Shown: piece by piece, positions 1 to 64,000 of the stretch
How positions within the stretch are numbered: position 1 is the stretch's first letter
Layout of the letters: each line of letters opens with the position of its first letter
Assembly (NCBI GenBank): GCA_965200155.1
Contig: CBDATR010000009.1
Location: 1 to 64,000 of the forward strand
Direction of reading: 5' to 3'
DNA: 64,000 nucleotides
Origin: Nitrosopumilaceae archaeon
GTDB lineage: Archaea > Thermoproteota > Nitrososphaeria > Nitrososphaerales > Nitrosopumilaceae
Program-made: the position numbers and the translations under genes
The notes under the pieces: model-generated
The model's input: only the letters and a program-made list of their open reading frames with translations
Told to the model about the DNA's origin: nothing
The model's database searches: none

Positions 1-25
1 TGGGGGGGGTTCCTATAAATCTCAC

Positions 26-94
26 GTAACCGTTTACATTCACATTTAATTCATAGGCATATATTCGCGGTCTAGGGGTGACCTGAATGGTTAC
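26..94. mobile_element. Short degenerate copy of MITE family 2 (IS66-type ends)
   Basis: Ends GTAACCGTTTA...GGGGTGACCTGAATGGTTAC resemble the ends of the copies at 38275 and 46279; no target duplication seen. Confidence 0.55.
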
Positions 95-1089
95 TCTGCT
101 CATGTGTGTTCATTTGTTTTAATTTTAAATGTCCTGCTTATGTAACACGTCATATGGGGATGACACAAATCCCACGTTACTGGTCATTCAACCAGCACTT
201 ACTGGAAGCGGTACTGAAATACAAGTCTAAACTCGCCGCTTATCCTGTGAACGCGTATCTTTCAACAATGCTTCAATGGGGCCTCGCTAGGCTGTGGAAA
301 TCAGGACAACAATGCGTATGTTTCGTTCAGCCTGCGCCATAATTATTTAGTGATAAACACGGCCACTCGCTATGTCGATTCACGACTGTAGCTGTTCGCC
401 CATGTGCAGAATCAGGCAATCTCCAAAACTATTCTAAAATTTAAGACGCCCATTGAACAACAAGTGAGTCTTGAACGCGTATGTAATAGGAAGCTGGAAT
501 AGTCCCCTACAAAATCACATAATGTACATCCCCATAAGGACATGTACGCCATTACGTAAATTTGGAAAACACATTTGCAGTCATGTGTCAAATAAACAGT
601 CATGTCTGTTATAGATGCAAATTCAGCCGAACCGGGGTCCAGACGCAAGCTGCTCTTTCATATTAGAGCCAGATGAAGTGGAATGAGTCAATCCACGCTA
701 TGTTATCGTCTTATCAACGACTCGAGTGGCATAGCCTGTGTCATCAGCAGTGCCGCCCATATGTGATGCCTGTGTCTTATCAACCATGGGTGATATTTGG
801 TCTTGACATGTATTACAAGGCGGGGCCTGTTCAGGTACTGCTATCTCGCGCTTGTATTCCTCAAGCTTGGTATCCAGGCGTAAGCCTGAATTCACTGTCA
901 TGAATGCAGACACGGCTTTCTGGACGGCTACCCTTGATACATCAGACAAGCCAGAGCAATTTGACTCGAGTTGATTTATTGCACTATCGGCATCATACGT
1001 ATGTCACAGAATGGTTCTGTGTGAAAACATAGGTGACATGTGTATAGCGACCACCATGTCATGGAACCATTCAATGACGTGTCCCATCA

Positions 1090-1420
1090 TTCCATGATGT
1101 TATGATTGGACCGTCATAAAAACCGTATAAGGAATTCGCCCGGCGCGCCAAGGTATACATTCGATAATCACACTGGGAGACTACTATCATGATCCGGACT
1201 GGACCAGAACGAGTCCACCAAATCACCATACGGTCTAAAGAAGGGCGATCCACTTTACGTGAACCAGTTAGCACGTTCTAGAGTGGCGCCGTGATCTGGA
1301 GGAGGTGCGCGAGTCACCAGCTATGGACGCGGTGCCATACTACAGGCGGGCGTACGAGGATTATTCCAATGACACATCACACCGGCGTGACAAAGACCGC
1401 CGATAAGGCGCGGTAAATTC
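1090..1420 (+). pseudogene. Internally deleted relic of the 5' half of a tnpB gene
   Basis: Nucleotide blocks match the reverse complement of 58560-59050 (cccggcgcgcc, ctaaagaaggg, agtggcgccgtgatctggag, gtgccatactacaggcg, cacaccggcgtgaca). Confidence 0.75.
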
Positions 1421-2427
1421 GTGTTGGGCTTGTGTGGCCTTGATATCGGTGTCCACATGTAGTAGACCGGCCCATGTCCGGTTCTATCAAAAACATGAAC
1501 TACACTATGGCACGTTCGCGCTCAATCCTATCCAGTTTGACAACAATTTTACGTAGGCCGCCCACAACTTCACAGTATCTTGCAACTGCCTCCATGCCAA
1601 TCTCCCTGGCCTCACCGGTATATGACTTTAGCTTCTGCCTTGTCAATTGATGCTCCCACCTGTGTCATGATAGTATCAATATTAGGCCAAGTATAAAAAT
1701 TCTGGATGATAACCCATCAACCGTACCATCATATGACTAAAACTGAATTAGTTCTCAATGAAATAAAAGTGTACAAACAGAAAGTATTACAAGTGAGCAC
1801 GGAGTGGAATTCCTGACGCATTTCAAGATACAGAAAATGACTTGTCATATGAAATGATATACAGAGAAGATAGAATTGATAAAATTCTCGGCCCATAATG
1901 GAATGATTCCGGGACTGGTAAGAAACATCAGTTCCAGGATGTCATTTGGATGGGATGTCGGTTTTCTGCCCCATGATCAGCCACCCGCTGCAAGATATTG
2001 GAGATTATTTAGAATCAAGGGGACTGTTATCCAATAGGGGGCGGCCATTCCCCTCCAAGAAAGGACACCAGGACGGAACGCAAAGCCAAGAACCGTACCA
2101 TGAAAATCAAAGACTTTTGGTTACAGCTATAAATGATGGTATGAGATCATCTATATACAAATGATAAGGCAGGCCCGTGTGTGCAGTATTATGCGCTCAA
2201 GGCCCACACCATCACTATTCTACCACTCTGTCTGGTTTACGAGAATGCTGCTCCAGGGTCGCTCCAATGCCGCCGGGCTATGACTGGAGGGGTGAGCCTG
2301 ATATCAATCATCCCGGCAGGGATATGTCCCAGGCACACCATGAGGTATGAGATATTTAGGCAAGCGCCCGTTCCTCAGATGGCTATTCCAGTCGTTCTGG
2401 CAGGGAATAGTGGCTGATCAAAGCCGG

Positions 2428-2538
2428 TGCATACAGTTCAAGAAATAATTATTATGAAAAAAACGATCGAAGAAAAAAGAACTCTATGCAAAAAGTGAAA
2501 AAATGGTAAAATCTGTATTATTCTTAATAACTTTTTGA
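2428..2538 (+). repeat. Inverted third copy of the AT-rich leader found upstream of the two RHH-like paralogs
   Basis: Reverse complement of 3890-4003 and 5058-5170 (ataattattatgaaaa...gaactctatg...aaaatctgtatt.ttcttaataacttt). Confidence 0.85.
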
Positions 2539-2555
2539 TGTAGTAACCATTCACT

Positions 2556-2647
2556 GTATGAGTTCACCTGTGTCTAAATTTACGCATAACTGATCGCGAC
2601 AGTTAATGTGATTTGTACATAAAATTCCGGAAGACGTGAACTCATAC
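2556..2647. mobile_element. MITE family 1 (92 bp)
   Basis: TIR GTATGAGTTCAC/GTGAACTCATAC; 8-bp TSD CATTCACT. Confidence 0.95.
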
Positions 2648-2901
2648 CATTCACTTCCTGTTCCAGATAACCAGTCTTGTAATCTGTCGTTCTTTTACGC
2701 GATAATCATCTTTTCCCTTTCCGATTATAGTCACCCAGACCACTCTCCCTGAGGGTCAACTTTTGTCTCGCGATTTAGTGTAAAAAGATTGGCTGTACAG
2801 ACAACCGGGCGCGTCTATAGAAAGACTTTTAAAAAATGGTCTGGCAGAATTAGTGACCACAGAGCGCGGTCGTTATGGTTTTGATCGAAGAGTGGTAAAA
2901 A

Positions 2902-3867
2902 TCAGTGTTTCAGTTGAATGATCACATCTAGTATAATCTCATCCCAGTAGTGGTTGCAATACTCTAGGCGTTCAAGGCCTGGTGGCTGTCTAGGGATGCA
3001 TTCTTCTTTTAGGCGTATGCTCTTCTCATCATTTATGATAAGATTCGTATCATTAAACCCCATACGTGCATAACGGCAGAATAACTCCCAGATCTCTTTT
3101 TCACCTATAGAATCATACTTGCACTTTTTCTTTAGTGTATCATGCATCTCATTCCATGTCAGTAACCACTCATCAGCTAGATTCCGTATGGGCTTGTGTT
3201 TCATATCCCACGCTGGGTAAACCTGGGTGGCCTCCATCTTGTAAAAACCATTCTTGTTTTGGAAAAGACCAGTTACCTCGACCTTACTACCTTTTTTGAC
3301 CCAGCGTGCCTTATCGTGTGGTGCACGTGCCCAGACAAAGTAACGTTCCCCTTTTATGCCTAGATTCTTGTATGCACCATTGTGTACATTTGTAACACTT
3401 CCATGTATGGTAATAATCTTCTGATCACGTAATTCACAATCAATAGGGAGACGAAAATCCGTACTCACATCCTTACCCAGTAATACTCTGAGTATGTTTG
3501 AAATCTCCCGGTATACTCGACAGGCCGTTGCATCATTATGTGACTTCAGTACTTTTTTCACATCCTTATATCGTATTGATATGATTCCGCGGTCCAGCCA
3601 TGGCCTGTACTTTTTTGCTATAATACCAGCTAGTGACAATGATTCGGTACTGGTGTTGGGTACCTGTGTCGGTTCAACGCCAAGCATATAGGCAACATCT
3701 TGTATTCCCTCTGACTGTTTTTTCTTGAATAGTCCCGTCTTTTTGCCATGTTGTATAAGTAGACCAATTGCGGCCCCTCTTGAACGTAAGGTACCATCTT
3801 GTTGTAATTCCTCTATGGCATCCATTTCTTCACATGTCAATGACACAGTGTATGTTATTCGTTTCAT
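2902..3867 (-). CDS. Hypothetical protein: RHH-like N-terminus plus MCM N-terminal/OB-fold-like region (paralog 1)
   Basis: Likely start MKRITYTVSLT at 3867, aligned with the paralog 2 start; shares LAGIIAKKYRPWLDRGII and WVKKG.xVEVxG with 4039..5034. Confidence 0.8.
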   Translation of the reverse strand: MKRITYTVSLTCEEMDAIEELQQDGTLRSRGAAIGLLIQHGKKTGLFKKKQSEGIQDVAYMLGVEPTQVPNTSTESLSLAGIIAKKYRPWLDRGIISIRYKDVKKVLKSHNDATACRVYREISNILRVLLGKDVSTDFRLPIDCELRDQKIITIHGSVTNVHNGAYKNLGIKGERYFVWARAPHDKARWVKKGSKVEVTGLFQNKNGFYKMEATQVYPAWDMKHKPIRNLADEWLLTWNEMHDTLKKKCKYDSIGEKEIWELFCRYARMGFNDTNLIINDEKSIRLKEECIPRQPPGLERLEYCNHYWDEIILDVIIQLKH

Positions 3868-4003
3868 GCCACAGCCGATTACCGCTCCCTTAAAAGTTAT
3901 TAAGAAAAATACAGATTTTACCGTTTTTTCACTTTTTTCATAGAGTTCTTTTTTTAGATCGTTTTTTTTTTTCATAATAATTATTTTTTGAACCGAATGC
4001 ACT
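3868..4003 (-). promoter_or_regulatory. Conserved ~135-bp AT-rich leader/promoter of paralog 1
   Basis: Near-identical to 5035-5170; differences are mostly in homopolymer lengths. Confidence 0.7.
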
Positions 4004-4038
4004 ACAATAGGCGTGTACACCTTGAATCTAAAAACAGT

Positions 4039-5034
4039 CTAATTGAGTATACCTTTTTCATACCGTGTCTTCTCGTCAAGGATTTCGGAGATATTTGGTA
4101 TTGAACGCCACAACTGGATACATTGTTCAAGACCGGCTGGGCCTGGTGGCTGGGTACACATGTTATGGTCTTTTAATAGTATTTTCTTGTTATCTTTTAC
4201 CTCAAACGAAATACTACTTTTCCCCATACGAGCATAGTTGGTAAATGCGCGAAATCGGTAGCCATCTTTGTAGTCGTTCAACATGTCTAGTACCTTCCGT
4301 ATCTCAGCACGTGTAAGTATCCACTCATCGGCGAGGTCTCGTATGGGTTGGTATTTGTCATGCCATTGAGTATCTATCTGGACGGCCTCTATCCTAAGTC
4401 GACCATTCCTTGTGTATAGTCGGCCTATAACCTCGACATCCATGCCCTTTTTGACCCAGTGTGCCTTGTTGTGAGGTATGCGAATCCATGGGATACAAAG
4501 CGGGCCATCAACACGGATATACTTGAATGCTCCATCTCTCTTTTGGTGTATATTGTGATGAATGTTCTTTACTGTACCATTCATTATAATGACTTCCTGA
4601 CCATGTAGGGAGTCATCAGTTGGTAATCTGTAATCTGTCTCTGGCTCCTTCTCAAGCAGTGCTTTGAATATTATAGGTATCTCCTGGTATACGGTCCATG
4701 CAATTGTGTCGTCATGTGATTCCAATACACCCATGACGTCAGGGTATCGTATTGGTATGATTCCGCGGTCCAGCCATGGTCTGTACTTTTTTGCTATAAT
4801 ACCAGCTAGTGACCATGATTCGGCACTGGTATATGGTGCTTGATCAGGTTTTACACCCAGTATGGAGGCTTGTAGTTCTTTATTTGGTCGTTTCAAATAG
4901 CCCACATCTTCCGCTATTTGGACTAGTTTTATCAAGACATCACCACGGGAACGCTTGTTGTGCTGTTCACGTATCATTTCAATGGAATCCATTGTCTCCT
5001 GTGGTGCAGAGAATGAGAATATTTTTCGCTTCAT
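4039..5034 (-). CDS. Hypothetical protein: RHH-like plus MCM-N/OB-like (paralog 2)
   Basis: 331-aa ORF; MKRKIFSFSAPQETMDSIEMIREQHNKRSRGDVLIKLV has a beta-helix-helix pattern; clear paralog of both neighbours. Confidence 0.85.
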   Translation of the reverse strand: MKRKIFSFSAPQETMDSIEMIREQHNKRSRGDVLIKLVQIAEDVGYLKRPNKELQASILGVKPDQAPYTSAESWSLAGIIAKKYRPWLDRGIIPIRYPDVMGVLESHDDTIAWTVYQEIPIIFKALLEKEPETDYRLPTDDSLHGQEVIIMNGTVKNIHHNIHQKRDGAFKYIRVDGPLCIPWIRIPHNKAHWVKKGMDVEVIGRLYTRNGRLRIEAVQIDTQWHDKYQPIRDLADEWILTRAEIRKVLDMLNDYKDGYRFRAFTNYARMGKSSISFEVKDNKKILLKDHNMCTQPPGPAGLEQCIQLWRSIPNISEILDEKTRYEKGILN

Positions 5035-5170
5035 GGCACAGCCGATTACCGTTCCCTTAAAAGTTATTAAGAAAAATACAGATTTTACCGTTTTTTCACT
5101 TTTTGCATAGAGTTCTTTTTTTTTCGATCGTTTTTTTATAATAATTATTTTTTTGAACCGAATGCACTAC
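5035..5170 (-). promoter_or_regulatory. Conserved ~135-bp AT-rich leader/promoter of paralog 2
   Basis: Direct repeat of 3868-4003. Confidence 0.7.
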
Positions 5171-5271
5171 GAATATGGATATTTCACCGGTTGCCTTGGT
5201 TCCTGTGAAACGCGCCATTCTGGGAACCGGCGCAAGAATCATTCAGTGCCATGTTAGCGGGCAGGAATGGT

Positions 5272-6015
5272 TTATCGCCCGGACTCATTCTCAACTACAT
5301 GCTCATAGATTAGTCGCAGGACATCCGGCCACTTGTGCGGCCTGTCTGCATTGGACTCATCATTACGTACATACTCCTGTGGTAGAGTTATGGAGTAGTC
5401 ATCTGTTATGAATAAACTGTTCTCGCCACTCTCCATGTCCCGGTACCGCTTGTACAGGCCGATACCGTCAACGGCGGGCATTGATAACATGATTTGATTT
5501 GTCATGTGTGATATTTCATCGATATACTCTGACCTGTCCAGTGTGATATGTATGACCTCGACATATGATTCATCCCTAACCGGACCTACAACTTCTACCC
5601 TATTCTTCCACTTGTTCCTCTCGTATCCTGGCGGTAATTTTACAGGTATGCTGGTTATGCCGTTATTCAGGAATGTGCCCTTCTTTATCACGCCGGTAAA
5701 GACGGCCAAAGCCTGGCCACTAAGGGAACGGTCCGGCGGGAACTCCTCTATTCTTATCCTCATGTCCCGCTCCAGTAACGTGTTGAATATTCGGGGTAGC
5801 TCCTTGTGGTAAATATCCCATGCCGCCTTGTCATTGTGTACTGACATGACCATGGCCACATCAGATATGTTAATGGGTATGAGCCCCAAATCCAGTTTTC
5901 GTAAATGCCTGTGCGCAATGAACTTTGCTAGAACACATGATGTTGTTGTCACGTGCTGAACTGGGCGGTGTGGCACGCCTAACTGCTTGGCTATCTCCTT
6001 TGTCAGAGAATCCAT
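5272..6015 (-). CDS. Hypothetical protein, divergent paralog 3 (MCM-N/OB-like, no RHH)
   Basis: LAKFIAHRHLRKLDLGLIPINISDV..HNDKAAW aligns with paralogs 1 and 2; start uncertain (6015 or 6039). Confidence 0.75.
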   Translation of the reverse strand: MDSLTKEIAKQLGVPHRPVQHVTTTSCVLAKFIAHRHLRKLDLGLIPINISDVAMVMSVHNDKAAWDIYHKELPRIFNTLLERDMRIRIEEFPPDRSLSGQALAVFTGVIKKGTFLNNGITSIPVKLPPGYERNKWKNRVEVVGPVRDESYVEVIHITLDRSEYIDEISHMTNQIMLSMPAVDGIGLYKRYRDMESGENSLFITDDYSITLPQEYVRNDESNADRPHKWPDVLRLIYEHVVENESGR

Positions 6016-6059
6016 GCCATAGAATAATGGTGATTCCATAAAAGGACGGTCATGGAGTG

Positions 6060-6680
6060 GTGGCTGTATCATATGGTTGATCAAGTTCCATGGTAACCAC
6101 ATGATCAAGAACCGCCGGCACGGCCGCTAGAACGGCTGATCAAGTCCCCTGGTGGCAGCATCAAGAACCCCCGGGTGGTGATCAAGTCCCATGGTAACCA
6201 CATGATCAAGAACCCCCGGCACGCTCAACAGTGACTGTCATATACTTGATCAGTCCGGTGGCTGCATCATATGATCAAGACCCTCCGGCTGGTGATCAAG
6301 CCCAGTCCGGTGGCTGCATCACATGATCAAGACCCTCCGGCTGGTGATCAAGTCCCATGGTAATCATACCAAGAACCCCCAGCACGCATGAATGATTCAC
6401 ATGTATCAGCGGCTCTGGCTTGGTGACCATATCACATGAACCCACGGTGGATGATCAGCCCCATGGTAACCACATGATCAAGAACCCCGGCTGGTGATCA
6501 AGCCCGGTGGCCACACTACATGATCAAGAACACCCGGCTGGTGATCAAGCCCAGTCCGGTTACAGCACCACATGATCAAGAACCCCCAGCTGGTGATCAA
6601 GCCCCCATGGCGGTCATGAGCAATCCATTCTGGGAGTGGTAATAGACAGGTATGGGACTCACGGGTCCTTCAGGTGAATA
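6060..6680. repeat. TGATCAAG-rich degenerate array 1 with conserved tail
   Basis: ~45-bp unit tgatcaagtcccatggtaaccacatgatcaagaacccccggctgg with variable inserts; tail ...tagacagg.atgg...gtccttcaggtgaata shared with array 2. Confidence 0.9.
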
Positions 6681-6919
6681 GGTAAGTTAATTTCACTGGA
6701 AATCATTCCAGCCCATGACCCGCCTTTTAAGGGAGGAATAATTCCATGGCCGTGCCGGAAGTTTTGCCTATATTCGGGCGGCACGGTCATACCACTGGGC
6801 GCTGTTATGCAGTCCCGTGGAATGAAGTGTAACGTGGTCTTTCAGGCCGGTAACAGAATGGTGAAAACATGCATTTCAATACCGTACATTAATATCAATA
6901 TAGAAACAGGACGGTAATA

Positions 6920-9900
6920 TTGGTTGTAACCTTTGATCAGGCACTAGAGAAGATACGAAAGGAGACCGATGATGAAACAGAAAAGGGCAGTTCTGTACAC
7001 AAGACACAGCGGGGTAACAAATTTGAGAGACTAATGTTACACTACTTTAAGAATGACAGCATATACAAGAATGAATTCAAGGATGTAAAATTATGGTATG
7101 ACTGGTTTCATGAACAAGATACCGGAATCGATTTAGTCGCGGAACAATATGACGGCAAGCTAGTTGGCATTCAGTGCAAATGTTGGAATGATGATTCCAG
7201 TATTGCCTTGAATGATATCTCAAACATGTTTGCCGTAAAGGAGAGCAAAAAGATGGATAGATTGATTCTAGTATTTACCGGGAAAGATGTAAGCAAGCAT
7301 ATTGAACAACAGGGTGGTGGCGCTTTTTCAATTATTATGAAATCTGATCTCCGTAGCAGCGCCTTTGACTGGGGCAAGAAAAGAATGATTTCAAAACCAA
7401 AGAAACTGAGACCACACCAAAAGGAAGCCGTTGACAAAGTCGTTACCGGGTTAAAGGATGCCGATAGGGGAACACTCACCATGGCATGTGGGACTGGCAA
7501 AACTATTACATCACTGCATATCGCCGAGAATATTGCCGGGAAAAATGGACTCATTCTATATTTGGTGCCATCCCTCTCACTAATCCCCCAAGTCATGAGG
7601 GAGTGGGCAGAGAATGGCTCCATCACTCATCAGTACATGGCGGTATGCTCAGATAGATCGGCCGGGAGTGATGAGCAGGGCTCCATAACAGAGATTCCCA
7701 TACAGCCGTCTACTGATGTTGATACCATTCTAGAACAATTACAGTCAATGAGGAATGGTATGCGTGTTATATTCTCCACGTATAACTCGGTGGAGCGAGT
7801 AGGGAAAGCCATTCGTGGTATGAATGAAATATTCGATTTAATACTATTCGATGAGGCTCATCGTACCACCGGCGCCGAGAAAATCAAGGAGTCATATTAT
7901 TTGACGGCCCACAAGGATAGTGAGGTTCCTGCTAGGAAGAGACTGTACATGACGGCGACACCGCGTGTATACTCTGGAAAGGGTAATAATGATGCAACTA
8001 CTCAAGGACTGGAAGTGTATTCCATGGATGACGTGGAGAAATATGGCGAGGTATTGTATGATTTACCATTCTCAAAAGCCGTTGACATTGGACTACTGAC
8101 ACATTTCAAGATTATAATGCCAGAGGTTAATGAGGACGACGCATATGGTGAAATCATAAAGGCCGCCAGGGATCAGGGCGGCGATGCCAAGGATTACGAG
8201 GATTTGGAGCTAGACTACATGACAAAAGTGTACAGTATTTGCAAGGCCATTACATATGATGATGACAAATTCCATCCACTACAAAGAGTAATGATATTCC
8301 ATAATACCATAAAGAAGTCAAGATTGTTCTCCGGTCATGGACGTAATATGGACAAGGCAAAGAAACAACTAAAATTGGACAAAACCACACAAAAAATACT
8401 CAGCTTTGATAATTTGAGTGAGAGATTACTAAAGACCGATTCCAATCTGGCTGGTTACAAGACTGTTACAAGACATGTAGACGGCTCCACCAATTCACTG
8501 AGTAGGGGAGAGCGAATAGACTGGTTAAGGAATAGTTCTCCAAAGGAGATTCGAATACTCAGTAATGCTCGGTGCCTGCAGGAAGGAGTGGATATTCCAG
8601 CTCTTGACGCCGTTATATTCATGGAGCCCAAGAACTCGCCCATTGACATTATACAAAGTATAGGGAGAGTGATGCGAAAATCTGATGGAAAAGAGTCAGG
8701 TTATGTCATTGTTCCCATTCCTGTACTAAAGGGTGATGATCCACATCATGTGTTGAAAATGAACAAGCGCTACAAGCAGATAAGCGAAATACTACGTGCC
8801 ATACTGTCACATGATGATGGCCTGCGACGGTTACTGAACATGTATGTCTTGGCCAAGTCAGGGAAGGGCGGTGACCATGTATCACCGGATCCGGGGGAAA
8901 TACCACCAAGACTACGGGACTGGATTGCTAGTACACTTGGAAAGGGACTCAGTGATAAACTATTAAAAGATGTGCAGAATGTCCTACTGAGTCTTGGTGA
9001 TCCCAGCTATCACTCCAACATGGGTGAGCGGTTAGGTGAGCAAGCCGTTATAATAGAGACCAAGCTTAACCAGCGTGTTAAAATAGAGCCGGAAACTGCG
9101 CCCATCATTAAAGTATTACACGAGAACCTGAAACCGATAGTAGGGCATACTCTTACTATGGAACAGACCATTCGAGCATTATCACAGCATGCCGTAATGT
9201 CCAGAGTGTTCAATGTAATGTTCCCCAGGAATGATAACCCGGTGGCATCTGCATTCGATGATACCATAGAACGATTAAACATACAAGAGTCATTAAAAAA
9301 ATTTGAGGCATTCTATGCTGGTATACAGGCGGATATTGAACGATTCGAGGAGCCGGATGCTAAGCAGGATTTCTTGCGGGCCATCTATGACTCGTTCTTC
9401 CGTGGTTCAGACAGAAAGGCCGCTGATAAACATGGAATAGTCCATACGCCGGTTGAAATCGTTAACTTCATACTGGAATCAGTTCGACATGTACTAGAAT
9501 CGGAGTTCGGAAAAACATTCAATGATAGAATGGTAAAGGTGCTGGACCCGTTCACAGGTACTGGTATATTCATAGCTCAATTGATTGAGCGTGGTATGAT
9601 AGACGCACTCCGTGACAAGTACCAGAATGATATTTACGCGAATGAGGTAATGTTACCGGCATTCTATGTGGCCATGTCCAATATCGAGGCATCATACCAG
9701 AAAATGACGGGTGAATACACACCATTTCAAGGTATATCGTACATGGATACATTCGCACAGCACCCCTCATACAGGCTGGACTCTGAATTCCGGCAAAAAC
9801 AGACTAGAATCACAGATGATAACCTAGAGGAAGCCATGGAAAGAGTGAAACGGCAGAATATGGATTACGTCAATGTTATAGTGGGAAATCCACCATATTC

Positions 9901-11077
9901 TGGTGGGCAGGAGACAGCCAGTGAAGACAACAAGAATGATTCCCACCCTGCACTTGAGACTCGCATAAAGAACACCTATACGAGTAAGGCGCGTAACGTT
10001 GGCTTCAAGGGAGCCATACTGAACCCAAATAACTCATACATCAAGGCCATTCGTTGGGCATCAGACAGAATCGGGGAATCGGGAGTAATTGGTATTATAA
10101 CACCCTCTGGTTTCATTACCGGGAATAGTGAAGCTGGCATACGCGCCTGTCTTGAAATGGAGTTCACTGATGTGTACTGCTTTGACTTACTAGGCGAGAA
10201 GGGTAGGACAGGTCACGGACGTAACATATTCGAGTACAAGGGTGAGAGTACGGGTGGTACTACAGTTGGTACAGCTATTACCATTCTTGTGAAAAATCAG
10301 GACAAGCAGGGTTGTACCATACGATATTCAAAACTGCAAGAGTCCGACTATTCTGGTGAGGATAAACGGAAACGTGTGAAAGAGTTAGGTTCCATTGCAG
10401 GAATGGAATGGGAGATTATAACACCGGATCGATTCCATGACTGGTTAGAACAGCGTGGTGATACCAGTGAACGATGGGATTCCATCACTCCAATGGGAAG
10501 TAAGGAGGGAAAACGTGGGAAGACCAATGATGTAATGTTTGGAATGTATTCCAGAGGAGTGATAACAAGTAGAGATGATTGGGTATACAACGCATCGCCC
10601 CAAGACCTGGAAGAGAATATGAGACGTACAATAGAGTATTGCTCCAAGCAGGACCTAGATCACTTTGACACAAACGAGAAGGATGTAGCATGGACCCCCA
10701 TAATGGAGAAGAAGATAAGAGATAACGGAAATCCTGAGTTTAATCGGTCCAATATTAGGATATCACTGTATCGTCCATTCATCAAACAATACCTATACTT
10801 GGATTCAACCTTCGTTGAACACGAATATCATATCCCCTCATTCTACCCACACCCAGACTCCAAGAATAATTCTATTATGGTGCCTGACAAGATCAAGGGT
10901 GAGTTCTCCACCATTATAACTGATATCACGCCTGACCTTCACATCCATGAGGCATCCCAGTGCTTTCCCATGAGAGCCAAGAAACAAAAGGACAAGAATA
11001 GACATGTGGTAGGTAGCCAGTCAGCCAGTCAGCCAGTCAGCCAGTCAGCCAGTCAGCCATCGAGAACCTGGCGATAA
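6920..11077 (+). CDS. Type ISP (LlaBIII/LlaGI-like) restriction-modification enzyme: Mrr-type nuclease, SF2 helicase, N6-adenine MTase, start of TRD
   Basis: DTGIDLV..IQCK nuclease motif; MACGTGKT, DEAH and QSIGRVMR helicase motifs; LDPFTGTG and GNPPY MTase motifs; YRPF and PDLH..QCFP TRD motifs. Confidence 0.92.
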   Translation: MVVTFDQALEKIRKETDDETEKGSSVHKTQRGNKFERLMLHYFKNDSIYKNEFKDVKLWYDWFHEQDTGIDLVAEQYDGKLVGIQCKCWNDDSSIALNDISNMFAVKESKKMDRLILVFTGKDVSKHIEQQGGGAFSIIMKSDLRSSAFDWGKKRMISKPKKLRPHQKEAVDKVVTGLKDADRGTLTMACGTGKTITSLHIAENIAGKNGLILYLVPSLSLIPQVMREWAENGSITHQYMAVCSDRSAGSDEQGSITEIPIQPSTDVDTILEQLQSMRNGMRVIFSTYNSVERVGKAIRGMNEIFDLILFDEAHRTTGAEKIKESYYLTAHKDSEVPARKRLYMTATPRVYSGKGNNDATTQGLEVYSMDDVEKYGEVLYDLPFSKAVDIGLLTHFKIIMPEVNEDDAYGEIIKAARDQGGDAKDYEDLELDYMTKVYSICKAITYDDDKFHPLQRVMIFHNTIKKSRLFSGHGRNMDKAKKQLKLDKTTQKILSFDNLSERLLKTDSNLAGYKTVTRHVDGSTNSLSRGERIDWLRNSSPKEIRILSNARCLQEGVDIPALDAVIFMEPKNSPIDIIQSIGRVMRKSDGKESGYVIVPIPVLKGDDPHHVLKMNKRYKQISEILRAILSHDDGLRRLLNMYVLAKSGKGGDHVSPDPGEIPPRLRDWIASTLGKGLSDKLLKDVQNVLLSLGDPSYHSNMGERLGEQAVIIETKLNQRVKIEPETAPIIKVLHENLKPIVGHTLTMEQTIRALSQHAVMSRVFNVMFPRNDNPVASAFDDTIERLNIQESLKKFEAFYAGIQADIERFEEPDAKQDFLRAIYDSFFRGSDRKAADKHGIVHTPVEIVNFILESVRHVLESEFGKTFNDRMVKVLDPFTGTGIFIAQLIERGMIDALRDKYQNDIYANEVMLPAFYVAMSNIEASYQKMTGEYTPFQGISYMDTFAQHPSYRLDSEFRQKQTRITDDNLEEAMERVKRQNMDYVNVIVGNPPYSGGQETASEDNKNDSHPALETRIKNTYTSKARNVGFKGAILNPNNSYIKAIRWASDRIGESGVIGIITPSGFITGNSEAGIRACLEMEFTDVYCFDLLGEKGRTGHGRNIFEYKGESTGGTTVGTAITILVKNQDKQGCTIRYSKLQESDYSGEDKRKRVKELGSIAGMEWEIITPDRFHDWLEQRGDTSERWDSITPMGSKEGKRGKTNDVMFGMYSRGVITSRDDWVYNASPQDLEENMRRTIEYCSKQDLDHFDTNEKDVAWTPIMEKKIRDNGNPEFNRSNIRISLYRPFIKQYLYLDSTFVEHEYHIPSFYPHPDSKNNSIMVPDKIKGEFSTIITDITPDLHIHEASQCFPMRAKKQKDKNRHVVGSQSASQPVSQSASQPSRTWR
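11015..11058 (+). repeat. Simple sequence repeat (AGCCAGTC)5 AGCC
   Basis: Read directly; the ORF stops 19 nt after the repeat. Confidence 0.97.
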
Positions 11078-11198
11078 TAGTCCCGGACAAGATCAAGGGC
11101 GAATTCTCAGTATTCATAACGGGAATAACACCGGATCTGGAAGTGGTGCATCACGGGCAGGTATTCCCCATGTTCACACAGTCACCGGAGGTGACGAG

Positions 11199-11861
11199 AT
11201 GAAGGACAACATCACCGACTATTCCCTGGAACTATACCAGAAACGATATAATGATGACTCCATAACCAAGGAGGACATCTTCTACTATACCTATGGCATC
11301 CTACATCATAATGGTTATCGTTCCAAGTATCAAGCATTCCTTGTTAGAGGATTGCCGAATATTCCCATGGCGCCTGACTTCCATGGAATCATGAGAGCAG
11401 GCCGAGAACTAGCTGACTTGCACCTGAACTATGAGACGTGCCCCCGTTATGACTTGGGTGAGCCACTTCACTCCATACCTGATCACCCACGAAGTATTAG
11501 ATTTGGTAGGAAACCAAATAGAACCGGTTCCCCGGGCCCCAAGAATGTACCGGATCCGTCAACCATCATAATAGATGGTCAAAAGATATACGATAACATA
11601 CCATTAATCAATTACAAAGTGAATGGCCGCACACCTGTAGGATGGTTAACCTTCATACCAAAGAAGGCAAAGAGTGGGATAGATAGGTACCCATTCAGGG
11701 TTTTTACAGGAGAACAGATCCGAGCCATGCTGGAACGACTAGTACATGTCGGTCTAGAATCCGATAGGATCATAGCCAACCTCCCAACTGAATTCGAGAT
11801 GGATGATATCAAGACAGAACCAACCGGTCTGGACAAGTACTACAAGGCGCCTATTCCCTAG
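11199..11861 (+). CDS. Type ISP C-terminal specificity-domain protein (separate ORF)
   Basis: DNITD..ITKEDIFYYTYGILH...G.ELA.LHL.YE...Y.VNGR; preceded by SD GGAGGTGA at 11187-11194. Confidence 0.9.
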   Translation: MKDNITDYSLELYQKRYNDDSITKEDIFYYTYGILHHNGYRSKYQAFLVRGLPNIPMAPDFHGIMRAGRELADLHLNYETCPRYDLGEPLHSIPDHPRSIRFGRKPNRTGSPGPKNVPDPSTIIIDGQKIYDNIPLINYKVNGRTPVGWLTFIPKKAKSGIDRYPFRVFTGEQIRAMLERLVHVGLESDRIIANLPTEFEMDDIKTEPTGLDKYYKAPIP

Positions 11862-12049
11862 AATATTTGTCTAGCATATGGTTGCCCTCATACATCGGTG
11901 CAATCTTCGGTCTCATCTAATTATTCAGTAGAGTGAGCGGCTGTCCTTTATGATTTTTACATAATATTTTAGAGCACCAGTGTGAACCGGAATATCAGTA
12001 TTAAGACGGTTCTATGCGGCATATTTCTTCTCCTGAACCCCTTCACGTG

Positions 12050-12780
12050 CCACTAGGACGGCTGATCAGTCCCATGGTGGCCATACCACATGATCAAGAA
12101 CACCCGGCTGTTGATCAAGCCCCATGGTGATCGTATCAATAACACCCGGCACGTATGAATGATTCACATGCATCAGCAGCCCTGGCTTGGTAACCATGCC
12201 AAGAACACTCGGCATATGGTTGATCAGCCTCATGGTAACCATACCAAGAACACCCGGTTGATCAGCCCGGTAACCATATCAAGAACACCCGGTTGTTGAT
12301 CAAGTCCCATGGTGGCAGCATCACATGATCAAGAACCCCCGGCATATGGTTGATCAAGTCCCATGGTAATCACATGATCAAGAACACCCGGCTGTTGATC
12401 AAGTCCCATGGTGGCCATATCAAGAACACCCGGCACGCTCAACAGTGACTGTCATATCCTTGATCAGCCCAGTGACCATATCAAGAACACCCGGCTGTTG
12501 ATCAAGTCCCATGGTAACCACATGATCAAGAACCCCCGGCACGGACACGAACTCATACGTGTAAAATCCACCGTAACAGGTGGCCATACCACATGATCAA
12601 GAACCCCCGGCACGGACACGAGGACGAACCCCCGGTGGCTGATCAGTCCAGTGACCATAACAAGAACCCCCGATTGATCAAGTCCCACTAGAAAGGCGGT
12701 TAATCAAGCCCCATGGCGGTCATGCGCAAGTCACTCCAGGAGTAGACAGGCATGGAACTTGCCAGTCCTTCAGGTGAATA
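12050..12780. repeat. TGATCAAG-rich degenerate array 2 with conserved tail
   Basis: Same unit, inserts and tail as 6060-6680, in the same orientation. Confidence 0.9.
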
Positions 12781-12839
12781 TCACTATCAGAACAATTGGA
12801 ATTCAGTGAATAAAAAACCTCAATTCTAAATTACCCCAC

Positions 12840-14400
12840 GTGACTGAGCAGTTCAACCATATATCACCAAGCGAGTTCTTTTACCGGAATCGTGACTTGG
12901 CAGGTTTCAGTAACCCTACCCGCTCATTATACACGGCGGTAAGAGAATTTGTGGAAAACTCGCTGGATGCATGTGATCACTGCAATACTGCCTGATATCA
13001 CTCTTGAGATAAAGCCTGTTAATGAGCAACAGGATACGCGACCATACTACCTGACGATACATGATAACGGGCCGGGCATCACGATCATGTACCATTAGCG
13101 TTTGGAACAGTCCTGTATGGCTCAAAGTTTGGACTAAAACAGGCTCGCGGCATGTTCGGCCTCGGAGCTACAATGGCCATTTTGTACGGCCAGATTACCA
13201 CCAATAACCCAGTCCATGTCTCCAGTAGTGTAGACGGGAAACACGTAGGAATTCAACATATTACTAAACATGCAAAAGAACAATACTGGACCATACTAGA
13301 ATGGAGACGGATCACCGGGGATTATCTGTCCGTATCAGCCTTGATGGCGACTACTCCAAGGCCGGATCAAAATTACGTGACTACATATATCAGACCTCCC
13401 TCATTACACCTTACGTTACCATAACCTTTGATCCCAAGGGGAATCAGTATCGTTATGAGAGAATAATTAATTCAATGCCGCCCTCACCTACCATTACTCC
13501 CCCACGGCGTGGATGTGGAGACAATTCGCCGCATGGCATCAGAGTCCATTACCATCATTCCATGACTATACAAAAGCCTGGGAAAAACAGAACACAAGTG
13601 AGAGAACCATTCCTACATAATACCAAGCATGACACAACAAGGTGTATACATTATACTGATCCAAGGCCACAATCAGTCAAAATCAATGAGCCGCATCATT
13701 CCCATCTCATATCAGTTGGTGAGCCACTACTCTCATTCCTTACAAAACGATTCCAGCGAGTAACAAGACGGCCCGCTCATTCCTGTATTTCGCCGGACTG
13801 AGTCATGATTTACGTATCGGCACGCTAACGAATCAAGTGAAACTCAGTGATTCACTCCATGTGTATGATCAATTCATGGCGCCTGACCCGTCATGTCTGG
13901 CCCCGTTGGGCGCAGAGCCACTATGAAGTTCTTTAACCCGGACTTTCAGTAGTCCAAAGGAATGCCTCGGCATACTCTGGATTCCCATTCATATTATAGA
14001 CATTCCGTATGGCGGTGAAATAGAGAGAGGAATCAAGGCACATCGTTTTGCCAATAGAATCCAATTACTATATGATGAAGGTAGTGACGTTGTCCTCAAA
14101 GTGGTACACGAGATTGACTGGAACCGCTACAAAGTCAAGAACGAGTCACCACTAGTGATAGTTTCACATATCTGTTCCACCAGAATCCCCTACAAGACGA
14201 TAGTAAAGGAGAACGTCGTGGACAGAATGGAGATTGAGAGAGATCAGGCAATTCCTGTTACGGCGACTATCCTCATACATGACAAAGCGGGGCAAGGCAG
14301 CCGTAGCCAAGAAGCGTACCTCATTATACAAAAAGTATATGCCAATAGTGGCCCAGTTCTGTACCGAGCTGGCAGGCAAAAAGAGCCAACTCTAGTATGT
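12840..14400 (+). pseudogene. top6B: DNA topoisomerase VI subunit B pseudogene
   Basis: ISPSEFFYRNRDLAGFSNPTRSLYTAVREFVENSLDACD; RFANRIxLLYDEGSDV; VSHICSTRIPYKT; multiple frameshifts and deletions. Confidence 0.93.
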
Positions 14401-14409
14401 TGGAGGTCA

Positions 14410-15405
14410 AGCCATAAAAAAAGCAGGCAGACATTTTAGAACTGCTACAGAACTATGACGCCCGCATATACCATGACATGAGCCAGGACCGGTTCCCCTC
14501 ATTCGAGATTCCCAGCCGTTCTGTAAGTAATATCATAAGTTACGGCAGTACATACTGGGAAATAATGCATCCACCAGAAGCTCCAAGAATACCTCACAGT
14601 TGCGCTCCTCGCAATTGATGTGGCTCGCATTCTTTGCTAACCGTTTAACGAAAAAATCATCCACTCTACGAGATATGTATCATTCATCACAAGCGTTCGC
14701 AATCGACTTTGAGGATCAGGCAGAGAGCGATAATATCATAGTTGATTTAGAAGCGGTTCTAGCTAGACCACGTGAGAGTATGCACATATTCCTGGAGGAG
14801 CGGAGTTCAATTTTCGGTAATCTTGATATCGAGTATACCGTTCCCTGTTACGAGGGCAAGAGAATGAATCTCTCCAATCACCCTGACGGGTATGCCATAG
14901 GCCCTAGCCTGACCAGCTGGTCAGTACTGACGCTAATATCACCATTATCATAGAGAAGGGTGGTTTATTCACAAGATTCGTAAAAGAACAAGTAGATAAA
15001 AAATTCAAGGCCATCATAGTGGATACCGGCGGCCAGGCTCCCCGCTCTACTAGAACCTAAGACGATTACATGAGGAATTATCATTACCGGTTATCATACT
15101 GACCAATGGTGACGTGTATGGTGAGCATATTGCCATGGTGATCAAGTTCAGCGAATGTAGCTCACTTGCGAGAGTTAACCGTTCCTGATGCCAAATGGGT
15201 CGGAGTCTGGGCTACTGACATAGAGCGATATGACTTGCCGACCATTCCCATGACACAGTCAGATATCAAGCGGTGCCATGACTTACTCAAGGACCCGCGG
15301 TACCGTTCCGGCATATGGAAGGAGCTAGAGGTATTCTCAAAGTATGGGCTGATATTACATACAAATACTTGCCACACAAGATTGAACTGGCAAGGAGTCT
15401 ATAAT
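14410..15405 (+). pseudogene. top6A: DNA topoisomerase VI subunit A pseudogene
   Basis: STLRDMYHSSQAFAIDFEDQAESDNIIVDLE; GGQAPRSTR; WVGVWATDIERY; several frameshifts. Confidence 0.92.
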
Positions 15406-15804
15406 GATATTGACCGAGGATAAAATCAAGTTCTTTGGTGAGTTCCATACTAGATAACGACTAGAGTGATGCGCCATTTTTGGGAAGGGTCGGTCTATGT
15501 AACATGTCGCTCATTGAATATCACTCCATATTCCTTCCAATGGGCAGTTCCAGGGAATGCTGTAATGGAACATATACCGTTCTGTCATATGCGTAACAAT
15601 TCTTACAACCACTAGAAACCCCTGGTGCAAATGCTGGTTCCCCTACCTGCCAAGGGGAATCATACGTTGGTGTGACCGGTCCATGTTATACTGGTTCCCC
15701 AGTACAAGAGGCACGGCCGTTCAGTACAAGAGCGGTCATTGATGTGTAGTGTGTATTTTTACCGTAAAATGTGATAACCCAATTACGTCTATCATAACAT
15801 CATT

Positions 15805-18186
15805 ATGGCAATGAAAAGTATAACCATTGGTGCAATACTGGCATTGCTAGTTGTACCAGTATCATATGCACAGTCCAATACGGATCTAATCCGTGACGTA
15901 GCCGGAGACACTAATGATATCCTTGAAATCGTGGACGTTCTAGCACGGGACATTAGCTCCTTACAAGGTAATATTGATCGTTCCCTTGGTGATTTCAGAC
16001 TACTACTCATTGAGCTGAACGAGAAGCTGGCAACCATTGACGTGGACGCGATAACCACACTAGAGCAGGACATTGAACAGAATACAGAATCACTGGACAG
16101 AATAGAGAATGCCATACTGGGAACAGTCTGTGGTACCGGAACGACTATCATAAATGACGTTTGTATGCCTGACATTCAAGTATGTGATGGCGAGATGTAT
16201 AATGGCACCTGTATGGCCAATCTCACCTGTGGTGAGGGGACTATTCTACACGTTGACACCTGCATAGCTGATGTCTCCATATCATACTGTGGTGATGGGA
16301 CCATTTTCAGTGGCGGAAAATGTATAGATGATGACTTCAGATATCTAGAACAAGGGGAAATCCTTGGCTCAAACTTCTATGTTGAGGATGGTAATACCAT
16401 TATGGTGGACGGTGAACAGTATGAATTGGCATTTGTAATGTCACCTGAACTGGATGAGGCCGGTGGCCGTGATGTCGTTCGTTACCTGAATGATCTTTGC
16501 GAGGGTGCTACCATATCAGTACTGCCTGACTCCCGTTCAAACAGTGGTGTCATAACCTGTGATGGTGTTGACATTTCAGAGAACCTAATAGAGGAGAACA
16601 TGGCATCATTCAATGATAAGGACTGCGCAATTCGTGACTTTGTAGATGTTACATGGGCGCTTGATTACTGTTCTGTCCCACCACAAATCAATACCCGCGT
16701 AGTACCGGGAATCATAACCCTGGATTTTATCAACCCCGTCCATGATACGCTAATCGATAACTACATACAGGAACAGTGTCGCACCGGCATACAGGAAACC
16801 CCTGCGGGGCTAATCTGTAACGGAGTGAACGTAGAAGAGTACCTGGTGAATACTGGCCTTGCAACGCCCAGTGAGCTAGCCTGTGATGTAATGGTCCCAT
16901 GGGCCATTTGTGAGGAAGAGCTGCCCGACATTTACATACAGGACGGGAACGTAATACAGGCCGGTGAAACACTACATGACCTAGCATTCATTACATCACC
17001 AGGATTGAATGAGTCAGGCGGACGGGAAGCTGCACGTTACCTTGATGATATATGCGGCAATGTTGCCAGCATTTCATTTGATATAGCAGCCGGAAAATCA
17101 CTGGTAGACTGTAATGGCGTGGATGCATCATTAAGTATGATCGTTTCAGGACATGGTGAGTTTGACGATAATGACTGCTCAATACGCGAGTTCATTGACG
17201 TTCTATGGACAGAGCAATACTGCTCCATAAACATGATAGAGCCTGTGCCGGAGACACCAGATGAAACACCAAAACGTGTTGATGGATTAGTATCACAACT
17301 AACACCATACAGGATAACAGTAGGTCACATTCTAGGATGGGAGACAAATCCCAGCGGCCAGCCTGAAACTACAATCACCATATCCTGCCTATTCCCACAC
17401 TATCCTAGCTTTATAGATGCCGCCCCCATACAGAATGGTGGAGTCTATGATATCAACCTGTTAGAGACGGATATAATGAATGACTATGGAACTGCCATTA
17501 TGGTAAATAATCCCATTATACCACAGCCCATTCTATTCGATGAACGTTTACACGTTTCCAACGATAGAGTGATTGTGTATAACCCCGGTCCTACAACCAT
17601 GGACAAGGTACTATTCGATGAGGAATATAAGATAGATGTCATTCTGGAAGGATGGGAGAATGCAGTATTTGCGGACCCGGAGAACCCGACAGCAGCCGAG
17701 AGAGAGGAAATCATATTCGTAATCAGACACGAGATACTATCCCAGTACGAGAATAATGAATGCTCTGTGAACTTACCTGTTCAAGACCAGGAAAATCAGC
17801 GCAAAATTATCGGCATTGCCGGTAGTGAGAGAACGGGTGCATTGACAGCAAATGTAATTCCATGGGATGCAACATGCTCAGAAACTGTAACTATTACCAG
17901 TGTCATTTCAAATCCTACAGCCGCATACTTTGACGGTTTCAACTATGTATCATTCACAGATATGGACAGTGATCCTGACACAACCATTCCTGTAACCATA
18001 AGTAATTCTGGTGATACCAACCCGGTAACTACAGCAGGGCTGGCATTCAGGAGTAACAATTTCACTATAGGTGAGAATAACGTACTAGCATCCGGTGAAC
18101 GAGTGAACCCGACCGGTCTGGCCATTATAGGAGTGGACTATCTGGCATCAGGTGATGACACCTGTACCTGGACACAGCGTGAGTAA
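15805..18186 (+). CDS. Secreted acidic surface protein with coiled coil, CGxGT Cys repeats and degenerate thermonuclease (SNase)-like repeats
   Basis: Signal peptide; CGTGT/CGEGT/CGDGT; two copies of DGN.I....ELAF..SP.L.E.GG..A..YL..LC plus a partial copy. Confidence 0.8.
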   Translation: MAMKSITIGAILALLVVPVSYAQSNTDLIRDVAGDTNDILEIVDVLARDISSLQGNIDRSLGDFRLLLIELNEKLATIDVDAITTLEQDIEQNTESLDRIENAILGTVCGTGTTIINDVCMPDIQVCDGEMYNGTCMANLTCGEGTILHVDTCIADVSISYCGDGTIFSGGKCIDDDFRYLEQGEILGSNFYVEDGNTIMVDGEQYELAFVMSPELDEAGGRDVVRYLNDLCEGATISVLPDSRSNSGVITCDGVDISENLIEENMASFNDKDCAIRDFVDVTWALDYCSVPPQINTRVVPGIITLDFINPVHDTLIDNYIQEQCRTGIQETPAGLICNGVNVEEYLVNTGLATPSELACDVMVPWAICEEELPDIYIQDGNVIQAGETLHDLAFITSPGLNESGGREAARYLDDICGNVASISFDIAAGKSLVDCNGVDASLSMIVSGHGEFDDNDCSIREFIDVLWTEQYCSINMIEPVPETPDETPKRVDGLVSQLTPYRITVGHILGWETNPSGQPETTITISCLFPHYPSFIDAAPIQNGGVYDINLLETDIMNDYGTAIMVNNPIIPQPILFDERLHVSNDRVIVYNPGPTTMDKVLFDEEYKIDVILEGWENAVFADPENPTAAEREEIIFVIRHEILSQYENNECSVNLPVQDQENQRKIIGIAGSERTGALTANVIPWDATCSETVTITSVISNPTAAYFDGFNYVSFTDMDSDPDTTIPVTISNSGDTNPVTTAGLAFRSNNFTIGENNVLASGERVNPTGLAIIGVDYLASGDDTCTWTQRE

Positions 18187-18469
18187 TTTTTTTAATCATT
18201 CCATGGTGTGCTGAATATAGCACACATCATTCCAGTATGGAGAATCTATTCAAGAGACCGTTCACTGATGTGAGAATGGTTTTATCGATTCGAATCTTTC
18301 CATGAGTAGTAGAATACCAGTCATTCTAGTACTGGATCCGACCAGTACTGAGGAACCGATGATTCCGTGATTATAAACGGCGAGAACGTGCCGGATGAGA
18401 CATTAGACCCTTGCGCAGAATCACTTTGTGTGAAAAAGGTCTAGTTAGGACTATTATTCTACTGGTTAG

Positions 18470-18858
18470 GATGATTCAATCCCTTCAATTTGCGCGGACG
18501 GCCTGCAACGATTCAGAGATGATCCGGGCGCCCTGATTGTATAGCTCAGCTGATACACACCATTCTATTACTCTTCAGTCCCTGCTTATGACACCCACAT
18601 TCCTAGGTATAAGCGGCCCTGGAATGGTAATCTACTTGTTGGGCGGGAATGGTCGCCCCTATGTTTACCGCACCCAATTGGAATCATTCCCGCTCACTGC
18701 TGCCGCACATTCTAGTTGGTCTGTGGGAATGCGCCAGCCTTTCTGGTTGGGTGGCTAGAACAGTACCATAGCTATGCTGCACTTTGATATAAGCCGGGTT
18801 TACCAATTCTAATCTGGAAAGATATCCCTTGGCGTCTGCTTATAACGTGAACACATAA
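18470..18858 (+). mobile_element. Non-autonomous element family E, copy E1 (no cargo, left end not seen)
   Basis: Shares gaatggtcgccc..tttaccgcacccaattggaatcattcccgctcac with 21131 and 51610; right end ggcgtctgcttataacgtgaacacata. Confidence 0.75.
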
Positions 18859-18895
18859 AGTCCGAGAAACGGACGAATATAAAAAGTAAAAAATA

Positions 18896-20128
18896 TCACT
18901 CTGTGATAGTATCTGTGACACCAATGTAGCTTTCCCCGGTGGGGACCCAATGGCCATTATCAGTCTTGTATACTATGTAATTACCAAGTGCCAAGTCTCC
19001 ATACTCATTTAAGGTGCCGGATCCGTCACTCTTCATTGTAGCTGCGACATCAAAGATTACTTCTTTTATATCGTCTACCTCGGCGCTTTGGGCCTCTATA
19101 ATTGAGAGTCCTGCCAACCATACGGCATCATACGATGCGTATACAAATGTAGATGGCTCAGTAGCACCTGTTGCATGGGTCAAATGCAGCTTTAGTCTGT
19201 AATCATTTCTTGAGACATCTGGTAGATAGCCTGTCAGTTCTACTTTATCTACAAATTCACTTACTATAGGGTCATTAATATCCGGATTTGTAACAAAGCC
19301 TTCTGCGGTATACCACTGTACTGAACTTAGTATTTCATAGTTTGATGCAGACTGCATGATTGATATGGTATTATCGAATTCTACAATGACTACAGCCACC
19401 TTGTCTTGTCCATATTCATCTGCTGCCTTTTGTACTTCACTAGCCAGGGCAGATACTTCTACAGAGAATTCTTTTTGTTCCGGACTGAGTCTAATTCCTT
19501 CCAGACTATTCAACCCACGGTCATGGAAGCTATTCCTTGTTTCTTCTACTAGTGCATCACCATATGTGTCTCCGCGCCATATTGGTACGAATATTTCATA
19601 CCCATTTGCCTCCATGATTTTAGCAATTCCCTTACCTTGGATTTTATCATCTTGGACTGTTCTGAATATGTTGTCATCGGCGATTGCCAATGCTGGACTA
19701 GTTGAACAGCAACTTATGACTAGCATGTTATTTGTATCAGCATATGGTTTTATCTGAGAGACAGCTCCGCTACTTGGCGGCCCTATCACTATGTCAATAC
19801 CTTTTGCGTTTATAGCTTGTATTTTTTCAAAGCTTATGGCTGGATTATTACCATTGTCTTCTCTAGTGAGAACAAAGTGCCATGACTCCCCGATTACCTC
19901 CAGATAGTGATTAAAGTCCTCAACTGCCAATGCAGCAGCGGCATCAATCTGACCACCAGTGGCAGACCAGTCTCCTGTTAGTGGGTATAAGGTGGCAATG
20001 CCTACCTCGCCCTCTACCATCATCATGGAATCTTCCATCATGGAATCTTCCATCATGGAATCTTCTTGAGCAAATGCGCTTGGTATTATGAAGCTCGCCA
20101 TTATGACGAGCATTATTGTTGTTTTCAT
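18896..20128 (-). CDS. ABC transporter substrate-binding protein (LivJ/type 1 periplasmic binding fold)
   Basis: Signal peptide; YPLTG, LAVEDFN, IGP.SS, DNIFR, YASYDAVW, LNEYGD; EDSMM x3. Confidence 0.9.
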   Translation of the reverse strand: MKTTIMLVIMASFIIPSAFAQEDSMMEDSMMEDSMMMVEGEVGIATLYPLTGDWSATGGQIDAAAALAVEDFNHYLEVIGESWHFVLTREDNGNNPAISFEKIQAINAKGIDIVIGPPSSGAVSQIKPYADTNNMLVISCCSTSPALAIADDNIFRTVQDDKIQGKGIAKIMEANGYEIFVPIWRGDTYGDALVEETRNSFHDRGLNSLEGIRLSPEQKEFSVEVSALASEVQKAADEYGQDKVAVVIVEFDNTISIMQSASNYEILSSVQWYTAEGFVTNPDINDPIVSEFVDKVELTGYLPDVSRNDYRLKLHLTHATGATEPSTFVYASYDAVWLAGLSIIEAQSAEVDDIKEVIFDVAATMKSDGSGTLNEYGDLALGNYIVYKTDNGHWVPTGESYIGVTDTITE

Positions 20129-21256
20129 TTTATGTTATAATATGATTATAATATAAATGTCATGTCATGGAATTATACGATAGTCATAAATAGTATGGAG
20201 TAATCAACGGCCATCTGACACTCATATTTAATCGCGTTATGATGGTTTTACTATTCTCTACATTCCAGAAGCCTGGTATGAGTTCACGTGATTAGAAACA
20301 GTCTGGTAGAATAGACCTTATGCGCATGATTGACATCAGGTCGCTCCAAATTGGGGTGGAATGATACCAAGCGTGTGTTACAACCTGATTTTGCTTGAGC
20401 GACCTATATGGATTCATTGAACTGGAATAGCAGTCCCCTTGTTTGTGCAGCCCGGATACTACAATCCGGAATTCATCACGACTACTATCTAGCATGCGGA
20501 TGACATGCTCGATTAATATGCGCGGATATATTTCCTCGTGAGTGATTCTCCGCCTTTGCTCCGGTTAACATTCCATGGTATCTTGTAACTGCTAGGCGTG
20601 GTTGATTTACCCCCACCTGCCGCCAAGGGGAATCGTGTGTTTTCAATCTTGTTTGCTCCCTGATTTCTCTCGGGACGCTGAACATGTATTCTTCAGCCTG
20701 GAACATACTGACTTGATCTATATTACAATGGTATATGTTGGATCATACCCCGCCTTGTAAACTGCATTTGAGTATCACTACCAGCAGCTCCTGTTTTGTA
20801 TTGCGGCGGCAGAAGAGCAGATGCCAAATGGTGTTCACGATCATTTGTAAGATCTAGGAATGCGACACCCCAGAGATTCTACATATTCCTTGAATCTGGC
20901 CAATATTCCGGAGAGCATCTGATCAGCGAATCCGTGCATTCTATGATATTCACTTCAAGTTTGGTGTGCAGGCTTACTTTAACCGTCAATATGAACTTAA
21001 ATCATCCAAATCTAGCCACTGCTCTCCGCTATTCCACATGTACCATGAATTGTTCCCAGGCATAATTGGCCCTGGACTGGAATAGTAGTAGCCCCTCATT
21101 GGGCTACTCTGTAACCCCCTCATTGGGCGGGAATGGTCGCCCCTTTATTTACCGCACCCAATTGGAATCATTCCCGCTCACTGCTACCGCACATTCTAGC
21201 TGGCATTAATTCCGTTATGTGTACTCTGTCGGGACAGGATATACGCCAGCCTTTCT

Positions 21257-21496
21257 GGTTGGACGGCTAGAACAATTTCGTGGCTATGCCACCCCATGGT
21301 TGGACGGCTAGAACAATTTCGTGGCTATGCCACCCCATGGTTGGACGGCTAGAACAATTTCGTGGCTATGCCATCCCGTGGTTGGGCGGCTAGAACAATT
21401 TCATGGCTATGCCATCCCGTGGTTGGGCGGCTAGAACAATTTCATGGCTATGCCATCCCGTGGTTGGGCGGCTAGAACAGACCCGTGGCTATGCCG
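21257..21496. repeat. Tandem 41-bp repeat, ~6 copies
   Basis: Unit ggttggacggctagaacaatttcgtggctatgccaccccat, no spacers. Confidence 0.95.
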
Positions 21497-21557
21497 CACT
21501 CTCATACAAGCCAGGTTGGCATCTGAACGCGTGAGCCAACTTAAACTGAGAAAAAAA

Positions 21558-23366
21558 TTAACTAGTGATGGTAAAGGTTACAGTGTTGGACATGGTATGA
21601 GTTCCTGAGGGTCCAGGGGTTCTCACAAATGCCGTATATGTGTCAGCATCTAGGTCTTCGAGGTCATAGGAGTTAGTTGATACGCGTGCTGATCCGCCAT
21701 TAATGACTCGGTCTCCGTCCCCATCAAATACCGCCACGATATAGGCAGTATCTGCCAAGTCGTTCCAGCTTAGAGTAACATCATTGCCACTTATGGTTCT
21801 ACTTAGTACTAATGTCTGACTGTTATCAGGTGATGTCTGACTGTTATCAGGTGATGTCTGACTATTACTAGATGTAGTGAACTTTAGGATTCCCAGCCTT
21901 CCAACATCGGGTTCACAGGATTTAAACACACGTATGGTGTACGCAGTATCAGGTGAGAGGCCCGTAATTGTAAGGGGGTTTGATTCGAAATCCTCTAAAT
22001 CAGCACTTGCAGCTCCGGAGGAGGTTTTGAAGATAGCGGCGGTTGTACAGGTTGGGTCTTTTGTATTATAGTCCTCTGAGGCGACCTCTATAGTTACAGA
22101 GGTGCTATTTTGAGTTTTGATTTGGGGTGGATTAATACCAGGGTCACTTACGGTAAGTACAAATTCATCACGTTTAGTGTCGCTGCCAGCAGTTGCTGTG
22201 ACACGTAGAGTGTATTCCCCTGCTGCTGTTCTATCAGGCTCCAAAACGAGGGTACTATCTGATATTTTCGCAGAGCCAGGTAATGTCTTGTCGTTCAGGA
22301 CCTCTACACTATATGTAATGTCCCTATTATCAGAATCAGTTGCATTTATCTGTATGTTACGTGCTGTGCCCTCGGCCATGGTAATGTCATTTATGGTGTC
22401 AGTGAAGCTTAGGGCGGAGGAGCCAGTATTGACATTGAAGGTTGCTAAACCTATATCTTCGCATTCGTTGATCACACGGATGGTGTAATCAGTATTAGGT
22501 AAGAGGTTTGTGATTGTCATGGTACCATGAATAGTCAGAGATTCGGTCAGTTTATACTTCAATGGAGAAGATTCAGAGACATCAGCCATCATACAAAGAT
22601 GTGAGTTTTTAACATCTTTTGGTTGAGTTCCAGGTACTTCAATAGTTATAGAATTTGGTGTTATTTCTGAGATACTAGGTGGATCTATAGTGCCGTCATT
22701 CACGGTAAGTGCAAAGTCCTCATGTATGGTGTCGCTACCAATAGTTGCTGTGACACGCAGTGAATATTGTCCACTTTCGCTTCTGTTAGGAGCCAAAACA
22801 ATGCCGTCTCTAAATGTACGGTCAGGAGATACGTCAGCTATGTATGCAAATCTGGGTGCAGCCGTGCCGTCCTGTTTGGTTATTGCATATGTGACAGAAT
22901 CACTCGCAGGGGTTACACTGAGTGGTATGGTTCTTCTCTCGGACTCATCCATGGTAATGTCTGGTATAGTATTAATGGAACTAGAGGGAGCGACTTTTGT
23001 CTTAAACTGTACAGTGTTGGACTTGACAAAGCCGTCTCCAATTGTTCTGACAAATACCCTATAGTCGGTGTCAGGAGTCAGTCCGGTAATATCATGTGTG
23101 GTTCCGGTAACGCGTGTTACCCCAAGTCTATTTCCATCTCCATCACGTAACGCCACGACATAATCGTTATGGTTTGAGTACTGATTCCATGTAACGGTGG
23201 CACCAGTGGAGGTGGTGCTAGATACAGATATGGTGATAGACTCGCTTGCTTGAGCAAACGCAAGATCAGTGGCCGGTACTAATACTAGTAAAAGTGCAAG
23301 GAGGAGACCCCCCCCCCCGATTAAAGCTTTAAGTACGATATTGTTACGGTTAGTAGTTTGTAACAT
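21558..23366 (-). CDS. Secreted fibronectin type III / cadherin-like repeat protein (copy 1, intact, G11 tract)
   Basis: Signal peptide; ITGLTPDTDY, ITNLLPNTDY and ITGLSPDTAY FN3 motifs alternate with IPDITM.E..G.Y.LRVTAT Ig/cadherin-like units. Confidence 0.9.
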   Translation of the reverse strand: MLQTTNRNNIVLKALIGGGGLLLALLLVLVPATDLAFAQASESITISVSSTTSTGATVTWNQYSNHNDYVVALRDGDGNRLGVTRVTGTTHDITGLTPDTDYRVFVRTIGDGFVKSNTVQFKTKVAPSSSINTIPDITMDESERRTIPLSVTPASDSVTYAITKQDGTAAPRFAYIADVSPDRTFRDGIVLAPNRSESGQYSLRVTATIGSDTIHEDFALTVNDGTIDPPSISEITPNSITIEVPGTQPKDVKNSHLCMMADVSESSPLKYKLTESLTIHGTMTITNLLPNTDYTIRVINECEDIGLATFNVNTGSSALSFTDTINDITMAEGTARNIQINATDSDNRDITYSVEVLNDKTLPGSAKISDSTLVLEPDRTAAGEYTLRVTATAGSDTKRDEFVLTVSDPGINPPQIKTQNSTSVTIEVASEDYNTKDPTCTTAAIFKTSSGAASADLEDFESNPLTITGLSPDTAYTIRVFKSCEPDVGRLGILKFTTSSNSQTSPDNSQTSPDNSQTLVLSRTISGNDVTLSWNDLADTAYIVAVFDGDGDRVINGGSARVSTNSYDLEDLDADTYTAFVRTPGPSGTHTMSNTVTFTITS

Positions 23367-23703
23367 TTTAATTAAACATTATATACTGTGTTATAAGCGT
23401 TTACATAACGATGGTTATATAGACATGTATCCCATACCGGCACTTCACGGGTTGTTGCATCTGTGGGGACGTCCCTTGTAATTCTCATGCCGGGTTTACC
23501 AATTCTAGAAAGGTATCCCGTTGGCGTCTGCTTATAAAGTGAACTCATACTGTATCTTTAGCCCTTCTCACAGTGGGGGAAGTGATAAGGTCTATAATCA
23601 AAAGCATGCTACAAGAGGTCAATCACAAAGAGTCCATGACAGAATGAATCAAAGCTTGTTTTACAAATCCACTAAATATACATAACACATTAGTGTAGAA
23701 AGT

Positions 23704-26100
23704 ATGGTCATGATCCGGACACTTGAATCCAAGACCGAGATGGCTCGCACTACCAAGAGCCTGTGCATGGCAAAATTCAAGGAGTGGTGGAACATGCATG
23801 AACTGGCAGAAGTACTCTCCGAGTTAAAGATGGGCTTGGATATAATATTACAATTGCAGGCCCTGGGTAGACGCCGATGTGCTAGCCGAGATACTATACG
23901 ATGTGGTGGGACCGCGCTTTTTGAGAACCATAGGAGACGACAAGAATGCGCGCCGCACGTTCCTCACTCTCATTATAGTCACCTGTGTAAAAAAGGGGCT
24001 ATTCACCGAGGAGCAGATATTACAAGCGGCCAGGGAGTTCGCGTCATCAGACACAATGCAATACATGAATGATGTCGTAAACATGAGGCCTACACAAAAG
24101 TGGTGCCTGAAACTGACCGAAATTCTTGGCCTACCCTCATCGGTCGCGGAAAAGGAGCGCGCCGAAGAACTACCATCCGTTGAGATTGTGGAACCATACA
24201 TACCAATGAACCCACTATATGACTACCAATATTCCACTGGCCGATTCGTCCGGGGCATGCTCATGGGTACGATAAAAGAGCATGAACAGGAGGTGAAACG
24301 TAAACTGATAGCTGTGCCCACCGGCTCCGGCAAGACTCGTATGATCACCTAGACTATAATAGAGTGGCTCAATGACGGCAAGCCGTCCAATAATGAGCAG
24401 CAGAGGAAATCGCGTTTTGTACTCTGGATTGCCCAGTCCCATGAATTATGTGAGCAGGCGCGCAGTACATTCAAGGACGTATTCCGCGCCATAGGCAAGC
24501 GCGGTACCATCATACGTCTGTACAAGTTCTGGGGGAAGGATAACACCATGCCGGATTTGTAGTTGGAGGATTTGTTAGATGAGCGTGGAATCATAGTAGC
24601 ATCTATACAATCATTATACAGCATAGGCCGCTCAAAACCTCAAGAACTGGAAGCCTTGGGGAAGCACATATCCTGTATCATAGTGGATGAGGCACACCAC
24701 TCAGCCGCACCCTCATACGCCTATGTACTGCGAAAGATAGGATTTAACTGGGATAACCGTAAGAAGGAGATCTCGGAAAAAGGTATAATACTACTCGGCC
24801 TTACTGCCACACCCTTCCGGGGAGCCGGAGACAAGGAGACCAGACGCCTGCTCCGATGGTATAACGGGGTATACTTTCCTACTATTCCGGATGTGGAAAC
24901 CAAGACACGGCCTCACGCATTGGCAGACTGCCCCTCTACCGCTAGGTGACACCATAAGAATGCTGGGCGAAAAGTCCTACGTGCTGGACGGCTACATAAA
25001 GTTGTATTCGTGGGGTATACGCGGCGACACCATGCAACAGGAGTATCACCAAAAGAATGCCGCGCATATATTCCACGAATCTGGCACGTATACCATCGAG
25101 CTTACCGTTACCGATAACAATACTGACGTATCCTCAACCACACTGACAGTGCATCCTGCAACACATTGTACCATAAAGAGTTCCCAGATGCAAAAGCAGC
25201 TATACGGCAAACTCATAGACCGAAGAATACTCTGTGACGTATTCCACAGTGTTATTGTCTCCAAGAATTCCATAGATCTGACCATGAAGGATGCATCGGA
25301 AATAGAGTTGTACGGGGAATTCCAGGCAAAGACGCTGAGACAAGTAGGTGATCTCCTTGAGAGGAACTCCCTTCTATTAACGGAGATAGAACGAATGCAT
25401 AATCTGGGCAGGAGAAAGATACTATTCTTTGGCTGCTCAGTGGGGCACTCCCGCAAGATTGCCATAGCGTTGCGTGCCATGTATGGAATAAACGCGCGAT
25501 ACGTAGACTCGGCCATGGACATGGACTCCAGAATAGCAGCCATACAGGAGTTCCATAACGGGGATGTGGAGGTATTGTGTAATTTTGGCGTCCTCACTAC
25601 TGGTTTTGATGCCCCGTCCATAGACTGTGTCTTTATAGGGAGACCTGTCCGCAGTGCCCTGCTGTACACCCAGATGGTTGGCAGGGGTATGCGCGGCATA
25701 AAGAACAGCGGTACCAAGGATATGGTAATTGTCTATGTGGATGACAACTTTCAGATAAACAACCTCAGGTATGCCCCACTATCTGATAATCTGGGCTGGA
25801 AGATATACCGGGAATACTGGAAGGTATGGGATAGTTCCACTATGGAACATGATGAGGATGAGGGCGATAATGATTACCTAAACATATACCATACATGTAC
25901 AGTGTGCGGCACCAAGGCTGTGGGTTCATCAAAGATAAAGAGGGTATTCGGCTTTGAGTGCCCCACAGGTATGAGTTCACCTGTGTCTAAATTTACGCAC
26001 AACTGATCGCGACAGTTAATGTGATTTGTGCACAAGATTCCGGAAGACGTGAACTCATACCCCCACAGAGATGTTAATGGATATGCGCAATGCCGGTGGC
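23704..26100 (+). pseudogene. SF2 DEAD/DEAH helicase (ResIII-like) with PKD insert, pseudogene
   Basis: PTGSGKT, VDEAHH, GLTATP, TTGFDAP, QMVGRGMR; in-frame stops at 24350 and 24560, frameshifts, MITE in the 3' end. Confidence 0.85.
25969..26060. mobile_element. MITE family 1 (92 bp)
   Basis: TIRs; TSD CCCCACAG. Confidence 0.95.
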
Positions 26101-26177
26101 CTGCCACCTGCATGCCAGAAATGCCGGGCCCAGTGATTCTAGATAACATATTAATTGACACCGGTAAGAGACAATCC

Positions 26178-26981
26178 ATGCAGGTATCTGAACCAGAAAA
26201 GATATTCACCGATGTCCCCGAGGCAGAGATTACTCGTGCAATAGCGGCGGAGTTTCACCAGGTACTTATGGACAGAAGTGTATCTGATGTCATAATAATT
26301 GGTGCCGGACCCGCGGGTCTTATGGCTAGCCGGGAGCTGGCAAATATGGGCGTACGAGTACTTGTAATAGAGCAGAATAACTATCTGGGTGGCGGATTTT
26401 GGCTTGGCGGCTACATGATGAATCCCGTTACGGTACGGGAGCCCGCACAAAAGATGTGGGATGAGCTTGGCATACCCTACAAGAAGGTCCGGGAGGGATT
26501 ATACCTAACACCCGGTCCCCATGCTGTATCCAAGCTTATTGCTGCCGCGTGCGACGCGGGGGTAAAATTCCTTAACCTGACAAAATTCGATGACCTCATA
26601 CTAAAGAATGGCAAGGTTTCAGGTGTGGTGGTCAACTGGATGCCCGTATCGGCGCTTCCACGCAATATCACCTGTGTTGATCCGGTTGCACTGGAAGCCA
26701 AAGTTGTAATAGATTCGTCCGGACATGACTCGGTAGCCGTAAAGCGACTGGTAGACCGCGGCTTGGTGGAATGGAAGGGAATGAATCCCATGCATGTAGA
26801 TGAGGGTGAGGAGCATGTGGTGCACAAGACCGGGGAAGTGTTTCCTGGATTGGTGGCCGCGGGTATGTCGGTAACGGAGACCCATGGGCTGGCCCGTATG
26901 GGGCCCACGTTTGGTTCCATGCTATTCTCCGGCAGGAAAGCCGCAGAAGTAGCGGTCTTAAAGATGAAAGAGTATGCTTGA
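26178..26981 (+). CDS. thi4: Thiamine thiazole synthase (Thi4 family)
   Basis: IIGAGPAGL, GGGFWLGG, TCVDP, RMGPTFGSMLFSG; true start MQVSEP at 26178 (the longer ORF starts inside the MITE). Confidence 0.95.
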   Translation: MQVSEPEKIFTDVPEAEITRAIAAEFHQVLMDRSVSDVIIIGAGPAGLMASRELANMGVRVLVIEQNNYLGGGFWLGGYMMNPVTVREPAQKMWDELGIPYKKVREGLYLTPGPHAVSKLIAAACDAGVKFLNLTKFDDLILKNGKVSGVVVNWMPVSALPRNITCVDPVALEAKVVIDSSGHDSVAVKRLVDRGLVEWKGMNPMHVDEGEEHVVHKTGEVFPGLVAAGMSVTETHGLARMGPTFGSMLFSGRKAAEVAVLKMKEYA

Positions 26982-27679
26982 GAAGAATATCTGATATTCG
27001 CCTATACGGTAATGATACAGAAAGTATCCTGACAAATAAAGTGGCTGATTTCATTCAAAGTACTTTTAACGTGAATGTAAGTACATATCCCTCTGTACTG
27101 AATGATGTAACGCCCGACATGTTGGATACATGTGCAGTCAGGAATCTTTTCCGGCCACATGGGGCTCCCGGCCATATCACAACTCCTCCCCTATATGACG
27201 GATATGCTCTGGCAGATACGCTGGGTAATATGTTATGTCATGAATCCGGACTGTTTTACATACTGCTCTTGGATATACTGGTGGGGACATATGACTTCCA
27301 GTCCATGAGGTATCATGCCAATTTACTTGTTGCATCCAACCCCTGCATTATCTCATTACCGGGAATAGTGGAGGGCCCTGCCCGGCCAAAGGAATACTGC
27401 ATAGACATGATGTGCAGTGTCGCTACAAGACAGGACGAGGATAGCATAAGAGAGGCTCATGCGGGAAGCTTTCTTGATTATGGGGATCCTCGACTACAGG
27501 AGGCAGTGCACGGCTCTGTCATGCAAGGAGTATTCTACTTTGAGAGCGGCCAGTCCTTCTGTTCAGATAAGAACTGTCGTTTATACAATTCACACTGGCA
27601 GTCGGATCTCATACACTGCCAGGTGGAATGCGCCAAATTATGTGAATATCATCAGAACATGTTATCTGATATGATTTAG
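26978..27679 (+). CDS. Conserved archaeal putative metallopeptidase-like protein
   Basis: RYH..GIVEGPARPKEY...FC.DKNCRLYNSHWQ.DLI..Q; 4-nt overlap with the thi4 stop. Confidence 0.7.
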   Translation: MRRISDIRLYGNDTESILTNKVADFIQSTFNVNVSTYPSVLNDVTPDMLDTCAVRNLFRPHGAPGHITTPPLYDGYALADTLGNMLCHESGLFYILLLDILVGTYDFQSMRYHANLLVASNPCIISLPGIVEGPARPKEYCIDMMCSVATRQDEDSIREAHAGSFLDYGDPRLQEAVHGSVMQGVFYFESGQSFCSDKNCRLYNSHWQSDLIHCQVECAKLCEYHQNMLSDMI

Positions 27680-27815
27680 CGTGTGGAGTGACTTATATGT
27701 CTTAATTGTGTAGCGATTCGTCGTGCGCGAATTTGGACATGGGTGAATTCATCCAGTATTCCCAAAGTCCACGACGTACAAGACGGGGGTACGGATTCAT
27801 CATACACCCAAATTA

Positions 27816-28432
27816 GTATGAGTTCGCGTTACAAGCAGACGCCAAAGGGATATCCTTCCAGGAACGTGTTAGAATTGGAAGGAAGAATACCCATTTTTCC
27901 AGTACAAGCAGGCCAGTCAGAAAGGCCTAGCGCGTATCTGGTCCCCACAACCCCAATCAAGTACAGAAATGATTGGAAACCCCCAATCCGGCCAGAATAG
28001 AGACCAATATTCTCCAAAGAACCAGTCGTGGGCGTGCCAAAGATTTGGGATGTGTTACGTGTGGGAATGATTCCAATATTGGGTGCGGTAAACAAGATGG
28101 TTCCAGGGAATCATGTGGAATGGCAGGGAATAAATGATGTAGTAAGGTGGATAAATACCTGGACGATTACCAGGAAGTACCGGCGGTTTGGTGACAGCGA
28201 AAGGCACCATCTGGGAGTATTGCGCGATACATATAGGATTCACGCCCGGATAAAACTTGACAACGACGTAAACGAGAATCACTGCTAGCCGTCCGCGCAA
28301 ATTGCTGAAGGGATTGAATCATTCCTGAATGCGGAGCTCTACGTGCTCCAACAAGTATTCCGGGAATGATTCCCGGCCAGATAAAGTCCACACCAGTCTG
28401 TATTACACCAATCTAATCACGTGAACACATAC
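27816..28432 (-). mobile_element. Element family E, copy E3 (short, inverted)
   Basis: GTATGAGTTCGCGTTACAAGCAGACGCC matches the E right end; CTAATCACGTGAACACATAC matches the E left end; interior matches 51340-51460. Confidence 0.8.
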
Positions 28433-28459
28433 AATGACTCTCAATACCACGTATCAAGC

Positions 28460-29269
28460 TTATCTGTGGAAAATCTTGTGCGCCACATGCACGATTACAA
28501 GAGTTGTCACCAGTAACAGTACAATGGTACCTGATGGTGCCCAGTCTAGGATATATGAGATAAATATTCCGCCCAGAACGGCAGATGTCGATATGGCGCA
28601 GGCTATGAGTATGGTATCCCGGAATCCCCGGTTAAATCTAACCGCGGCCATGGCGGGCATTACTAGCAGGGACGTTATCAATAATATTCCTGTAAGGCGC
28701 ATGGCCGCAACAACAGTTGTGGCAGCCAGTGCAACAAAGACATAATTGAATAGTGTCACATTCACGCCAGAGACCCGCGCCAACTCTTCACTAAATGTAA
28801 TCAGCAGAAATTTTCTATATAGTATAAACAGACTTAGTATTACCCCCGAACATACCGCCACCACCACAATGGCATCATCAACGGTAATCAGAATTATACT
28901 GCCGAACAGAAAACTAAACAAATCAACTGTGAAGCCCCCCCTGATACTGGTGAGAATTACCCCCACGGCCAGTCCCGTGGTAAGTATTATGGCCACGGCG
29001 ATCTCGCCTGGAATCTTTCCGGATTGGCGCATCTTTTGGAGTCCAAGACTGCCAAGTATTGATACCACAAAGGCGGTCCATATGGGATATATTCCCATAA
29101 ACATGCCCGCGGCTATTCCACCAAAAGCTACATGCGCTATACCGTCCCCAAACAGTGCCAGTCGGCGCATTACAAGAAAACTGCCCATACAGGCGCAGGA
29201 GATTGATATTATTGCACCACACAAGAGCGCCCGTTGCATGAAACTGTATTCCAGTATTTCTAGGACCAT
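28460..29269 (-). CDS. Zn/Mn ABC transporter permease (ZnuB-like)
   Basis: FMQRALL, GDGIAHVAFGG, FLFGSI, PAMAA. Confidence 0.93.
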   Translation of the reverse strand: MVLEILEYSFMQRALLCGAIISISCACMGSFLVMRRLALFGDGIAHVAFGGIAAGMFMGIYPIWTAFVVSILGSLGLQKMRQSGKIPGEIAVAIILTTGLAVGVILTSIRGGFTVDLFSFLFGSIILITVDDAIVVVAVCSGVILSLFILYRKFLLITFSEELARVSGVNVTLFNYVFVALAATTVVAAMRLTGILLITSLLVMPAMAAVRFNRGFRDTILIACAISTSAVLGGIFISYILDWAPSGTIVLLLVTTLVIVHVAHKIFHR

Positions 29270-29272
29270 GTC

Positions 29273-30067
29273 TCACTCGTGGTGGTGTTCCCCCCGAAGG
29301 GAGGCGGTAGTGTACATGCCCAAAAGTGCATCATCCTCAAAAAAGTCAGCAGTATTACCATAAAATAGTAGCGAGCGGTCTATGCAAGCTACCTTGTCTG
29401 TATACTTTTTTAGCGTCGCTAGATCATGCAATGAAATAATCACGGTCATGCCGCGCTTTTCTTTGGCCTCATTTAGTACAGAGTAAAACATATCCCGAAA
29501 ATTCACATCCGCATTACTTACGGGTTCATCACAGATGATAAGGGGTGGATCTCTGACTAGTGCATGTGCTACAAACACTTTCTGCCTTTCCCCACCAGAC
29601 AGATCCGATATACGACTGTTACGTTTCTCTGTCATCCCAAACATTTCCAGTACATCATCAAGTTTCTGACTCTTAGACTTTTTTGGGCCAAGCATGCACT
29701 CTGGGCATTCTTTGCACATTAGTTCTACAACACGGGAGGACTTTTTCAAGGCATTAAGTCCCATAAGTATAACATCTGCTACAGTAGCCGGAAATATGGG
29801 TTCAAACTCAATTCTTTGCGGGACGTATCCCACAAAAGGTAGCAAATGGCGGCGCATGGCCTGTCCCTGATTAAAAAAACGCACTTCACCGGAGTGGGGT
29901 ATCGTCCCCAACAAGGCCCGAAACATGCTTGTTTTTCCCGAACCGTTGGGGCCCAGTATTCCCAGCGTCTCGCCCTGGTTTACCCGCATTGTAATCTTAT
30001 CTACCGCGGTCACGCCACCAAATTCTACTGTAAGATCCCTTGTTTCAAGAATTGTGTTTTCTGACAT
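29273..30067 (-). CDS. Zn/Mn ABC transporter ATP-binding protein (ZnuC-like)
   Basis: GPNGSGKT, GYVPQ, LSGGERQ, DEP, HDL; start MSENT is likely. Confidence 0.93.
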   Translation of the reverse strand: MSENTILETRDLTVEFGGVTAVDKITMRVNQGETLGILGPNGSGKTSMFRALLGTIPHSGEVRFFNQGQAMRRHLLPFVGYVPQRIEFEPIFPATVADVILMGLNALKKSSRVVELMCKECPECMLGPKKSKSQKLDDVLEMFGMTEKRNSRISDLSGGERQKVFVAHALVRDPPLIICDEPVSNADVNFRDMFYSVLNEAKEKRGMTVIISLHDLATLKKYTDKVACIDRSLLFYGNTADFFEDDALLGMYTTASLRGEHHHE

Positions 30068-30148
30068 TCTATTCTCCCATCTTACTATATACTCCAATTA
30101 TAATATGATGTTCATATTTAGCAATAAAACAAAATGATAAACTATTTT

Positions 30149-31432
30149 TTACTGGCATTCTAGTGCTGTTTCCAAACTGTCTAGATTCTCGTACATTATA
30201 CTAACATACGTAGCCCCGCCGTTAAAGTCCTGCTCTGATATGCCCTCGATTGGACTTAGAATCAGTACAGTGGCTCCTGTCTCTTCTGCAACAACGTCAA
30301 TTGCGCGCGTGTCGACTATATTCTCACTTAGGACATAGTTTATGTCATTGGCATTAATGAATTCGATAAGTTCTGTAACAGTTCTGATTGATACGTCTTC
30401 AATGTTGCTTAAACCCGCCAATGACACTATGTTAATGTCATATTGTTCAACCATATACGCAAACGCTCCGTGGAATGTAACAATGGTATCCTTCTGGCAG
30501 CTAGACAATCTGTCATTATAATTTTCATGTAATTGTAGTAGTTCCGCAATGTAGTTTGCCGCATGTATGTTGTAGATGTATGCATTCTCAGGATCTACCT
30601 CGACAAGTGCGTCGCGTATGGTAAGGCTCTGCTGTATGGCAAGGATTGGATCTAGCCACACGTGTGGGTCTATTCCACCATGGTCATGATGGTGATGATC
30701 GTGTCCGTCATCTTGCATGTGCTCATCCTCTTCGTGCATGTGCTCATCCTCTTCGTGCATGTGCTCATCCTCTTCGTGCATGTGCTCATCTTCCATGGCC
30801 TCATACTCCTCTATGTCTAGTACATCATATAACACACTTATCTGCACATCAGGCGCTACTTGTGACTGTAGTACACTTCTTATCTCTGCTATTGTGCTGG
30901 ACTCGTCGTCTCGAACTAGGATACCCGGACCCCAATTGTGAATTCGTTGTAATGCCTCAGAGACAGTATAGGTACCATCTTCCTGCCTGTCAACTATATA
31001 CTCAATGTCATAGTGTCGCATTGCATCACTAATGGACTTGATGGTTTGAGCTGAATCTTTATCGGTTTTCGCCAATATCTCTGATATTGTAGTAATAATG
31101 TCATCATGTTCAATATTGAGACCTGATGTGGCATCTACAAAGACTGTGTCAAATCCTTGGTCAATTAATTGATCAGGATAGGCTTCTATCCCTAATCCAT
31201 TATACACAAACACATCGGTATCCTCTAGTGTTTGCACCAGGGATATGCTGGGTTCCCAGTCATGTACTCCTATACCTAATGGCAGGAACTGATCTACAGT
31301 GGATGTGCTTCCAACCACGTTACGTGTGAATTCGTAGTATGGAAAGAATGATCCCTGAACATGTACCTGTGCAGTTGCGTCAGCAGCTGCCCATGTTGCA
31401 AGTAAAACTAATATTGGTAGTGCTTTTTTCAT
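30149..31432 (-). CDS. Zn/Mn ABC substrate-binding protein (ZnuA-like) with expanded His-rich loop
   Basis: HDWEPS, DPHVWLDP, FHGAFAY; 21-bp repeat encoding EDEHMH(E) at ~30715-30795. Confidence 0.93.
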   Translation of the reverse strand: MKKALPILVLLATWAAADATAQVHVQGSFFPYYEFTRNVVGSTSTVDQFLPLGIGVHDWEPSISLVQTLEDTDVFVYNGLGIEAYPDQLIDQGFDTVFVDATSGLNIEHDDIITTISEILAKTDKDSAQTIKSISDAMRHYDIEYIVDRQEDGTYTVSEALQRIHNWGPGILVRDDESSTIAEIRSVLQSQVAPDVQISVLYDVLDIEEYEAMEDEHMHEEDEHMHEEDEHMHEEDEHMQDDGHDHHHHDHGGIDPHVWLDPILAIQQSLTIRDALVEVDPENAYIYNIHAANYIAELLQLHENYNDRLSSCQKDTIVTFHGAFAYMVEQYDINIVSLAGLSNIEDVSIRTVTELIEFINANDINYVLSENIVDTRAIDVVAEETGATVLILSPIEGISEQDFNGGATYVSIMYENLDSLETALECQ

Positions 31433-31499
31433 TTTGTAGTTAGGTTTTTTGATAATATATATCTGTTATGATTGACCTTGTTTTAACGCAAATCCTAGG

Positions 31500-31790
31500 T
31501 CGTGCCCATAATTGCCGCGTCTATCCACTCGTTGTACTTTGCTATCTTGTATGCTATTCTATTTTCGCGCCTGTAATTCAGGCTCTAATAATCTCTTGAA
31601 CAAGAACACGCTTTTATGACCATCAACCAGCCATTCGTCTGTTACGATGTTCCGGTGTTGCTTGTTTTTGACCTTTCCTTATCGTACATGTGAGTGCGGG
31701 CTCCCGCCAAGCTGATCCCCGGACTATAATTATCACAAGTTGTATTTTTGTGGTGGAGTCTGATCAAATTGGAGTGATGGACTAGTCACC
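31500..31790 (-). pseudogene. IS5-family transposase 3' relic
   Basis: Homologous to 44200-44480 (gctgatccc, gtgttct.gttcaag, agtac.acgagtggat). Confidence 0.6.
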
Positions 31791-31818
31791 GCGGTATATG
31801 ATTATGTTAACCCAGGAC

Positions 31819-32461
31819 GTAACCGTTTAGGTCGCGTGAGGGGTCAGCTTTACGTCAACCATATATCCTGGTTACGTCAATGCACGCCAGATGGAAGACC
31901 CGGAAGCCAAGATGTTACGTGACAGAAATGCCTGACTCATGGATGAGATCAATAGACTGACCAAGAGTAATGAGGAGCATACTGCGATCAGCCGGGTACT
32001 GGATGCAGGGAGCTGGAGGCAATCGCCATAGAGCAGTACAAGGAACTAAAACGTTTAGCGTGCGCAAAGGAACGGTTTGACCGCAAGCATAAATACTAAT
32101 TTGTTGTAAAGCTCCCGGATGGCAAACTCTTACACTGACAAGTACACAAATCTCATGGGCGCATACTAGTCAGTATCAATGGCGAGCACCAGACGTTCAA
32201 CCAGATACAGACTCGTGGATCAGGAATCTGGAGACAGTAATTTACATGCAGGCTCAAATTGAAATCAAGTAAAATATTATGAGAACCCGCATACCCCACC
32301 ATCCTAGAACTCCATCCCGCATAGGACTAAAAAAGCCGCACAGGCAAATGCCACGAAAACTCCCAATCCAGCGCGGCCGTAAGAATGGGCACAAGGGCCA
32401 ATCCCACAACAGAAAGCCGGACAAAATAGTGCGCAAGACACCTGACAAATGCTCAAAATGC
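31819..32461 (+). mobile_element. IS66-family (ISBst12-like) 5' relic truncated by a MITE
   Basis: Left end GTAACCGTTTAGGTCGCGT; YENPHTPPS..RGRKNGHKG..PDKIV..PDKCSKC. Confidence 0.8.
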
Positions 32462-32560
32462 GTATGAGTTCACGTCTTCCGGAATCTTGTGCACAAAAGA
32501 ACCGGTTCTTTAACTGTCGCGATCAGTTGTGCGTAAATTTAGACACAGGTGAACTCATAC
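32462..32560. mobile_element. MITE family 1 (99 bp), no TSD
   Basis: TIRs intact; the two flanks differ. Confidence 0.95.
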
Positions 32561-32569
32561 TAGGAGGGG

Positions 32570-33010
32570 CGTTTGTGGGCGATCTTAAATATATGTGGCC
32601 ATACTGTATCATCATTCGTCATCTGTCTGTTCCCGGCTTTTTGTAGTACAGCCTGTTCCTGGACACCCCGCAGATCTCCAGTGCATGAACTACCCTGTGA
32701 TGTCCTTGATCTCCTCTAAGACCTTCAGGTTGTTCCCCCCAATCATTGTTTTTTTAAATGCGTTATTAGCAAGCGTTAGCTCACCTACTGAGATTATCGT
32801 TATCTTGCATCACCTTTTTCGTCTCAGAGTTTTGGGATCTTGCATTCCTGTCCAATCCCTCAGAACCGGTCTTTAGTAATCTCTTCCTCCACGTGTGTGC
32901 GCGGTGATATGTTGTATCGCCTGCAGATCTCTGCGGGGACTGCTGCCGAGTATGATGACCTTCTCTTCCCGACTTCATTGGTGTTTTTTGTAAACATACT
33001 CCCCCTCTTG
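32570..33010 (-). pseudogene. IS3-like transposase orfA relic
   Basis: AEICRRYNISP; VGELTLANNAFKK ending in an A-run. Confidence 0.6.
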
Positions 33011-33102
33011 AATCTAAAAGTGTGAGTTACGATCTATTCTCAATGCCATGGGGTCCCGCCAAAGTTTGCGCAAAACACGTAATGCTTCTAGAATCTACAC
33101 TA

Positions 33103-34965
33103 TCAATCCTGCATGACAAGCCGAATCTCGTTTAAGGCCGATGTGTCCTCTATGGTAGTTATGTCTCCGGGATCATCGCCCGCCATAATTCTCTTTAGGA
33201 GTCTCCGCATTATTTTGCCACTGCGAGTCTTTGGAAGGGACCTGACTATGTGTATGGTATCCGGACGCGCTATGGGCCCTATTTGGGCAGATACCATGTG
33301 ACGCAGACTCTCCTTTATGTCTGCATTATCTGAGCCCTCCCGCAGTACGGCAAATACCACTATGCGCTCACCCTTGACCTCGTCCGGGGCTCCCACCACA
33401 GCAGCTTCGGCTACACCATCGTGGGACACCACGCAACTCTCCAGCTCCGCTGTCCCTATGCGGTGTCCTGCCACTTTTAGTATATCATCCGCGCGTCCCA
33501 GTAGCCACACATATCCGTCCGAGTCAATACGGGCATAATCGCCGGGATAATAACAACCCTCAAACCGGGACCAATACGTATCATAATAGCGGTCATCATC
33601 GCCCCACAGGGTGAGCATGATTCCCGGCCACGCATTACGTATCACAAGATAGCCTCGTGTCCCGGCAGGAACCTCATTTCCGTCACTATCCAGAACCGCC
33701 ATATCCAGACCGGGTATGGGGTATGTCCCGGAGCCGGGCTTTGGCTGTACAGTCTCAATTCCAGGCAGTGCAGATATTAGCATCCCGCCGGTCTCGGTCT
33801 GCCACCATGTATCTATTATAGGGCACCGGCCGCCACCCACTACATCATAATACCATTGCCAGACCTGCGGGTTTATGGGCTCGCCGACGCTCCCCAAGAG
33901 TCGCAGTGATGACATGTCATGGGATTTTGGCATTTCATCACCGTGCTTGATTAGCATTCGCAGTGCAGTCGGTGTAGTATACAATATGGTAGCCTTGTAC
34001 TGCTCTATTATTCTCCACATGCGGGAGGGATCAGGATAGTCGGGCGCACCCTCGTACATTATCTGGGTAGCGCCACATAACAGCGGCGCGTATGCCACAT
34101 AACTGTGACCAGTAACCCACCCTATATCAGCCGTGCAAAAGTACACATCAGAGTCCCGTATGTCAAATGCCCACCGGAACGTAGAGTGAATGTGTACCAT
34201 GTAACCGCCGGTACCGTGCAAAACTCCCTTGGGGCGGCCGGTTGTACCTGATGTATATAATACAAAGAGTGGATCAGTCGACCCCATATGTTCCGGCTCA
34301 CACTGCCCCCCTGACTTTAGTATATCATCCCAGGATACATAAGAATCACAAGAGTCCCGCTCACGATTTATCATTATTACATGCTCGATACCCGGCGTCT
34401 CCGGCAGGGTCTGCTCCACCACACCCGCCAAGTCCACCACTCCACCCCGGCGATACCCGGCATCGGCGGTAATCAGTACCCTGGAGCGGGAGTCGTTTAT
34501 CCTCTCGGCCAGCGAGGTTGCACTAAACCCGGAAAAGACCACCGTATGAATGGCTCCTATTCGTGCGCATGCAAGCATGGATATTACAGCTTCCGGTATC
34601 ATGGGCAGGTATATGGTTACGCGGTCCCCCTTTTTCACGCCCAGGGATTTTAACCCGTTGGCCACCCTCTGCACCTGCTGGTATATCTCACCATACGTTA
34701 CGGCTCTTTGTGTACCATCCTCACCCTCCCACAGTATGGCAGTCTTTTGGGGATTATCCTGGTGCACATCCAGTGCATTATACGATATGTTGGTGGTGCC
34801 CCCTGCAAACCACCGGGCAAAGGGCCGGTTCCAGTCCAGGACCGAATCCCACTTGCCGAACCACTCTAGCCGCTCAGCCTCTCGCTCCCAGAATGCCAGA
34901 TTGTTCCGGCCAGCCTCCCGGCGATACCACTCATCATGGTGCCCAAGACCGGCCACATGTTCCAT
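33103..34965 (-). CDS. acs: Acetyl-CoA synthetase (AMP-forming)
   Basis: LYTSGTTGRPKG, DIGWVTGHSY, DTWWQTETG, LPKTRSGKIMRR. Confidence 0.96.
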   Translation of the reverse strand: MEHVAGLGHHDEWYRREAGRNNLAFWEREAERLEWFGKWDSVLDWNRPFARWFAGGTTNISYNALDVHQDNPQKTAILWEGEDGTQRAVTYGEIYQQVQRVANGLKSLGVKKGDRVTIYLPMIPEAVISMLACARIGAIHTVVFSGFSATSLAERINDSRSRVLITADAGYRRGGVVDLAGVVEQTLPETPGIEHVIMINRERDSCDSYVSWDDILKSGGQCEPEHMGSTDPLFVLYTSGTTGRPKGVLHGTGGYMVHIHSTFRWAFDIRDSDVYFCTADIGWVTGHSYVAYAPLLCGATQIMYEGAPDYPDPSRMWRIIEQYKATILYTTPTALRMLIKHGDEMPKSHDMSSLRLLGSVGEPINPQVWQWYYDVVGGGRCPIIDTWWQTETGGMLISALPGIETVQPKPGSGTYPIPGLDMAVLDSDGNEVPAGTRGYLVIRNAWPGIMLTLWGDDDRYYDTYWSRFEGCYYPGDYARIDSDGYVWLLGRADDILKVAGHRIGTAELESCVVSHDGVAEAAVVGAPDEVKGERIVVFAVLREGSDNADIKESLRHMVSAQIGPIARPDTIHIVRSLPKTRSGKIMRRLLKRIMAGDDPGDITTIEDTSALNEIRLVMQD

Positions 34966-35021
34966 TGAACGGAAAATATGATGCCCCATTATAAATGGGG
35001 GGTTAAAAATATTCAAAAAAT

Positions 35022-35774
35022 CTACTGAGCACTCATCCTGCTTAGCCAGTCCATCTTGGGCTCGCCTGTGGGTGGCTCCGGTATGGGATAGCTGGCCCTG
35101 GGTGGCGCATCAACTACAGGAGCTGTGGGAGCTTCTGGCGGCAGTGTGGCTGTTTCTTTATCGGACCTGTTCATCTCGTCGGCCAGATCCTGCAGACGTT
35201 TCTGCATATCCTCGATTTCTGATATTTCAAACTCTATATGCTCCAGCATGGTATTTGTGCCTGCCTTTGCCTCCTTGTAACTAGACTCGTCTATCTCTTC
35301 ACTACGATGCTGTATGGTAGCCTCGAACAGGAGGGACTTGACTGTCTTTGCATGTCTCTTTAGTTCTGATAACCGGTTCTCCATGTTCTCTTTTATGGTG
35401 TCCTCTATCTCATTGACCGATGCCAGCTTCTCCTCGTATCCCGCCTTTATGAATTCACCATCACTCTGTAGGTTACTGTTCTCTGCCAGTATTTTTTTCA
35501 GTGCCTTGAGGCGTCGTGCAATAATACCCTTCTCCCGCAATATCTTTTGGGAATCCAGTCTCCAGCGTGGGAGGTATATTATGGTATCATCCTGTATTAG
35601 TAATTGATCAAACTTTACCATCATGAACCCATGGAATCCGCAATCTATGCCCACTGCGGTTATGGTACCCTCAATGTCTGTCTCGGTGCCTATGGCTTTA
35701 CCCACCAGTGCACCATACATGTCCTGAATGCGCTTGCCCATTATGGGAAGTTCTCTGTCTTTCATTACATCCAT
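35022..35774 (-). CDS. cdvA: Cell division protein CdvA
   Basis: PRC-barrel-like N-terminus GKRIQDMYG..VG...GIDCG, long coiled coil, Pro-rich tail ending WLSRM. Confidence 0.85.
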   Translation of the reverse strand: MDVMKDRELPIMGKRIQDMYGALVGKAIGTETDIEGTITAVGIDCGFHGFMMVKFDQLLIQDDTIIYLPRWRLDSQKILREKGIIARRLKALKKILAENSNLQSDGEFIKAGYEEKLASVNEIEDTIKENMENRLSELKRHAKTVKSLLFEATIQHRSEEIDESSYKEAKAGTNTMLEHIEFEISEIEDMQKRLQDLADEMNRSDKETATLPPEAPTAPVVDAPPRASYPIPEPPTGEPKMDWLSRMSAQ

Positions 35775-36163
35775 GTATTAGTATAGTATAACTAGTAATG
35801 AGTCAATTATTTTTTGCAACAGAATGGTTTTTTTGAACTAGTGTGACATTGCATAATTTGGTGTATGACCATTCTGGAAGATTGGGTAAATGGCCGCAAC
35901 CACAACTGAAGTGATACGCATACTGTGGTTGTGTGTGGGAAAAATGCCGTGCAATACTGTAATTATTCAAGTTGCCCCGCAGAATGGTCGCGCCATATAC
36001 TGATAGGCAAAGATACAGATTCAGGCTCCATGTGCGTATGACCGGTGGGGTAACCGCAAGATTGTATATATTGTCGCGTAGCCGGGCATTTTTGTCCTCC
36101 AGTCATGAGTTGGCGCGAAAGTGGTAATCAAAAATTTAAATTTTACACGGGTAGTACGTGTCC

Positions 36164-36448
36164 ATGTTACAAAAGATGGAACTGGCCCAAATACTGCGGT
36201 TTGTGTCAAAGCGCTGGAGTGATATCGCAGATGATCCGCAGAATCGCGTAATGCAGTCTCTTCCGGAAGCATTCTGGATGAATTCGGTGGGGGGCAAGGC
36301 AGGAAAAGGGCGCTGGATAACCATGCTAATGTATACCGAGAGCGAGGAAGATGCACAGGCATTCAAGGACGTGTTACTTAGGTGGCAATCCAAGGGTTCC
36401 CAGAAGCAGTCTCATCCTGATCTCATTCAGATAGGAAGAAAAGATTAA
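36164..36448 (+). CDS. Conserved hypothetical protein
   Basis: ~94-aa ORF divergent from cdvA with plausible composition. Confidence 0.6.
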   Translation: MLQKMELAQILRFVSKRWSDIADDPQNRVMQSLPEAFWMNSVGGKAGKGRWITMLMYTESEEDAQAFKDVLLRWQSKGSQKQSHPDLIQIGRKD

Positions 36449-36475
36449 TCACTTATCCGGCTGTGTGTTTTTTGA

Positions 36476-36880
36476 TCATATCTTGCCCCGGCCGCCACAG
36501 GCCTGACAAAATTTGGTATCCTGTACGTTTATGAATTTCCATACCTTGCGGGCCTGTACTATGACTCCCAGGCCGTCGCATTCCCGGCATTTGCTCTTGT
36601 GCTTTTGTCCTGACTGTCGCCGGGCCTGTTTTTTGGCTGCACGACCCTGTTTGCGGGGATCTTTTCTTGTGTACTTGGCAGACTGCACCTTGATGGTTCC
36701 GCCTTGGGTGGGATCATCCAGTATCTGCTGGTATGCATCCAGTATGTTCTGTAGCATGCGTCCGGCATCTGGCGCGTCGTTGCGGTCCGGGTGATATTCC
36801 AATACCAGCGCCTTGTATCGCTGGCGTATCTGATCGTGGGATGAACCGGGCTTTATGCCCAGGGTGTCATAGGGATCCAT
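36476..36880 (-). CDS. Small DnaJ-domain protein with C-terminal CxxCxGxG pair
   Basis: MDPYDTLG..YHPDRN; CRECDGLG and CQACGGRG. Confidence 0.88.
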   Translation of the reverse strand: MDPYDTLGIKPGSSHDQIRQRYKALVLEYHPDRNDAPDAGRMLQNILDAYQQILDDPTQGGTIKVQSAKYTRKDPRKQGRAAKKQARRQSGQKHKSKCRECDGLGVIVQARKVWKFINVQDTKFCQACGGRGKI

Positions 36881-37066
36881 ACGGGTAGTGGTTCTGTTGT
36901 GTATTAACAAGTTTACCCTGTTGGTGTTTGTGTCCACTATCAAGTCTGAAATTGCATGTGACAAATGCCTAGAGACTTGCGGCAGTTATCATTAGTTTCC
37001 CGCGTCCAAATTTGTTCCAATATTATGCGACACTGATTTGGGGACTCGGAATACGGGGCTAAAATG

Positions 37067-38224
37067 TCATTTATCGTCTATGCGAACCCACTGGCCGTCG
37101 TCTGTCTGCCAGATTTCATACTCGGCTCTTGCCAGGTCACCATACTCCGTTAGTGTGAGATCTCCAGAAGTACCCAGCGTGTGTGCCGCCACGTGTGGTA
37201 TGGCAGGGGTCAGTACGAGGGGATCAACACTCTGGGTCTGTAGTATGGCAAGGCCCAAAAGCCATATGGAGTCATATGCAGCATAGCCGTACGTACTGAT
37301 AGTTGCATTATACATTTCAGTGAACCGGGAATCAAGAGAGTCCTTTAGCCTGTTGTCGGCCGTAAGGATTAATCTGGTGGCAGTAAACTGGGTATCCTGG
37401 GCAAACTCTATGGCTGCCGGGTCCTCAAAGAAGTATGACTTTATGGACTGTGTACTGGTGGAAAACCACCTTACGTTATCCACGTTCTCGTAATTGTCCA
37501 TGGCCTGCACTAGTAATAGGAACTCGTCAGTCCCAATGTATAGCACGCCTACCCTGTCTGCACCGTACTCGTTTACAGTTCTAGCTATGATGTCATCTAG
37601 CAGGGCAGCTTCCACCGAAAAGTCCGCCGCGTCCGGGTTATACCGAAATCCTGTCACTATTGTACCGTTGTAAATCTCACTTACGGCCGCGATTAACCCA
37701 TCGCCCCAAGTATCGCCCCGGATTACCGTTACCAGGACATCTATTCCTGCATCATCTAACATTGCTATGATTGGCGGGGACTGGTTTCCGTCGTTCGGTA
37801 CCAGCCGGAATACGGAATCGTCTATTGCAAGGTGCTCGGCCGTGGACGCGTGTGATACTATCAACATGTCATTGCGATCTATATAGCTGGCGGCAAGATT
37901 GATGTGTGCGCTGAATGCCACGCCGACGATTTTATCAATCCCAGCACTCCTGAACGCCTGTATCTTGTCCATGGCCACTACACTGCGGGACTCTGCATCT
38001 TCCACATCAAGGGAGATTTGCCAATGGGCGCCAATACTATTCAGGTACTCGTTAAAGTCTTCCACGGCAATTGCGGCTGTTCGGGAACCCTCATCACCCT
38101 CGGCCCAGTTCTTATCGAATATGCCCCCTATCATTACCTCGTCGGGTATCGCCGCCAGTGCAAGACCCGCAGATGATAACAGAACTATTGTAACTAAGGA
38201 TATGGCAGTGTATACATGATTCAA
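37067..38224 (-). CDS. ABC transporter substrate-binding protein (LivJ-like)
   Basis: IAVEDFN, DSVFRLVPND, YAAYDSIW, LTEYGDL. Confidence 0.9.
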   Translation of the reverse strand: MNHVYTAISLVTIVLLSSAGLALAAIPDEVMIGGIFDKNWAEGDEGSRTAAIAVEDFNEYLNSIGAHWQISLDVEDAESRSVVAMDKIQAFRSAGIDKIVGVAFSAHINLAASYIDRNDMLIVSHASTAEHLAIDDSVFRLVPNDGNQSPPIIAMLDDAGIDVLVTVIRGDTWGDGLIAAVSEIYNGTIVTGFRYNPDAADFSVEAALLDDIIARTVNEYGADRVGVLYIGTDEFLLLVQAMDNYENVDNVRWFSTSTQSIKSYFFEDPAAIEFAQDTQFTATRLILTADNRLKDSLDSRFTEMYNATISTYGYAAYDSIWLLGLAILQTQSVDPLVLTPAIPHVAAHTLGTSGDLTLTEYGDLARAEYEIWQTDDGQWVRIDDK

Positions 38225-38274
38225 TAATCGTGACCGATCTCTATACTATTTATATCTTGATGGAGGGTGTAGTT

Positions 38275-38408
38275 GTAACCGTTTAGGTCACCCCCGGGCA
38301 GCTGTTCAAAACACACCACCAACATGTCCGTTCTTGCTTTTTCTATCTTGCATATGCCCACGGATTTACCGTCTAAGTGTTGATCTTTAACGCGACCTAA
38401 ACGATTAC
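38275..38408. mobile_element. MITE family 2 (IS66-type ends)
   Basis: GTAACCGTTTAGGTC...GACCTAAACGATTAC; interior similar to 46279-46386. Confidence 0.85.
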
Positions 38409-38519
38409 AATTGATTTGCACGTTTAATTTTTATTGTTGTATGTATTACACTTATGTATACACATGCTGATTAACGAATACTCGTAACCAGATTATATTG
38501 GAGAAATCATACATTGATG

Positions 38520-38635
38520 GTGTGAGTTCACCTGTGTCTAAATGGAACGGGTCATTCTATAACTGATCGCGACAGTTAAAGAACCGGTTCTTTTGTGCAC
38601 AAGATTGGAACCGGTTCCAAGACGTGAACTCATAC
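38520..38635. mobile_element. MITE family 1, degenerate copy
   Basis: GTGTGAGTTCACCTGTGTCTAAA...GTGAACTCATAC with internal insertions; no TSD. Confidence 0.85.
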
Positions 38636-39123
38636 CACGACTCTGCCACTAGGCTTTCTAAAGCCGGATGAGGCATACCTCTGTATGTCAGATGTGTTAG
38701 GCTATCCCGGTTATGTGGAGATAGGGTATAGCGATACTGTACTGTTTGGCAGCCAGATTCACTATATAATTGGATTTGTAATTAATAGTACTGTATATTC
38801 TGTATCATACCATACAATATCAGAGAGTCATAATGATAATCAGTCAGATATGGCACGAGTGTGCTGTGACCGGTGAGACTCTTACTGAAGTCTATGACTT
38901 ACTGGCTCCCCGGAATAAATGTGGCGGATAAGTCACGCTTCATACTGTATTATGAACCAAAGGTGTATGCCTATGCATTCAGTATGGATAATGGGAGATT
39001 TCCGGCAAATAATAGATGAAGTGAAGGAATCATGGAGCCGATGACTGTCATGAACCAAGATCCCAATGAAGCAAAATGTTATGACGGGAATTTTGGTGGA
39101 GATGCCGGATTTGGTAATTCGTG

Positions 39124-39222
39124 GTATGAGTTCACGTCTTCCGGAATCTTGTGCACAAAAGAACCGGTTCTTTAACTGTCGCGATCAGTTGTGCGTAAAT
39201 TTAGACACAGGTGAACTCATAC
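39124..39222. mobile_element. MITE family 1 (99 bp)
   Basis: TIRs; TSD AATTCGTG/AATTCATG. Confidence 0.95.
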
Positions 39223-39939
39223 AATTCATGAGCTACTGGCATGATCTGATTTTCGCATGGCTGTGTAGGCCATTCTTGGGATATAGTTTCCCGGCATATC
39301 CTATATGTGCGTAACAAAGTGATCGGTGGAGTGTTGCATTGAGATACAGTCCAGCGATAAATTACTGATGTAATTCCCGCTCTCACCCGTGTCATGTTTG
39401 TCAAAATACAGCCCACATATTACAGCGGGTTCCAAAAGTCCATGACAAGTCTGGAATTATGGAGATTATACATATTGGTCAGAGTATGCAAGATGTGGTG
39501 GATTTTGTGCGTGATCGTTTTGAGCTTTGTTGTCTTAGGCCTATGTACAGCAAATGTATGCCCGGAGACTTGCGGTAGCCGCCATATGTGGATTCCAGTA
39601 TTGTCCAATCCTGTGCACGAATTACTGTTACCCGCATGGATAAACATGAATGATTCCCGAACACTTACCGCGTATCTTCTGCCAGGGCAACAGAATATGC
39701 CAAAATTATTCACATCACAATATGCCTAAAAACCATCCAGCAGACCGGATACAAGCACCTTATGACACAGCAAAATGGCGTCACACCCGCAGGGCTCCTC
39801 AAAAGGATACTAGGGAACGGGAGCCAAACCCGCCCCTTCCATACTGGTGGCCAATCTGGAATATTATGAGAGTGAGATTACCATTAGTTATAGCTAAATT
39901 TCGCAGGCATTTTATATGGACTCCTAAATCTTGTGAGTC

Positions 39940-40710
39940 ATGGCAAAGTTGGAGATCAAAGACCTGCATGTACGGCGAGAGGGCCAGGACATACTCAAGG
40001 GCGTTAATTTGAGTACGGGTCCCGGCGAGGTTCATGCAGTCATGGGTCCCAACGGTTCCGGCAAGTCAACCTTGGCATATACCCTTCTGGCACACCCCAA
40101 GTACGAGGTCATATCCGGCGACATACTGCTGGACGGCGAGAGCATACTGGAGTTAAAGGCAGATGAGCGTGCCCGCAAGGGTCTGTTCTTGGGATTCCAG
40201 TACCCAACGGAGGTATCCGGCGTCGGCTACTCACACTTTCTCCGTACCGCATACAACTCCCTCAGCAAGGCCATGCAGGGAGAGGACAGGGAAGTATTCA
40301 TCACTGTACGGGAATTCCAAAAGTACCTAAAGAGTAACCTGGAACAGGTAGGATTAGCAGACAAGTTCCTGAGCAGGTACCTCAATGAGGGATTCTCCGG
40401 CGGGGAGAAAAAGCGCTCCGAGGTATTGCAAATGGCAGTACTAAAACCCAAGATATCCATACTGGACGAGCCGGACTCTGGACTGGACATTGATGCGGTT
40501 AAGTCCGTAGCTCAGGCCATTAGCAACGTATCCACCGAGGATGCTACTGTTCTTGTCATTACCCACTATGCCCGCATACTGAAATATCTCAAGAAACTGG
40601 ATCACGTTCACGTCTTTGCTCAGGGCAAGATACTCCGTAGCGGGGATGCCTCCTTGGCAGAGGAGCTGGAGCGACGGGGCTACGAGTGGATTCAGGAAAG
40701 CGCGCAGTAA
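39940..40710 (+). CDS. sufC: Fe-S cluster assembly ATPase SufC
   Basis: MGPNGSGKST, FQYP.E, RYLNEGFSGGEKKR, DEPDSGLDID, ITHY. Confidence 0.96.
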   Translation: MAKLEIKDLHVRREGQDILKGVNLSTGPGEVHAVMGPNGSGKSTLAYTLLAHPKYEVISGDILLDGESILELKADERARKGLFLGFQYPTEVSGVGYSHFLRTAYNSLSKAMQGEDREVFITVREFQKYLKSNLEQVGLADKFLSRYLNEGFSGGEKKRSEVLQMAVLKPKISILDEPDSGLDIDAVKSVAQAISNVSTEDATVLVITHYARILKYLKKLDHVHVFAQGKILRSGDASLAEELERRGYEWIQESAQ

Positions 40711-40740
40711 TATAACTATTAACCATTATCATAATTCTTA

Positions 40741-41358
40741 ATGGATCCGCTCTACGACATTATCGAGTACTCATACGCGGGAATAATGCTAGTACTAGTA
40801 GCCCTGAATGCGGCCCCCCTTTTGGTGCCGCCCACATGGATAGTACTGGCATCATTTTACGCGGTGGATTCATCCCTGAGTCCGCTGTGGCTGTCCATAG
40901 TGGGTGCAACAGGGGCCACCATTGGCAGGTTCATACTCATGAAGTATAGCGGCATATTCCGCAGGTTCGTGGGAACCCAGAGGCGGGAGGGTCTGGATAC
41001 AGTGGGGAGTCTTCTTGGGAAAAATCGTTACAATTACGCGCTTGCATCCTTTCTCTTTGCTGCCACCCCACTGCCCAGCAATATGCTGTTTGTGGCATAT
41101 GGATTGATGCGGGCCAAGAATTTTGGACTGTTGGTCGGGTTCTGGTCCGGCCGTGTCATATCATATTATATCATGATATCCATTAGTAATGTAGTACTTG
41201 TTCCATTTCTACAGTTATTCGAGGAGAGGTACGTGGGCATTCTTGTGGCAGACGTATTGGGCGTGGGAACGGTAATACTCTTTGCATGTATTGACTGGGG
41301 TGTACTAGTAAGGCAGCGCCGTCTGCGGTTCATGCGGCCCCGTATATGGCGACTATAA
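40741..41358 (+). CDS. Membrane protein (DedA/VTT-like)
   Basis: Hydrophobic; GATGATIGR, FAATPLPSN. Confidence 0.75.
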   Translation: MDPLYDIIEYSYAGIMLVLVALNAAPLLVPPTWIVLASFYAVDSSLSPLWLSIVGATGATIGRFILMKYSGIFRRFVGTQRREGLDTVGSLLGKNRYNYALASFLFAATPLPSNMLFVAYGLMRAKNFGLLVGFWSGRVISYYIMISISNVVLVPFLQLFEERYVGILVADVLGVGTVILFACIDWGVLVRQRRLRFMRPRIWRL

Positions 41359-42244
41359 CAGGAATCACAAAGCCCATTACCAAAAGGGTACCCGATATTC
41401 TGGAATACAGTAATGTTCTATGCATGTAGAATAATAATCTGTCATTGACAGAATGGTATATGGCCAGTCCCCGGCCACCCTGAACTACAAGGGGTAGCGC
41501 CATGAGTGACATGATACAGTATGCAGGGAAGAAACCACCCAGTACCCCGATACACACCACTACAAAGAAGCCTGCGGGGAACAGCCAGTACAATCGGGCT
41601 GCAGATTCTGGCCCATACCGGACTATAATGCCCCCTCGTCCGCCAGCCTTGTCCGCCTTGTAGTCGGGGAATGATGCCACAAATAATACCAGTGATGATA
41701 GAATACCCGCGGCCATTCCCGCCAGTATGGCACTCTCTGTAATTGTGCCTGCCTGTGTGTAGTAGGTACCCAAAACAATCATGATTCCCTTGATGGCCAC
41801 CATAATCTCTCCCAAGCCCCAGTCCACTATCTTTGTGGAGTAGAAATAGATTGACACTACGGCAAATCCCAGCAGTATACCCACAACAATCCCGTGAGTC
41901 ACGATATAGTATGCCCCTATGGCGCTGCCGGTAATCAGGCATATTACACCGGCCTTGTAGACCGATTCCGGGCGTAGCAGGCCCTCGGGCAATACGCCGG
42001 TGCCGCCGCTCATACCTGTGCGATCAGTGTTATCATCTATTCCGCGCTTGTAGTCCCGGTAGTCATTCAGCAAGTCCACGCTTGCGTGTAGCATTACGAC
42101 ACCGCAAGCCACAAGGAACATGTCCGGTATGTTGAGTGCAGAATTCAGGTATGCCGCGACCGCACCACCCAAAGTCACGCTTATGACCGATGATAGCAGG
42201 AATCGTATACGTACAGCTCTTAGCCATATTCTAACCGATGCCAA
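41330..42244 (-). CDS. menA: UbiA-family prenyltransferase (MenA-like)
   Basis: WLRAVR, NDYRDYKRGID, GLGE, PDYKADKAGG; likely TTG start at 42244. Confidence 0.85.
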   Translation of the reverse strand: MASVRIWLRAVRIRFLLSSVISVTLGGAVAAYLNSALNIPDMFLVACGVVMLHASVDLLNDYRDYKRGIDDNTDRTGMSGGTGVLPEGLLRPESVYKAGVICLITGSAIGAYYIVTHGIVVGILLGFAVVSIYFYSTKIVDWGLGEIMVAIKGIMIVLGTYYTQAGTITESAILAGMAAGILSSLVLFVASFPDYKADKAGGRGGIIVRYGPESAARLYWLFPAGFFVVVCIGVLGGFFPAYCIMSLMALPLVVQGGRGLAIYHSVNDRLLFYMHRTLLYSRISGTLLVMGFVIPVIVAIYGAA

Positions 42245-42371
42245 GTACGTACTATAGTGGCGTGGTTGGGACTCATATCTTTTTGTGATGTAGGATACTA
42301 TAGGTCTAGTAGAATGTGTCTTCTTTCGTAATGGAATTGTTCTTGCAGATGGTCTGGTATAGTTTCGGCGC

Positions 42372-42545
42372 CTAGTCGGTGATGTTGTCCTTCGTGGAAT
42401 TACCACCTCCCGTTCTTGTACAAACATCTGGAATGCCTGCCCATGATGTACGACCCCCAGATACGGCATTATTTCCGTTATGAAGACCGAGAACTCGCCC
42501 CTTATTGTCCTGTACTATTATTGCCAGGCTCTCGACTGCTGATCG
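42372..42545 (-). pseudogene. Orphan copy of the Type ISP second specificity segment and downstream ORF start
   Basis: ESLAIIVQD/KGEFSVFITEIMPYLGVVHHGQAFQMF + GGAGGTG + KDNITD matches 11062-11221. Confidence 0.85.
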
Positions 42546-42562
42546 TAAGGACCTCAGTGTTT

Positions 42563-42663
42563 GTATGAGTTCACGTCTTCCGGAATCTTGTGCACAAATC
42601 ACATTAACTAGAACAACCTGTTCCATCAGTTGTGCGTAAATTTAGACACAGGTGAACTCATAC
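42563..42663. mobile_element. MITE family 1 (101 bp), no TSD
   Basis: TIRs; lies between two truncated relics. Confidence 0.95.
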
Positions 42664-43605
42664 GTGAGAAGTGCAACCTTCTCTCATTGTAGTAGTCCAC
42701 ATAATCCCGGAGACTGTCATAATGCCATATCTCATTGGACTCTTAAATAAGAGTCCCCTCGTCCTCAATCATTCCATGGAAGCGCTCCAGTTTGCCATTT
42801 GTCTGCGGGTGGTATGGTCTGGAATTGATTAGTATGATGTCTTGATTCAGCAGTTCTTCCTCGAATAGTGGGTTTCCAGTTCTTTTTGCCCTTTTATTGT
42901 CCTACGAAACACGCGCCGTTATCCGAGATGTAGGGGCGCCGAATCGTTTCATTGCCAGTCTCAGTAATAGAGTGGCGTTCTCTGAGGTTGCATGCTCAAA
43001 TAGTGCCGCTCCGACTATACACCTGGATGTATCATCTATGAGATTCAGTCCCCTGAAGCGCTCATCTTTTCATGACATGCCAGTGCCACATTGCATTGGA
43101 ATATTTACGCTCATAGTGTACCCACTCTGACTTTGCAGATGATGAGACTGCCGTACAGGTATGAGTTCACGTCTTCCGGAATCTTGTGCACAAATCACAT
43201 TAACTAGAACAACCTGTTCCATCAGTTATGCGTAAATTTAGACATAGGTGAACTCACACCCGTACAGTTCTTTTTCATTATGCGATATACTGCGCGATAT
43301 GTATGTCTAAGCCTCTTTGCAATATGTACTACTCCGGTGGGATCCTTGCTGTATGCTTCAGTTACCATTCGTATCTGGGTGGCGGTGATTGGTATCATAG
43401 GCCTGCCCATCTTTACTCGAGTCGTTCCCGTCCTCTGGTTCACAATCTTCGTACGTGTCTTGTTTCAGGTCTTGAGCTATTTTGGTGGCGGCAACGCCTC
43501 TTGTCTTGATTCCTCTGTTATTCTCTTTACCATCTGGCTTGTGCAATGAAATAGTCAGCTACTGTACGCCGGATCCTAAGCGGACTTACTTTTCGTACTA
43601 TTGAA
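42664..43605 (-). mobile_element. IS481-like (rve integrase core) element, decayed copy A
   Basis: Near-identical to 54079-54915; RPYHPQTNGKLERFHG, YYNERR; interrupted by a MITE. Confidence 0.85.
43159..43259. mobile_element. MITE family 1 (101 bp)
   Basis: TSD CCGTACAG; the empty site is present in the sister IS at ~54420. Confidence 0.95.
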
Positions 43606-44443
43606 TACTGATTGAGTCGGGACTGACACCATCCCCTGTTGCGCATAGTATACCGTCCCCGCTTACAGAGATATCTATGATTCCGGTACTAAACCCTTCC
43701 GGTATGAGTCCCCTGACATAGGTGGAATCCTCACCAAATGTCAGGTTTGGACTATTCGAGGAAACCATGAAAGTGACGCCGCCGGGCGGGGCGGTTACAG
43801 TGTGCAATAGCGGTCCGCCAGGAATAGATGAATGATAGTCTCTGAGAGGTTGGTCCTTATCTCCTTGTTGGGATTTGGTGTCTCAAATATGCCCTCTGCG
43901 GCACGATTCGCTATGGCGACTGATGTGGTATTGGCCGGTTCCTAGCATATAGCACCGTTCTCGCCGGGTCCCACAATCCACAAGCGGGAAACTGTTCCCA
44001 CGCCGGGATGCGTCTCGACTGGTATCTCGTGTATGCTCCCGTCCGGTGTTATAACGGTAATATCGGTGGAAATCTTGCCGGTTAGAATGGTAGAGCCACC
44101 GGTAGAATGTCAAATATGGCGTGAATCGTGCCGGAATATAGTGTGACAGTTTCGGACAAAACTGACTTTGTTCTAACACAAGTCCCCCTGCCGTACCCTA
44201 TGTCGCCGTCGCATTCATCCACTCGTCGTACTCGTATGTTATCCCACTTTCGTGACTACAATTTAGTGCCCGAATACCCGCTTGAACGAGAACACTATTC
44301 TGTGATTATCTAGACCAACCATCCCCTGTTGCCACCTTCCAGATTCGCCGGTTTTCTGCCTTTTTCTCCTCTGACATGAGCTGAATGTGCACTTTTTGGC
44401 TTCTCTCAAGCTGATCCCGGACTGCAATCTATCACGCGCCGCC

Positions 44444-44839
44444 CTTTCCATTAGCGGCGGAATCTAGTCGGACCATAGTGACCTGCACGTCCAGAGTATG
44501 AGAGTACGCTGGATCTTTCCATTAGCGGCGGAATCTAGTCGGACCATAGTGACCTGCACGTCCAGAGTATGAGAGTACGCTGGATCTTTCCATTAGCGGC
44601 GGAATCTAGTCGGACCATAGTGACCTGCACGTCCAGAGTATGAGAGTACGCTGGATCTTTCCATTAGCGGCGGAATCTAGTCTGACCATAGTGACCTGCA
44701 CGTCCAGAGTATGAGAGTACGCTGGATCTTTCCATTAGCGGCGGAATCTAGTCTGACCATAGTAATCTGGTAACTATGGTAGCTTCCCACTTGAACCGCA
44801 ATGTCCATTAGCGGCGGAATCTAGTCTGACCATAGTAAT
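44444..44839. CRISPR. CRISPR-like mini-array: six ~36-bp repeats, a 35-bp spacer x4 and a 37-bp spacer x1; no cas genes in the window
   Basis: Core tccattagcggcggaatctagtc(g/t)gaccatagt at 44447, 44518, 44589, 44660, 44731 and 44804. Confidence 0.55.
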
Positions 44840-45214
44840 GGGCAAAATTTCCATATCCTGGCAAAATTTCATATTATTCCTGGACGCGTATACCCCAGTC
44901 AGCAACATCCTGCAGTACTCATTGCATATTTGTGGTTCTTGGTATGACTTGCCGACATCTGATTGTTTCTCACTTTCATCGGGTAGTTCCAGTACCCTGC
45001 CCACCAGCTCCCTTATGGGGGCCACCATAAGTCTCTAGATCACAAATTCAGCATTTGTCACACAGAATCCCCGTCTTACATACCATAGACTTATGGAACA
45101 TGTTATAGTAACGACGAGTCACCGGTTTGATCATCGGTGACTGCTGCATCTGCTTTCAACATCCACCAGCACTGGTGAATCTCTGTTCCACCTTCAATTT
45201 GTAGCCAATCCATT

Positions 45215-45315
45215 GTATAAGTTCACGTCTTCCGGAATCTTATGCACAAATCACATTAACTAGAACAACCTGTTCCATCAGTTATCCGTAAATTTAGACA
45301 TAGGTGAACTCATAC
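45215..45315. mobile_element. MITE family 1 (101 bp)
   Basis: TSD AATCCATT. Confidence 0.95.
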
Positions 45316-45800
45316 AATCCATTTGCCACGGCTACAAGTTTCCAGTCCGGTGAATCATGGTCCGGGTTTCATCGCGATTGGTACTGGCGAGTCGCCATTA
45401 TTGATATCAAGATCTTGCATACATTGGTATATTGTAGAGTAGTACGGGGTTTGTCCCCGTTCAGCATAACCATAAAAACCAGATAGCTGCCGGTATCTAA
45501 TGCCGTGTACATTGCAGCGGGAACCATCATCCGGGCATCCAAATGGTGCACCCTCCTTGTTGGGCTTTCTAATACCACGAGGGGTCAGGCTCAAATGCGA
45601 GACTCATTCCCTGTAGGACGTACTTGGTGAATACTAGGAATATTCCCGGATATTAATGCTTGAATCTAAGATTGTAACAAAGTGGACGGAAATGAACAAA
45701 TTATTCCTCATAAGTGTGATTTGCCTACATAACTTGACCAAGTTATGCAACAATCTACACACTATAGAGCATTTTTATAAACTCATGACGAACACAACAC

Positions 45801-46091
45801 ATGAAGGATTATGACGCAATAGTGGTATGGACAGACTATTTCAACAGGGCGCTATCCCGTTCCGGTGGGAGGCGGATGGGCCGTGACATGTGCATGCATG
45901 ATCCATCTGTAACAGACCTGTCCGAGGCGGCCAAAAAAGCTGGATTGAAGGTAATTGACACGGCGCCGGATGCCCGGTATCCGCGCCGTCCACATCTGCG
46001 ATCCGGATATATCTCCCTTACAAAAACAACACCCAAGACAAAGGCATTAAGGAGAATAGCCTCCAAGCTGGTAGCTCAAAAAAAGCGATAG
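45801..46091 (+). CDS. srp19: Signal recognition particle protein SRP19
   Basis: IVVWTDYFNRALSRSGGRR..P.V.DL.EAA..GL...ARYPR. Confidence 0.92.
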   Translation: MKDYDAIVVWTDYFNRALSRSGGRRMGRDMCMHDPSVTDLSEAAKKAGLKVIDTAPDARYPRRPHLRSGYISLTKTTPKTKALRRIASKLVAQKKR

Positions 46092-46278
46092 GTAGGTTTA
46101 CTGGCACAATGATATGGGAATATAGAAAGAGGGCGTGGAAAATTGCAACCATGTCCATAACGAACATCATGTCTAAGGCGCCGGTACCATGCTAGAACCA
46201 CAATGTAGTGACTACAAGTCTTAGTAACAAATTCTACATCTGCCACAATTCCTGTCTTGTATTGCGAGTTCCATGACT

Positions 46279-46386
46279 GTAACCGTTTAGTTCACCCCTG
46301 AACGCGAGCATGTCCGTTTTTGCCTTTCTATCATTACCATGCCCGTGGATTTACCGTCTCGGTTTAAACGCGACCTAAAAAGTTAC
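46279..46386. mobile_element. MITE family 2 (IS66-type ends)
   Basis: GTAACCGTTTAG...GACCTAAAAAGTTAC; 8-bp TSD CCATGACT. Confidence 0.9.
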
Positions 46387-46757
46387 CCATGACTCTGTGA
46401 CAGATTTATAAAGCACCAGTACCATAGTAAACCGTACTGAAATGACACATACCGTAACACTCTCACTAAAACCGAGCAAAAAGTCTGCCTTGCCGGTTCA
46501 TAACACGAACCGGTATGAGGAACCACGCTTAACTAGGGACAGAGGAACTGGTTCTCTCCACAGAGTCCATCTGTTAAGAGGCGTCAGTTATGACGCGCCA
46601 AAGTCCAGTCACACCTTATCGGGGCGCCAGTGGGCAAGGACTATGGAGCGCGCCATGTCATTCAAGTATGGCTGACGCCGGTGACAAAGAAAAACAAAGC
46701 TAAAGGTCAAAAAAAACACACAGTATACTTTGTAAACTAATATGACATTGCCATGTT

Positions 46758-46997
46758 ATGAAAGAGACAGGAACAATATTACATGTAGCAAAAAGTGGTA
46801 GAGTTATTATCCGGCTTGCAGGGTCGGCTCCTCATGGTGACATAGTATATGATGCCAAGGGGGCCCGGGTGGCTCGGATACGGGAAATCATAGGTCCAGT
46901 GTCAGCCCCCTATGCATCCGCGGAGATACTCACCAATAACATCAAAAAGTATCTGGGACAGAGCGTTTTATCAAAGATGGAGGGCGCCCGTTCATGA
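46758..46997 (+). CDS. gar1: H/ACA RNP protein Gar1/Naf1
   Basis: GTILHVAKSG..VARI.EIIGPVSAPY; canonical position upstream of tfb. Confidence 0.9.
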   Translation: MKETGTILHVAKSGRVIIRLAGSAPHGDIVYDAKGARVARIREIIGPVSAPYASAEILTNNIKKYLGQSVLSKMEGARS

Positions 46998-47932
46998 TGG
47001 CCAGGGCGCAGTATTGTCGCGAGTGCCGATCACCCCTAGTTGACGACTTTGATAATGGCGAGGTAGTATGCACCCGGTGCGGTATTGTTGTAGCGGATCA
47101 TATGGCATATTCGGGACCGGAGTTTAGTAATAGTGAGAACATGATGACTCGGGCTTCGGGTCAGCTGATTTACTCACAGCATGACTTGGGCATAACCACG
47201 GACATTGACGGCAGGAACACAGACTATGGCGGCAAGCCCATAAAGCACTCCATGGTGTCCAACATAACGCATCTAAGACAGTGGCAGCAACGCATAAGAG
47301 TAAACGGAACCAGGGACAGGCGCACCACAAGTGTACTTACCAAGATAAGCGACTTGTGCAGTACCATGAATCTACCAAAGAACGTATTGGACACCGCCTC
47401 CTTGGAGTATCGCAATCTGGACAGTCGCGTTGATTTGAAGAACAAGTCGGTGGTGGCCATGTCCGCGGCAGTGCTGTACATTGCATGCAAAAAGTGTGGA
47501 GTCATACGCTCCATTGAGGATATGGTAAATGTCATGTGTACGGGCAGGGATGCGCGCACAAAAGTAAAGCTGGCAGGCAGGTACTATCGTACACTGGTAC
47601 TAGCGGTGGGCAGCAAGCACAACACACTCATGCCAATAGAGAAGTACATATCCAAGATATCCAACAACATACGGGGCGAGGTCCGCATGGAGAGGCTAGC
47701 ACTACAGCTTGCCAATAAAACCCAAAACCATGCCATTATGGAAGGCAAGGATCCCAGCGGCGTGGCCGCGGCATACCTGTACATATCGGCCATACTGCTG
47801 GGGCGCGATATAGTACAACAGGACATAGCAGAGGCGGGCAACGTGACCGATGTTACGGTACGCAGCAGGTGTAAGGAGATTCTGGACAAGTATGATATCA
47901 CAATAACAGTAAGACCGTTGGCCCTAAGATAA
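46994..47932 (+). CDS. tfb: Transcription initiation factor IIB (TFB) paralog
   Basis: CREC..GEVVCTRCG zinc ribbon, HDLGITT, LRQWQ.RIR, GKDP.G.AAA.LY, VTDVTVR.R. Confidence 0.95.
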   Translation: MMARAQYCRECRSPLVDDFDNGEVVCTRCGIVVADHMAYSGPEFSNSENMMTRASGQLIYSQHDLGITTDIDGRNTDYGGKPIKHSMVSNITHLRQWQQRIRVNGTRDRRTTSVLTKISDLCSTMNLPKNVLDTASLEYRNLDSRVDLKNKSVVAMSAAVLYIACKKCGVIRSIEDMVNVMCTGRDARTKVKLAGRYYRTLVLAVGSKHNTLMPIEKYISKISNNIRGEVRMERLALQLANKTQNHAIMEGKDPSGVAAAYLYISAILLGRDIVQQDIAEAGNVTDVTVRSRCKEILDKYDITITVRPLALR

Positions 47933-48113
47933 GGGCGGGCAATAATTCTTCATCTTTTTAGGAGGTGTATGGGGGGTACCCCTTGTGTTGCACAAGATAA
48001 ACCAAAATAATACGGAAAAGCTGATCCCCGTATCTGCATTTCTTGGCAGAGTGACTTACACGCAGAGATATAGATCGTGATGAATAAATACAAAGAACTC
48101 ATTCCGATAACAA

Positions 48114-49253
48114 ATGCATAATCTTGCGATTTGTCTGGGTGTACCACTACTTGTTATAGCCGGTTTGGGATTATCCCATGCACAGATGGTGACCCTAGGG
48201 GGCGTCTTTAATACGTCTGGTTGGCCGGATGACGAGAGAAGCCAATACGCCGCAGAGCTGGCCATCGCGGACTTTAACGTGTATTCATCACAGATAGGCT
48301 CGGACATATTCATAGTAATGGTTGCAGAAGATACGGAGGATGATGATTCTATTGCTCTAAGCAAGATTCAGTCCCTTCAAAATCGGGGCATTGATCTGAT
48401 AGTGGGTGTGCCATTCAGTAATTATATCAACGTGTCATACAACTACATACATGACAATAACATGCTGGTCATATCCCATGCAGCCCAGGCTACGGAGCAG
48501 GAGATAGACGATAACATATTCCGGATCCTGCCAAACTCCGGCAAGGAGACACCGGTCCTAAGCTCCGCCATACAGGGTACGGGTATTGATACACTGGTTA
48601 CTATATCCCAGGGTAACCTGTGGGGAAATTCCATAGTGAATGGGATAAATGATACATTTGACGGCGAGGTCATAAAATCCATACAATATACAAATGACAC
48701 AGATTTTTCGCAGGAGATATCTATAATGAATGACGAGGTGGGCAAACTTGTTGAGGAACGGGGGGCAGACCGGATTGGCATACTCTTTATGGGCAGTGAG
48801 GAGGTGATTGCTATAATACAGCAGATGGCACCCTATGAGAGCCTGAATAGTGTAAGATGGTTTGGTACAGACAGACAGGCCGCGCACAAGTATATGCTGG
48901 CCGATCCAGTAACGCTGGGCTTGGCAGAGGCGGCCCAGTTTACGGCAACCACACTCGCCGTACCGGATAATGTCCTGAATCGTGCCGTGGACGAGAGATT
49001 CCTGGAAAAGTATGGCGTCATGCCCAGTACGTATAACTATGCGGCGTATGACGCTGTCTGGCTCTTGTCCTCGACCATACTGCACACACAAAGCACCGAT
49101 GTGGACACGCTGGTGAATGCATTACCGCTTGTGGCATCGCACACTGTGGGCGCCTCCGGGTACTTGGAGCTAAGCGAGGGCGGTGATCTGAATAATGCGG
49201 ATTATCAGGTATGGCAGATAGTGAACGGCGAATGGGTACAGATTCCGCGTTAG
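48114..49253 (+). CDS. ABC transporter substrate-binding protein (LivJ-like)
   Basis: LAIADFN, DNIFRILPN, YAAYDAVW; paralog of 37067..38224. Confidence 0.9.
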   Translation: MHNLAICLGVPLLVIAGLGLSHAQMVTLGGVFNTSGWPDDERSQYAAELAIADFNVYSSQIGSDIFIVMVAEDTEDDDSIALSKIQSLQNRGIDLIVGVPFSNYINVSYNYIHDNNMLVISHAAQATEQEIDDNIFRILPNSGKETPVLSSAIQGTGIDTLVTISQGNLWGNSIVNGINDTFDGEVIKSIQYTNDTDFSQEISIMNDEVGKLVEERGADRIGILFMGSEEVIAIIQQMAPYESLNSVRWFGTDRQAAHKYMLADPVTLGLAEAAQFTATTLAVPDNVLNRAVDERFLEKYGVMPSTYNYAAYDAVWLLSSTILHTQSTDVDTLVNALPLVASHTVGASGYLELSEGGDLNNADYQVWQIVNGEWVQIPR

Positions 49254-49309
49254 CTGGCATGGCGCTTTTTGAAAACCATTCTGGCACAGGATTCCTGAAC
49301 AGTACCGTA

Positions 49310-49490
49310 GTGTGATCTCACCTGTGTATACACGATTAACGGTTGGTAATGTGATCAAGATACAAACTCATTGTCAGAGTGTCTGGGTATGTGATTCCAG
49401 AATTACCCTCTTCTTGGTGGCGACCAAATAACATGGATTCCCAAGAGAACTTGCGACGATCCAAACTTATATTCTATAGAAAGCATTGTG
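49310..49490 (-). pseudogene. Possible IS200 tnpA N-terminal relic
   Basis: LLGIHVIWSPPRR resembles YHIVWCPKYRR. Confidence 0.4.
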
Positions 49491-49499
49491 GTTAATGGG

Positions 49500-50290
49500 G
49501 CAAGTTCTGTCCGCTGATAAATGTATGATTGCAAGGGTCTGGGACAAGGAGTACAGTAATGGAAGGTATGCCGACGACTCCCCGCCGGAATTTGTCCAAT
49601 AATCATGGAATGGTTAGAGCAGAATCCGGAGATTCGCAATTCCAGAGGTCTTTACGCTGGATGCGGGAATGGTCGCAACTATGTGACACTGACTCATTCC
49701 GGACTGGACATTACCGGACTGGATGTGTCCACAGTGGGCCTGGAACAGATAGTAACCAAGGATCCGTCGCTGGCCTCAAAGCTTGTGCAGGGGGACATGA
49801 TTGATCATGCCGGAATGTACGGCTATATCATAGCGATACAGTCATTTCAGCATGAGGATACTACAGGGGTCCATGAATATTTCAGAAAGATTGCCAGTAT
49901 GCTGAGAGCGGGAGGCATGCTCTTTGTGCGTGTGAATGCTGTCAGTACTGATATTAATCACGCCCATGTCATAACGGAGCAGGCAAGCGGGGGCTTTATC
50001 ATTCTGTACAAGAACGGACCCAAGAGCGGATTGCGCATACATTTCTTCTCAAAGGAAGAGTTACTGAGTATGGTCGCGGCTTCCGGCCTTGTGGTGAGAC
50101 ATGTAACGATGGTAACAGCTAATCATACGTATGAGTTCACGTCTTCCGGAATCTTATGCACAAAAGAACCGGTTCTTTAACTGTCGCGATCAGTTGTGCG
50201 TAAATTTAGACACAGGTGAACTCATACAATCATACTGCAGGACGGGGGTCATGGTCCCAGTGGGAGATTGTAGCAAGGCGGGAGGTAATT
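49500..50290 (+). pseudogene. Class I SAM-dependent methyltransferase, disrupted
   Basis: LYAGCGNGRN, TGLDVS, LRAGG; broken 5' end and a MITE in the 3' end. Confidence 0.75.
50129..50227. mobile_element. MITE family 1 (99 bp)
   Basis: TSD AATCATAC. Confidence 0.95.
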
Positions 50291-51187
50291 CCATGACTGT
50301 TCTGGAACGAATAGTCATGGACAATGAACAGTCTGCGCCACTGTCTGACAAGTTATCATTGTATGCACTTTTGCTACAACTGCGACGGCCAAGCTGATAC
50401 GGGCAATAACAGCACTGGGCGCCAGCGTGTTATACGTTCCCATCTCGTAATGGTGATTCCATATCTGACATCACCAATAATCCGCGCGTCACACCGGTAG
50501 AGACTGTCTCAGAAGCGGTGAGTCTGCATCTCTCCCATGCCTACATAATACTGGAGGAGGACATGTGTATAAGCAGGGTTATCCATGATAACACGGCCGC
50601 TTACAAATGGAAGAATACACTCTACACCATAGAGCAGACCACTAGAGGAATTCACAAATTTGGGAAAGCCAGACTTCTGTACCCGGTAGTTAACTTGGCC
50701 GAGACCAATCTCAAGCGCGAGCTGGGGAACTACATGGCCACCCAGGAATTCATACTGTCATTACTTGTAATACGGGAGTCCCTTACCCTATCGGGCAAGA
50801 GTGTCCTGGTACTGGGCATGGCTCAGTGGGTAGCGGCGTATGGGCACTGTGCGCCTCGCATGGGGGTGTCGTTACAGTTGCAGAAGAGGACTCTGCGACA
50901 CGCTGTTGCAGCATCTCGTGGATACAGGACCATTCACGCGCAGGATATTGACACTATCCTTCTATACCAGGATGTGATAATCTCCTGCACGCAGAACAGT
51001 CATGGCGATACCCCGGGGTTGGATCAGATAATGTTAATGAATCATAATTCCATAATAATTAATGCGGGCATTGAGACCGGCGAAATATCTCAGGATGCAC
51101 TGATTCCCGGTACCTACAAGAGGAATGGCGCAACCATTACCAAGAATGATGACAGTTGTGTTCTGTGCAATTTTGAAAAGATGGGCA
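50290..51187 (+). pseudogene. Adenosylhomocysteinase-like NAD-binding protein, frameshifted and truncated by element E4
   Basis: EQTTRG, YPVVNLAET.LK, LSGKSVLVLG, IIINAG..EI. Confidence 0.65.
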
Positions 51188-51227
51188 GTATGAGTTCACG
51201 TGTTTAGATTGGTGTAATGCATTCTAC

Positions 51228-51326
51228 GTATGAGTTCACGTCTTCCGGAATCTTATGCACAAAAGAACCGGTTCTTTAACTGTCGCGATCAGTTATGCGT
51301 AAATTTAGACACAGGTGAACTCATAC
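51228..51326. mobile_element. MITE family 1 (99 bp) nested in E4
   Basis: TSD CATTCTAC. Confidence 0.95.
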
Positions 51327-51691
51327 CATTCTACTACAGAAAGGCCCGGTCTGGACTTTAACTGGCCGGGAATCATTCCCGGAACACGTCCAAGAATGAT
51401 TCAATCCCCCTCAGTAATTTGCGCGGACGACCCGCAACGATTCAGGGATGATCCGGGCGTCCTGATAGCGCCCAGGTGCGGATACACACCATTCTGTGAC
51501 TCATTCCATGGTAGCCATCCATATGAACTACTTACATCATCCAAATCCAGCCACTATTCTCTACTATTCCACATGTACCATGAATTGTTCCCAGGCATAA
51601 TCGGCCCTGGAATGGTCGCCCCTTTATTTACCGCACCCAATTGGAATCATTCCCGCTCACTACTGCCGCACATTCTAGCTGGCATTAATTC

Positions 51692-51783
51692 GTATGAGTT
51701 CACGTCTTCCGGAATCTTGTGCACAAATCACATTAACTGTCGCGATCAGTTGTGCGTAAATTTAGACACAGGTGAACTCATAC
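51692..51783. mobile_element. MITE family 1 (92 bp) nested in E4
   Basis: TSD ATTAATTC; empty site at ~21205 in E2. Confidence 0.97.
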
Positions 51784-51845
51784 ATTAATTCCGTTATGTG
51801 TACTCTGTCGGGACAGGATATACGCCAGCCTTACTGTCTTTTGGC

Positions 51846-52168
51846 GATTGGACGGCTAGAACAGACCCGTGGCTATGCCGCCCCATGGTTGGACGGCTAG
51901 AACAGACCCGTGGCTATGCCGCCCCATGGTTGGACGGCTAGAACAGACCCGTGGCTATGCCGCCCCATGGTTGGACGGCTAGAACAGACCCGTGGCTATG
52001 CCGCCCCATGGTTGGACGGCTAGAACAGACCCGTGGCTATGCCGCCCCATGGTTGGGCGGCTAGAACAGACCCGTGGCTATGCCGCCCCATGGTTGGGCG
52101 GCTAGAACAGACCCGTGGCTATGCCGCCCCATGGTTGGGCGGCTAGAACAATTTCGTGGCTATGCCGC
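51846..52168. repeat. Tandem 41-bp repeat, ~8 copies
   Basis: Unit ggttggacggctagaacagacccgtggctatgccgccccat. Confidence 0.95.
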
Positions 52169-52227
52169 ACTCTCATACAAGCCGGGTTGGCATCTGAACG
52201 CGTGAGACAACTTAAACTGAGAAAAAA

Positions 52228-54025
52228 TTAACTGGTGATGGTAAAGGTTACAGTGTTGGACATGGTATGAGTTCCTGAGGGTCCAGGGGTTCTCACAAAT
52301 GCCGTATATGTGTCAGCATCTAAGTCTTCGAGGGTATAGGAGTTAGTTGATACGCGTGCTGCTCCGCCAGTAATGACTCGGTCTCTGTCCCCATCAAATA
52401 CCACCACGATATAGGTAGTATCTGCCAAGTCGTTCCAGCTTAGAGTAACATCATTGCCACTTATGGTTCTACTTAGTGTTAAAGATGTCTGATCGTCAGG
52501 TGATGTCTGATCTTCACTGCTACTAGATGATGTAGTGAACTTTAGGGTTCCCAGAATTCCAGCGGGAACACAGTCTGTAGACACAATTATGGTGTATTCA
52601 GTATCAGGTGAGAGGCCCGTAATTGTTAGAGGGTTTGATGTGAACACATGTAAATCAGCACTTGAAGGCCCGGAAGAGGTTTGGAAGATATCGGCGATTG
52701 TACAGGCTATGCTCTTTGCGTCATAGTCCTCTGAGGCGACCTCTATAGTTACAGAGGTGCTATTTTTAGTTTTGATTTGGGGTGGATCAATACCAGGATC
52801 ACTTACGGTAAGTACAAATTCATCACGTATGATGTCGCTGCCAGCAGTTGCTTTGACACGTAGAGTGTATTCTCCTGCTGCTGTTCTATCAGGCTCCAAA
52901 AGTAGGATACCACCGGATATTCCTGCAGATCCAGGTAATGTCTTGTCGTTCAGGACCTTTAAATTATATTTGATGTCCCTATCATTATAATCATTTGCAT
53001 TTAGCTTTATGTAACGTGTTGTACCCTCGTCCATGGTAATGTCTGGTATAGTATTAGTGAATCTGAGGATGGAATCAGTATTGACATCGAAGGTTTCTAA
53101 ACTTACACCTTTGCATTCGTTGACCACACTGATGGTGTAATCAGTATTAGGTAAGAGGTTTGTGATTGTCATGTTACCATGAATAGTCAGAGATTCGGTC
53201 TGCATAAGCTTCCATGGGGAAGATTCAAAGACATCAGCTACTACACAAAGAGGTGAGTCTTTATAATTTGTTGGTTCAGTTCCAGGTACTTCGATAGTTA
53301 TAGAATTTGGCGTTCTTTCTGAGATACTAGGTGGATCTATAACGTCGTCATTTACGGTAAGTACAAAGTCCTCATGTATGGGATCGCTACCACTAGTTGC
53401 TGTGACACGCAGTGAATATTGTCCACTATCGGTTCTGCCAGGAAGCAAAACAATGTGGTCTGTAATTGCACCGTCAGAAGATATGGGAGCTATGTATGCA
53501 AATCCGGGTGCAGCTGTGCCGTCCTGTTTGGTTATTGCATATGTGACAGAATCACTCGCAGGGGTTACACTGAGTGGTATGGTTTTCTTCTCGGCCTCAT
53601 TCATGGTAATGTCTGGTATAGTATTAATGGAACTAGGGGGAGGGACTTTTGTCTTAAAGAATACAAGGTTGGACTTGACAAAGCCGTCTCCAATGGTTCT
53701 GACAAATACGCTATATTGGGTGTCAGGAGTCAGTCCGGTAATATCATATGTGTCTCCTGAAGTGCGTGTTACCCCACCGGGAATTCTTTCTATATATCCA
53801 TCACGTAACGACACGACATATTCGGTATCGCCTGGGTACTGGTGCCATGTAACTGTGGCACTAGTGGAGGTGGTGTCAGATACATATATTATGATAGACT
53901 CGATTGTTTGAGCAAACGCAAGATCAGTGGCCGGTACTAATACTAGTAAAAGTGCAAGGAGGAGACCCCCCCCCCCCGATTAAAGCTTTAAGTACGATAT
54001 TGTTACGGTTAGTAGATTGTAACAT
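52228..54025 (-). CDS. FN3/cadherin-like surface protein (copy 2), frameshifted only at a G12 tract
   Basis: ATG at 54025; 12 C at 53966-53977 versus 11 C at 23308-23318; the frame is open from the tract to the stop. Confidence 0.88.
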
Positions 54026-54078
54026 TTTGATAAAATATGGTCTACAATAATATAACTATTGTCATCACATTAGTTTGT

Positions 54079-55148
54079 TTCAATAGTACGAAAAGTAAGT
54101 CCGCTTAGGATCCGGCGTACAGTAGCTGACTATTTCATTGCACAAGCCAGATGGTAAAGAGAATAACAGAGGAATCACGATAAAAGAGGCGTTGCCGCCA
54201 CCAACATCTCAAGACCTGAAACAAGACACGTACGAAGATTGTGAACCAGAGAACGGGAACGACTCGAGTAAAGATGGGCAGGCCCATGATACCAATCACC
54301 GCTACCCAGATACGAATGGTAACTGAAGCATACAGCAAGGATCCCGCCGGAGTAGTACGTATTGCAAAGAGGCTTAGACATAATACATATCACGCAGTAT
54401 ATCGCATAATGAAAAAGAACGGTACGGCAGGATCATCACCTGCAAAGTCAGAGTGGGTACTCTATGGGCGTAAATATTCCAATGCAATGTGGCACTGCCA
54501 TGTCATGAAAAGATGAGCGCTTCAGGGGGACTGAATCTCATAGATGATACATCCAGGTGTATAGTCGGAGCGGCACTATTTGAGCATGCAACATGAGAAC
54601 GCCGTTCTATTACTGAGACTGGCAATGAAACGATTCGGCGCCCCTGCATTTCGAATAACGGCGCGTGTTTCGTAGGACAATAAAAGGGCAAGAAAAGCTG
54701 GAAACCCACTATTCTAGGAAGAACTGCTGAATCAAGACATCATACTAATCAATTCCAGACCATACCGCCCGCAGACAAATGGCAAACTGGAGCGCTTCCA
54801 TGGAATGATTGAGGACGAGGGGACTCTTATTTAAGAGTCCAATGAGATATGACATCATGACAGTCTCCGGGATTATGTGGACTACTACAATGAGAGAAGG
54901 TTGCACGTCTCACTGGATATAGATAACGGCGAAACGCCGCTTCAGGAATAAAAAGGCGGTATGAGTTCACGTCTTCCGGAATCTTGTACACAAATCACAT
55001 TAACTAGAACAACCTGTTCCATCAGTTGTGCGTAAATTTAGACACAGGTGAACTCATACAAAAGGCGACCCAGATAATTATAGCAAATGATGCAAAATGG
55101 ATGGAGCGGGATGCCAATGACTAGCGGACCGACTTTTCATACATTACA
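54079..55148 (+). mobile_element. IS481-like element, decayed copy B
   Basis: Imperfect TIRs aatagtacgaaaagtaagtccgct / agcggaccgacttttcatacattaca; QTNGKLERFHG. Confidence 0.85.
54959..55059. mobile_element. MITE family 1 (101 bp)
   Basis: TSD AAAAGGCG. Confidence 0.95.
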
Positions 55149-55325
55149 ATCATCATGATTCAGGACAACACTTATCTTTCTGCCTATGGGTGTGTTATAA
55201 TCGGGGAACTCGAATACTTTAACGGCCATACCATTTTGTTGTAGCTTGTTGGCCAACATTATTGCCTGTGTTTGTTTCCCTGCCTGATCTATTTCCTCTA
55301 TCGCTATTATCATAGTATAATGGTA

Positions 55326-55700
55326 TTAGTGGTCGTTTAAGAATGCCGGTCGTAGGTGGTTCAGGTACCTCGCATGGCCACGAACTACATATGCCAGCTG
55401 GTAGGCGGCACGATATACGGCCCACCACAATAGTACCATGACCGGGATTTGCAGGTAAACACCCTCTTCCGGGAATGCCACCAAGTATAGAATAGACATT
55501 ACTGCAAAGAATGTGAACGAGATCAGGATACCAGTATAGAGAGCACGCCCTCCTTGTCTCGTTGGGCTACCCAGCCATGGCGCATATTGTATTGCATATG
55601 CCGTGATACAGACAGCGGCCAGACAGACTATGAAACTAACGTCAAAGTATGCGCCCAGTATGAACAATGCAATAGACGAGGACAGTAGTCCTGCATCCAC
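55326..55700 (-). CDS. Hypothetical membrane protein
   Basis: About four hydrophobic segments. Confidence 0.5.
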   Translation of the reverse strand: MDAGLLSSSIALFILGAYFDVSFIVCLAAVCITAYAIQYAPWLGSPTRQGGRALYTGILISFTFFAVMSILYLVAFPEEGVYLQIPVMVLLWWAVYRAAYQLAYVVRGHARYLNHLRPAFLNDH

Positions 55701-55742
55701 CATTCTACGATAAGGCGGCAATTATCTCAAATACGACTCTAA

Positions 55743-56015
55743 TCAAGTCATCCTTAAACGAGTACCCAAGAGTGCCCCTATAACTCCAGTAGTAATGGAA
55801 CCTCTAAACTTCTCGATAGTACGAAGAATTGTAAGAATTACTTCTTTTGTATTATCATATCCATCTTTAAGCAGCTGTCTCAAATCTGCCTCTATTTTGC
55901 CTAATGGTTTAGAAGCTTCAACCTCTTCATATGTTACACCATCTTTTTTTAGTGTGTCAATGATGTTGTAGGCTGTCGCCTTGGCATCAGTAAGTACAGA
56001 ATCAACGTCGGCCAT
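55743..56015 (-). CDS. Small hypothetical protein
   Basis: Helical ORF with hydrophobic C-terminus GVIGALLG. Confidence 0.5.
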   Translation of the reverse strand: MADVDSVLTDAKATAYNIIDTLKKDGVTYEEVEASKPLGKIEADLRQLLKDGYDNTKEVILTILRTIEKFRGSITTGVIGALLGTRLRMT

Positions 56016-56084
56016 ATTATACACACAAACGCATAAAAATATATCTAATGTTATAGTTTGTCGTATAACTGACTAAGTTCCCGT

Positions 56085-56420
56085 GTACCGATCTAGTTCC
56101 CCTAGGTCGCCGCTTTCGGCCACTCATTATACTTGTATGTTATCTCATTTTGGCGCTGTAAAGGAATGGGCGCGTGACTTGGGAACATGCTTCCGGTGAC
56201 TTGTTGGGCGGGTGAACCGCCCCTCGGTGAGTGGATGAACCGCTCCCTCGACTATGTGTTCCGTCCGGACGCCTCCGGTTGGGTGGGGAACGGTTCGGCG
56301 CCCCCGGACGACCTGCTCGGCCACCCCCATGCATGGAAACCGGTTACTGTGCGCGGTATTAATGTCCGCGTCAAACACACGGTTACATATTGAATGTGTC
56401 CCTAGTTAAGCGTGATTGAC
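56085..56420 (-). pseudogene. tnpB 3' relic with possible right-end hairpin
   Basis: DADINTAHSNRFPCMG matches HADVNVAYSNRFPCMG of 57685..58089; hairpin cgatctag-ttccc-ctaggtcg at ~56089. Confidence 0.7.
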
Positions 56421-56859
56421 CTGATTAACAATCGGTACCTGATTCAAAATAGCCGGATCACCGATCAAATGAGTCCCTGATCATGATTTCCCATTCACAT
56501 AAAACATATTTCGATACAAGAGTATAGATTCAAGTACAGCAATGCAATATAGTATTGAGAGAGTGGAAAAGATGATGGATAGTAAAAAAGAGATTCATCT
56601 TCACGATGATTCAATGACTGATCTGAGTCTCAGACACTCTCATCATAATTATATTTTTCCGGACGTACAGCTCTCATCCATATCCTTGGCAATGATGCCC
56701 ACAGTGTGGCATCATTCAATCATGTTTGACTTCATGTCCGGCCAAAATCAAGTATACAGACATGTTTTGTTACAAGTTGATACAAATTAATACAAAATAG
56801 CATATACTGATACAACCATTATTGTTCTATGAAAAGAACGGAAGTTGAAGTCAAGATAA

Positions 56860-57371
56860 ACAATCCAGTGTACAATCAGGAGAGCCAAACAAAGAGTCAT
56901 GTTTGCCAGAACCCAGTTAATTATGAACAAGTTGGTCGTCAAGACATTCCCCGGCATCACAACGGCTGATATCAACAAATTCGTGACCGAGAACGCCCAG
57001 TGGATTGCAGACAAGCAGGCATTATATGACCAAAAGAGAGAGGCAGTTTCCAGTCTCAAACCGCAGTCAGTTCAGTGGGTCATTGAACGGACTCATGAGC
57101 TTGCCAAAATGATAGTGTGAAGCCCGCCAAGGCATCAGTGAAAAGATTCAGGGGAGGCGACTGTAGCCGTAATAACGAGATTCGCTATGAGGAGCGGCTG
57201 TTACGAGCCCCCAAACATGTGATAGAATCCACCATCATTCACGAGCTATGCCATATTGTTCACCATAACCATTCAAAACAATTCTGGACGCTAGTACACG
57301 AACATTGCCCAAACCATGACGAGACCAAGAAGTGGTTAAGGGTGAATGCCCGCGGCCTGCTCCAGTATTAG
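56860..57371 (+). pseudogene. YgjP/DUF45 (SprT-like) metallopeptidase, fragmented
   Basis: APKHVIESTIIHELCHIVHHNHSKQFW; split into two frames. Confidence 0.8.
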
Positions 57372-57381
57372 AACGGCTTTT

Positions 57382-57480
57382 GTATGAGTTCACGTCTTCC
57401 GGAATCTTATGCACAAAAGAACCGGTTCTTTAACTGTCGCGATCAGTTATGCGTAAATTTAGACACAGGTGAACTCATAC
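57382..57480. mobile_element. MITE family 1 (99 bp)
   Basis: TSD CGGCTTTT. Confidence 0.95.
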
Positions 57481-57684
57481 CGGCTTTTCATTATTTCAAT
57501 AATGGGGCCGGACACGGCCAAAAGTGATTCGTACAGAGCCGGACACGGCCGCTAGAACGGCTGATCGCTACCTTAAAAGAGCGGTCATGCACTTGAACAA
57601 GTTGGTAACTCATCGCTAACATCATGTTCTTATCATGGTAGCGGGATTTGAACCCCTGTTATGGCACTAACCGTAAGTCTTTGT

Positions 57685-59053
57685 TCACGTGGCGCCGAAA
57701 CCTCGCACGACCATCATGATGTCCACGGGATGTCGGTTTTCCGCCCCGTGAACAATGGCGCCTTTGGTCCGGTGGTGTAACCACCGATTCCAGGACGACA
57801 TGCTCTGCCGCCCCATACAGGGAAACCGGTTACTGTACGCGACATTTACGTCCGCGTGAGACTCCTGCTTACAAATAGTACAGACGAATCTGTTCCTAGT
57901 TAAACGTGATTTTTTGTCGATATTCCCGCACACATAACATGTCTGGCTCGTATACTGACTGGGGACAGGTATTAGATCGGTTCCCTTGATCTCACACTTC
58001 TGGCCCAGCTTTCGCAAGAACCCGCCAGCGTGGTTCTCTCGCATGGGACGATTCAGTCCGCGTTTCCGGTTGCCACCGTGAGTAGTCATATGGGTTTTAT
58101 CGACAGGTTCTAGACACCGACCGAGTCCACGCCATCTGCGACTGCATGAATTATTCTATTTGTGGAGTCATCAGCTACATTGTTAGCCTTCTTCCATAAC
58201 CGGCGTATCTGTTTTTCCAACCGGCGCCTCTGCCTACCCTTCAAGTATGAGAGTCGGCCTTTCAGCCGGTTGATCTTCACCAATATCTCGCGATGCCTCA
58301 TGTTATGGAATGAAATGTTCCCGGCCGAGTCATCTGTGACTGCCAAGTGTTTGCCACCGACATCCACGCCGCGATCAATGCCGGTTGACACGTGCCTTTT
58401 AGGCACCATTCCAATATTGATGTGAATCTCGAATTTGCGTTCTCCTGGAATAGTTCTCTTGTCTGTTCTCGCGACTAGTTTGAATGAGCTCATGTCCCAG
58501 TAATGATAGATTGGCTTTGTCGTTCTCGCGACACCAATGCCCGGCAGGTATAGTTCGTGAGAACCGCGCCTTATTGGCGGACTCATATATGATAGTATGA
58601 TTCTGTCACGCCGGTGTGGGATATTGTCGGAACCGTCCTCAAAGGCGCGCCTGCACGCGACAGGCGCCTGTAGTATGGCACCCCGGCCATAGTTAGCTGG
58701 TAACTCGCGCAACCACTCCAGATCACGGCGCCACTTTGTCAATTCCAGTAACAAGCCATTCTTGTTGGACGGGTAAACCGTCCCCTGATAACCGTTTTAG
58801 AACGTGGTATCTGATTCACGTATAATGAATCACCCTTCTTTAGGCCGTACGATGATCTTGAACCGTTTTTAACCTTGGCCGGGTCATGCTTCAATTCAAG
58901 AGTGGTTCCGGGTATATAGTAACTGCCCAACGTGATCTCGGACACCGCCCTGTCATATACGTAATCGGATGTGTGACCGAATATCTCGGCGCGCCGGGAG
59001 AACTCCTTATTACTCTTCAACAGTATAACGACAGTCCGAATTATGTCCTCCAT
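57685..59053 (-). pseudogene. tnpB: IS200/IS605-family TnpB RNA-guided nuclease pseudogene
   Basis: RuvC-I RGVDVGGKHLAV; YTSQTCYVCG..FVCTIC..HADVN; three fragments. Confidence 0.9.
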
Positions 59054-59426
59054 TATCTGGCGATTCTACTCTAGTAGTGATTCTATAACAGTCCTATACC
59101 CGGCAAAGACTTATGGTGGGCGCTGTACATAAGGAGATAAAAAATAGAGATAGGAAGATCGAGCTGGAAGAGTCATCTGCAAACTTAATCACACATGAAA
59201 GACGACGCATATCTTCACAAGAGAAAGCCGATCCGGACGATGTATGCCATTACGTAAATTTGGACAGTAATAAAATCTGGGTATTCTGGTACATTTGCAG
59301 TCATGTGTCAAAAAACATCAGTCACGTCTGTTGTTCAAGTATATGGATGCCAAAAACGCTGTTTCTATCTTATGATCAAAACATATGAACTCATACAAAT
59401 TATAAATTAAACTAAAAATGTAGTGA

Positions 59427-60719
59427 TTATGGATAGTAACCGGAACCGAACAGATAGCCGTCATGTTTGACCATCCAAGAACGCTTTGAGGCATCTTCGC
59501 CGGTTGATGGATCTAGGAATTCATACTCAACCCAAATACCTTCGTCCTCTTCTAGACTGCGGAACTCTTCAACAGAGACACTTGACTGATAGAACACTAC
59601 ATCGGCAGTATCGGCATCGCCTACCAAGGCTGGATCTCTCCCATGAGCTACTATTGATAGTTCATCAAGATCAAGTACAAAGGGATAGTTTGGATCAGTT
59701 GACATGAACATATTTATGGTATCAAAGGCAGTATCCGGATTCCGGTCATATAGGCGAATCATCTCCCCAACTACGCCCTGTGTTCTCACATCATCTGTCA
59801 CAGAAAGGCGAGCGCCAAAGACGTATCCGTCATAGTGTTTTAACCATCCACGTTCATAGCCAACTATATTACCTGATAGATCTGGAAGTGGATAACTAAG
59901 CCAAACGCCGTCACTATTTAGAATCAGGTCTTTAAATACTTCTATTGGCAAGAATGCATTACTTAGTAACAATTCAGTATTAAGTCCAATAAGCTCCGGT
60001 GTCGCATTGTGTGCCATAAGAATATAACTGTCCGCATCTACAACATATCCTACTACTTCAGCAGCCGGACTTACTGATGCCCTCGCATTAATCATGTCCA
60101 AGGCATCGTCGCCATTATCCATGTATAGTGTAATTAATTCATCTACGAATTCTTGGACTTCAATATCTGCCATCTCGGCTTCGGACATCTTGTCCTCCAT
60201 CATGGTATCTTCCATCATCATATTGTTATCTTCCATCGTGGAACCAGTTACTACGACCTCACCCATTGCCCATGGATGCAGGATACAACCGTACTGGTAC
60301 GTACCTACAGTATCAAACTGGAAGCCAAAGCTCTTGCCATTATCAATGAATGCGTCAAAGTCCCCATCGGGATGAGGATTGCCAGTTACCGAGTGCAGTA
60401 CGTTATCATTATTGGTCCAGACCACTTCTGTTCCGGCTTCCACTTCTATACTGGATGGCGTAAAGCAGATATCAGTATTTCTACAGGACGGAAATAGTGC
60501 GCCCTCAGGTATAGTTACATCTACAGTGGGTGGAGGAGGACCTGTCCTGACTTCTACATACTCATTAGTTGTATTACATTCGGGCATGGACTCATCACCA
60601 TTATCGTATACTATACAGATGGTAGTGACTTGCCAATAGGATGATTTCTCATCCTCTGCCATAGCAGGAATTGTGACCATACTTATCGCTGCAAGTACTA
60701 AAAGTGCATACAATTTCAT
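59427..60719 (-). CDS. Secreted cupredoxin (plastocyanin-like) fused to Cache-like domains
   Basis: FTPS.IEV..G..V.W.N.D...H; YGCILHPWAMG; YPFVLD...VAHG; KRSWMVKHDGYLFGSGYY. Confidence 0.88.
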   Translation of the reverse strand: MKLYALLVLAAISMVTIPAMAEDEKSSYWQVTTICIVYDNGDESMPECNTTNEYVEVRTGPPPPTVDVTIPEGALFPSCRNTDICFTPSSIEVEAGTEVVWTNNDNVLHSVTGNPHPDGDFDAFIDNGKSFGFQFDTVGTYQYGCILHPWAMGEVVVTGSTMEDNNMMMEDTMMEDKMSEAEMADIEVQEFVDELITLYMDNGDDALDMINARASVSPAAEVVGYVVDADSYILMAHNATPELIGLNTELLLSNAFLPIEVFKDLILNSDGVWLSYPLPDLSGNIVGYERGWLKHYDGYVFGARLSVTDDVRTQGVVGEMIRLYDRNPDTAFDTINMFMSTDPNYPFVLDLDELSIVAHGRDPALVGDADTADVVFYQSSVSVEEFRSLEEDEGIWVEYEFLDPSTGEDASKRSWMVKHDGYLFGSGYYP

Positions 60720-61186
60720 TATGGGCTTAACTATTATTGAGATATATAAGTTATTTTAAAACTTGAGCTTGTTTCATAAATCAGTACAGAATGAGATCCA
60801 CATAGTGCAAATTTGATTATAACATTAAAATCTGAGAAATATTGCAACCAATTTGATGGTCTTCGACAACGCCGTTCTTGATCATGATAACATGGTTAGT
60901 TTGGGTTGGCGCTGACGCGCCAGTGGTTTACAAAATGATCAAGACACTTGAACTGTGTTATCAAATACTACTTCTCCTGTCTCTGTAACGTGTACAAGCA
61001 TGCCCTACCGCAATCATCTTTGCGGTACCAATTGCATCGTCTTTGTCATTTTCTGATCCATAATAGTGCCAGAAACCAGACTTACTTCTCCCATCTATGT
61101 TATATGCCATGTTAGAACTAGTTTTTTACAGAGGTAAAAGGCATGGTCAAGGAATGATACAAGACTAATTTATTCGGTACACTATT

Positions 61187-61287
61187 GTATGAGTTCACCT
61201 GTGTCTAAATTTACGCACAACTGATGGAACAGGTTGTTCTAGTTAATGTGATTTGTGCACAAGATTCCGGAAGACGTGAACTCATAC
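61187..61287. mobile_element. MITE family 1 (101 bp)
   Basis: TSD ACACTATT. Confidence 0.95.
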
Positions 61288-61470
61288 ACACTATTTCGTC
61301 ATCGCGTACCTCAACTATCACACCTAACAGTATTGAGACAATCTACAGTGTTGCCCATGGATTCTCCCCATCAGGTTTCTTTCCACTTATGTCATGCTAT
61401 AATGTTCCATTCTATGGTTAATGGGTTAACATGAACTGTCCTTTTATTATATCATTACTGAATTAAAATC

Positions 61471-62400
61471 ATGAATCTATTGCTGGCTCTAGCACCACTA
61501 GTGGCCGGTACCGCCCATTCCCAGGAACAAACACCTGATCAGTACATGCTGGAATTGATCAACCATGAAAGAGAAATGGCCGGACTACAGCCAGTTTCAC
61601 TTGGTAATGATATGGCGGCCCAGCAACACGCTGAAAACATGCTGGAACACTGCTACTTATCCCACTGGGGACTGGACTGCATGAAACCGTACATGCGATA
61701 ATGGGACAGGTGTCAACGCCGAGAACTTATCCGGCCTCGACTATTGCATCACTCATGATGACTGGTTCGTTCCCGTATCACCATTCCAGGACTTGGAAGA
61801 GATCATGGATGGTTTCATGAACAGCCCGGGACACCGTGATAACATACTAAACGAGCACCGCACCCATGTCGACCTGGGAATCACACATGATGATTATAAC
61901 ATGAGAGTCGTCCAACACTTTGAGTATAGTTACGTGACATTCACAGAGGCATCCATTAATGGCACCACTCTAACATTGAGCGGTCATTCCATGAGTGTTA
62001 TAGACAGCATCTCATTATATCATGACCCATTACCATACAACCTGACACGAGGACAAGTAGAGAGGACATACTGCTATGACAATGGAGTGATGGTGGCCTC
62101 CATAATACCGCCCCCCGTACCTGGAACAGGAATCAGAGACGTTAATGACACGGTGCCCAGACCCATATGATGTAGAGCGGGACGCCAGCTTCCCAGACAC
62201 CATAACATGGCGGCCGGAATACCATGAGGAACTGGTGATGATTCCCTTCATAGAGGCAGAACAATGGAGGGATGACTTTTCCATTACAGCTGACATCACC
62301 ACTATTGGAGCGGCACGGGCCGGGTGTCTATACCACTCTTCTATACGGGGATGGCATTATAATCGGTCAGGCCACCATTATGGACCCGACTTTTATTGAA
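61471..62400 (+). pseudogene. CAP/SCP-domain secreted protein pseudogene
   Basis: LELIN.ER..GL.P, AQQHAENM..HW, MNSPGHRDNIL; stops and frameshifts. Confidence 0.85.
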
Positions 62401-62507
62401 CGAGTAATCGAGGAAGTAATGGTTTCACTACATTTCATGCCGGAATCCGCCATTCACATGAAGGACAAGACCGAGATTAACATTGACTTGGGTGCAGAAC
62501 GGGTGAG

Positions 62508-62617
62508 GGCGACCATTGCCGGAATGCATCCGGGAATACATGACCCTACAACACGGAAAGAACTCACTCGAGCACCTTTCGGCGACCATTGCCGGAATGC
62601 ATCCGGGAATACATGAC
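62508..62617. repeat. 37-bp perfect direct repeat around a unique 36-bp insert
   Basis: ggcgaccattgccggaatgcatccgggaatacatgac at 62508-62544 and 62581-62617. Confidence 0.95.
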
Positions 62618-62999
62618 TGGGAGCGGTGGGCCAAGAATAGAGCAATCGAGAAAATTATTCTAGGCCGCCGATACATAGAGCCGGAAGGAACAGAGCCATT
62701 CCTGGCCGCCGTTATATTATGCAGGAGAATGAATAACCATAAACTGATAGGCCGGTTCTCACATACAGAAGCACTATACTCTATCCACATGATGCAGGGA
62801 CGAAATGTATACATGACTCCCATATGCCGGGGAGGTATTAGACACAGAACCAGGCAACGATAAAGGTCTGTATACGTTGCATATCTTCCAATATTTACCA
62901 CTGGCGGTAGGCCTTGGAAAGACATGGAAGTTGATAAACCAACATATCGACAGGGGCTTTGTCCATTTGGAGCCGGACAAGTTCCTCAGATTGATGCGG

Positions 63000-63100
63000 G
63001 CATGAGTTCACCTGTGTCTAAATTTACGCACAACTGATGGAACAGGTTGTTCTAGTTAATGTGATTTGTGCACAAGATTCCGGAAGACGTGAACTCATAC
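63000..63100. mobile_element. MITE family 1 (101 bp)
   Basis: TSD TGATGCGG/TGATGCAG. Confidence 0.93.
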
Positions 63101-64000
63101 TGATGCAGGATGCCATTACACAGTACATCAGGAACCGTATTGAGGGAATGACCAGTATACCAGCCATTGTAGTACCAGATGATATTGAAAAGTGGTGCCA
63201 GAACCATAATGAATGGCGACACGCCCCCATGCGTAACAAAGTGCCTTGAAATGATGTCACAGGGCGGGAATTTATCACATTCAGGCCGCTTCCTTGTGGT
63301 CATATATAATCCGAATGCCAGAATCGATATTCCGTGTATTAGTGACCTGTTCCAGGGCGCCCCGGACTATAACAAGAAGATAACAGAGTATCACATCAAC
63401 CAGATAAAGAGGAGTGGTTACAAGGTTTCCCAGCTGCTCCTGGATTCGTTCTAATACATTATGTCCGGGTTGTTCCGCGACACATCCGACAAAATATACA
63501 AAAAACTAGATTGGCGGCTCTCTTCCTTCAAGTATGTCGGTGTATCATCTCGCGGAAGAACAGGCTTCTTGATCGTATCTTTCCTGACTCTACCAGCATG
63601 TCATATTCATACTGCCCCATAATGCAACCACCGGAGTATCTTACTTCCATTATACATAGTGATCAATGTATATAAGTTATATTCATTTGTATTAAATTCA
63701 GGGGAGCTCAAGAACATCATCGGCACAGTGCTTGTGAACCCAGATGTTGGCGGAATTCCTTGTCTACCTTTATCATGTCATCACACTTTATCGCAAAGTG
63801 GGCTTTCATGGTTATATACAGATATATTCTTATTATGGCGCTGTAAAGAAATCAGTACATGTTAAAAAAAGAGTACATGGATCCTGCTGTGTTTCTAGTC
63901 AGTTAGTGATGGAATGATTCACGATTTAGGAGAGATCCTCCTCAATAGGGTAGCCCCAGCTCACGGATTGATGTTTTCAGTGGATTAATGAATATTGAAT

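Follow-up and report, generated by a model that had tools for sequence, protein, structure and literature searches.

The 64,000-nucleotide stretch of DNA analysed here (the window), from the 2.38-Mb genome of a sponge-associated archaeon of the Nitrosopumilaceae, carries a Type ISP restriction-modification gene whose target recognition domain (TRD) is interrupted by a simple sequence repeat (SSR). On our best reading, this gene is one member of a multi-copy Type ISP family that has evolved into contingency loci. We regard an evolved three-frame contingency switch, with a fused and active form, a form split with a second specificity segment and a truncated, inactive form, as the probable explanation of the locus, and we hold it with moderate confidence. 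In such a switch, a TRD module made up of a structural beta-hairpin and the base-reading Loop VI would have been tandemly duplicated, and the two copies (segments A and B) would be split by a hypermutable repeat. Slippage by one repeat unit, whose length is not a multiple of three, would then move translation among three reading frames.

The large frame, ORF1, occupies positions 6920-11077 of the forward strand in its present truncated state. Its 1385 residues comprise an Mrr nuclease, an SF2 ATPase, a coupler, an N6-adenine methyltransferase (MTase) and the first half of the TRD, with Pfam matches to Mrr_cat_2 (residues 44-154; 6.3e-22), ResIII (161-349; 1.5e-23), Helicase_C (487-587; 4.2e-11), ISP_coupler (712-810; 2.3e-06), N6_Mtase (815-1011; 2.5e-05) and Type_ISP_C (1206-1358; 3e-30). 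The translation contains GTGKT (Walker A), FDEAH (DEAH) and GNPPY (MTase motif IV NPPY). The Type_ISP_C match of ORF1 spans profile positions 2-157 of 342 and is continued by ORF2 (11199-11861, forward strand, 220 residues), which matches profile positions 167-310 (9.6e-32). The Type ISP domain order is complete along the two frames taken together. ORF2, hereafter the C part, aligns to LlaBIII 1384-1576 and DrdV 824-1027, and Pfam and these alignments assign to it the remaining TRD core and the guide subdomain. The window gene does not encode a Type ISP enzyme as a single chain: its frame ends at a stop codon (11075-11077, forward strand) just past the repeat, and the last 220 residues form a separate ORF. 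A single-chain form occurs naturally in two paralogues (C42 and C43:97407), and the window gene would need a different repeat number to produce it. The sequence-only reading had proposed an archaeal Type ISP enzyme; the Nitrosopumilaceae assignment bears out the host, and Pfam and the fold match described below bear out the enzyme type. The neighbouring ORFs (2902-6108 and 13301-18186) match no Pfam family and give no hint of an operon partner.

All features of the interrupted region lie on the forward strand. Segment A (10865-10972), 36 codons in the ORF1 frame, aligns to LlaBIII 1332-1363 and corresponds to the TRD beta-hairpin and Loop VI. A Lys-rich linker (10973-11014), apparent in the translation and conserved in paralogues, leads to the repeat, (AGCCAGTC)5 followed by AGCCA (11015-11059), for which TRF gives an 8-nt unit, 5.6 copies and 100% matches. 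The repeat is perfect, lies within the reading frame and is stop-free in all three frames. Beyond it lies segment B, a diverged duplicate of A that shares with it the 14-mer GACAAGATCAAGGG (10886-10899 in A, 11086-11099 in B). The frame of B reads from 11062; its 36 codons (11065-11172) and a tail extend to a TGA at 11200-11202, in frame +1 relative to ORF2. A, B and the C part occupy three different frames, and B comes into frame with A when one unit is lost. The layout of A, repeat and out-of-frame B, the shared 14-mer and the fusion of B by loss of one unit had all been described from the sequence alone, and all of these statements hold. A toggle had also been proposed, and here the frame-switch layout stands; what had been overlooked is a third state. 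The C-terminal ORF belongs to a frame without stops between 11013 and 11861, which crosses B as a low-complexity linker, so that the gain of one unit or the loss of two joins A directly to the C part through B in an alternative frame.

Three states would follow for the window gene. In state X (n = 6 or 3), translation would pass from A through B, read as a disordered alternative-frame linker, into the C part, and the product would be a full-length single chain using the Loop VI of A (Loop VI-A), which we take to be the ON form. In state Y (n = 4 or 7), A would be joined to B in B's own frame and translation would stop at the TGA. As this TGA overlaps the ATG of the C part, the latter would be made by coupled re-initiation, giving two chains with the alternative Loop VI-B and a probably changed target reading. 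In state Z (n = 5, as assembled), ORF1 ends just past the repeat and the enzyme would probably be off or weak. How often the repeat switches, how active each state is and that B is used in state Y are points that we infer.

An AF2 model of a natural state-X paralogue (pLDDT 83.8, pTM 0.83) has LlaGI, LlaBIII and DrdV as its best PDB matches (5FFJ, 4XQK and 7LO5; TMq 0.69-0.72, E 1e-43 to 1e-34). Its MTase-TRD clamp fold has the core, jaw and guide subdomains of LlaGI and LlaBIII. Segment A is modelled with pLDDT 85-97 (10-residue block means, residues 331-370), and residues 376-441, which cover the linker, the repeat peptide and the alternative-frame B, stay below 50. The suggestion that ORF1 and the 220-residue ORF form a two-polypeptide enzyme also fared well in modelling: ORF1 residues 829-1385 and ORF2 are predicted to dock with an ipSAE of 0.91, as compared with 0.32 for the best of three controls. 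The ipSAE mark used is reached by 58 of 80 solved complexes and by 2 of 110 mismatched pairs. At least 88% of contacts recur between docking runs, the partner pLDDT is at least 85, and in the modelled complex ORF1 meets the ORF2 product mainly through A (chain 1 residues 488-527). This docking may pass because of the likeness to the solved single-chain structures of LlaGI, LlaBIII and DrdV.

Loop VI is described as base-reading in LlaGI and LlaBIII, and LlaBIII N1360 as the equivalent of LlaGI H1368, the reader of target position +3, in the available part of the structural work (PMC4872093). In our segments, the residue after PDL aligns to LlaBIII N1360, and the next ones to LlaGI G1372 and Q1373. 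This residue is H, E, Q or N in every segment compared and differs between A and B in 13/13 loci. Across the loop, A and B are identical in 0-5 of 13 loci; at the hairpin and PD positions they are identical in all 13. As the sequence-only reading required, the differences between A and B map to the DNA-reading Loop VI and not away from the DNA; we infer a change of specificity between states.

The DNA encoding B appears to be constrained twice over. Substitution patterns in 18 loci show purifying selection on B when it is read in its own frame (pN/pS 0.29, as compared with 1.98 in the frame of the C part). The latter frame is open across B in 18/18 loci, where random synonymous codons would leave it open at a mean frequency of 0.12, and the third frame contains 3-5 stops per locus. 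Both overlapping frames across B are marked by selection. The junction with the C part is equally regular: the stop of B lies over the Met of the C part as ATGA in 17/18 loci and as TGATG in 1/18, and a Met at this position was found in 0/43 single-segment homologues. In the window, the ATG at 11199 forms such an ATGA with the TGA of B, and is preceded at a distance of 4 nt by the Shine-Dalgarno-like GGAGGTGA (11187-11194, forward strand), which is complementary to GATCACCTCC at the 3' end of the 16S rRNA of the same genome. The stop-start overlap and the separate Shine-Dalgarno-like motif had been noted from the sequence alone, and their coordinates are correct.

None of these junction features (the TGA of B over the C-part Met in 18/18 loci, the absence of this Met in 43/43 single-segment homologues, the Shine-Dalgarno-like motif) would be needed by a plain ON/OFF system, in which X would be on, Y and Z would be off, and B would be a silent spare Loop VI cassette moved to the expressed site by gene conversion or by A-B deletion. 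Silent pilin and vls cassettes are analogues of such an arrangement. We consider this alternative unlikely, yet it deserves real weight. Several loci point towards it. All repeat-less two-segment loci in relatives (5/5) are locked in state X and still keep an intact B. Because of this locking, X looks like the main ON state. Locus L040 carries two B cassettes parted by a stop, the first of which ends in a stop with no start following it. These X-locked loci and the two cassettes of L040 fit a silent-cassette role better than the expression of B in state Y. Paralogue C22:28831 has one hybrid segment with an A-like start and a B-like loop, in frame with the C part, which is what the recombination between A and B claimed in the sequence-only reading would be expected to leave. 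Loop types also swap between positions: the EV(V/I)HHG loop, found in B in most loci, takes the A position in L037 and L039, where B has the HILEAN type. The low pN/pS would also be expected if cassettes were tested whenever expressed. Against a silent cassette, A and B differ at positions 2, 5, 16 and 33 in 13/13 loci and keep lineage-specific residues there, which argues that whole-segment conversion between them is rare. Moreover, in two paralogues (C22:26006 and C24:11747) B is continuous with the C part, so that the only productive frame there holds A and B together.

The layout on which the three-frame switch rests recurs well beyond the window. The genome contains 14 loci with the C domain, of which nine show A, repeat and B in succession, with AGCCAGTC, AACCAGTC, AGTCCACC, ACTCACC or GA as the repeat unit; AGCCAGTC with an identical upstream flank is found at four other loci (n = 5, 5, 5 and 6). 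Of the 10 perfect repeats that reach 24 nt with units of 4-9 nt in the whole 2.38-Mb genome, 8 sit at the A-B junction of paralogous Type ISP genes, a placement far from chance. Relatives carry A, repeat, B and C part with AGACTCC (10 and 17 copies), ATCCGCA (9), GA (14 and 26) and AG (20), and also with an 11-nt unit extending over more than 590 nt and with a 5-nt unit at the same junction. Overall, at least nine different units, of 2, 5, 7, 8 or 11 nt, carry this layout across species, complete genomes among them; the position is kept and the units are wholly different. An assembly artefact was considered and is rejected, because relatives whose genomes are complete single contigs show the layout too. 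The loci are related by descent and gene conversion, so that these counts overstate their independence. Outside the family, an HMM survey found a single segment in 126/133 evaluable homologues and a repeat at the junction in 0/133; these outgroup homologues, taken from a metagenome scan with an alignment to the C part, are distant (at most 44% identity).

This recurrence bears on the possibility of neutral decay, in which a host-restricted genome rich in IS copies would be losing the family to pseudogenization, and the duplication, the repeat and the shifts of frame would be functionless scars. The genome is indeed full of IS copies, several family members are fragmented or contain stops, which indicates that some decay is under way, most loci are out of the fused frame in the assembly, and a solitary B-C fragment lies at 42283-42626 of the window. 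However, neutral decay would hardly account for selection on both overlapping frames, for a conserved ATGA overlap, or for an arrangement kept with so many different units across species while outside homologues are nearly all single-segment and free of the repeat. In addition, five two-segment loci retain ORF1 bodies of 1364-1493 residues; locus C24:240842, with an ORF of 1493 residues and a separate C ORF, is a natural state-Y pair. We therefore judge decay as the whole explanation to be very improbable. The contention of the sequence-only reading that the split evolved rather than decayed is upheld by the recurrence of the A-repeat-B-ATGA-C layout in paralogues and related species with different units, where the survey of homologues that it had called for indeed finds this layout.

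If the repeat acts as a switch, its length should vary, and one natural case was found. Contig C42 (4380-8509) equals the C34 locus over 4.1 kb save for one 8-nt unit: n = 6 in the former, which places it in the fused state X, and n = 5 in the latter, in the truncated state Z. This near-identical pair is the only instance of the variation in repeat number previously claimed, and C42 may be a recent duplicate instead of a variant of the same locus. The 15 SSR-bearing loci are distributed over all three states (4 X, 4 Y and 7 Z), as compared with 5/5 in X among the repeat-less two-segment loci of relatives (hypergeometric 126/15504 = 0.008, for loci that are not independent). State X with a complete body was found at 0 loci of this assembly: C42 runs into the end of its contig, and in the C43 copy the N-terminal body is in fragments. 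That four of the five assembled AGCCAGTC loci share n = 5 counts against the switch model, as does the fact that such a tract is short for high slippage. The window's repeat with its upstream flank had 0 exact matches in metagenome contigs. Among contigs from four runs labelled as sponge metagenome or with a coded organism, none spans 11016-11059, which is neutral as to variation; loose ends at 10908 and 11120 seem to come from paralogues that share words with the window locus, and not from variants of it.

The one-unit difference between C42 and C34 is a difference in DNA, and as such speaks against a further alternative, programmed ribosomal frameshifting at or near the repeat, by which the frames would be joined without any DNA change and each allele would give several products. 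Features of recoding sites also include a stop-start overlap and three conserved, overlapping frames, and the X-locked repeat-less loci still keep B. Nevertheless, tandem repeats that are long and perfect, with 2- to 11-nt units, act as substrates of DNA slippage and are not known slippery heptamers, and the units differ wholly between loci while their position is kept. Frameshifting is accordingly the least credible of the explanations considered, and we give it almost no weight.

The three-frame switch can be compared with several known systems. Alike in enzyme type are LlaGI and LlaBIII, Type ISP enzymes of Lactococcus plasmids (5FFJ, 4XQK), which have the same order of Mrr nuclease, SF2 ATPase, coupler, gamma-class N6-adenine MTase and TRD and the same MTase-TRD fold; the module duplicated here is their TRD hairpin and Loop VI. 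They are, however, bacterial, single uninterrupted chains, without internal repeat, duplicated loop module or overlapping frames, whereas in the archaeal family the TRD is interrupted and dual-coded, in about nine candidate switchable copies. Alike in logic is NgoAV, a Type I system of Neisseria gonorrhoeae, in which a repeat tract toggles between split hsdS1 and fused hsdS1-hsdS2 and the recognized sequence changes with the form (PMC9577141, available part). There, as in the archaeal family, a repeat at the end of a specificity-determining frame toggles split and fused forms. In contrast, the tract of NgoAV is a polyG in a separate HsdS subunit at a single locus, for which the same part of that source describes no duplicated loop, dual-coded stretch or ATGA re-start; in the archaeal family the change in specificity is putative.

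Phasevarions, i.e. SSR-controlled Type III mod and Type I hsd genes, are described from host-adapted bacteria in the accessible portions of two accounts (PMC7383803, PMC11868660). They share with the family described here the hypermutable units that are not multiples of three, in methyltransferase-bearing genes of a host-associated organism, and the stochastic changes of frame. As presented in these portions, they have one ON and two OFF frames and occur in bacteria, mostly pathogens, whereas the archaeal family has two of three frames apparently selected and a repeat inside the TRD, and belongs to a sponge symbiont. In Helicobacter canadensis, SSRs drive the switching of C-terminal sequences (PMC2823697, available part): repeats near the 3' end alter which C-terminal sequence is translated and do not just turn the gene off. 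In that part of the source, the repeats are homopolymers within unrelated genes, and no duplication of a functional module is mentioned. Finally, recombination or inversion shufflons of Type I hsdS keep duplicated, diverged specificity modules beside the expressed one, which lets a population sample several targets (PMC7394358, PMC7672463, as far as the available sections go). According to these sections, inverted or direct copies of hsdS recombine to bring about the switch; the archaeal family would switch by frame choice at a repeat. A possible inverted-copy arrangement was noticed in one relative (genome G004).

Among the titles and abstract beginnings surveyed, none describes a phase-variable Type ISP enzyme or Nitrosopumilus with SSR phase variation. 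In restriction-modification genes, phase variation driven by repeats is seen as a characteristic of bacteria adapted to a host. The family described here would extend the same logic to an archaeal sponge symbiont, with a different enzyme type, many copies and a more elaborate design. In this design, a base-reading loop occurs in two versions with the repeat between them, all within the domain that recognizes DNA, and the downstream DNA is constrained in two overlapping frames. Re-aiming restriction enzymes is hard for protein engineers, as the available part of one study puts it (PMC4872093). If the states differ in target sequence, the family would offer a compact natural way to do so, and it would bear on how symbionts of a filter-feeding host, exposed to its phage load, could diversify their defence without extra genes. 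It is tempting to go further and propose a three-position selector, with a fused form using Loop VI-A, a two-chain form restarted at ATGA whose Loop VI-B reads a different base, and an off form; with about nine such loci, a clonal population of the archaeal symbiont could then sample thousands of combinations of defence and methylome. No earlier description of repeat-driven phase variation would exist for archaea or for Type ISP enzymes. We put forward this fuller version tentatively and doubt it more than we credit it.

A further observation concerns the surroundings of the gene. TRF also detected tandem arrays of 49-52-bp repeats on either side of the window gene, at 6138-6611 upstream and at 12218-12434 downstream. 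The two arrays are related, the upstream array sharing 76-80% identity with positions 12087-12540, and arrays of 49-52-bp repeats also adjoin copies on contig C22.

The 8-nt perfect repeat (unit AGCCAGTC, 5.6 copies by TRF, 11015-11059) lies near the 3' end of ORF1 (1385 aa, 6920-11077), both on the forward strand like all the features of this gene. ORF1 matches Mrr_cat_2, ResIII, Helicase_C, ISP_coupler, N6_Mtase and Type_ISP_C (profile positions 2-157) in that order, and its translation shows the motifs GTGKT, DEAH and NPPY. As judged by Pfam, it is a complete Type ISP enzyme as far as the middle of the target recognition domain (TRD). Segment A occupies 36 codons of the ORF1 frame upstream of the repeat (10865-10972). 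Its diverged copy, segment B, follows the repeat in a second frame (11065-11172), with a weak Pfam match to Type_ISP_C positions 111-156. The B frame stops at a TGA (11200-11202) overlapping the ATG at 11199, where ORF2 (220 aa) starts in the third frame and continues Type_ISP_C (profile positions 167-310; hereafter the C part). The element GGAGGTGA (11187-11194) is complementary to the 3' end of the 16S rRNA of the same genome. What the sequence-only reading stated about the sequence was correct throughout, as TRF, ORF and Pfam analyses showed, but it overlooked that the ORF2 frame is open upstream back to 11013. As the repeat is also stop-free in every frame, the three frames yield three outcomes. 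At the present five units (state Z), ORF1 ends at 11077. With one unit less or two more (state Y), A continues into B and translation terminates at the ATGA. With one unit more or two less (state X), A runs through B in an alternative frame and reaches the C part, so that a single full-length chain results.

We think it rather probable that this arrangement is an evolved three-frame contingency switch. State X would be the fused, active form using the base-reading Loop VI of A, state Y would produce a two-chain enzyme with Loop VI of B, and state Z would be truncated and either off or weak. The use of B instead of A in state Y, with a change of target, is the least secure step of this model.

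According to the published text on LlaGI and LlaBIII, bases are read by Loops IV, V and VI of the TRD, Loop VI being residues 1365-1374 in LlaGI numbering (PMC4872093). Target position +3 is described there as read by LlaGI H1368, equivalent to LlaBIII N1360, and its partner base by LlaGI G1372 and Q1373; the hairpin preceding Loop VI (1347-1358) is given as structural, and the guide subdomain as one without base reading (PMC4872093). With phmmer, segment A aligned with LlaBIII 1332-1363, and the 220-aa ORF with LlaBIII 1384-1576 and DrdV 824-1027. LlaBIII N1360 pairs with the residue that follows a conserved Pro-Asp-Leu, a His in segment A and a Glu in segment B. When A and B were compared at 13 loci, the hairpin and Pro-Asp positions were identical in all 13, the N1360-equivalent residue in none, and positions across the loop in 0-5; the N1360 equivalent is His, Glu, Gln or Asn in every segment tabulated. 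The alignment, the hairpin identity and the loop divergence together indicate that the duplication comprises the hairpin together with Loop VI and that its copies differ at the DNA-reading site, a mapping based on sequence alignment and the published text. The sequence-only reading had named A/B differences away from the DNA as what would speak against it; those found include the residue of Loop VI that aligns with the base-reading N1360.

State X was modelled from the last 667 residues of the paralogue at C43:97407, a natural chain, with an alignment of 68 homologues (mean pLDDT 83.8, pTM 0.83). Ten-residue blocks of segment A (residues 332-367) had mean pLDDT of 85-97, the stretch comprising linker, repeat peptide and alternative-frame B (residues 376-441) fell below 50, and the C part was confident again from residue 446. 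The best PDB matches were LlaGI, LlaBIII and DrdV (TMq 0.69-0.72). Peptides encoded by the repeats are all hydrophilic (mean Kyte-Doolittle -0.6 to -4.0, vs -0.23 for random stop-free units), which suits a flexible linker. For state Z of the window, ORF1 residues 829-1385 and the ORF2 product were predicted to dock with an ipSAE of 0.91 (best of three controls, 0.32), passing a mark that was reached by 58 of the 80 solved complexes and by 2 of the 110 mismatched pairs used for calibration. The two chains are halves of one domain that is a single chain in the solved LlaGI, LlaBIII and DrdV structures; the pass may stem from that likeness and speaks to a predicted fit, not to binding in the cell. 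Contact agreement between runs was at least 88%, partner pLDDT at least 85, and the predicted interface on ORF1 consisted mostly of segment A (residues 488-527 of the modelled piece).

The genome (2.38 Mb, 51 contigs, 87.6% complete) carries 14 C-domain loci, with no more than four in any other positive genome (22 positive among 200 family members searched). The survey of homologues proposed in the sequence-only reading found A, repeat, B and C in the same layout at 9 of these 14 loci, and with other units in relatives. Five copies of AGCCAGTC are present on C9 (the contig of the window), C34, C22:26006 and C24:11747, and six on C42; the remaining units are AACCAGTC (six copies, C43:97407), AGTCCACC (seven, C10), ACTCACC (nine, C24:240842) and GA (ten, C43:57996). 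The genome has 28 perfect repeats that are 24 nt or longer; ten of them have units of 4-9 nt, and eight of these ten sit at an A|B junction. Genomes of the same genus and family, several of them complete, carry AGACTCC (10 and 17 copies), ATCCGCA (9), GA (14 and 26), AG (20), an 11-nt unit extending over more than 590 nt, or a 5-nt unit. The layout is thus that of a gene family, not a lesion. In a Nitrosopumilus MAG (L038:2301-2890), an 11-nt unit spanning at least 590 nt lies immediately 5' of segment B and encodes an identical 11-residue peptide in each of the three frames.

Other genera of Nitrosopumilaceae have uninterrupted genes of 1444-1679 aa with a single segment in frame. Outside the family, 147 loci were surveyed and 14 with too little upstream DNA excluded; among the 133 evaluable, 126 had one segment, five none detected and two had two, and a repeat at the junction was found in none of the 133. 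One two-segment exception, in a Dehalococcoidia MAG (L048, 2500-3100), places A, B and C each in a different frame, separates A from B by a short (CA)5 and has a C part of 40% identity; the design either arose independently there or was transferred.

Between C42 (4380-8509) and the C34 locus, the sole difference is one 8-nt unit, the 16 substitutions all lying past 8510, close to the contig end. With five units, the C34 copy is in state Z; with six, the C42 copy is in state X, where a single open frame extends from A through the whole of C. The assembly fits two readings of C42, as a variant of C34 within the population or as a very recent duplicate. The 15 repeat-bearing loci with readable frames comprise four in X, four in Y and seven in Z. 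Because all five two-segment loci without a repeat in relatives are in X (hypergeometric probability 126/15504 = 0.008, the loci being non-independent), we read X as the working fused form.

Neutral decay of the family would also produce broken frames, and it is real for some copies. However, it leaves several constraints unexplained, and we consider it very improbable. In 18 pooled B segments at +1 to the C frame, pN/pS was 0.29 in their own frame, against 1.98 in the C frame and 1.70 in the remaining one (column entropy by B codon position 0.49, 0.28 and 1.10; pN/pS of segment A in its own frame, 0.35), the low value in their own frame indicating that B is kept as protein. The C frame across B is stop-free at 18 of 18 loci, the third frame having 3-5 stops per locus; when synonymous codons were drawn at random, at genome usage, to re-encode the B protein, a mean of only 12% of trials left the C frame open, which indicates that the state-X read-through is kept as well. 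The stop of B overlaps the C-part Met codon as ATGA at 17 loci and as TGATG at one. Met occurs at the corresponding position in none of the 43 single-segment homologues with a findable motif (of 68 rows), Arg being commonest there, and a GGTGA-like motif precedes the ATG at most loci. Taken together, they argue for re-initiation of the C part coupled to translation of the preceding B, and so for a working state Y. That Z differs from X is argued from selection holding the read-through frame open, and that Y differs from Z from selection retaining the B protein and the ATGA.

The main rival, which we regard as rather unlikely, holds that recombination moves B as a silent cassette and that the repeat is a plain on/off switch. 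Four observations favour it. An intact B is retained in loci locked in X, the loop types of A and B are exchanged from locus to locus, and the paralogue at C22:28831 carries a hybrid A/B single segment. Fourth, two B cassettes are present in L040 (838-1320; the same locus as L122), where three Loop VI modules occur, A in frame with C and followed by out-of-frame cassettes of different loop types. Frame switching and cassette recombination may both operate. In one relative's genome (G004), two Type ISP 3' parts with an identical upstream protein stretch lie on opposite strands, separated by about 5 kb (L018/L140, C1:2088397-2092145, forward; L024, C1:2082149-2085246, reverse), one with A and an out-of-frame B, the other with a single in-frame B-like segment, an arrangement that could switch the C-terminal part by inversion. 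Two arrays of 49-52-bp tandem repeats (6138-6611 and 12218-12434; direct orientation, mutual identity 76-80%) flank the gene in the window and adjoin Type ISP copies on C22, and may be recombination substrates that spread or exchange the genes.

At the level of titles and abstract beginnings, our literature search returned no phase-variable Type ISP enzyme and no repeat-driven phase variation in Nitrosopumilus, and the sponge Thaumarchaeota papers it returned, which mention restriction-modification, did not address it there. Type ISP frameshifts of H. pylori are reported to be "not due to sequence repeats" (PMC3936762). Among known mechanisms, the nearest is that described for NgoAV, where a polyG tract switches hsdS between split and fused forms of differing specificity (PMC9577141).

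Among named genomes, the nearest loci are those of Nitrosopumilus and Nitrosopumilaceae MAGs; the public runs containing the stretch come from two studies, and their label is either sponge metagenome or a coded organism name. IS copies are unusually abundant in the genome; a 1.7-kb element (C42:2315-3988) occurs in dozens of copies at 88-98% identity, and further repeated elements measure about 0.5-0.75 kb. The paralogue at C24:483265-487215 has in-frame TAG codons in its body (one in one matched piece, two in another), its repeat has shrunk to roughly one unit, and it is probably a dead copy. On the reverse strand of the window, a lone relic (42283-42626) retains a B segment and the first C-part codons, its B frame entering the start of a 379-aa membrane-protein-like ORF (41330-42469). 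Further tandem arrays of the window are two related ones with 41-bp units (21256-21495, 5.9 copies, and 51848-52168, 7.8 copies; 95-98% matches) and one with 71-bp units (44444-44763; 4.5 copies, 99%).

Follow-up and report, generated by a model that had tools for sequence, protein, structure and literature searches.

Spacer-sized inserts between repeat-sized target duplications in an archaeal genome: probable off-target integration by a type I-G Cas4/Cas1 fusion

Nivala, Shipman and Church reportedly observed in 2018 that over-produced Cas1–Cas2 of the Escherichia coli type I-E system, together with supplied oligonucleotides, leads to off-target integration and to neo-CRISPR units. Off-target Cas1–Cas2 integration in E. 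coli is also described in work that cites this study, as far as the accessible parts of these papers go (10.1101/148544, PMC7054753, PMC6698737). In the available text of one of them, a preprint, it is stated that the E. coli system needs artificial up-regulation, that the evidence from other species is circumstantial and concerns two species, and that it is unclear whether such units commonly arise in nature (10.1101/148544). Non-CRISPR integration in vitro was described for Cas1–Cas2 of Pyrococcus furiosus by Grainy et al. (2019), again according to an incompletely available source (PMC6698737). For Cas4/1 of the Geobacter type I-U/I-G system, the available portion of the report gives TTN for 50% of the unique naive spacers and a predominant spacer length of 36 bp (PMC6547450). 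A full-text search of the literature, in which most subscription journals and supplements are not included, did not reveal any natural genome for which many such events have been reported.

We analyzed a stretch of 64,000 nucleotides, here called the window, from a Nitrosopumilaceae archaeon. The window corresponds to positions 1-64000 of contig C9 in a 2.38-Mb draft genome of 51 contigs that is 87.6% complete. The genome encodes an archaeal AmoA (383.6 bits) and its DNA is present in sponge metagenome runs, which indicates a sponge-associated ammonia-oxidizing archaeon. At positions 62508-62617 the window contains a repeat-insert-repeat structure, hereafter the scar. We regard it as very probably the product of an off-target (non-canonical) spacer integration by the type I-G Cas4/Cas1 fusion of the host together with Cas2; the catalysis itself is inferred.

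With the E. coli neo-CRISPR units the events in this genome share a spacer-sized insert, a repeat-sized target duplication, a position outside arrays and the gain of further inserts at the same site. In contrast to the E. coli work, they are natural and fixed, with 61 of them in one archaeal genome. Instead of the type I-E proteins the host has a Cas4/1 fusion of type I-G, whose ruler is 36 bp long, and half of the inserts have traceable self donors. The likeness to the P. furiosus reaction lies in paired attacks one repeat length apart on opposite strands, here inferred, and in sites with a few conserved bases of the repeat borders and interior. That reaction was carried out on a plasmid in the test tube and had a 30-bp spacing, whereas the events here lie in a natural chromosome, have a 36-bp spacing and show the motif T3 K4 C5, S11 S12 at each end (PMC6698737, available in part). 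As in canonical I-G (I-U) adaptation, Cas4 and Cas1 are fused, spacers are ~36 bp long and TTN is involved, there in about half of the unique naive spacers (PMC6547450; PMC10504553; both available in part). Unlike canonical adaptation, the targets here are ordinary chromosomal sequence, and the chromosome is also the source of about half of the inserts. Events of this kind are already known; new are their natural scale and the completeness of the record, which comprises enzyme, array, donors, empty sites, motif and a control genome. Earlier demonstrations relied on over-produced proteins in E. coli or on test tubes.

Structure of the scar and of the gene it interrupts

A repeat search of the window found GGCGACCATTGCCGGAATGCATCCGGGAATACATGAC twice, with 100% identity and 73 nt from start to start, and 36 nt of unrelated sequence between the two copies (Table 1). 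The bases beside the copies differ, and 37 nt is therefore the maximal exact repeat; one of these matches may be due to chance, which would leave a real duplication of 36 nt. A true length of 36-37 nt equals that of the native 36-nt CRISPR repeat of the host. The 36-nt insert lies within the spacer lengths of the host and is unrelated to its own flanks. In total the scar adds 73 bp (3 × 24 + 1), which results in a frameshift. The upstream frame, ending in ERVRATIAGMHPGIHD, enters the insert and reaches a stop at 62616, and a second frame resumes with ATIAGMHPGIHDWERWAK. The perfect duplication around a unique insert, the gain of 73 bp and the shifted frame had all been claimed in the original prediction and were confirmed by the repeat search and the frames. 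The two further events it had named at 44.4 kb, with periods of 71 and 73, are present as well, and the 37-nt insert of this neo-array has a donor at C10:414241-414277 (94.6%). An Rfam scan of the window gave no matches. Other repeats in the window are two related arrays of a 41-bp tandem repeat (21218-21538 and 51807-52209) and an 8-bp microsatellite (AGCCAGTC) of about six units (11007-11059).

Table 1. Positions of the features discussed, in coordinates of the 64,000-nt window
Feature	Position	Strand	Description
Neo-array, 6 copies of a 36-nt target	44444..44839	.	35-nt insert amplified to 4 units of 71 bp; then a different 37-nt insert, period 73
PriL-like paralogue, dead copy	62419..63509	+	frames 2>3>1>(MITE)>2>3>1 compared with the intact 304-aa copy on C12; target = aa 31-42
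Duplicated target, copy 1	62508..62544	.	37 nt maximal exact, true 36-37 nt; encodes ATIAGMHPGIHD of the PriL-like gene
Spacer-like insert, 36 nt	62545..62580	+	exact copy (100%) of C51:486-521, preceded there (5' flank) by TTT
Duplicated target, copy 2	62581..62617	.	exact repeat of copy 1
MITE, ~100 bp	63002..63100	.	inside the PriL-like pseudogene; absent from the paralogues

The gene that was hit had been taken for priL. This identification did not hold. The PriL-like gene has three copies in the genome (window, C12 and C22), and the copy on C12 is an intact frame of 304 aa with PriL-like domains. Against the PriL profile, which has a cut-off of 439 bits, the pieces in the window scored 22-44 bits and the paralogues on C12 and C22 scored 61+43 bits, so that a full-length family match was not obtained. 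The best PriL match of the genome is a 368-aa frame on C24 with 192.6 bits. Thus, the housekeeping priL lies on C24, and the insertion hit a PriL-like paralogue.

Window positions 61271-63689 share 81-90% nucleotide identity with the paralogous regions on C12 and C22. Both of these have the empty site, with a single target copy and without the insert. It had been proposed that the reading would fall if the insert were native sequence in orthologues; the insert is missing from both paralogues, and orthologues were not found in 30 relatives. The 791-bp scar region was absent from all 30, including 9 of the same genus, and the PriL-like protein had no relative in two public collections (genome contigs and metagenome contigs). 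Therefore, the comparison is limited to the paralogues.

Compared with the C12 protein, the copy in the window carries at least four further lesions, namely the MITE and at least three more frameshifts. Therefore, it cannot be shown that the spacer insertion killed the gene, and the first lesion is not identifiable. An approximately 100-bp MITE-like element, also found at 61187-61287, gave 567 BLAST matches of at least 80 nt genome-wide, 69 of them with at least 95% identity.

The junctions between the first repeat and the insert and between the insert and the second repeat were found at flank depth in contigs of three public runs from two studies. These contigs contain 62515-62580 and 62551-62610, and one contig spans 62515-62610. 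The insert is also covered, at a depth of 1-2, by raw reads from one run of another study. No empty allele was listed in the read data, but a 37-nt repeat exceeds the resolving power of contigs built with k=31, and the raw reads reach a depth of only 1-3. Within the limits of these data the event is old enough to be fixed.

Census of similar events and choice of their targets

All contigs were searched by listing every exact direct repeat of at least 18 nt at offsets of 20-400. Outside the array, this gave 91 exact repeats of 35-39 nt (periods 41-400), and 43 of the 91 had periods of 71-75. This is far beyond chance. Within these periods, repeat lengths of 36 nt (17) and 37 nt (19) dominated, and the geometry in excess is that of repeat plus spacer in the host array. 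When up to two mismatches were allowed, 67 candidates were obtained outside the array. Three turned out to be protein tandem repeats or repeats internal to an IS (C10:347755, C10:347832, C9:12517) and were excluded; three others (C13:25654, C24:97241, C51:127) represented copies of one event and were merged. The census resulted in 61 events with mutually unrelated inserts and 49 distinct target sequences. Repeats were 36 nt long in 21 events, 37 nt in 27 and 38-40 nt in 11. The most frequent periods were 72 (25 events) and 73 (18), followed by 74 (8), 75 (6), 71 (3) and 78 (1). Repeat pairs were identical in 48 events; the other 13 had diverged by one base (11) or two bases (2). Inserts measured 32-40 nt and had neither a common sequence nor common termini. 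The sharp peak predicted at about 72 bp was thus found, at 36-37 nt and 72-74 bp, matching the host array, and the suggestion of a length-measuring mechanism acting at unrelated sites gains support from 61 events of fixed geometry. About 0.2 Mb of short contigs (C2-C4, C6, C8, C11, C14-C18, C26-C29 and others) have a GC content of 35-42%, compared with 45-51% in the large contigs; none of the 61 events lies on them, and their origin may be a different one.

For the motif test, both ends of the 36/37-nt targets were pooled (76 ends) without choosing an orientation. Position 3 was T in 38 of the 76 ends, position 4 was G in 34 and T in 23, and position 5 was C in 34. Further inside, G or C occupied position 11 in 63 ends and position 12 in 56, and outside the target T was found at position -3 in only 5 ends. 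The chi-square p ranged from 2e-3 to 1e-8 over all these positions and from 6e-5 to 1e-8 over positions 3-5, 11 and 12. The trinucleotide TGC at positions 3-5 was present in 18 of 98 ends, whereas 300 control trials gave 3.2 on average and 9 at most. A motif search over orientation and offset gave 8.6 bits, compared with 5.6 ± 0.17 in 12 random sets. The native repeat has the ends A-T-T-T-C...C11-C12 and C-C-T-T-C...G11-G12, that is, preferred bases at both. In register, the targets were identical to the native repeat at 13.0 of 36 positions, compared with 11.35 for random sites (p=3e-7). A target consensus resembling the host repeat had been anticipated, and the resemblance does exist in register, albeit weakly; out of register, 4-mers and 5-mers common to targets and native repeat were not in excess (p=0.26 and 0.42). 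The target of the scar itself fits the consensus only at positions 11-12, at both ends. Target choice is loose but not random; the length measured by the enzyme is 36 bp, and a few bases are read at either end.

Other properties of the targets were less informative. A preference for hairpins or palindromes was rejected, with a mean folding energy of -4.97 compared with -4.93 for 3000 random 36-mers (p=0.37). The GC content of the targets (0.487) did not differ from that of random 36-mers (0.469, p=0.18). The central near-palindrome noted earlier in the target of the scar is therefore not a general target property, since targets fold like random 36-mers. Likewise, the string ATTCCG..AATGG, noted as shared with the target at 44.4 kb, lies outside the recovered consensus at positions 3-5 and 11-12 from the ends. 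An apparent enrichment of CATTG/CATTGC had no fixed position and was partly due to repeated hot-spot targets; it was dropped. For some targets, several paralogous copies were struck at the same register, and the insert differed from copy to copy.

As a control, a complete genome of the same genus (G005; 2,214,775 bp) was searched. It has a related I-G module with a Cas4/1 that is 59% identical, and its 36-nt repeat has TTC at positions 3-5 of both ends. Only two clean scars were found, at 586038-586147 and 2004738-2004846, with 36+38 and 37+35 nt. A self donor is lacking for both, and their targets fit the T3-G4-C5 end motif. Thus, the reaction occurs at a low level in this relative and about thirty times more often in the genome studied here.

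Host CRISPR system and origin of the inserts

The host array lies on C9, about 7 kb past the end of the window. An intact type I-G Cas4g/Cas1g fusion of 549 aa is encoded at C9:68770-70419 and matches NF049935 with 710.7 bits over positions 1-546 of 546. It is followed by Cas2 (35.4 bits, cut-off 24.5), a leader of ~130 bp and an array of 288 repeats at C9:71011-92015. The native repeat is ATTTCCGCAGCCTAACGGTTGCGGCCTCATTGAAGG, 36 nt in length. Spacer lengths among the 287 spacers were 37 nt (101), 36 nt (84), 38 nt (63), 35 nt (16) and 39 nt (15). A 36-nt repeat with spacers of 36-38 nt gives periods of 72-74. The Cas4/1 fusion is the only gene of the cas1 family in the assembly.

Beyond the array, on the opposite strand, we found cas3g with an extension protein, csb2 and csb1. 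No Cas8g was found by family searches or by tblastn with the Cas8g2 of G005, and the family controls matched nowhere. The interference module may be incomplete, with the reservation that the Cas8g search had no working family controls. Beside csb1, at C9:97-100 kb (L009 7200-9250), remnants of an IS5-type transposase occupy the place where the Cas8g gene was not found. Genes with the anti-phage-associated domains DUF1156 and DUF499 adjoin the cas genes at C9:100.7-105.8 kb (L009 9253-14303), and the DUF499 gene is split into two frames.

Tracing the inserts to their origin had been suggested as a check, and for the scar the donor was found (Table 1). It lies upstream of a multi-copy transposase gene, and its context is also present in contigs of two runs. 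For the census as a whole, 36 donor rows were obtained, of which 7 were dropped as copies of a whole event or tandem repeats, their match extending across the repeats. Donors in the assembly were thereby assigned to 29 of the 61 inserts; 23 of them are single copy and 22 match at 100%. For the remaining 32 inserts no donor was found in the 87.6%-complete assembly.

The TTT beside the donor of the scar fits TTN, the PAM reported for Geobacter I-G. We found no target of an array spacer in the assembly from which a PAM of this system could be derived. Among the 29 donors, 12 have TTN beside them, six on each side and never on both (expected 5.7, P=0.0085), and 17 lack it. The donors are not evenly spread, as 14 of the 23 single-copy donors lie on C10 (540 kb, 22.7% of the assembly; P=9e-5). 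This contig holds the only orc1/cdc6 gene of the assembly, at 298.7-299.8 kb. GC skew was uninformative for placing the origin or terminus.

In contrast to the off-target inserts, of which 29 of 61 are self-derived, none of the 287 array spacers is. A BLAST search with these spacers gave only two matches outside the array, one a 17-nt chance match and the other a 28-nt overlap with an off-target insert. Self-derived pieces thus seem to persist only off the array. The overlap concerns spacer 58 (C9:75210-75246) and the insert at C25:4760-4868, which share 26-28 nt with a shift of 9-11 nt. We conclude that one foreign sequence, not present in the assembly, was sampled twice, and hence the same machinery seems to feed the array and the off-target sites.

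Proposed reaction, alternatives and consequences

The following course of the reaction is proposed for the scar. The Cas4/1-Cas2 complex would have captured a 36-bp fragment beside TTT from C51:486-521; the copy and the TTT are observed, and the capture is inferred from them. The complex would then have engaged ordinary DNA in the PriL-like gene and not the junction of leader and repeat. From the size of the duplication we infer two strand-transfer attacks on opposite strands, separated by 36-37 bp as on the native repeat. Their chemistry (paired transesterification) is inferred from established work on Cas1-Cas2, as described in the accessible parts of two sources (PMC6698737; PMC10504553), whereas size, empty site, donor, PAM enrichment and motif are direct findings of this analysis. 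Gap filling would leave the 36-37-bp target on both sides of the insert, which is the duplication seen, and the outcome is the observed gain of 73 bp with its frameshift. The same reaction would have taken place at least 61 times, at 49 different targets in the genome. The pseudo-repeats differ from the native repeat, and for this reason guide RNAs are presumably not produced from the inserts. This inference would explain why self inserts survive off the array and not in it.

Template switching can produce X-Y-X structures. A replication or repair accident was therefore considered, in which a distant fragment is copied and the local sequence duplicated through template switching or microhomology-mediated insertion; that half of the inserts copy host DNA agrees with it. 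We consider this very unlikely, because such accidents predict no fixed size, whereas in 61 events the duplication was 36-37 nt and the insert at spacer length. Neither an end motif matching the CRISPR repeat nor an enrichment of TTN beside donors would be expected from them, and G005, a relative of similar size, has only two scars. An unrecognized mobile element, or another integrase (for example casposase-like) with a 36-bp target-site duplication, has just as little in its favor. The genome is rich in mobile DNA, including the MITE with its 567 matches and several IS transposases, but the 61 inserts are only 32-40 nt long and many of them are unique chromosomal sequence. A sequence or termini common to the insertions, as an IS, MITE or other transposon would have, could not be detected, and the single cas1-family gene of the assembly speaks against another integrase.

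The scar might also be a functional mini-CRISPR, that is, a unit transcribed and processed for regulation or self-targeting. Five loci have gained a second, different insert like growing arrays, but the pseudo-repeat is unrelated to the native repeat save for a few positions, and the scar lies inside a dead coding sequence. With only two repeat copies, no leader and this location it did not qualify as a functional array, and in the absence of RNA data we give this explanation even less weight. An artefact of the metagenome-assembled genome, a draft of 51 contigs, is hardly conceivable in view of the junctions found at flank depth in contigs of three runs from two studies, the raw reads of another study and the 13 of 61 repeat pairs that have diverged by one or two bases.

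Off-target integration by Cas4/1-Cas2 remains the preferred reading, and on this basis the effect on genes was evaluated. After in silico removal of the added units, 26 of the 61 sites lay in an open frame of at least 120 aa, compared with 72% of 1500 random 36-mers (p=2e-6). Such a deficit would be expected from the purging of hits in needed genes. In 32 of 61 off-target events and in 101 of 287 array units the period was divisible by three (p=0.014). Eleven of the 13 insertions whose frame stays open have an in-frame period and add 24-25 residues, and of the 26 hits in long open frames at least 12 shift the reading frame. The integrase thus also acts as a mutagen. The earlier proposal that spacer integration is a gene-inactivating mutagen in this genome is upheld insofar as insertions shift frames genome-wide; the gene in the window, with its four or more other lesions, cannot be shown to be an example.

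Some sites were hit repeatedly. The commonest off-target site is the coding region for the N-terminal coiled coil (LASTEKDLAHYK) of a multi-copy transposase of 501 aa. It received five to six different inserts across its copies (L011 3423-4928 on C12, with further copies on C10, C13, C24 and C51), and some of these inserts are in frame and were propagated with the element. Another target was struck three times, and at the five loci mentioned above two different inserts lie between copies of one target. Such multi-unit sites show how new arrays could start. The events are also clustered, with six in the 30 kb upstream of the array (C9:41-71 kb, on the leader/cas4-1/cas2 side), where 0.77 were expected (P=1.5e-4). 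These include the scar, which sits 8.5 kb upstream of the CRISPR leader and 6-8 kb upstream of the adaptation genes. This suggests that DNA near the adaptation genes is preferred as a landing site.

A more general picture can be drawn, which we consider possible but would not yet call probable. Roughly half of the captured fragments would be self DNA, preferentially from the contig with orc1/cdc6, which is presumably origin-proximal. Landing would cluster near the adaptation genes, and sites once hit would be hit again, so that new arrays are born. The true array would be free of self sequence only through autoimmunity, and the scars would be a natural record of I-G capture and landing free of that selection. 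The ratio of self capture, 29 of 61 off the array and 0 of 287 within it, illustrates the cost of autoimmunity. As about sixty natural events are available together with enzyme, array, donors and empty sites, the set also provides an in vivo specificity map of the Cas4/1-Cas2 integrase, with a 36-bp ruler and a symmetric end motif.

Two of the six clustered events lie at the 3' end of cas4/1 itself (C9:70400-70588). There, a target of 37-40 nt, which includes the Cas4/1 stop codon, is present in three copies with two different spacer-sized inserts between them. The two inserts displace cas2 by ~148 bp, and the integrase has thus hit its own operon.
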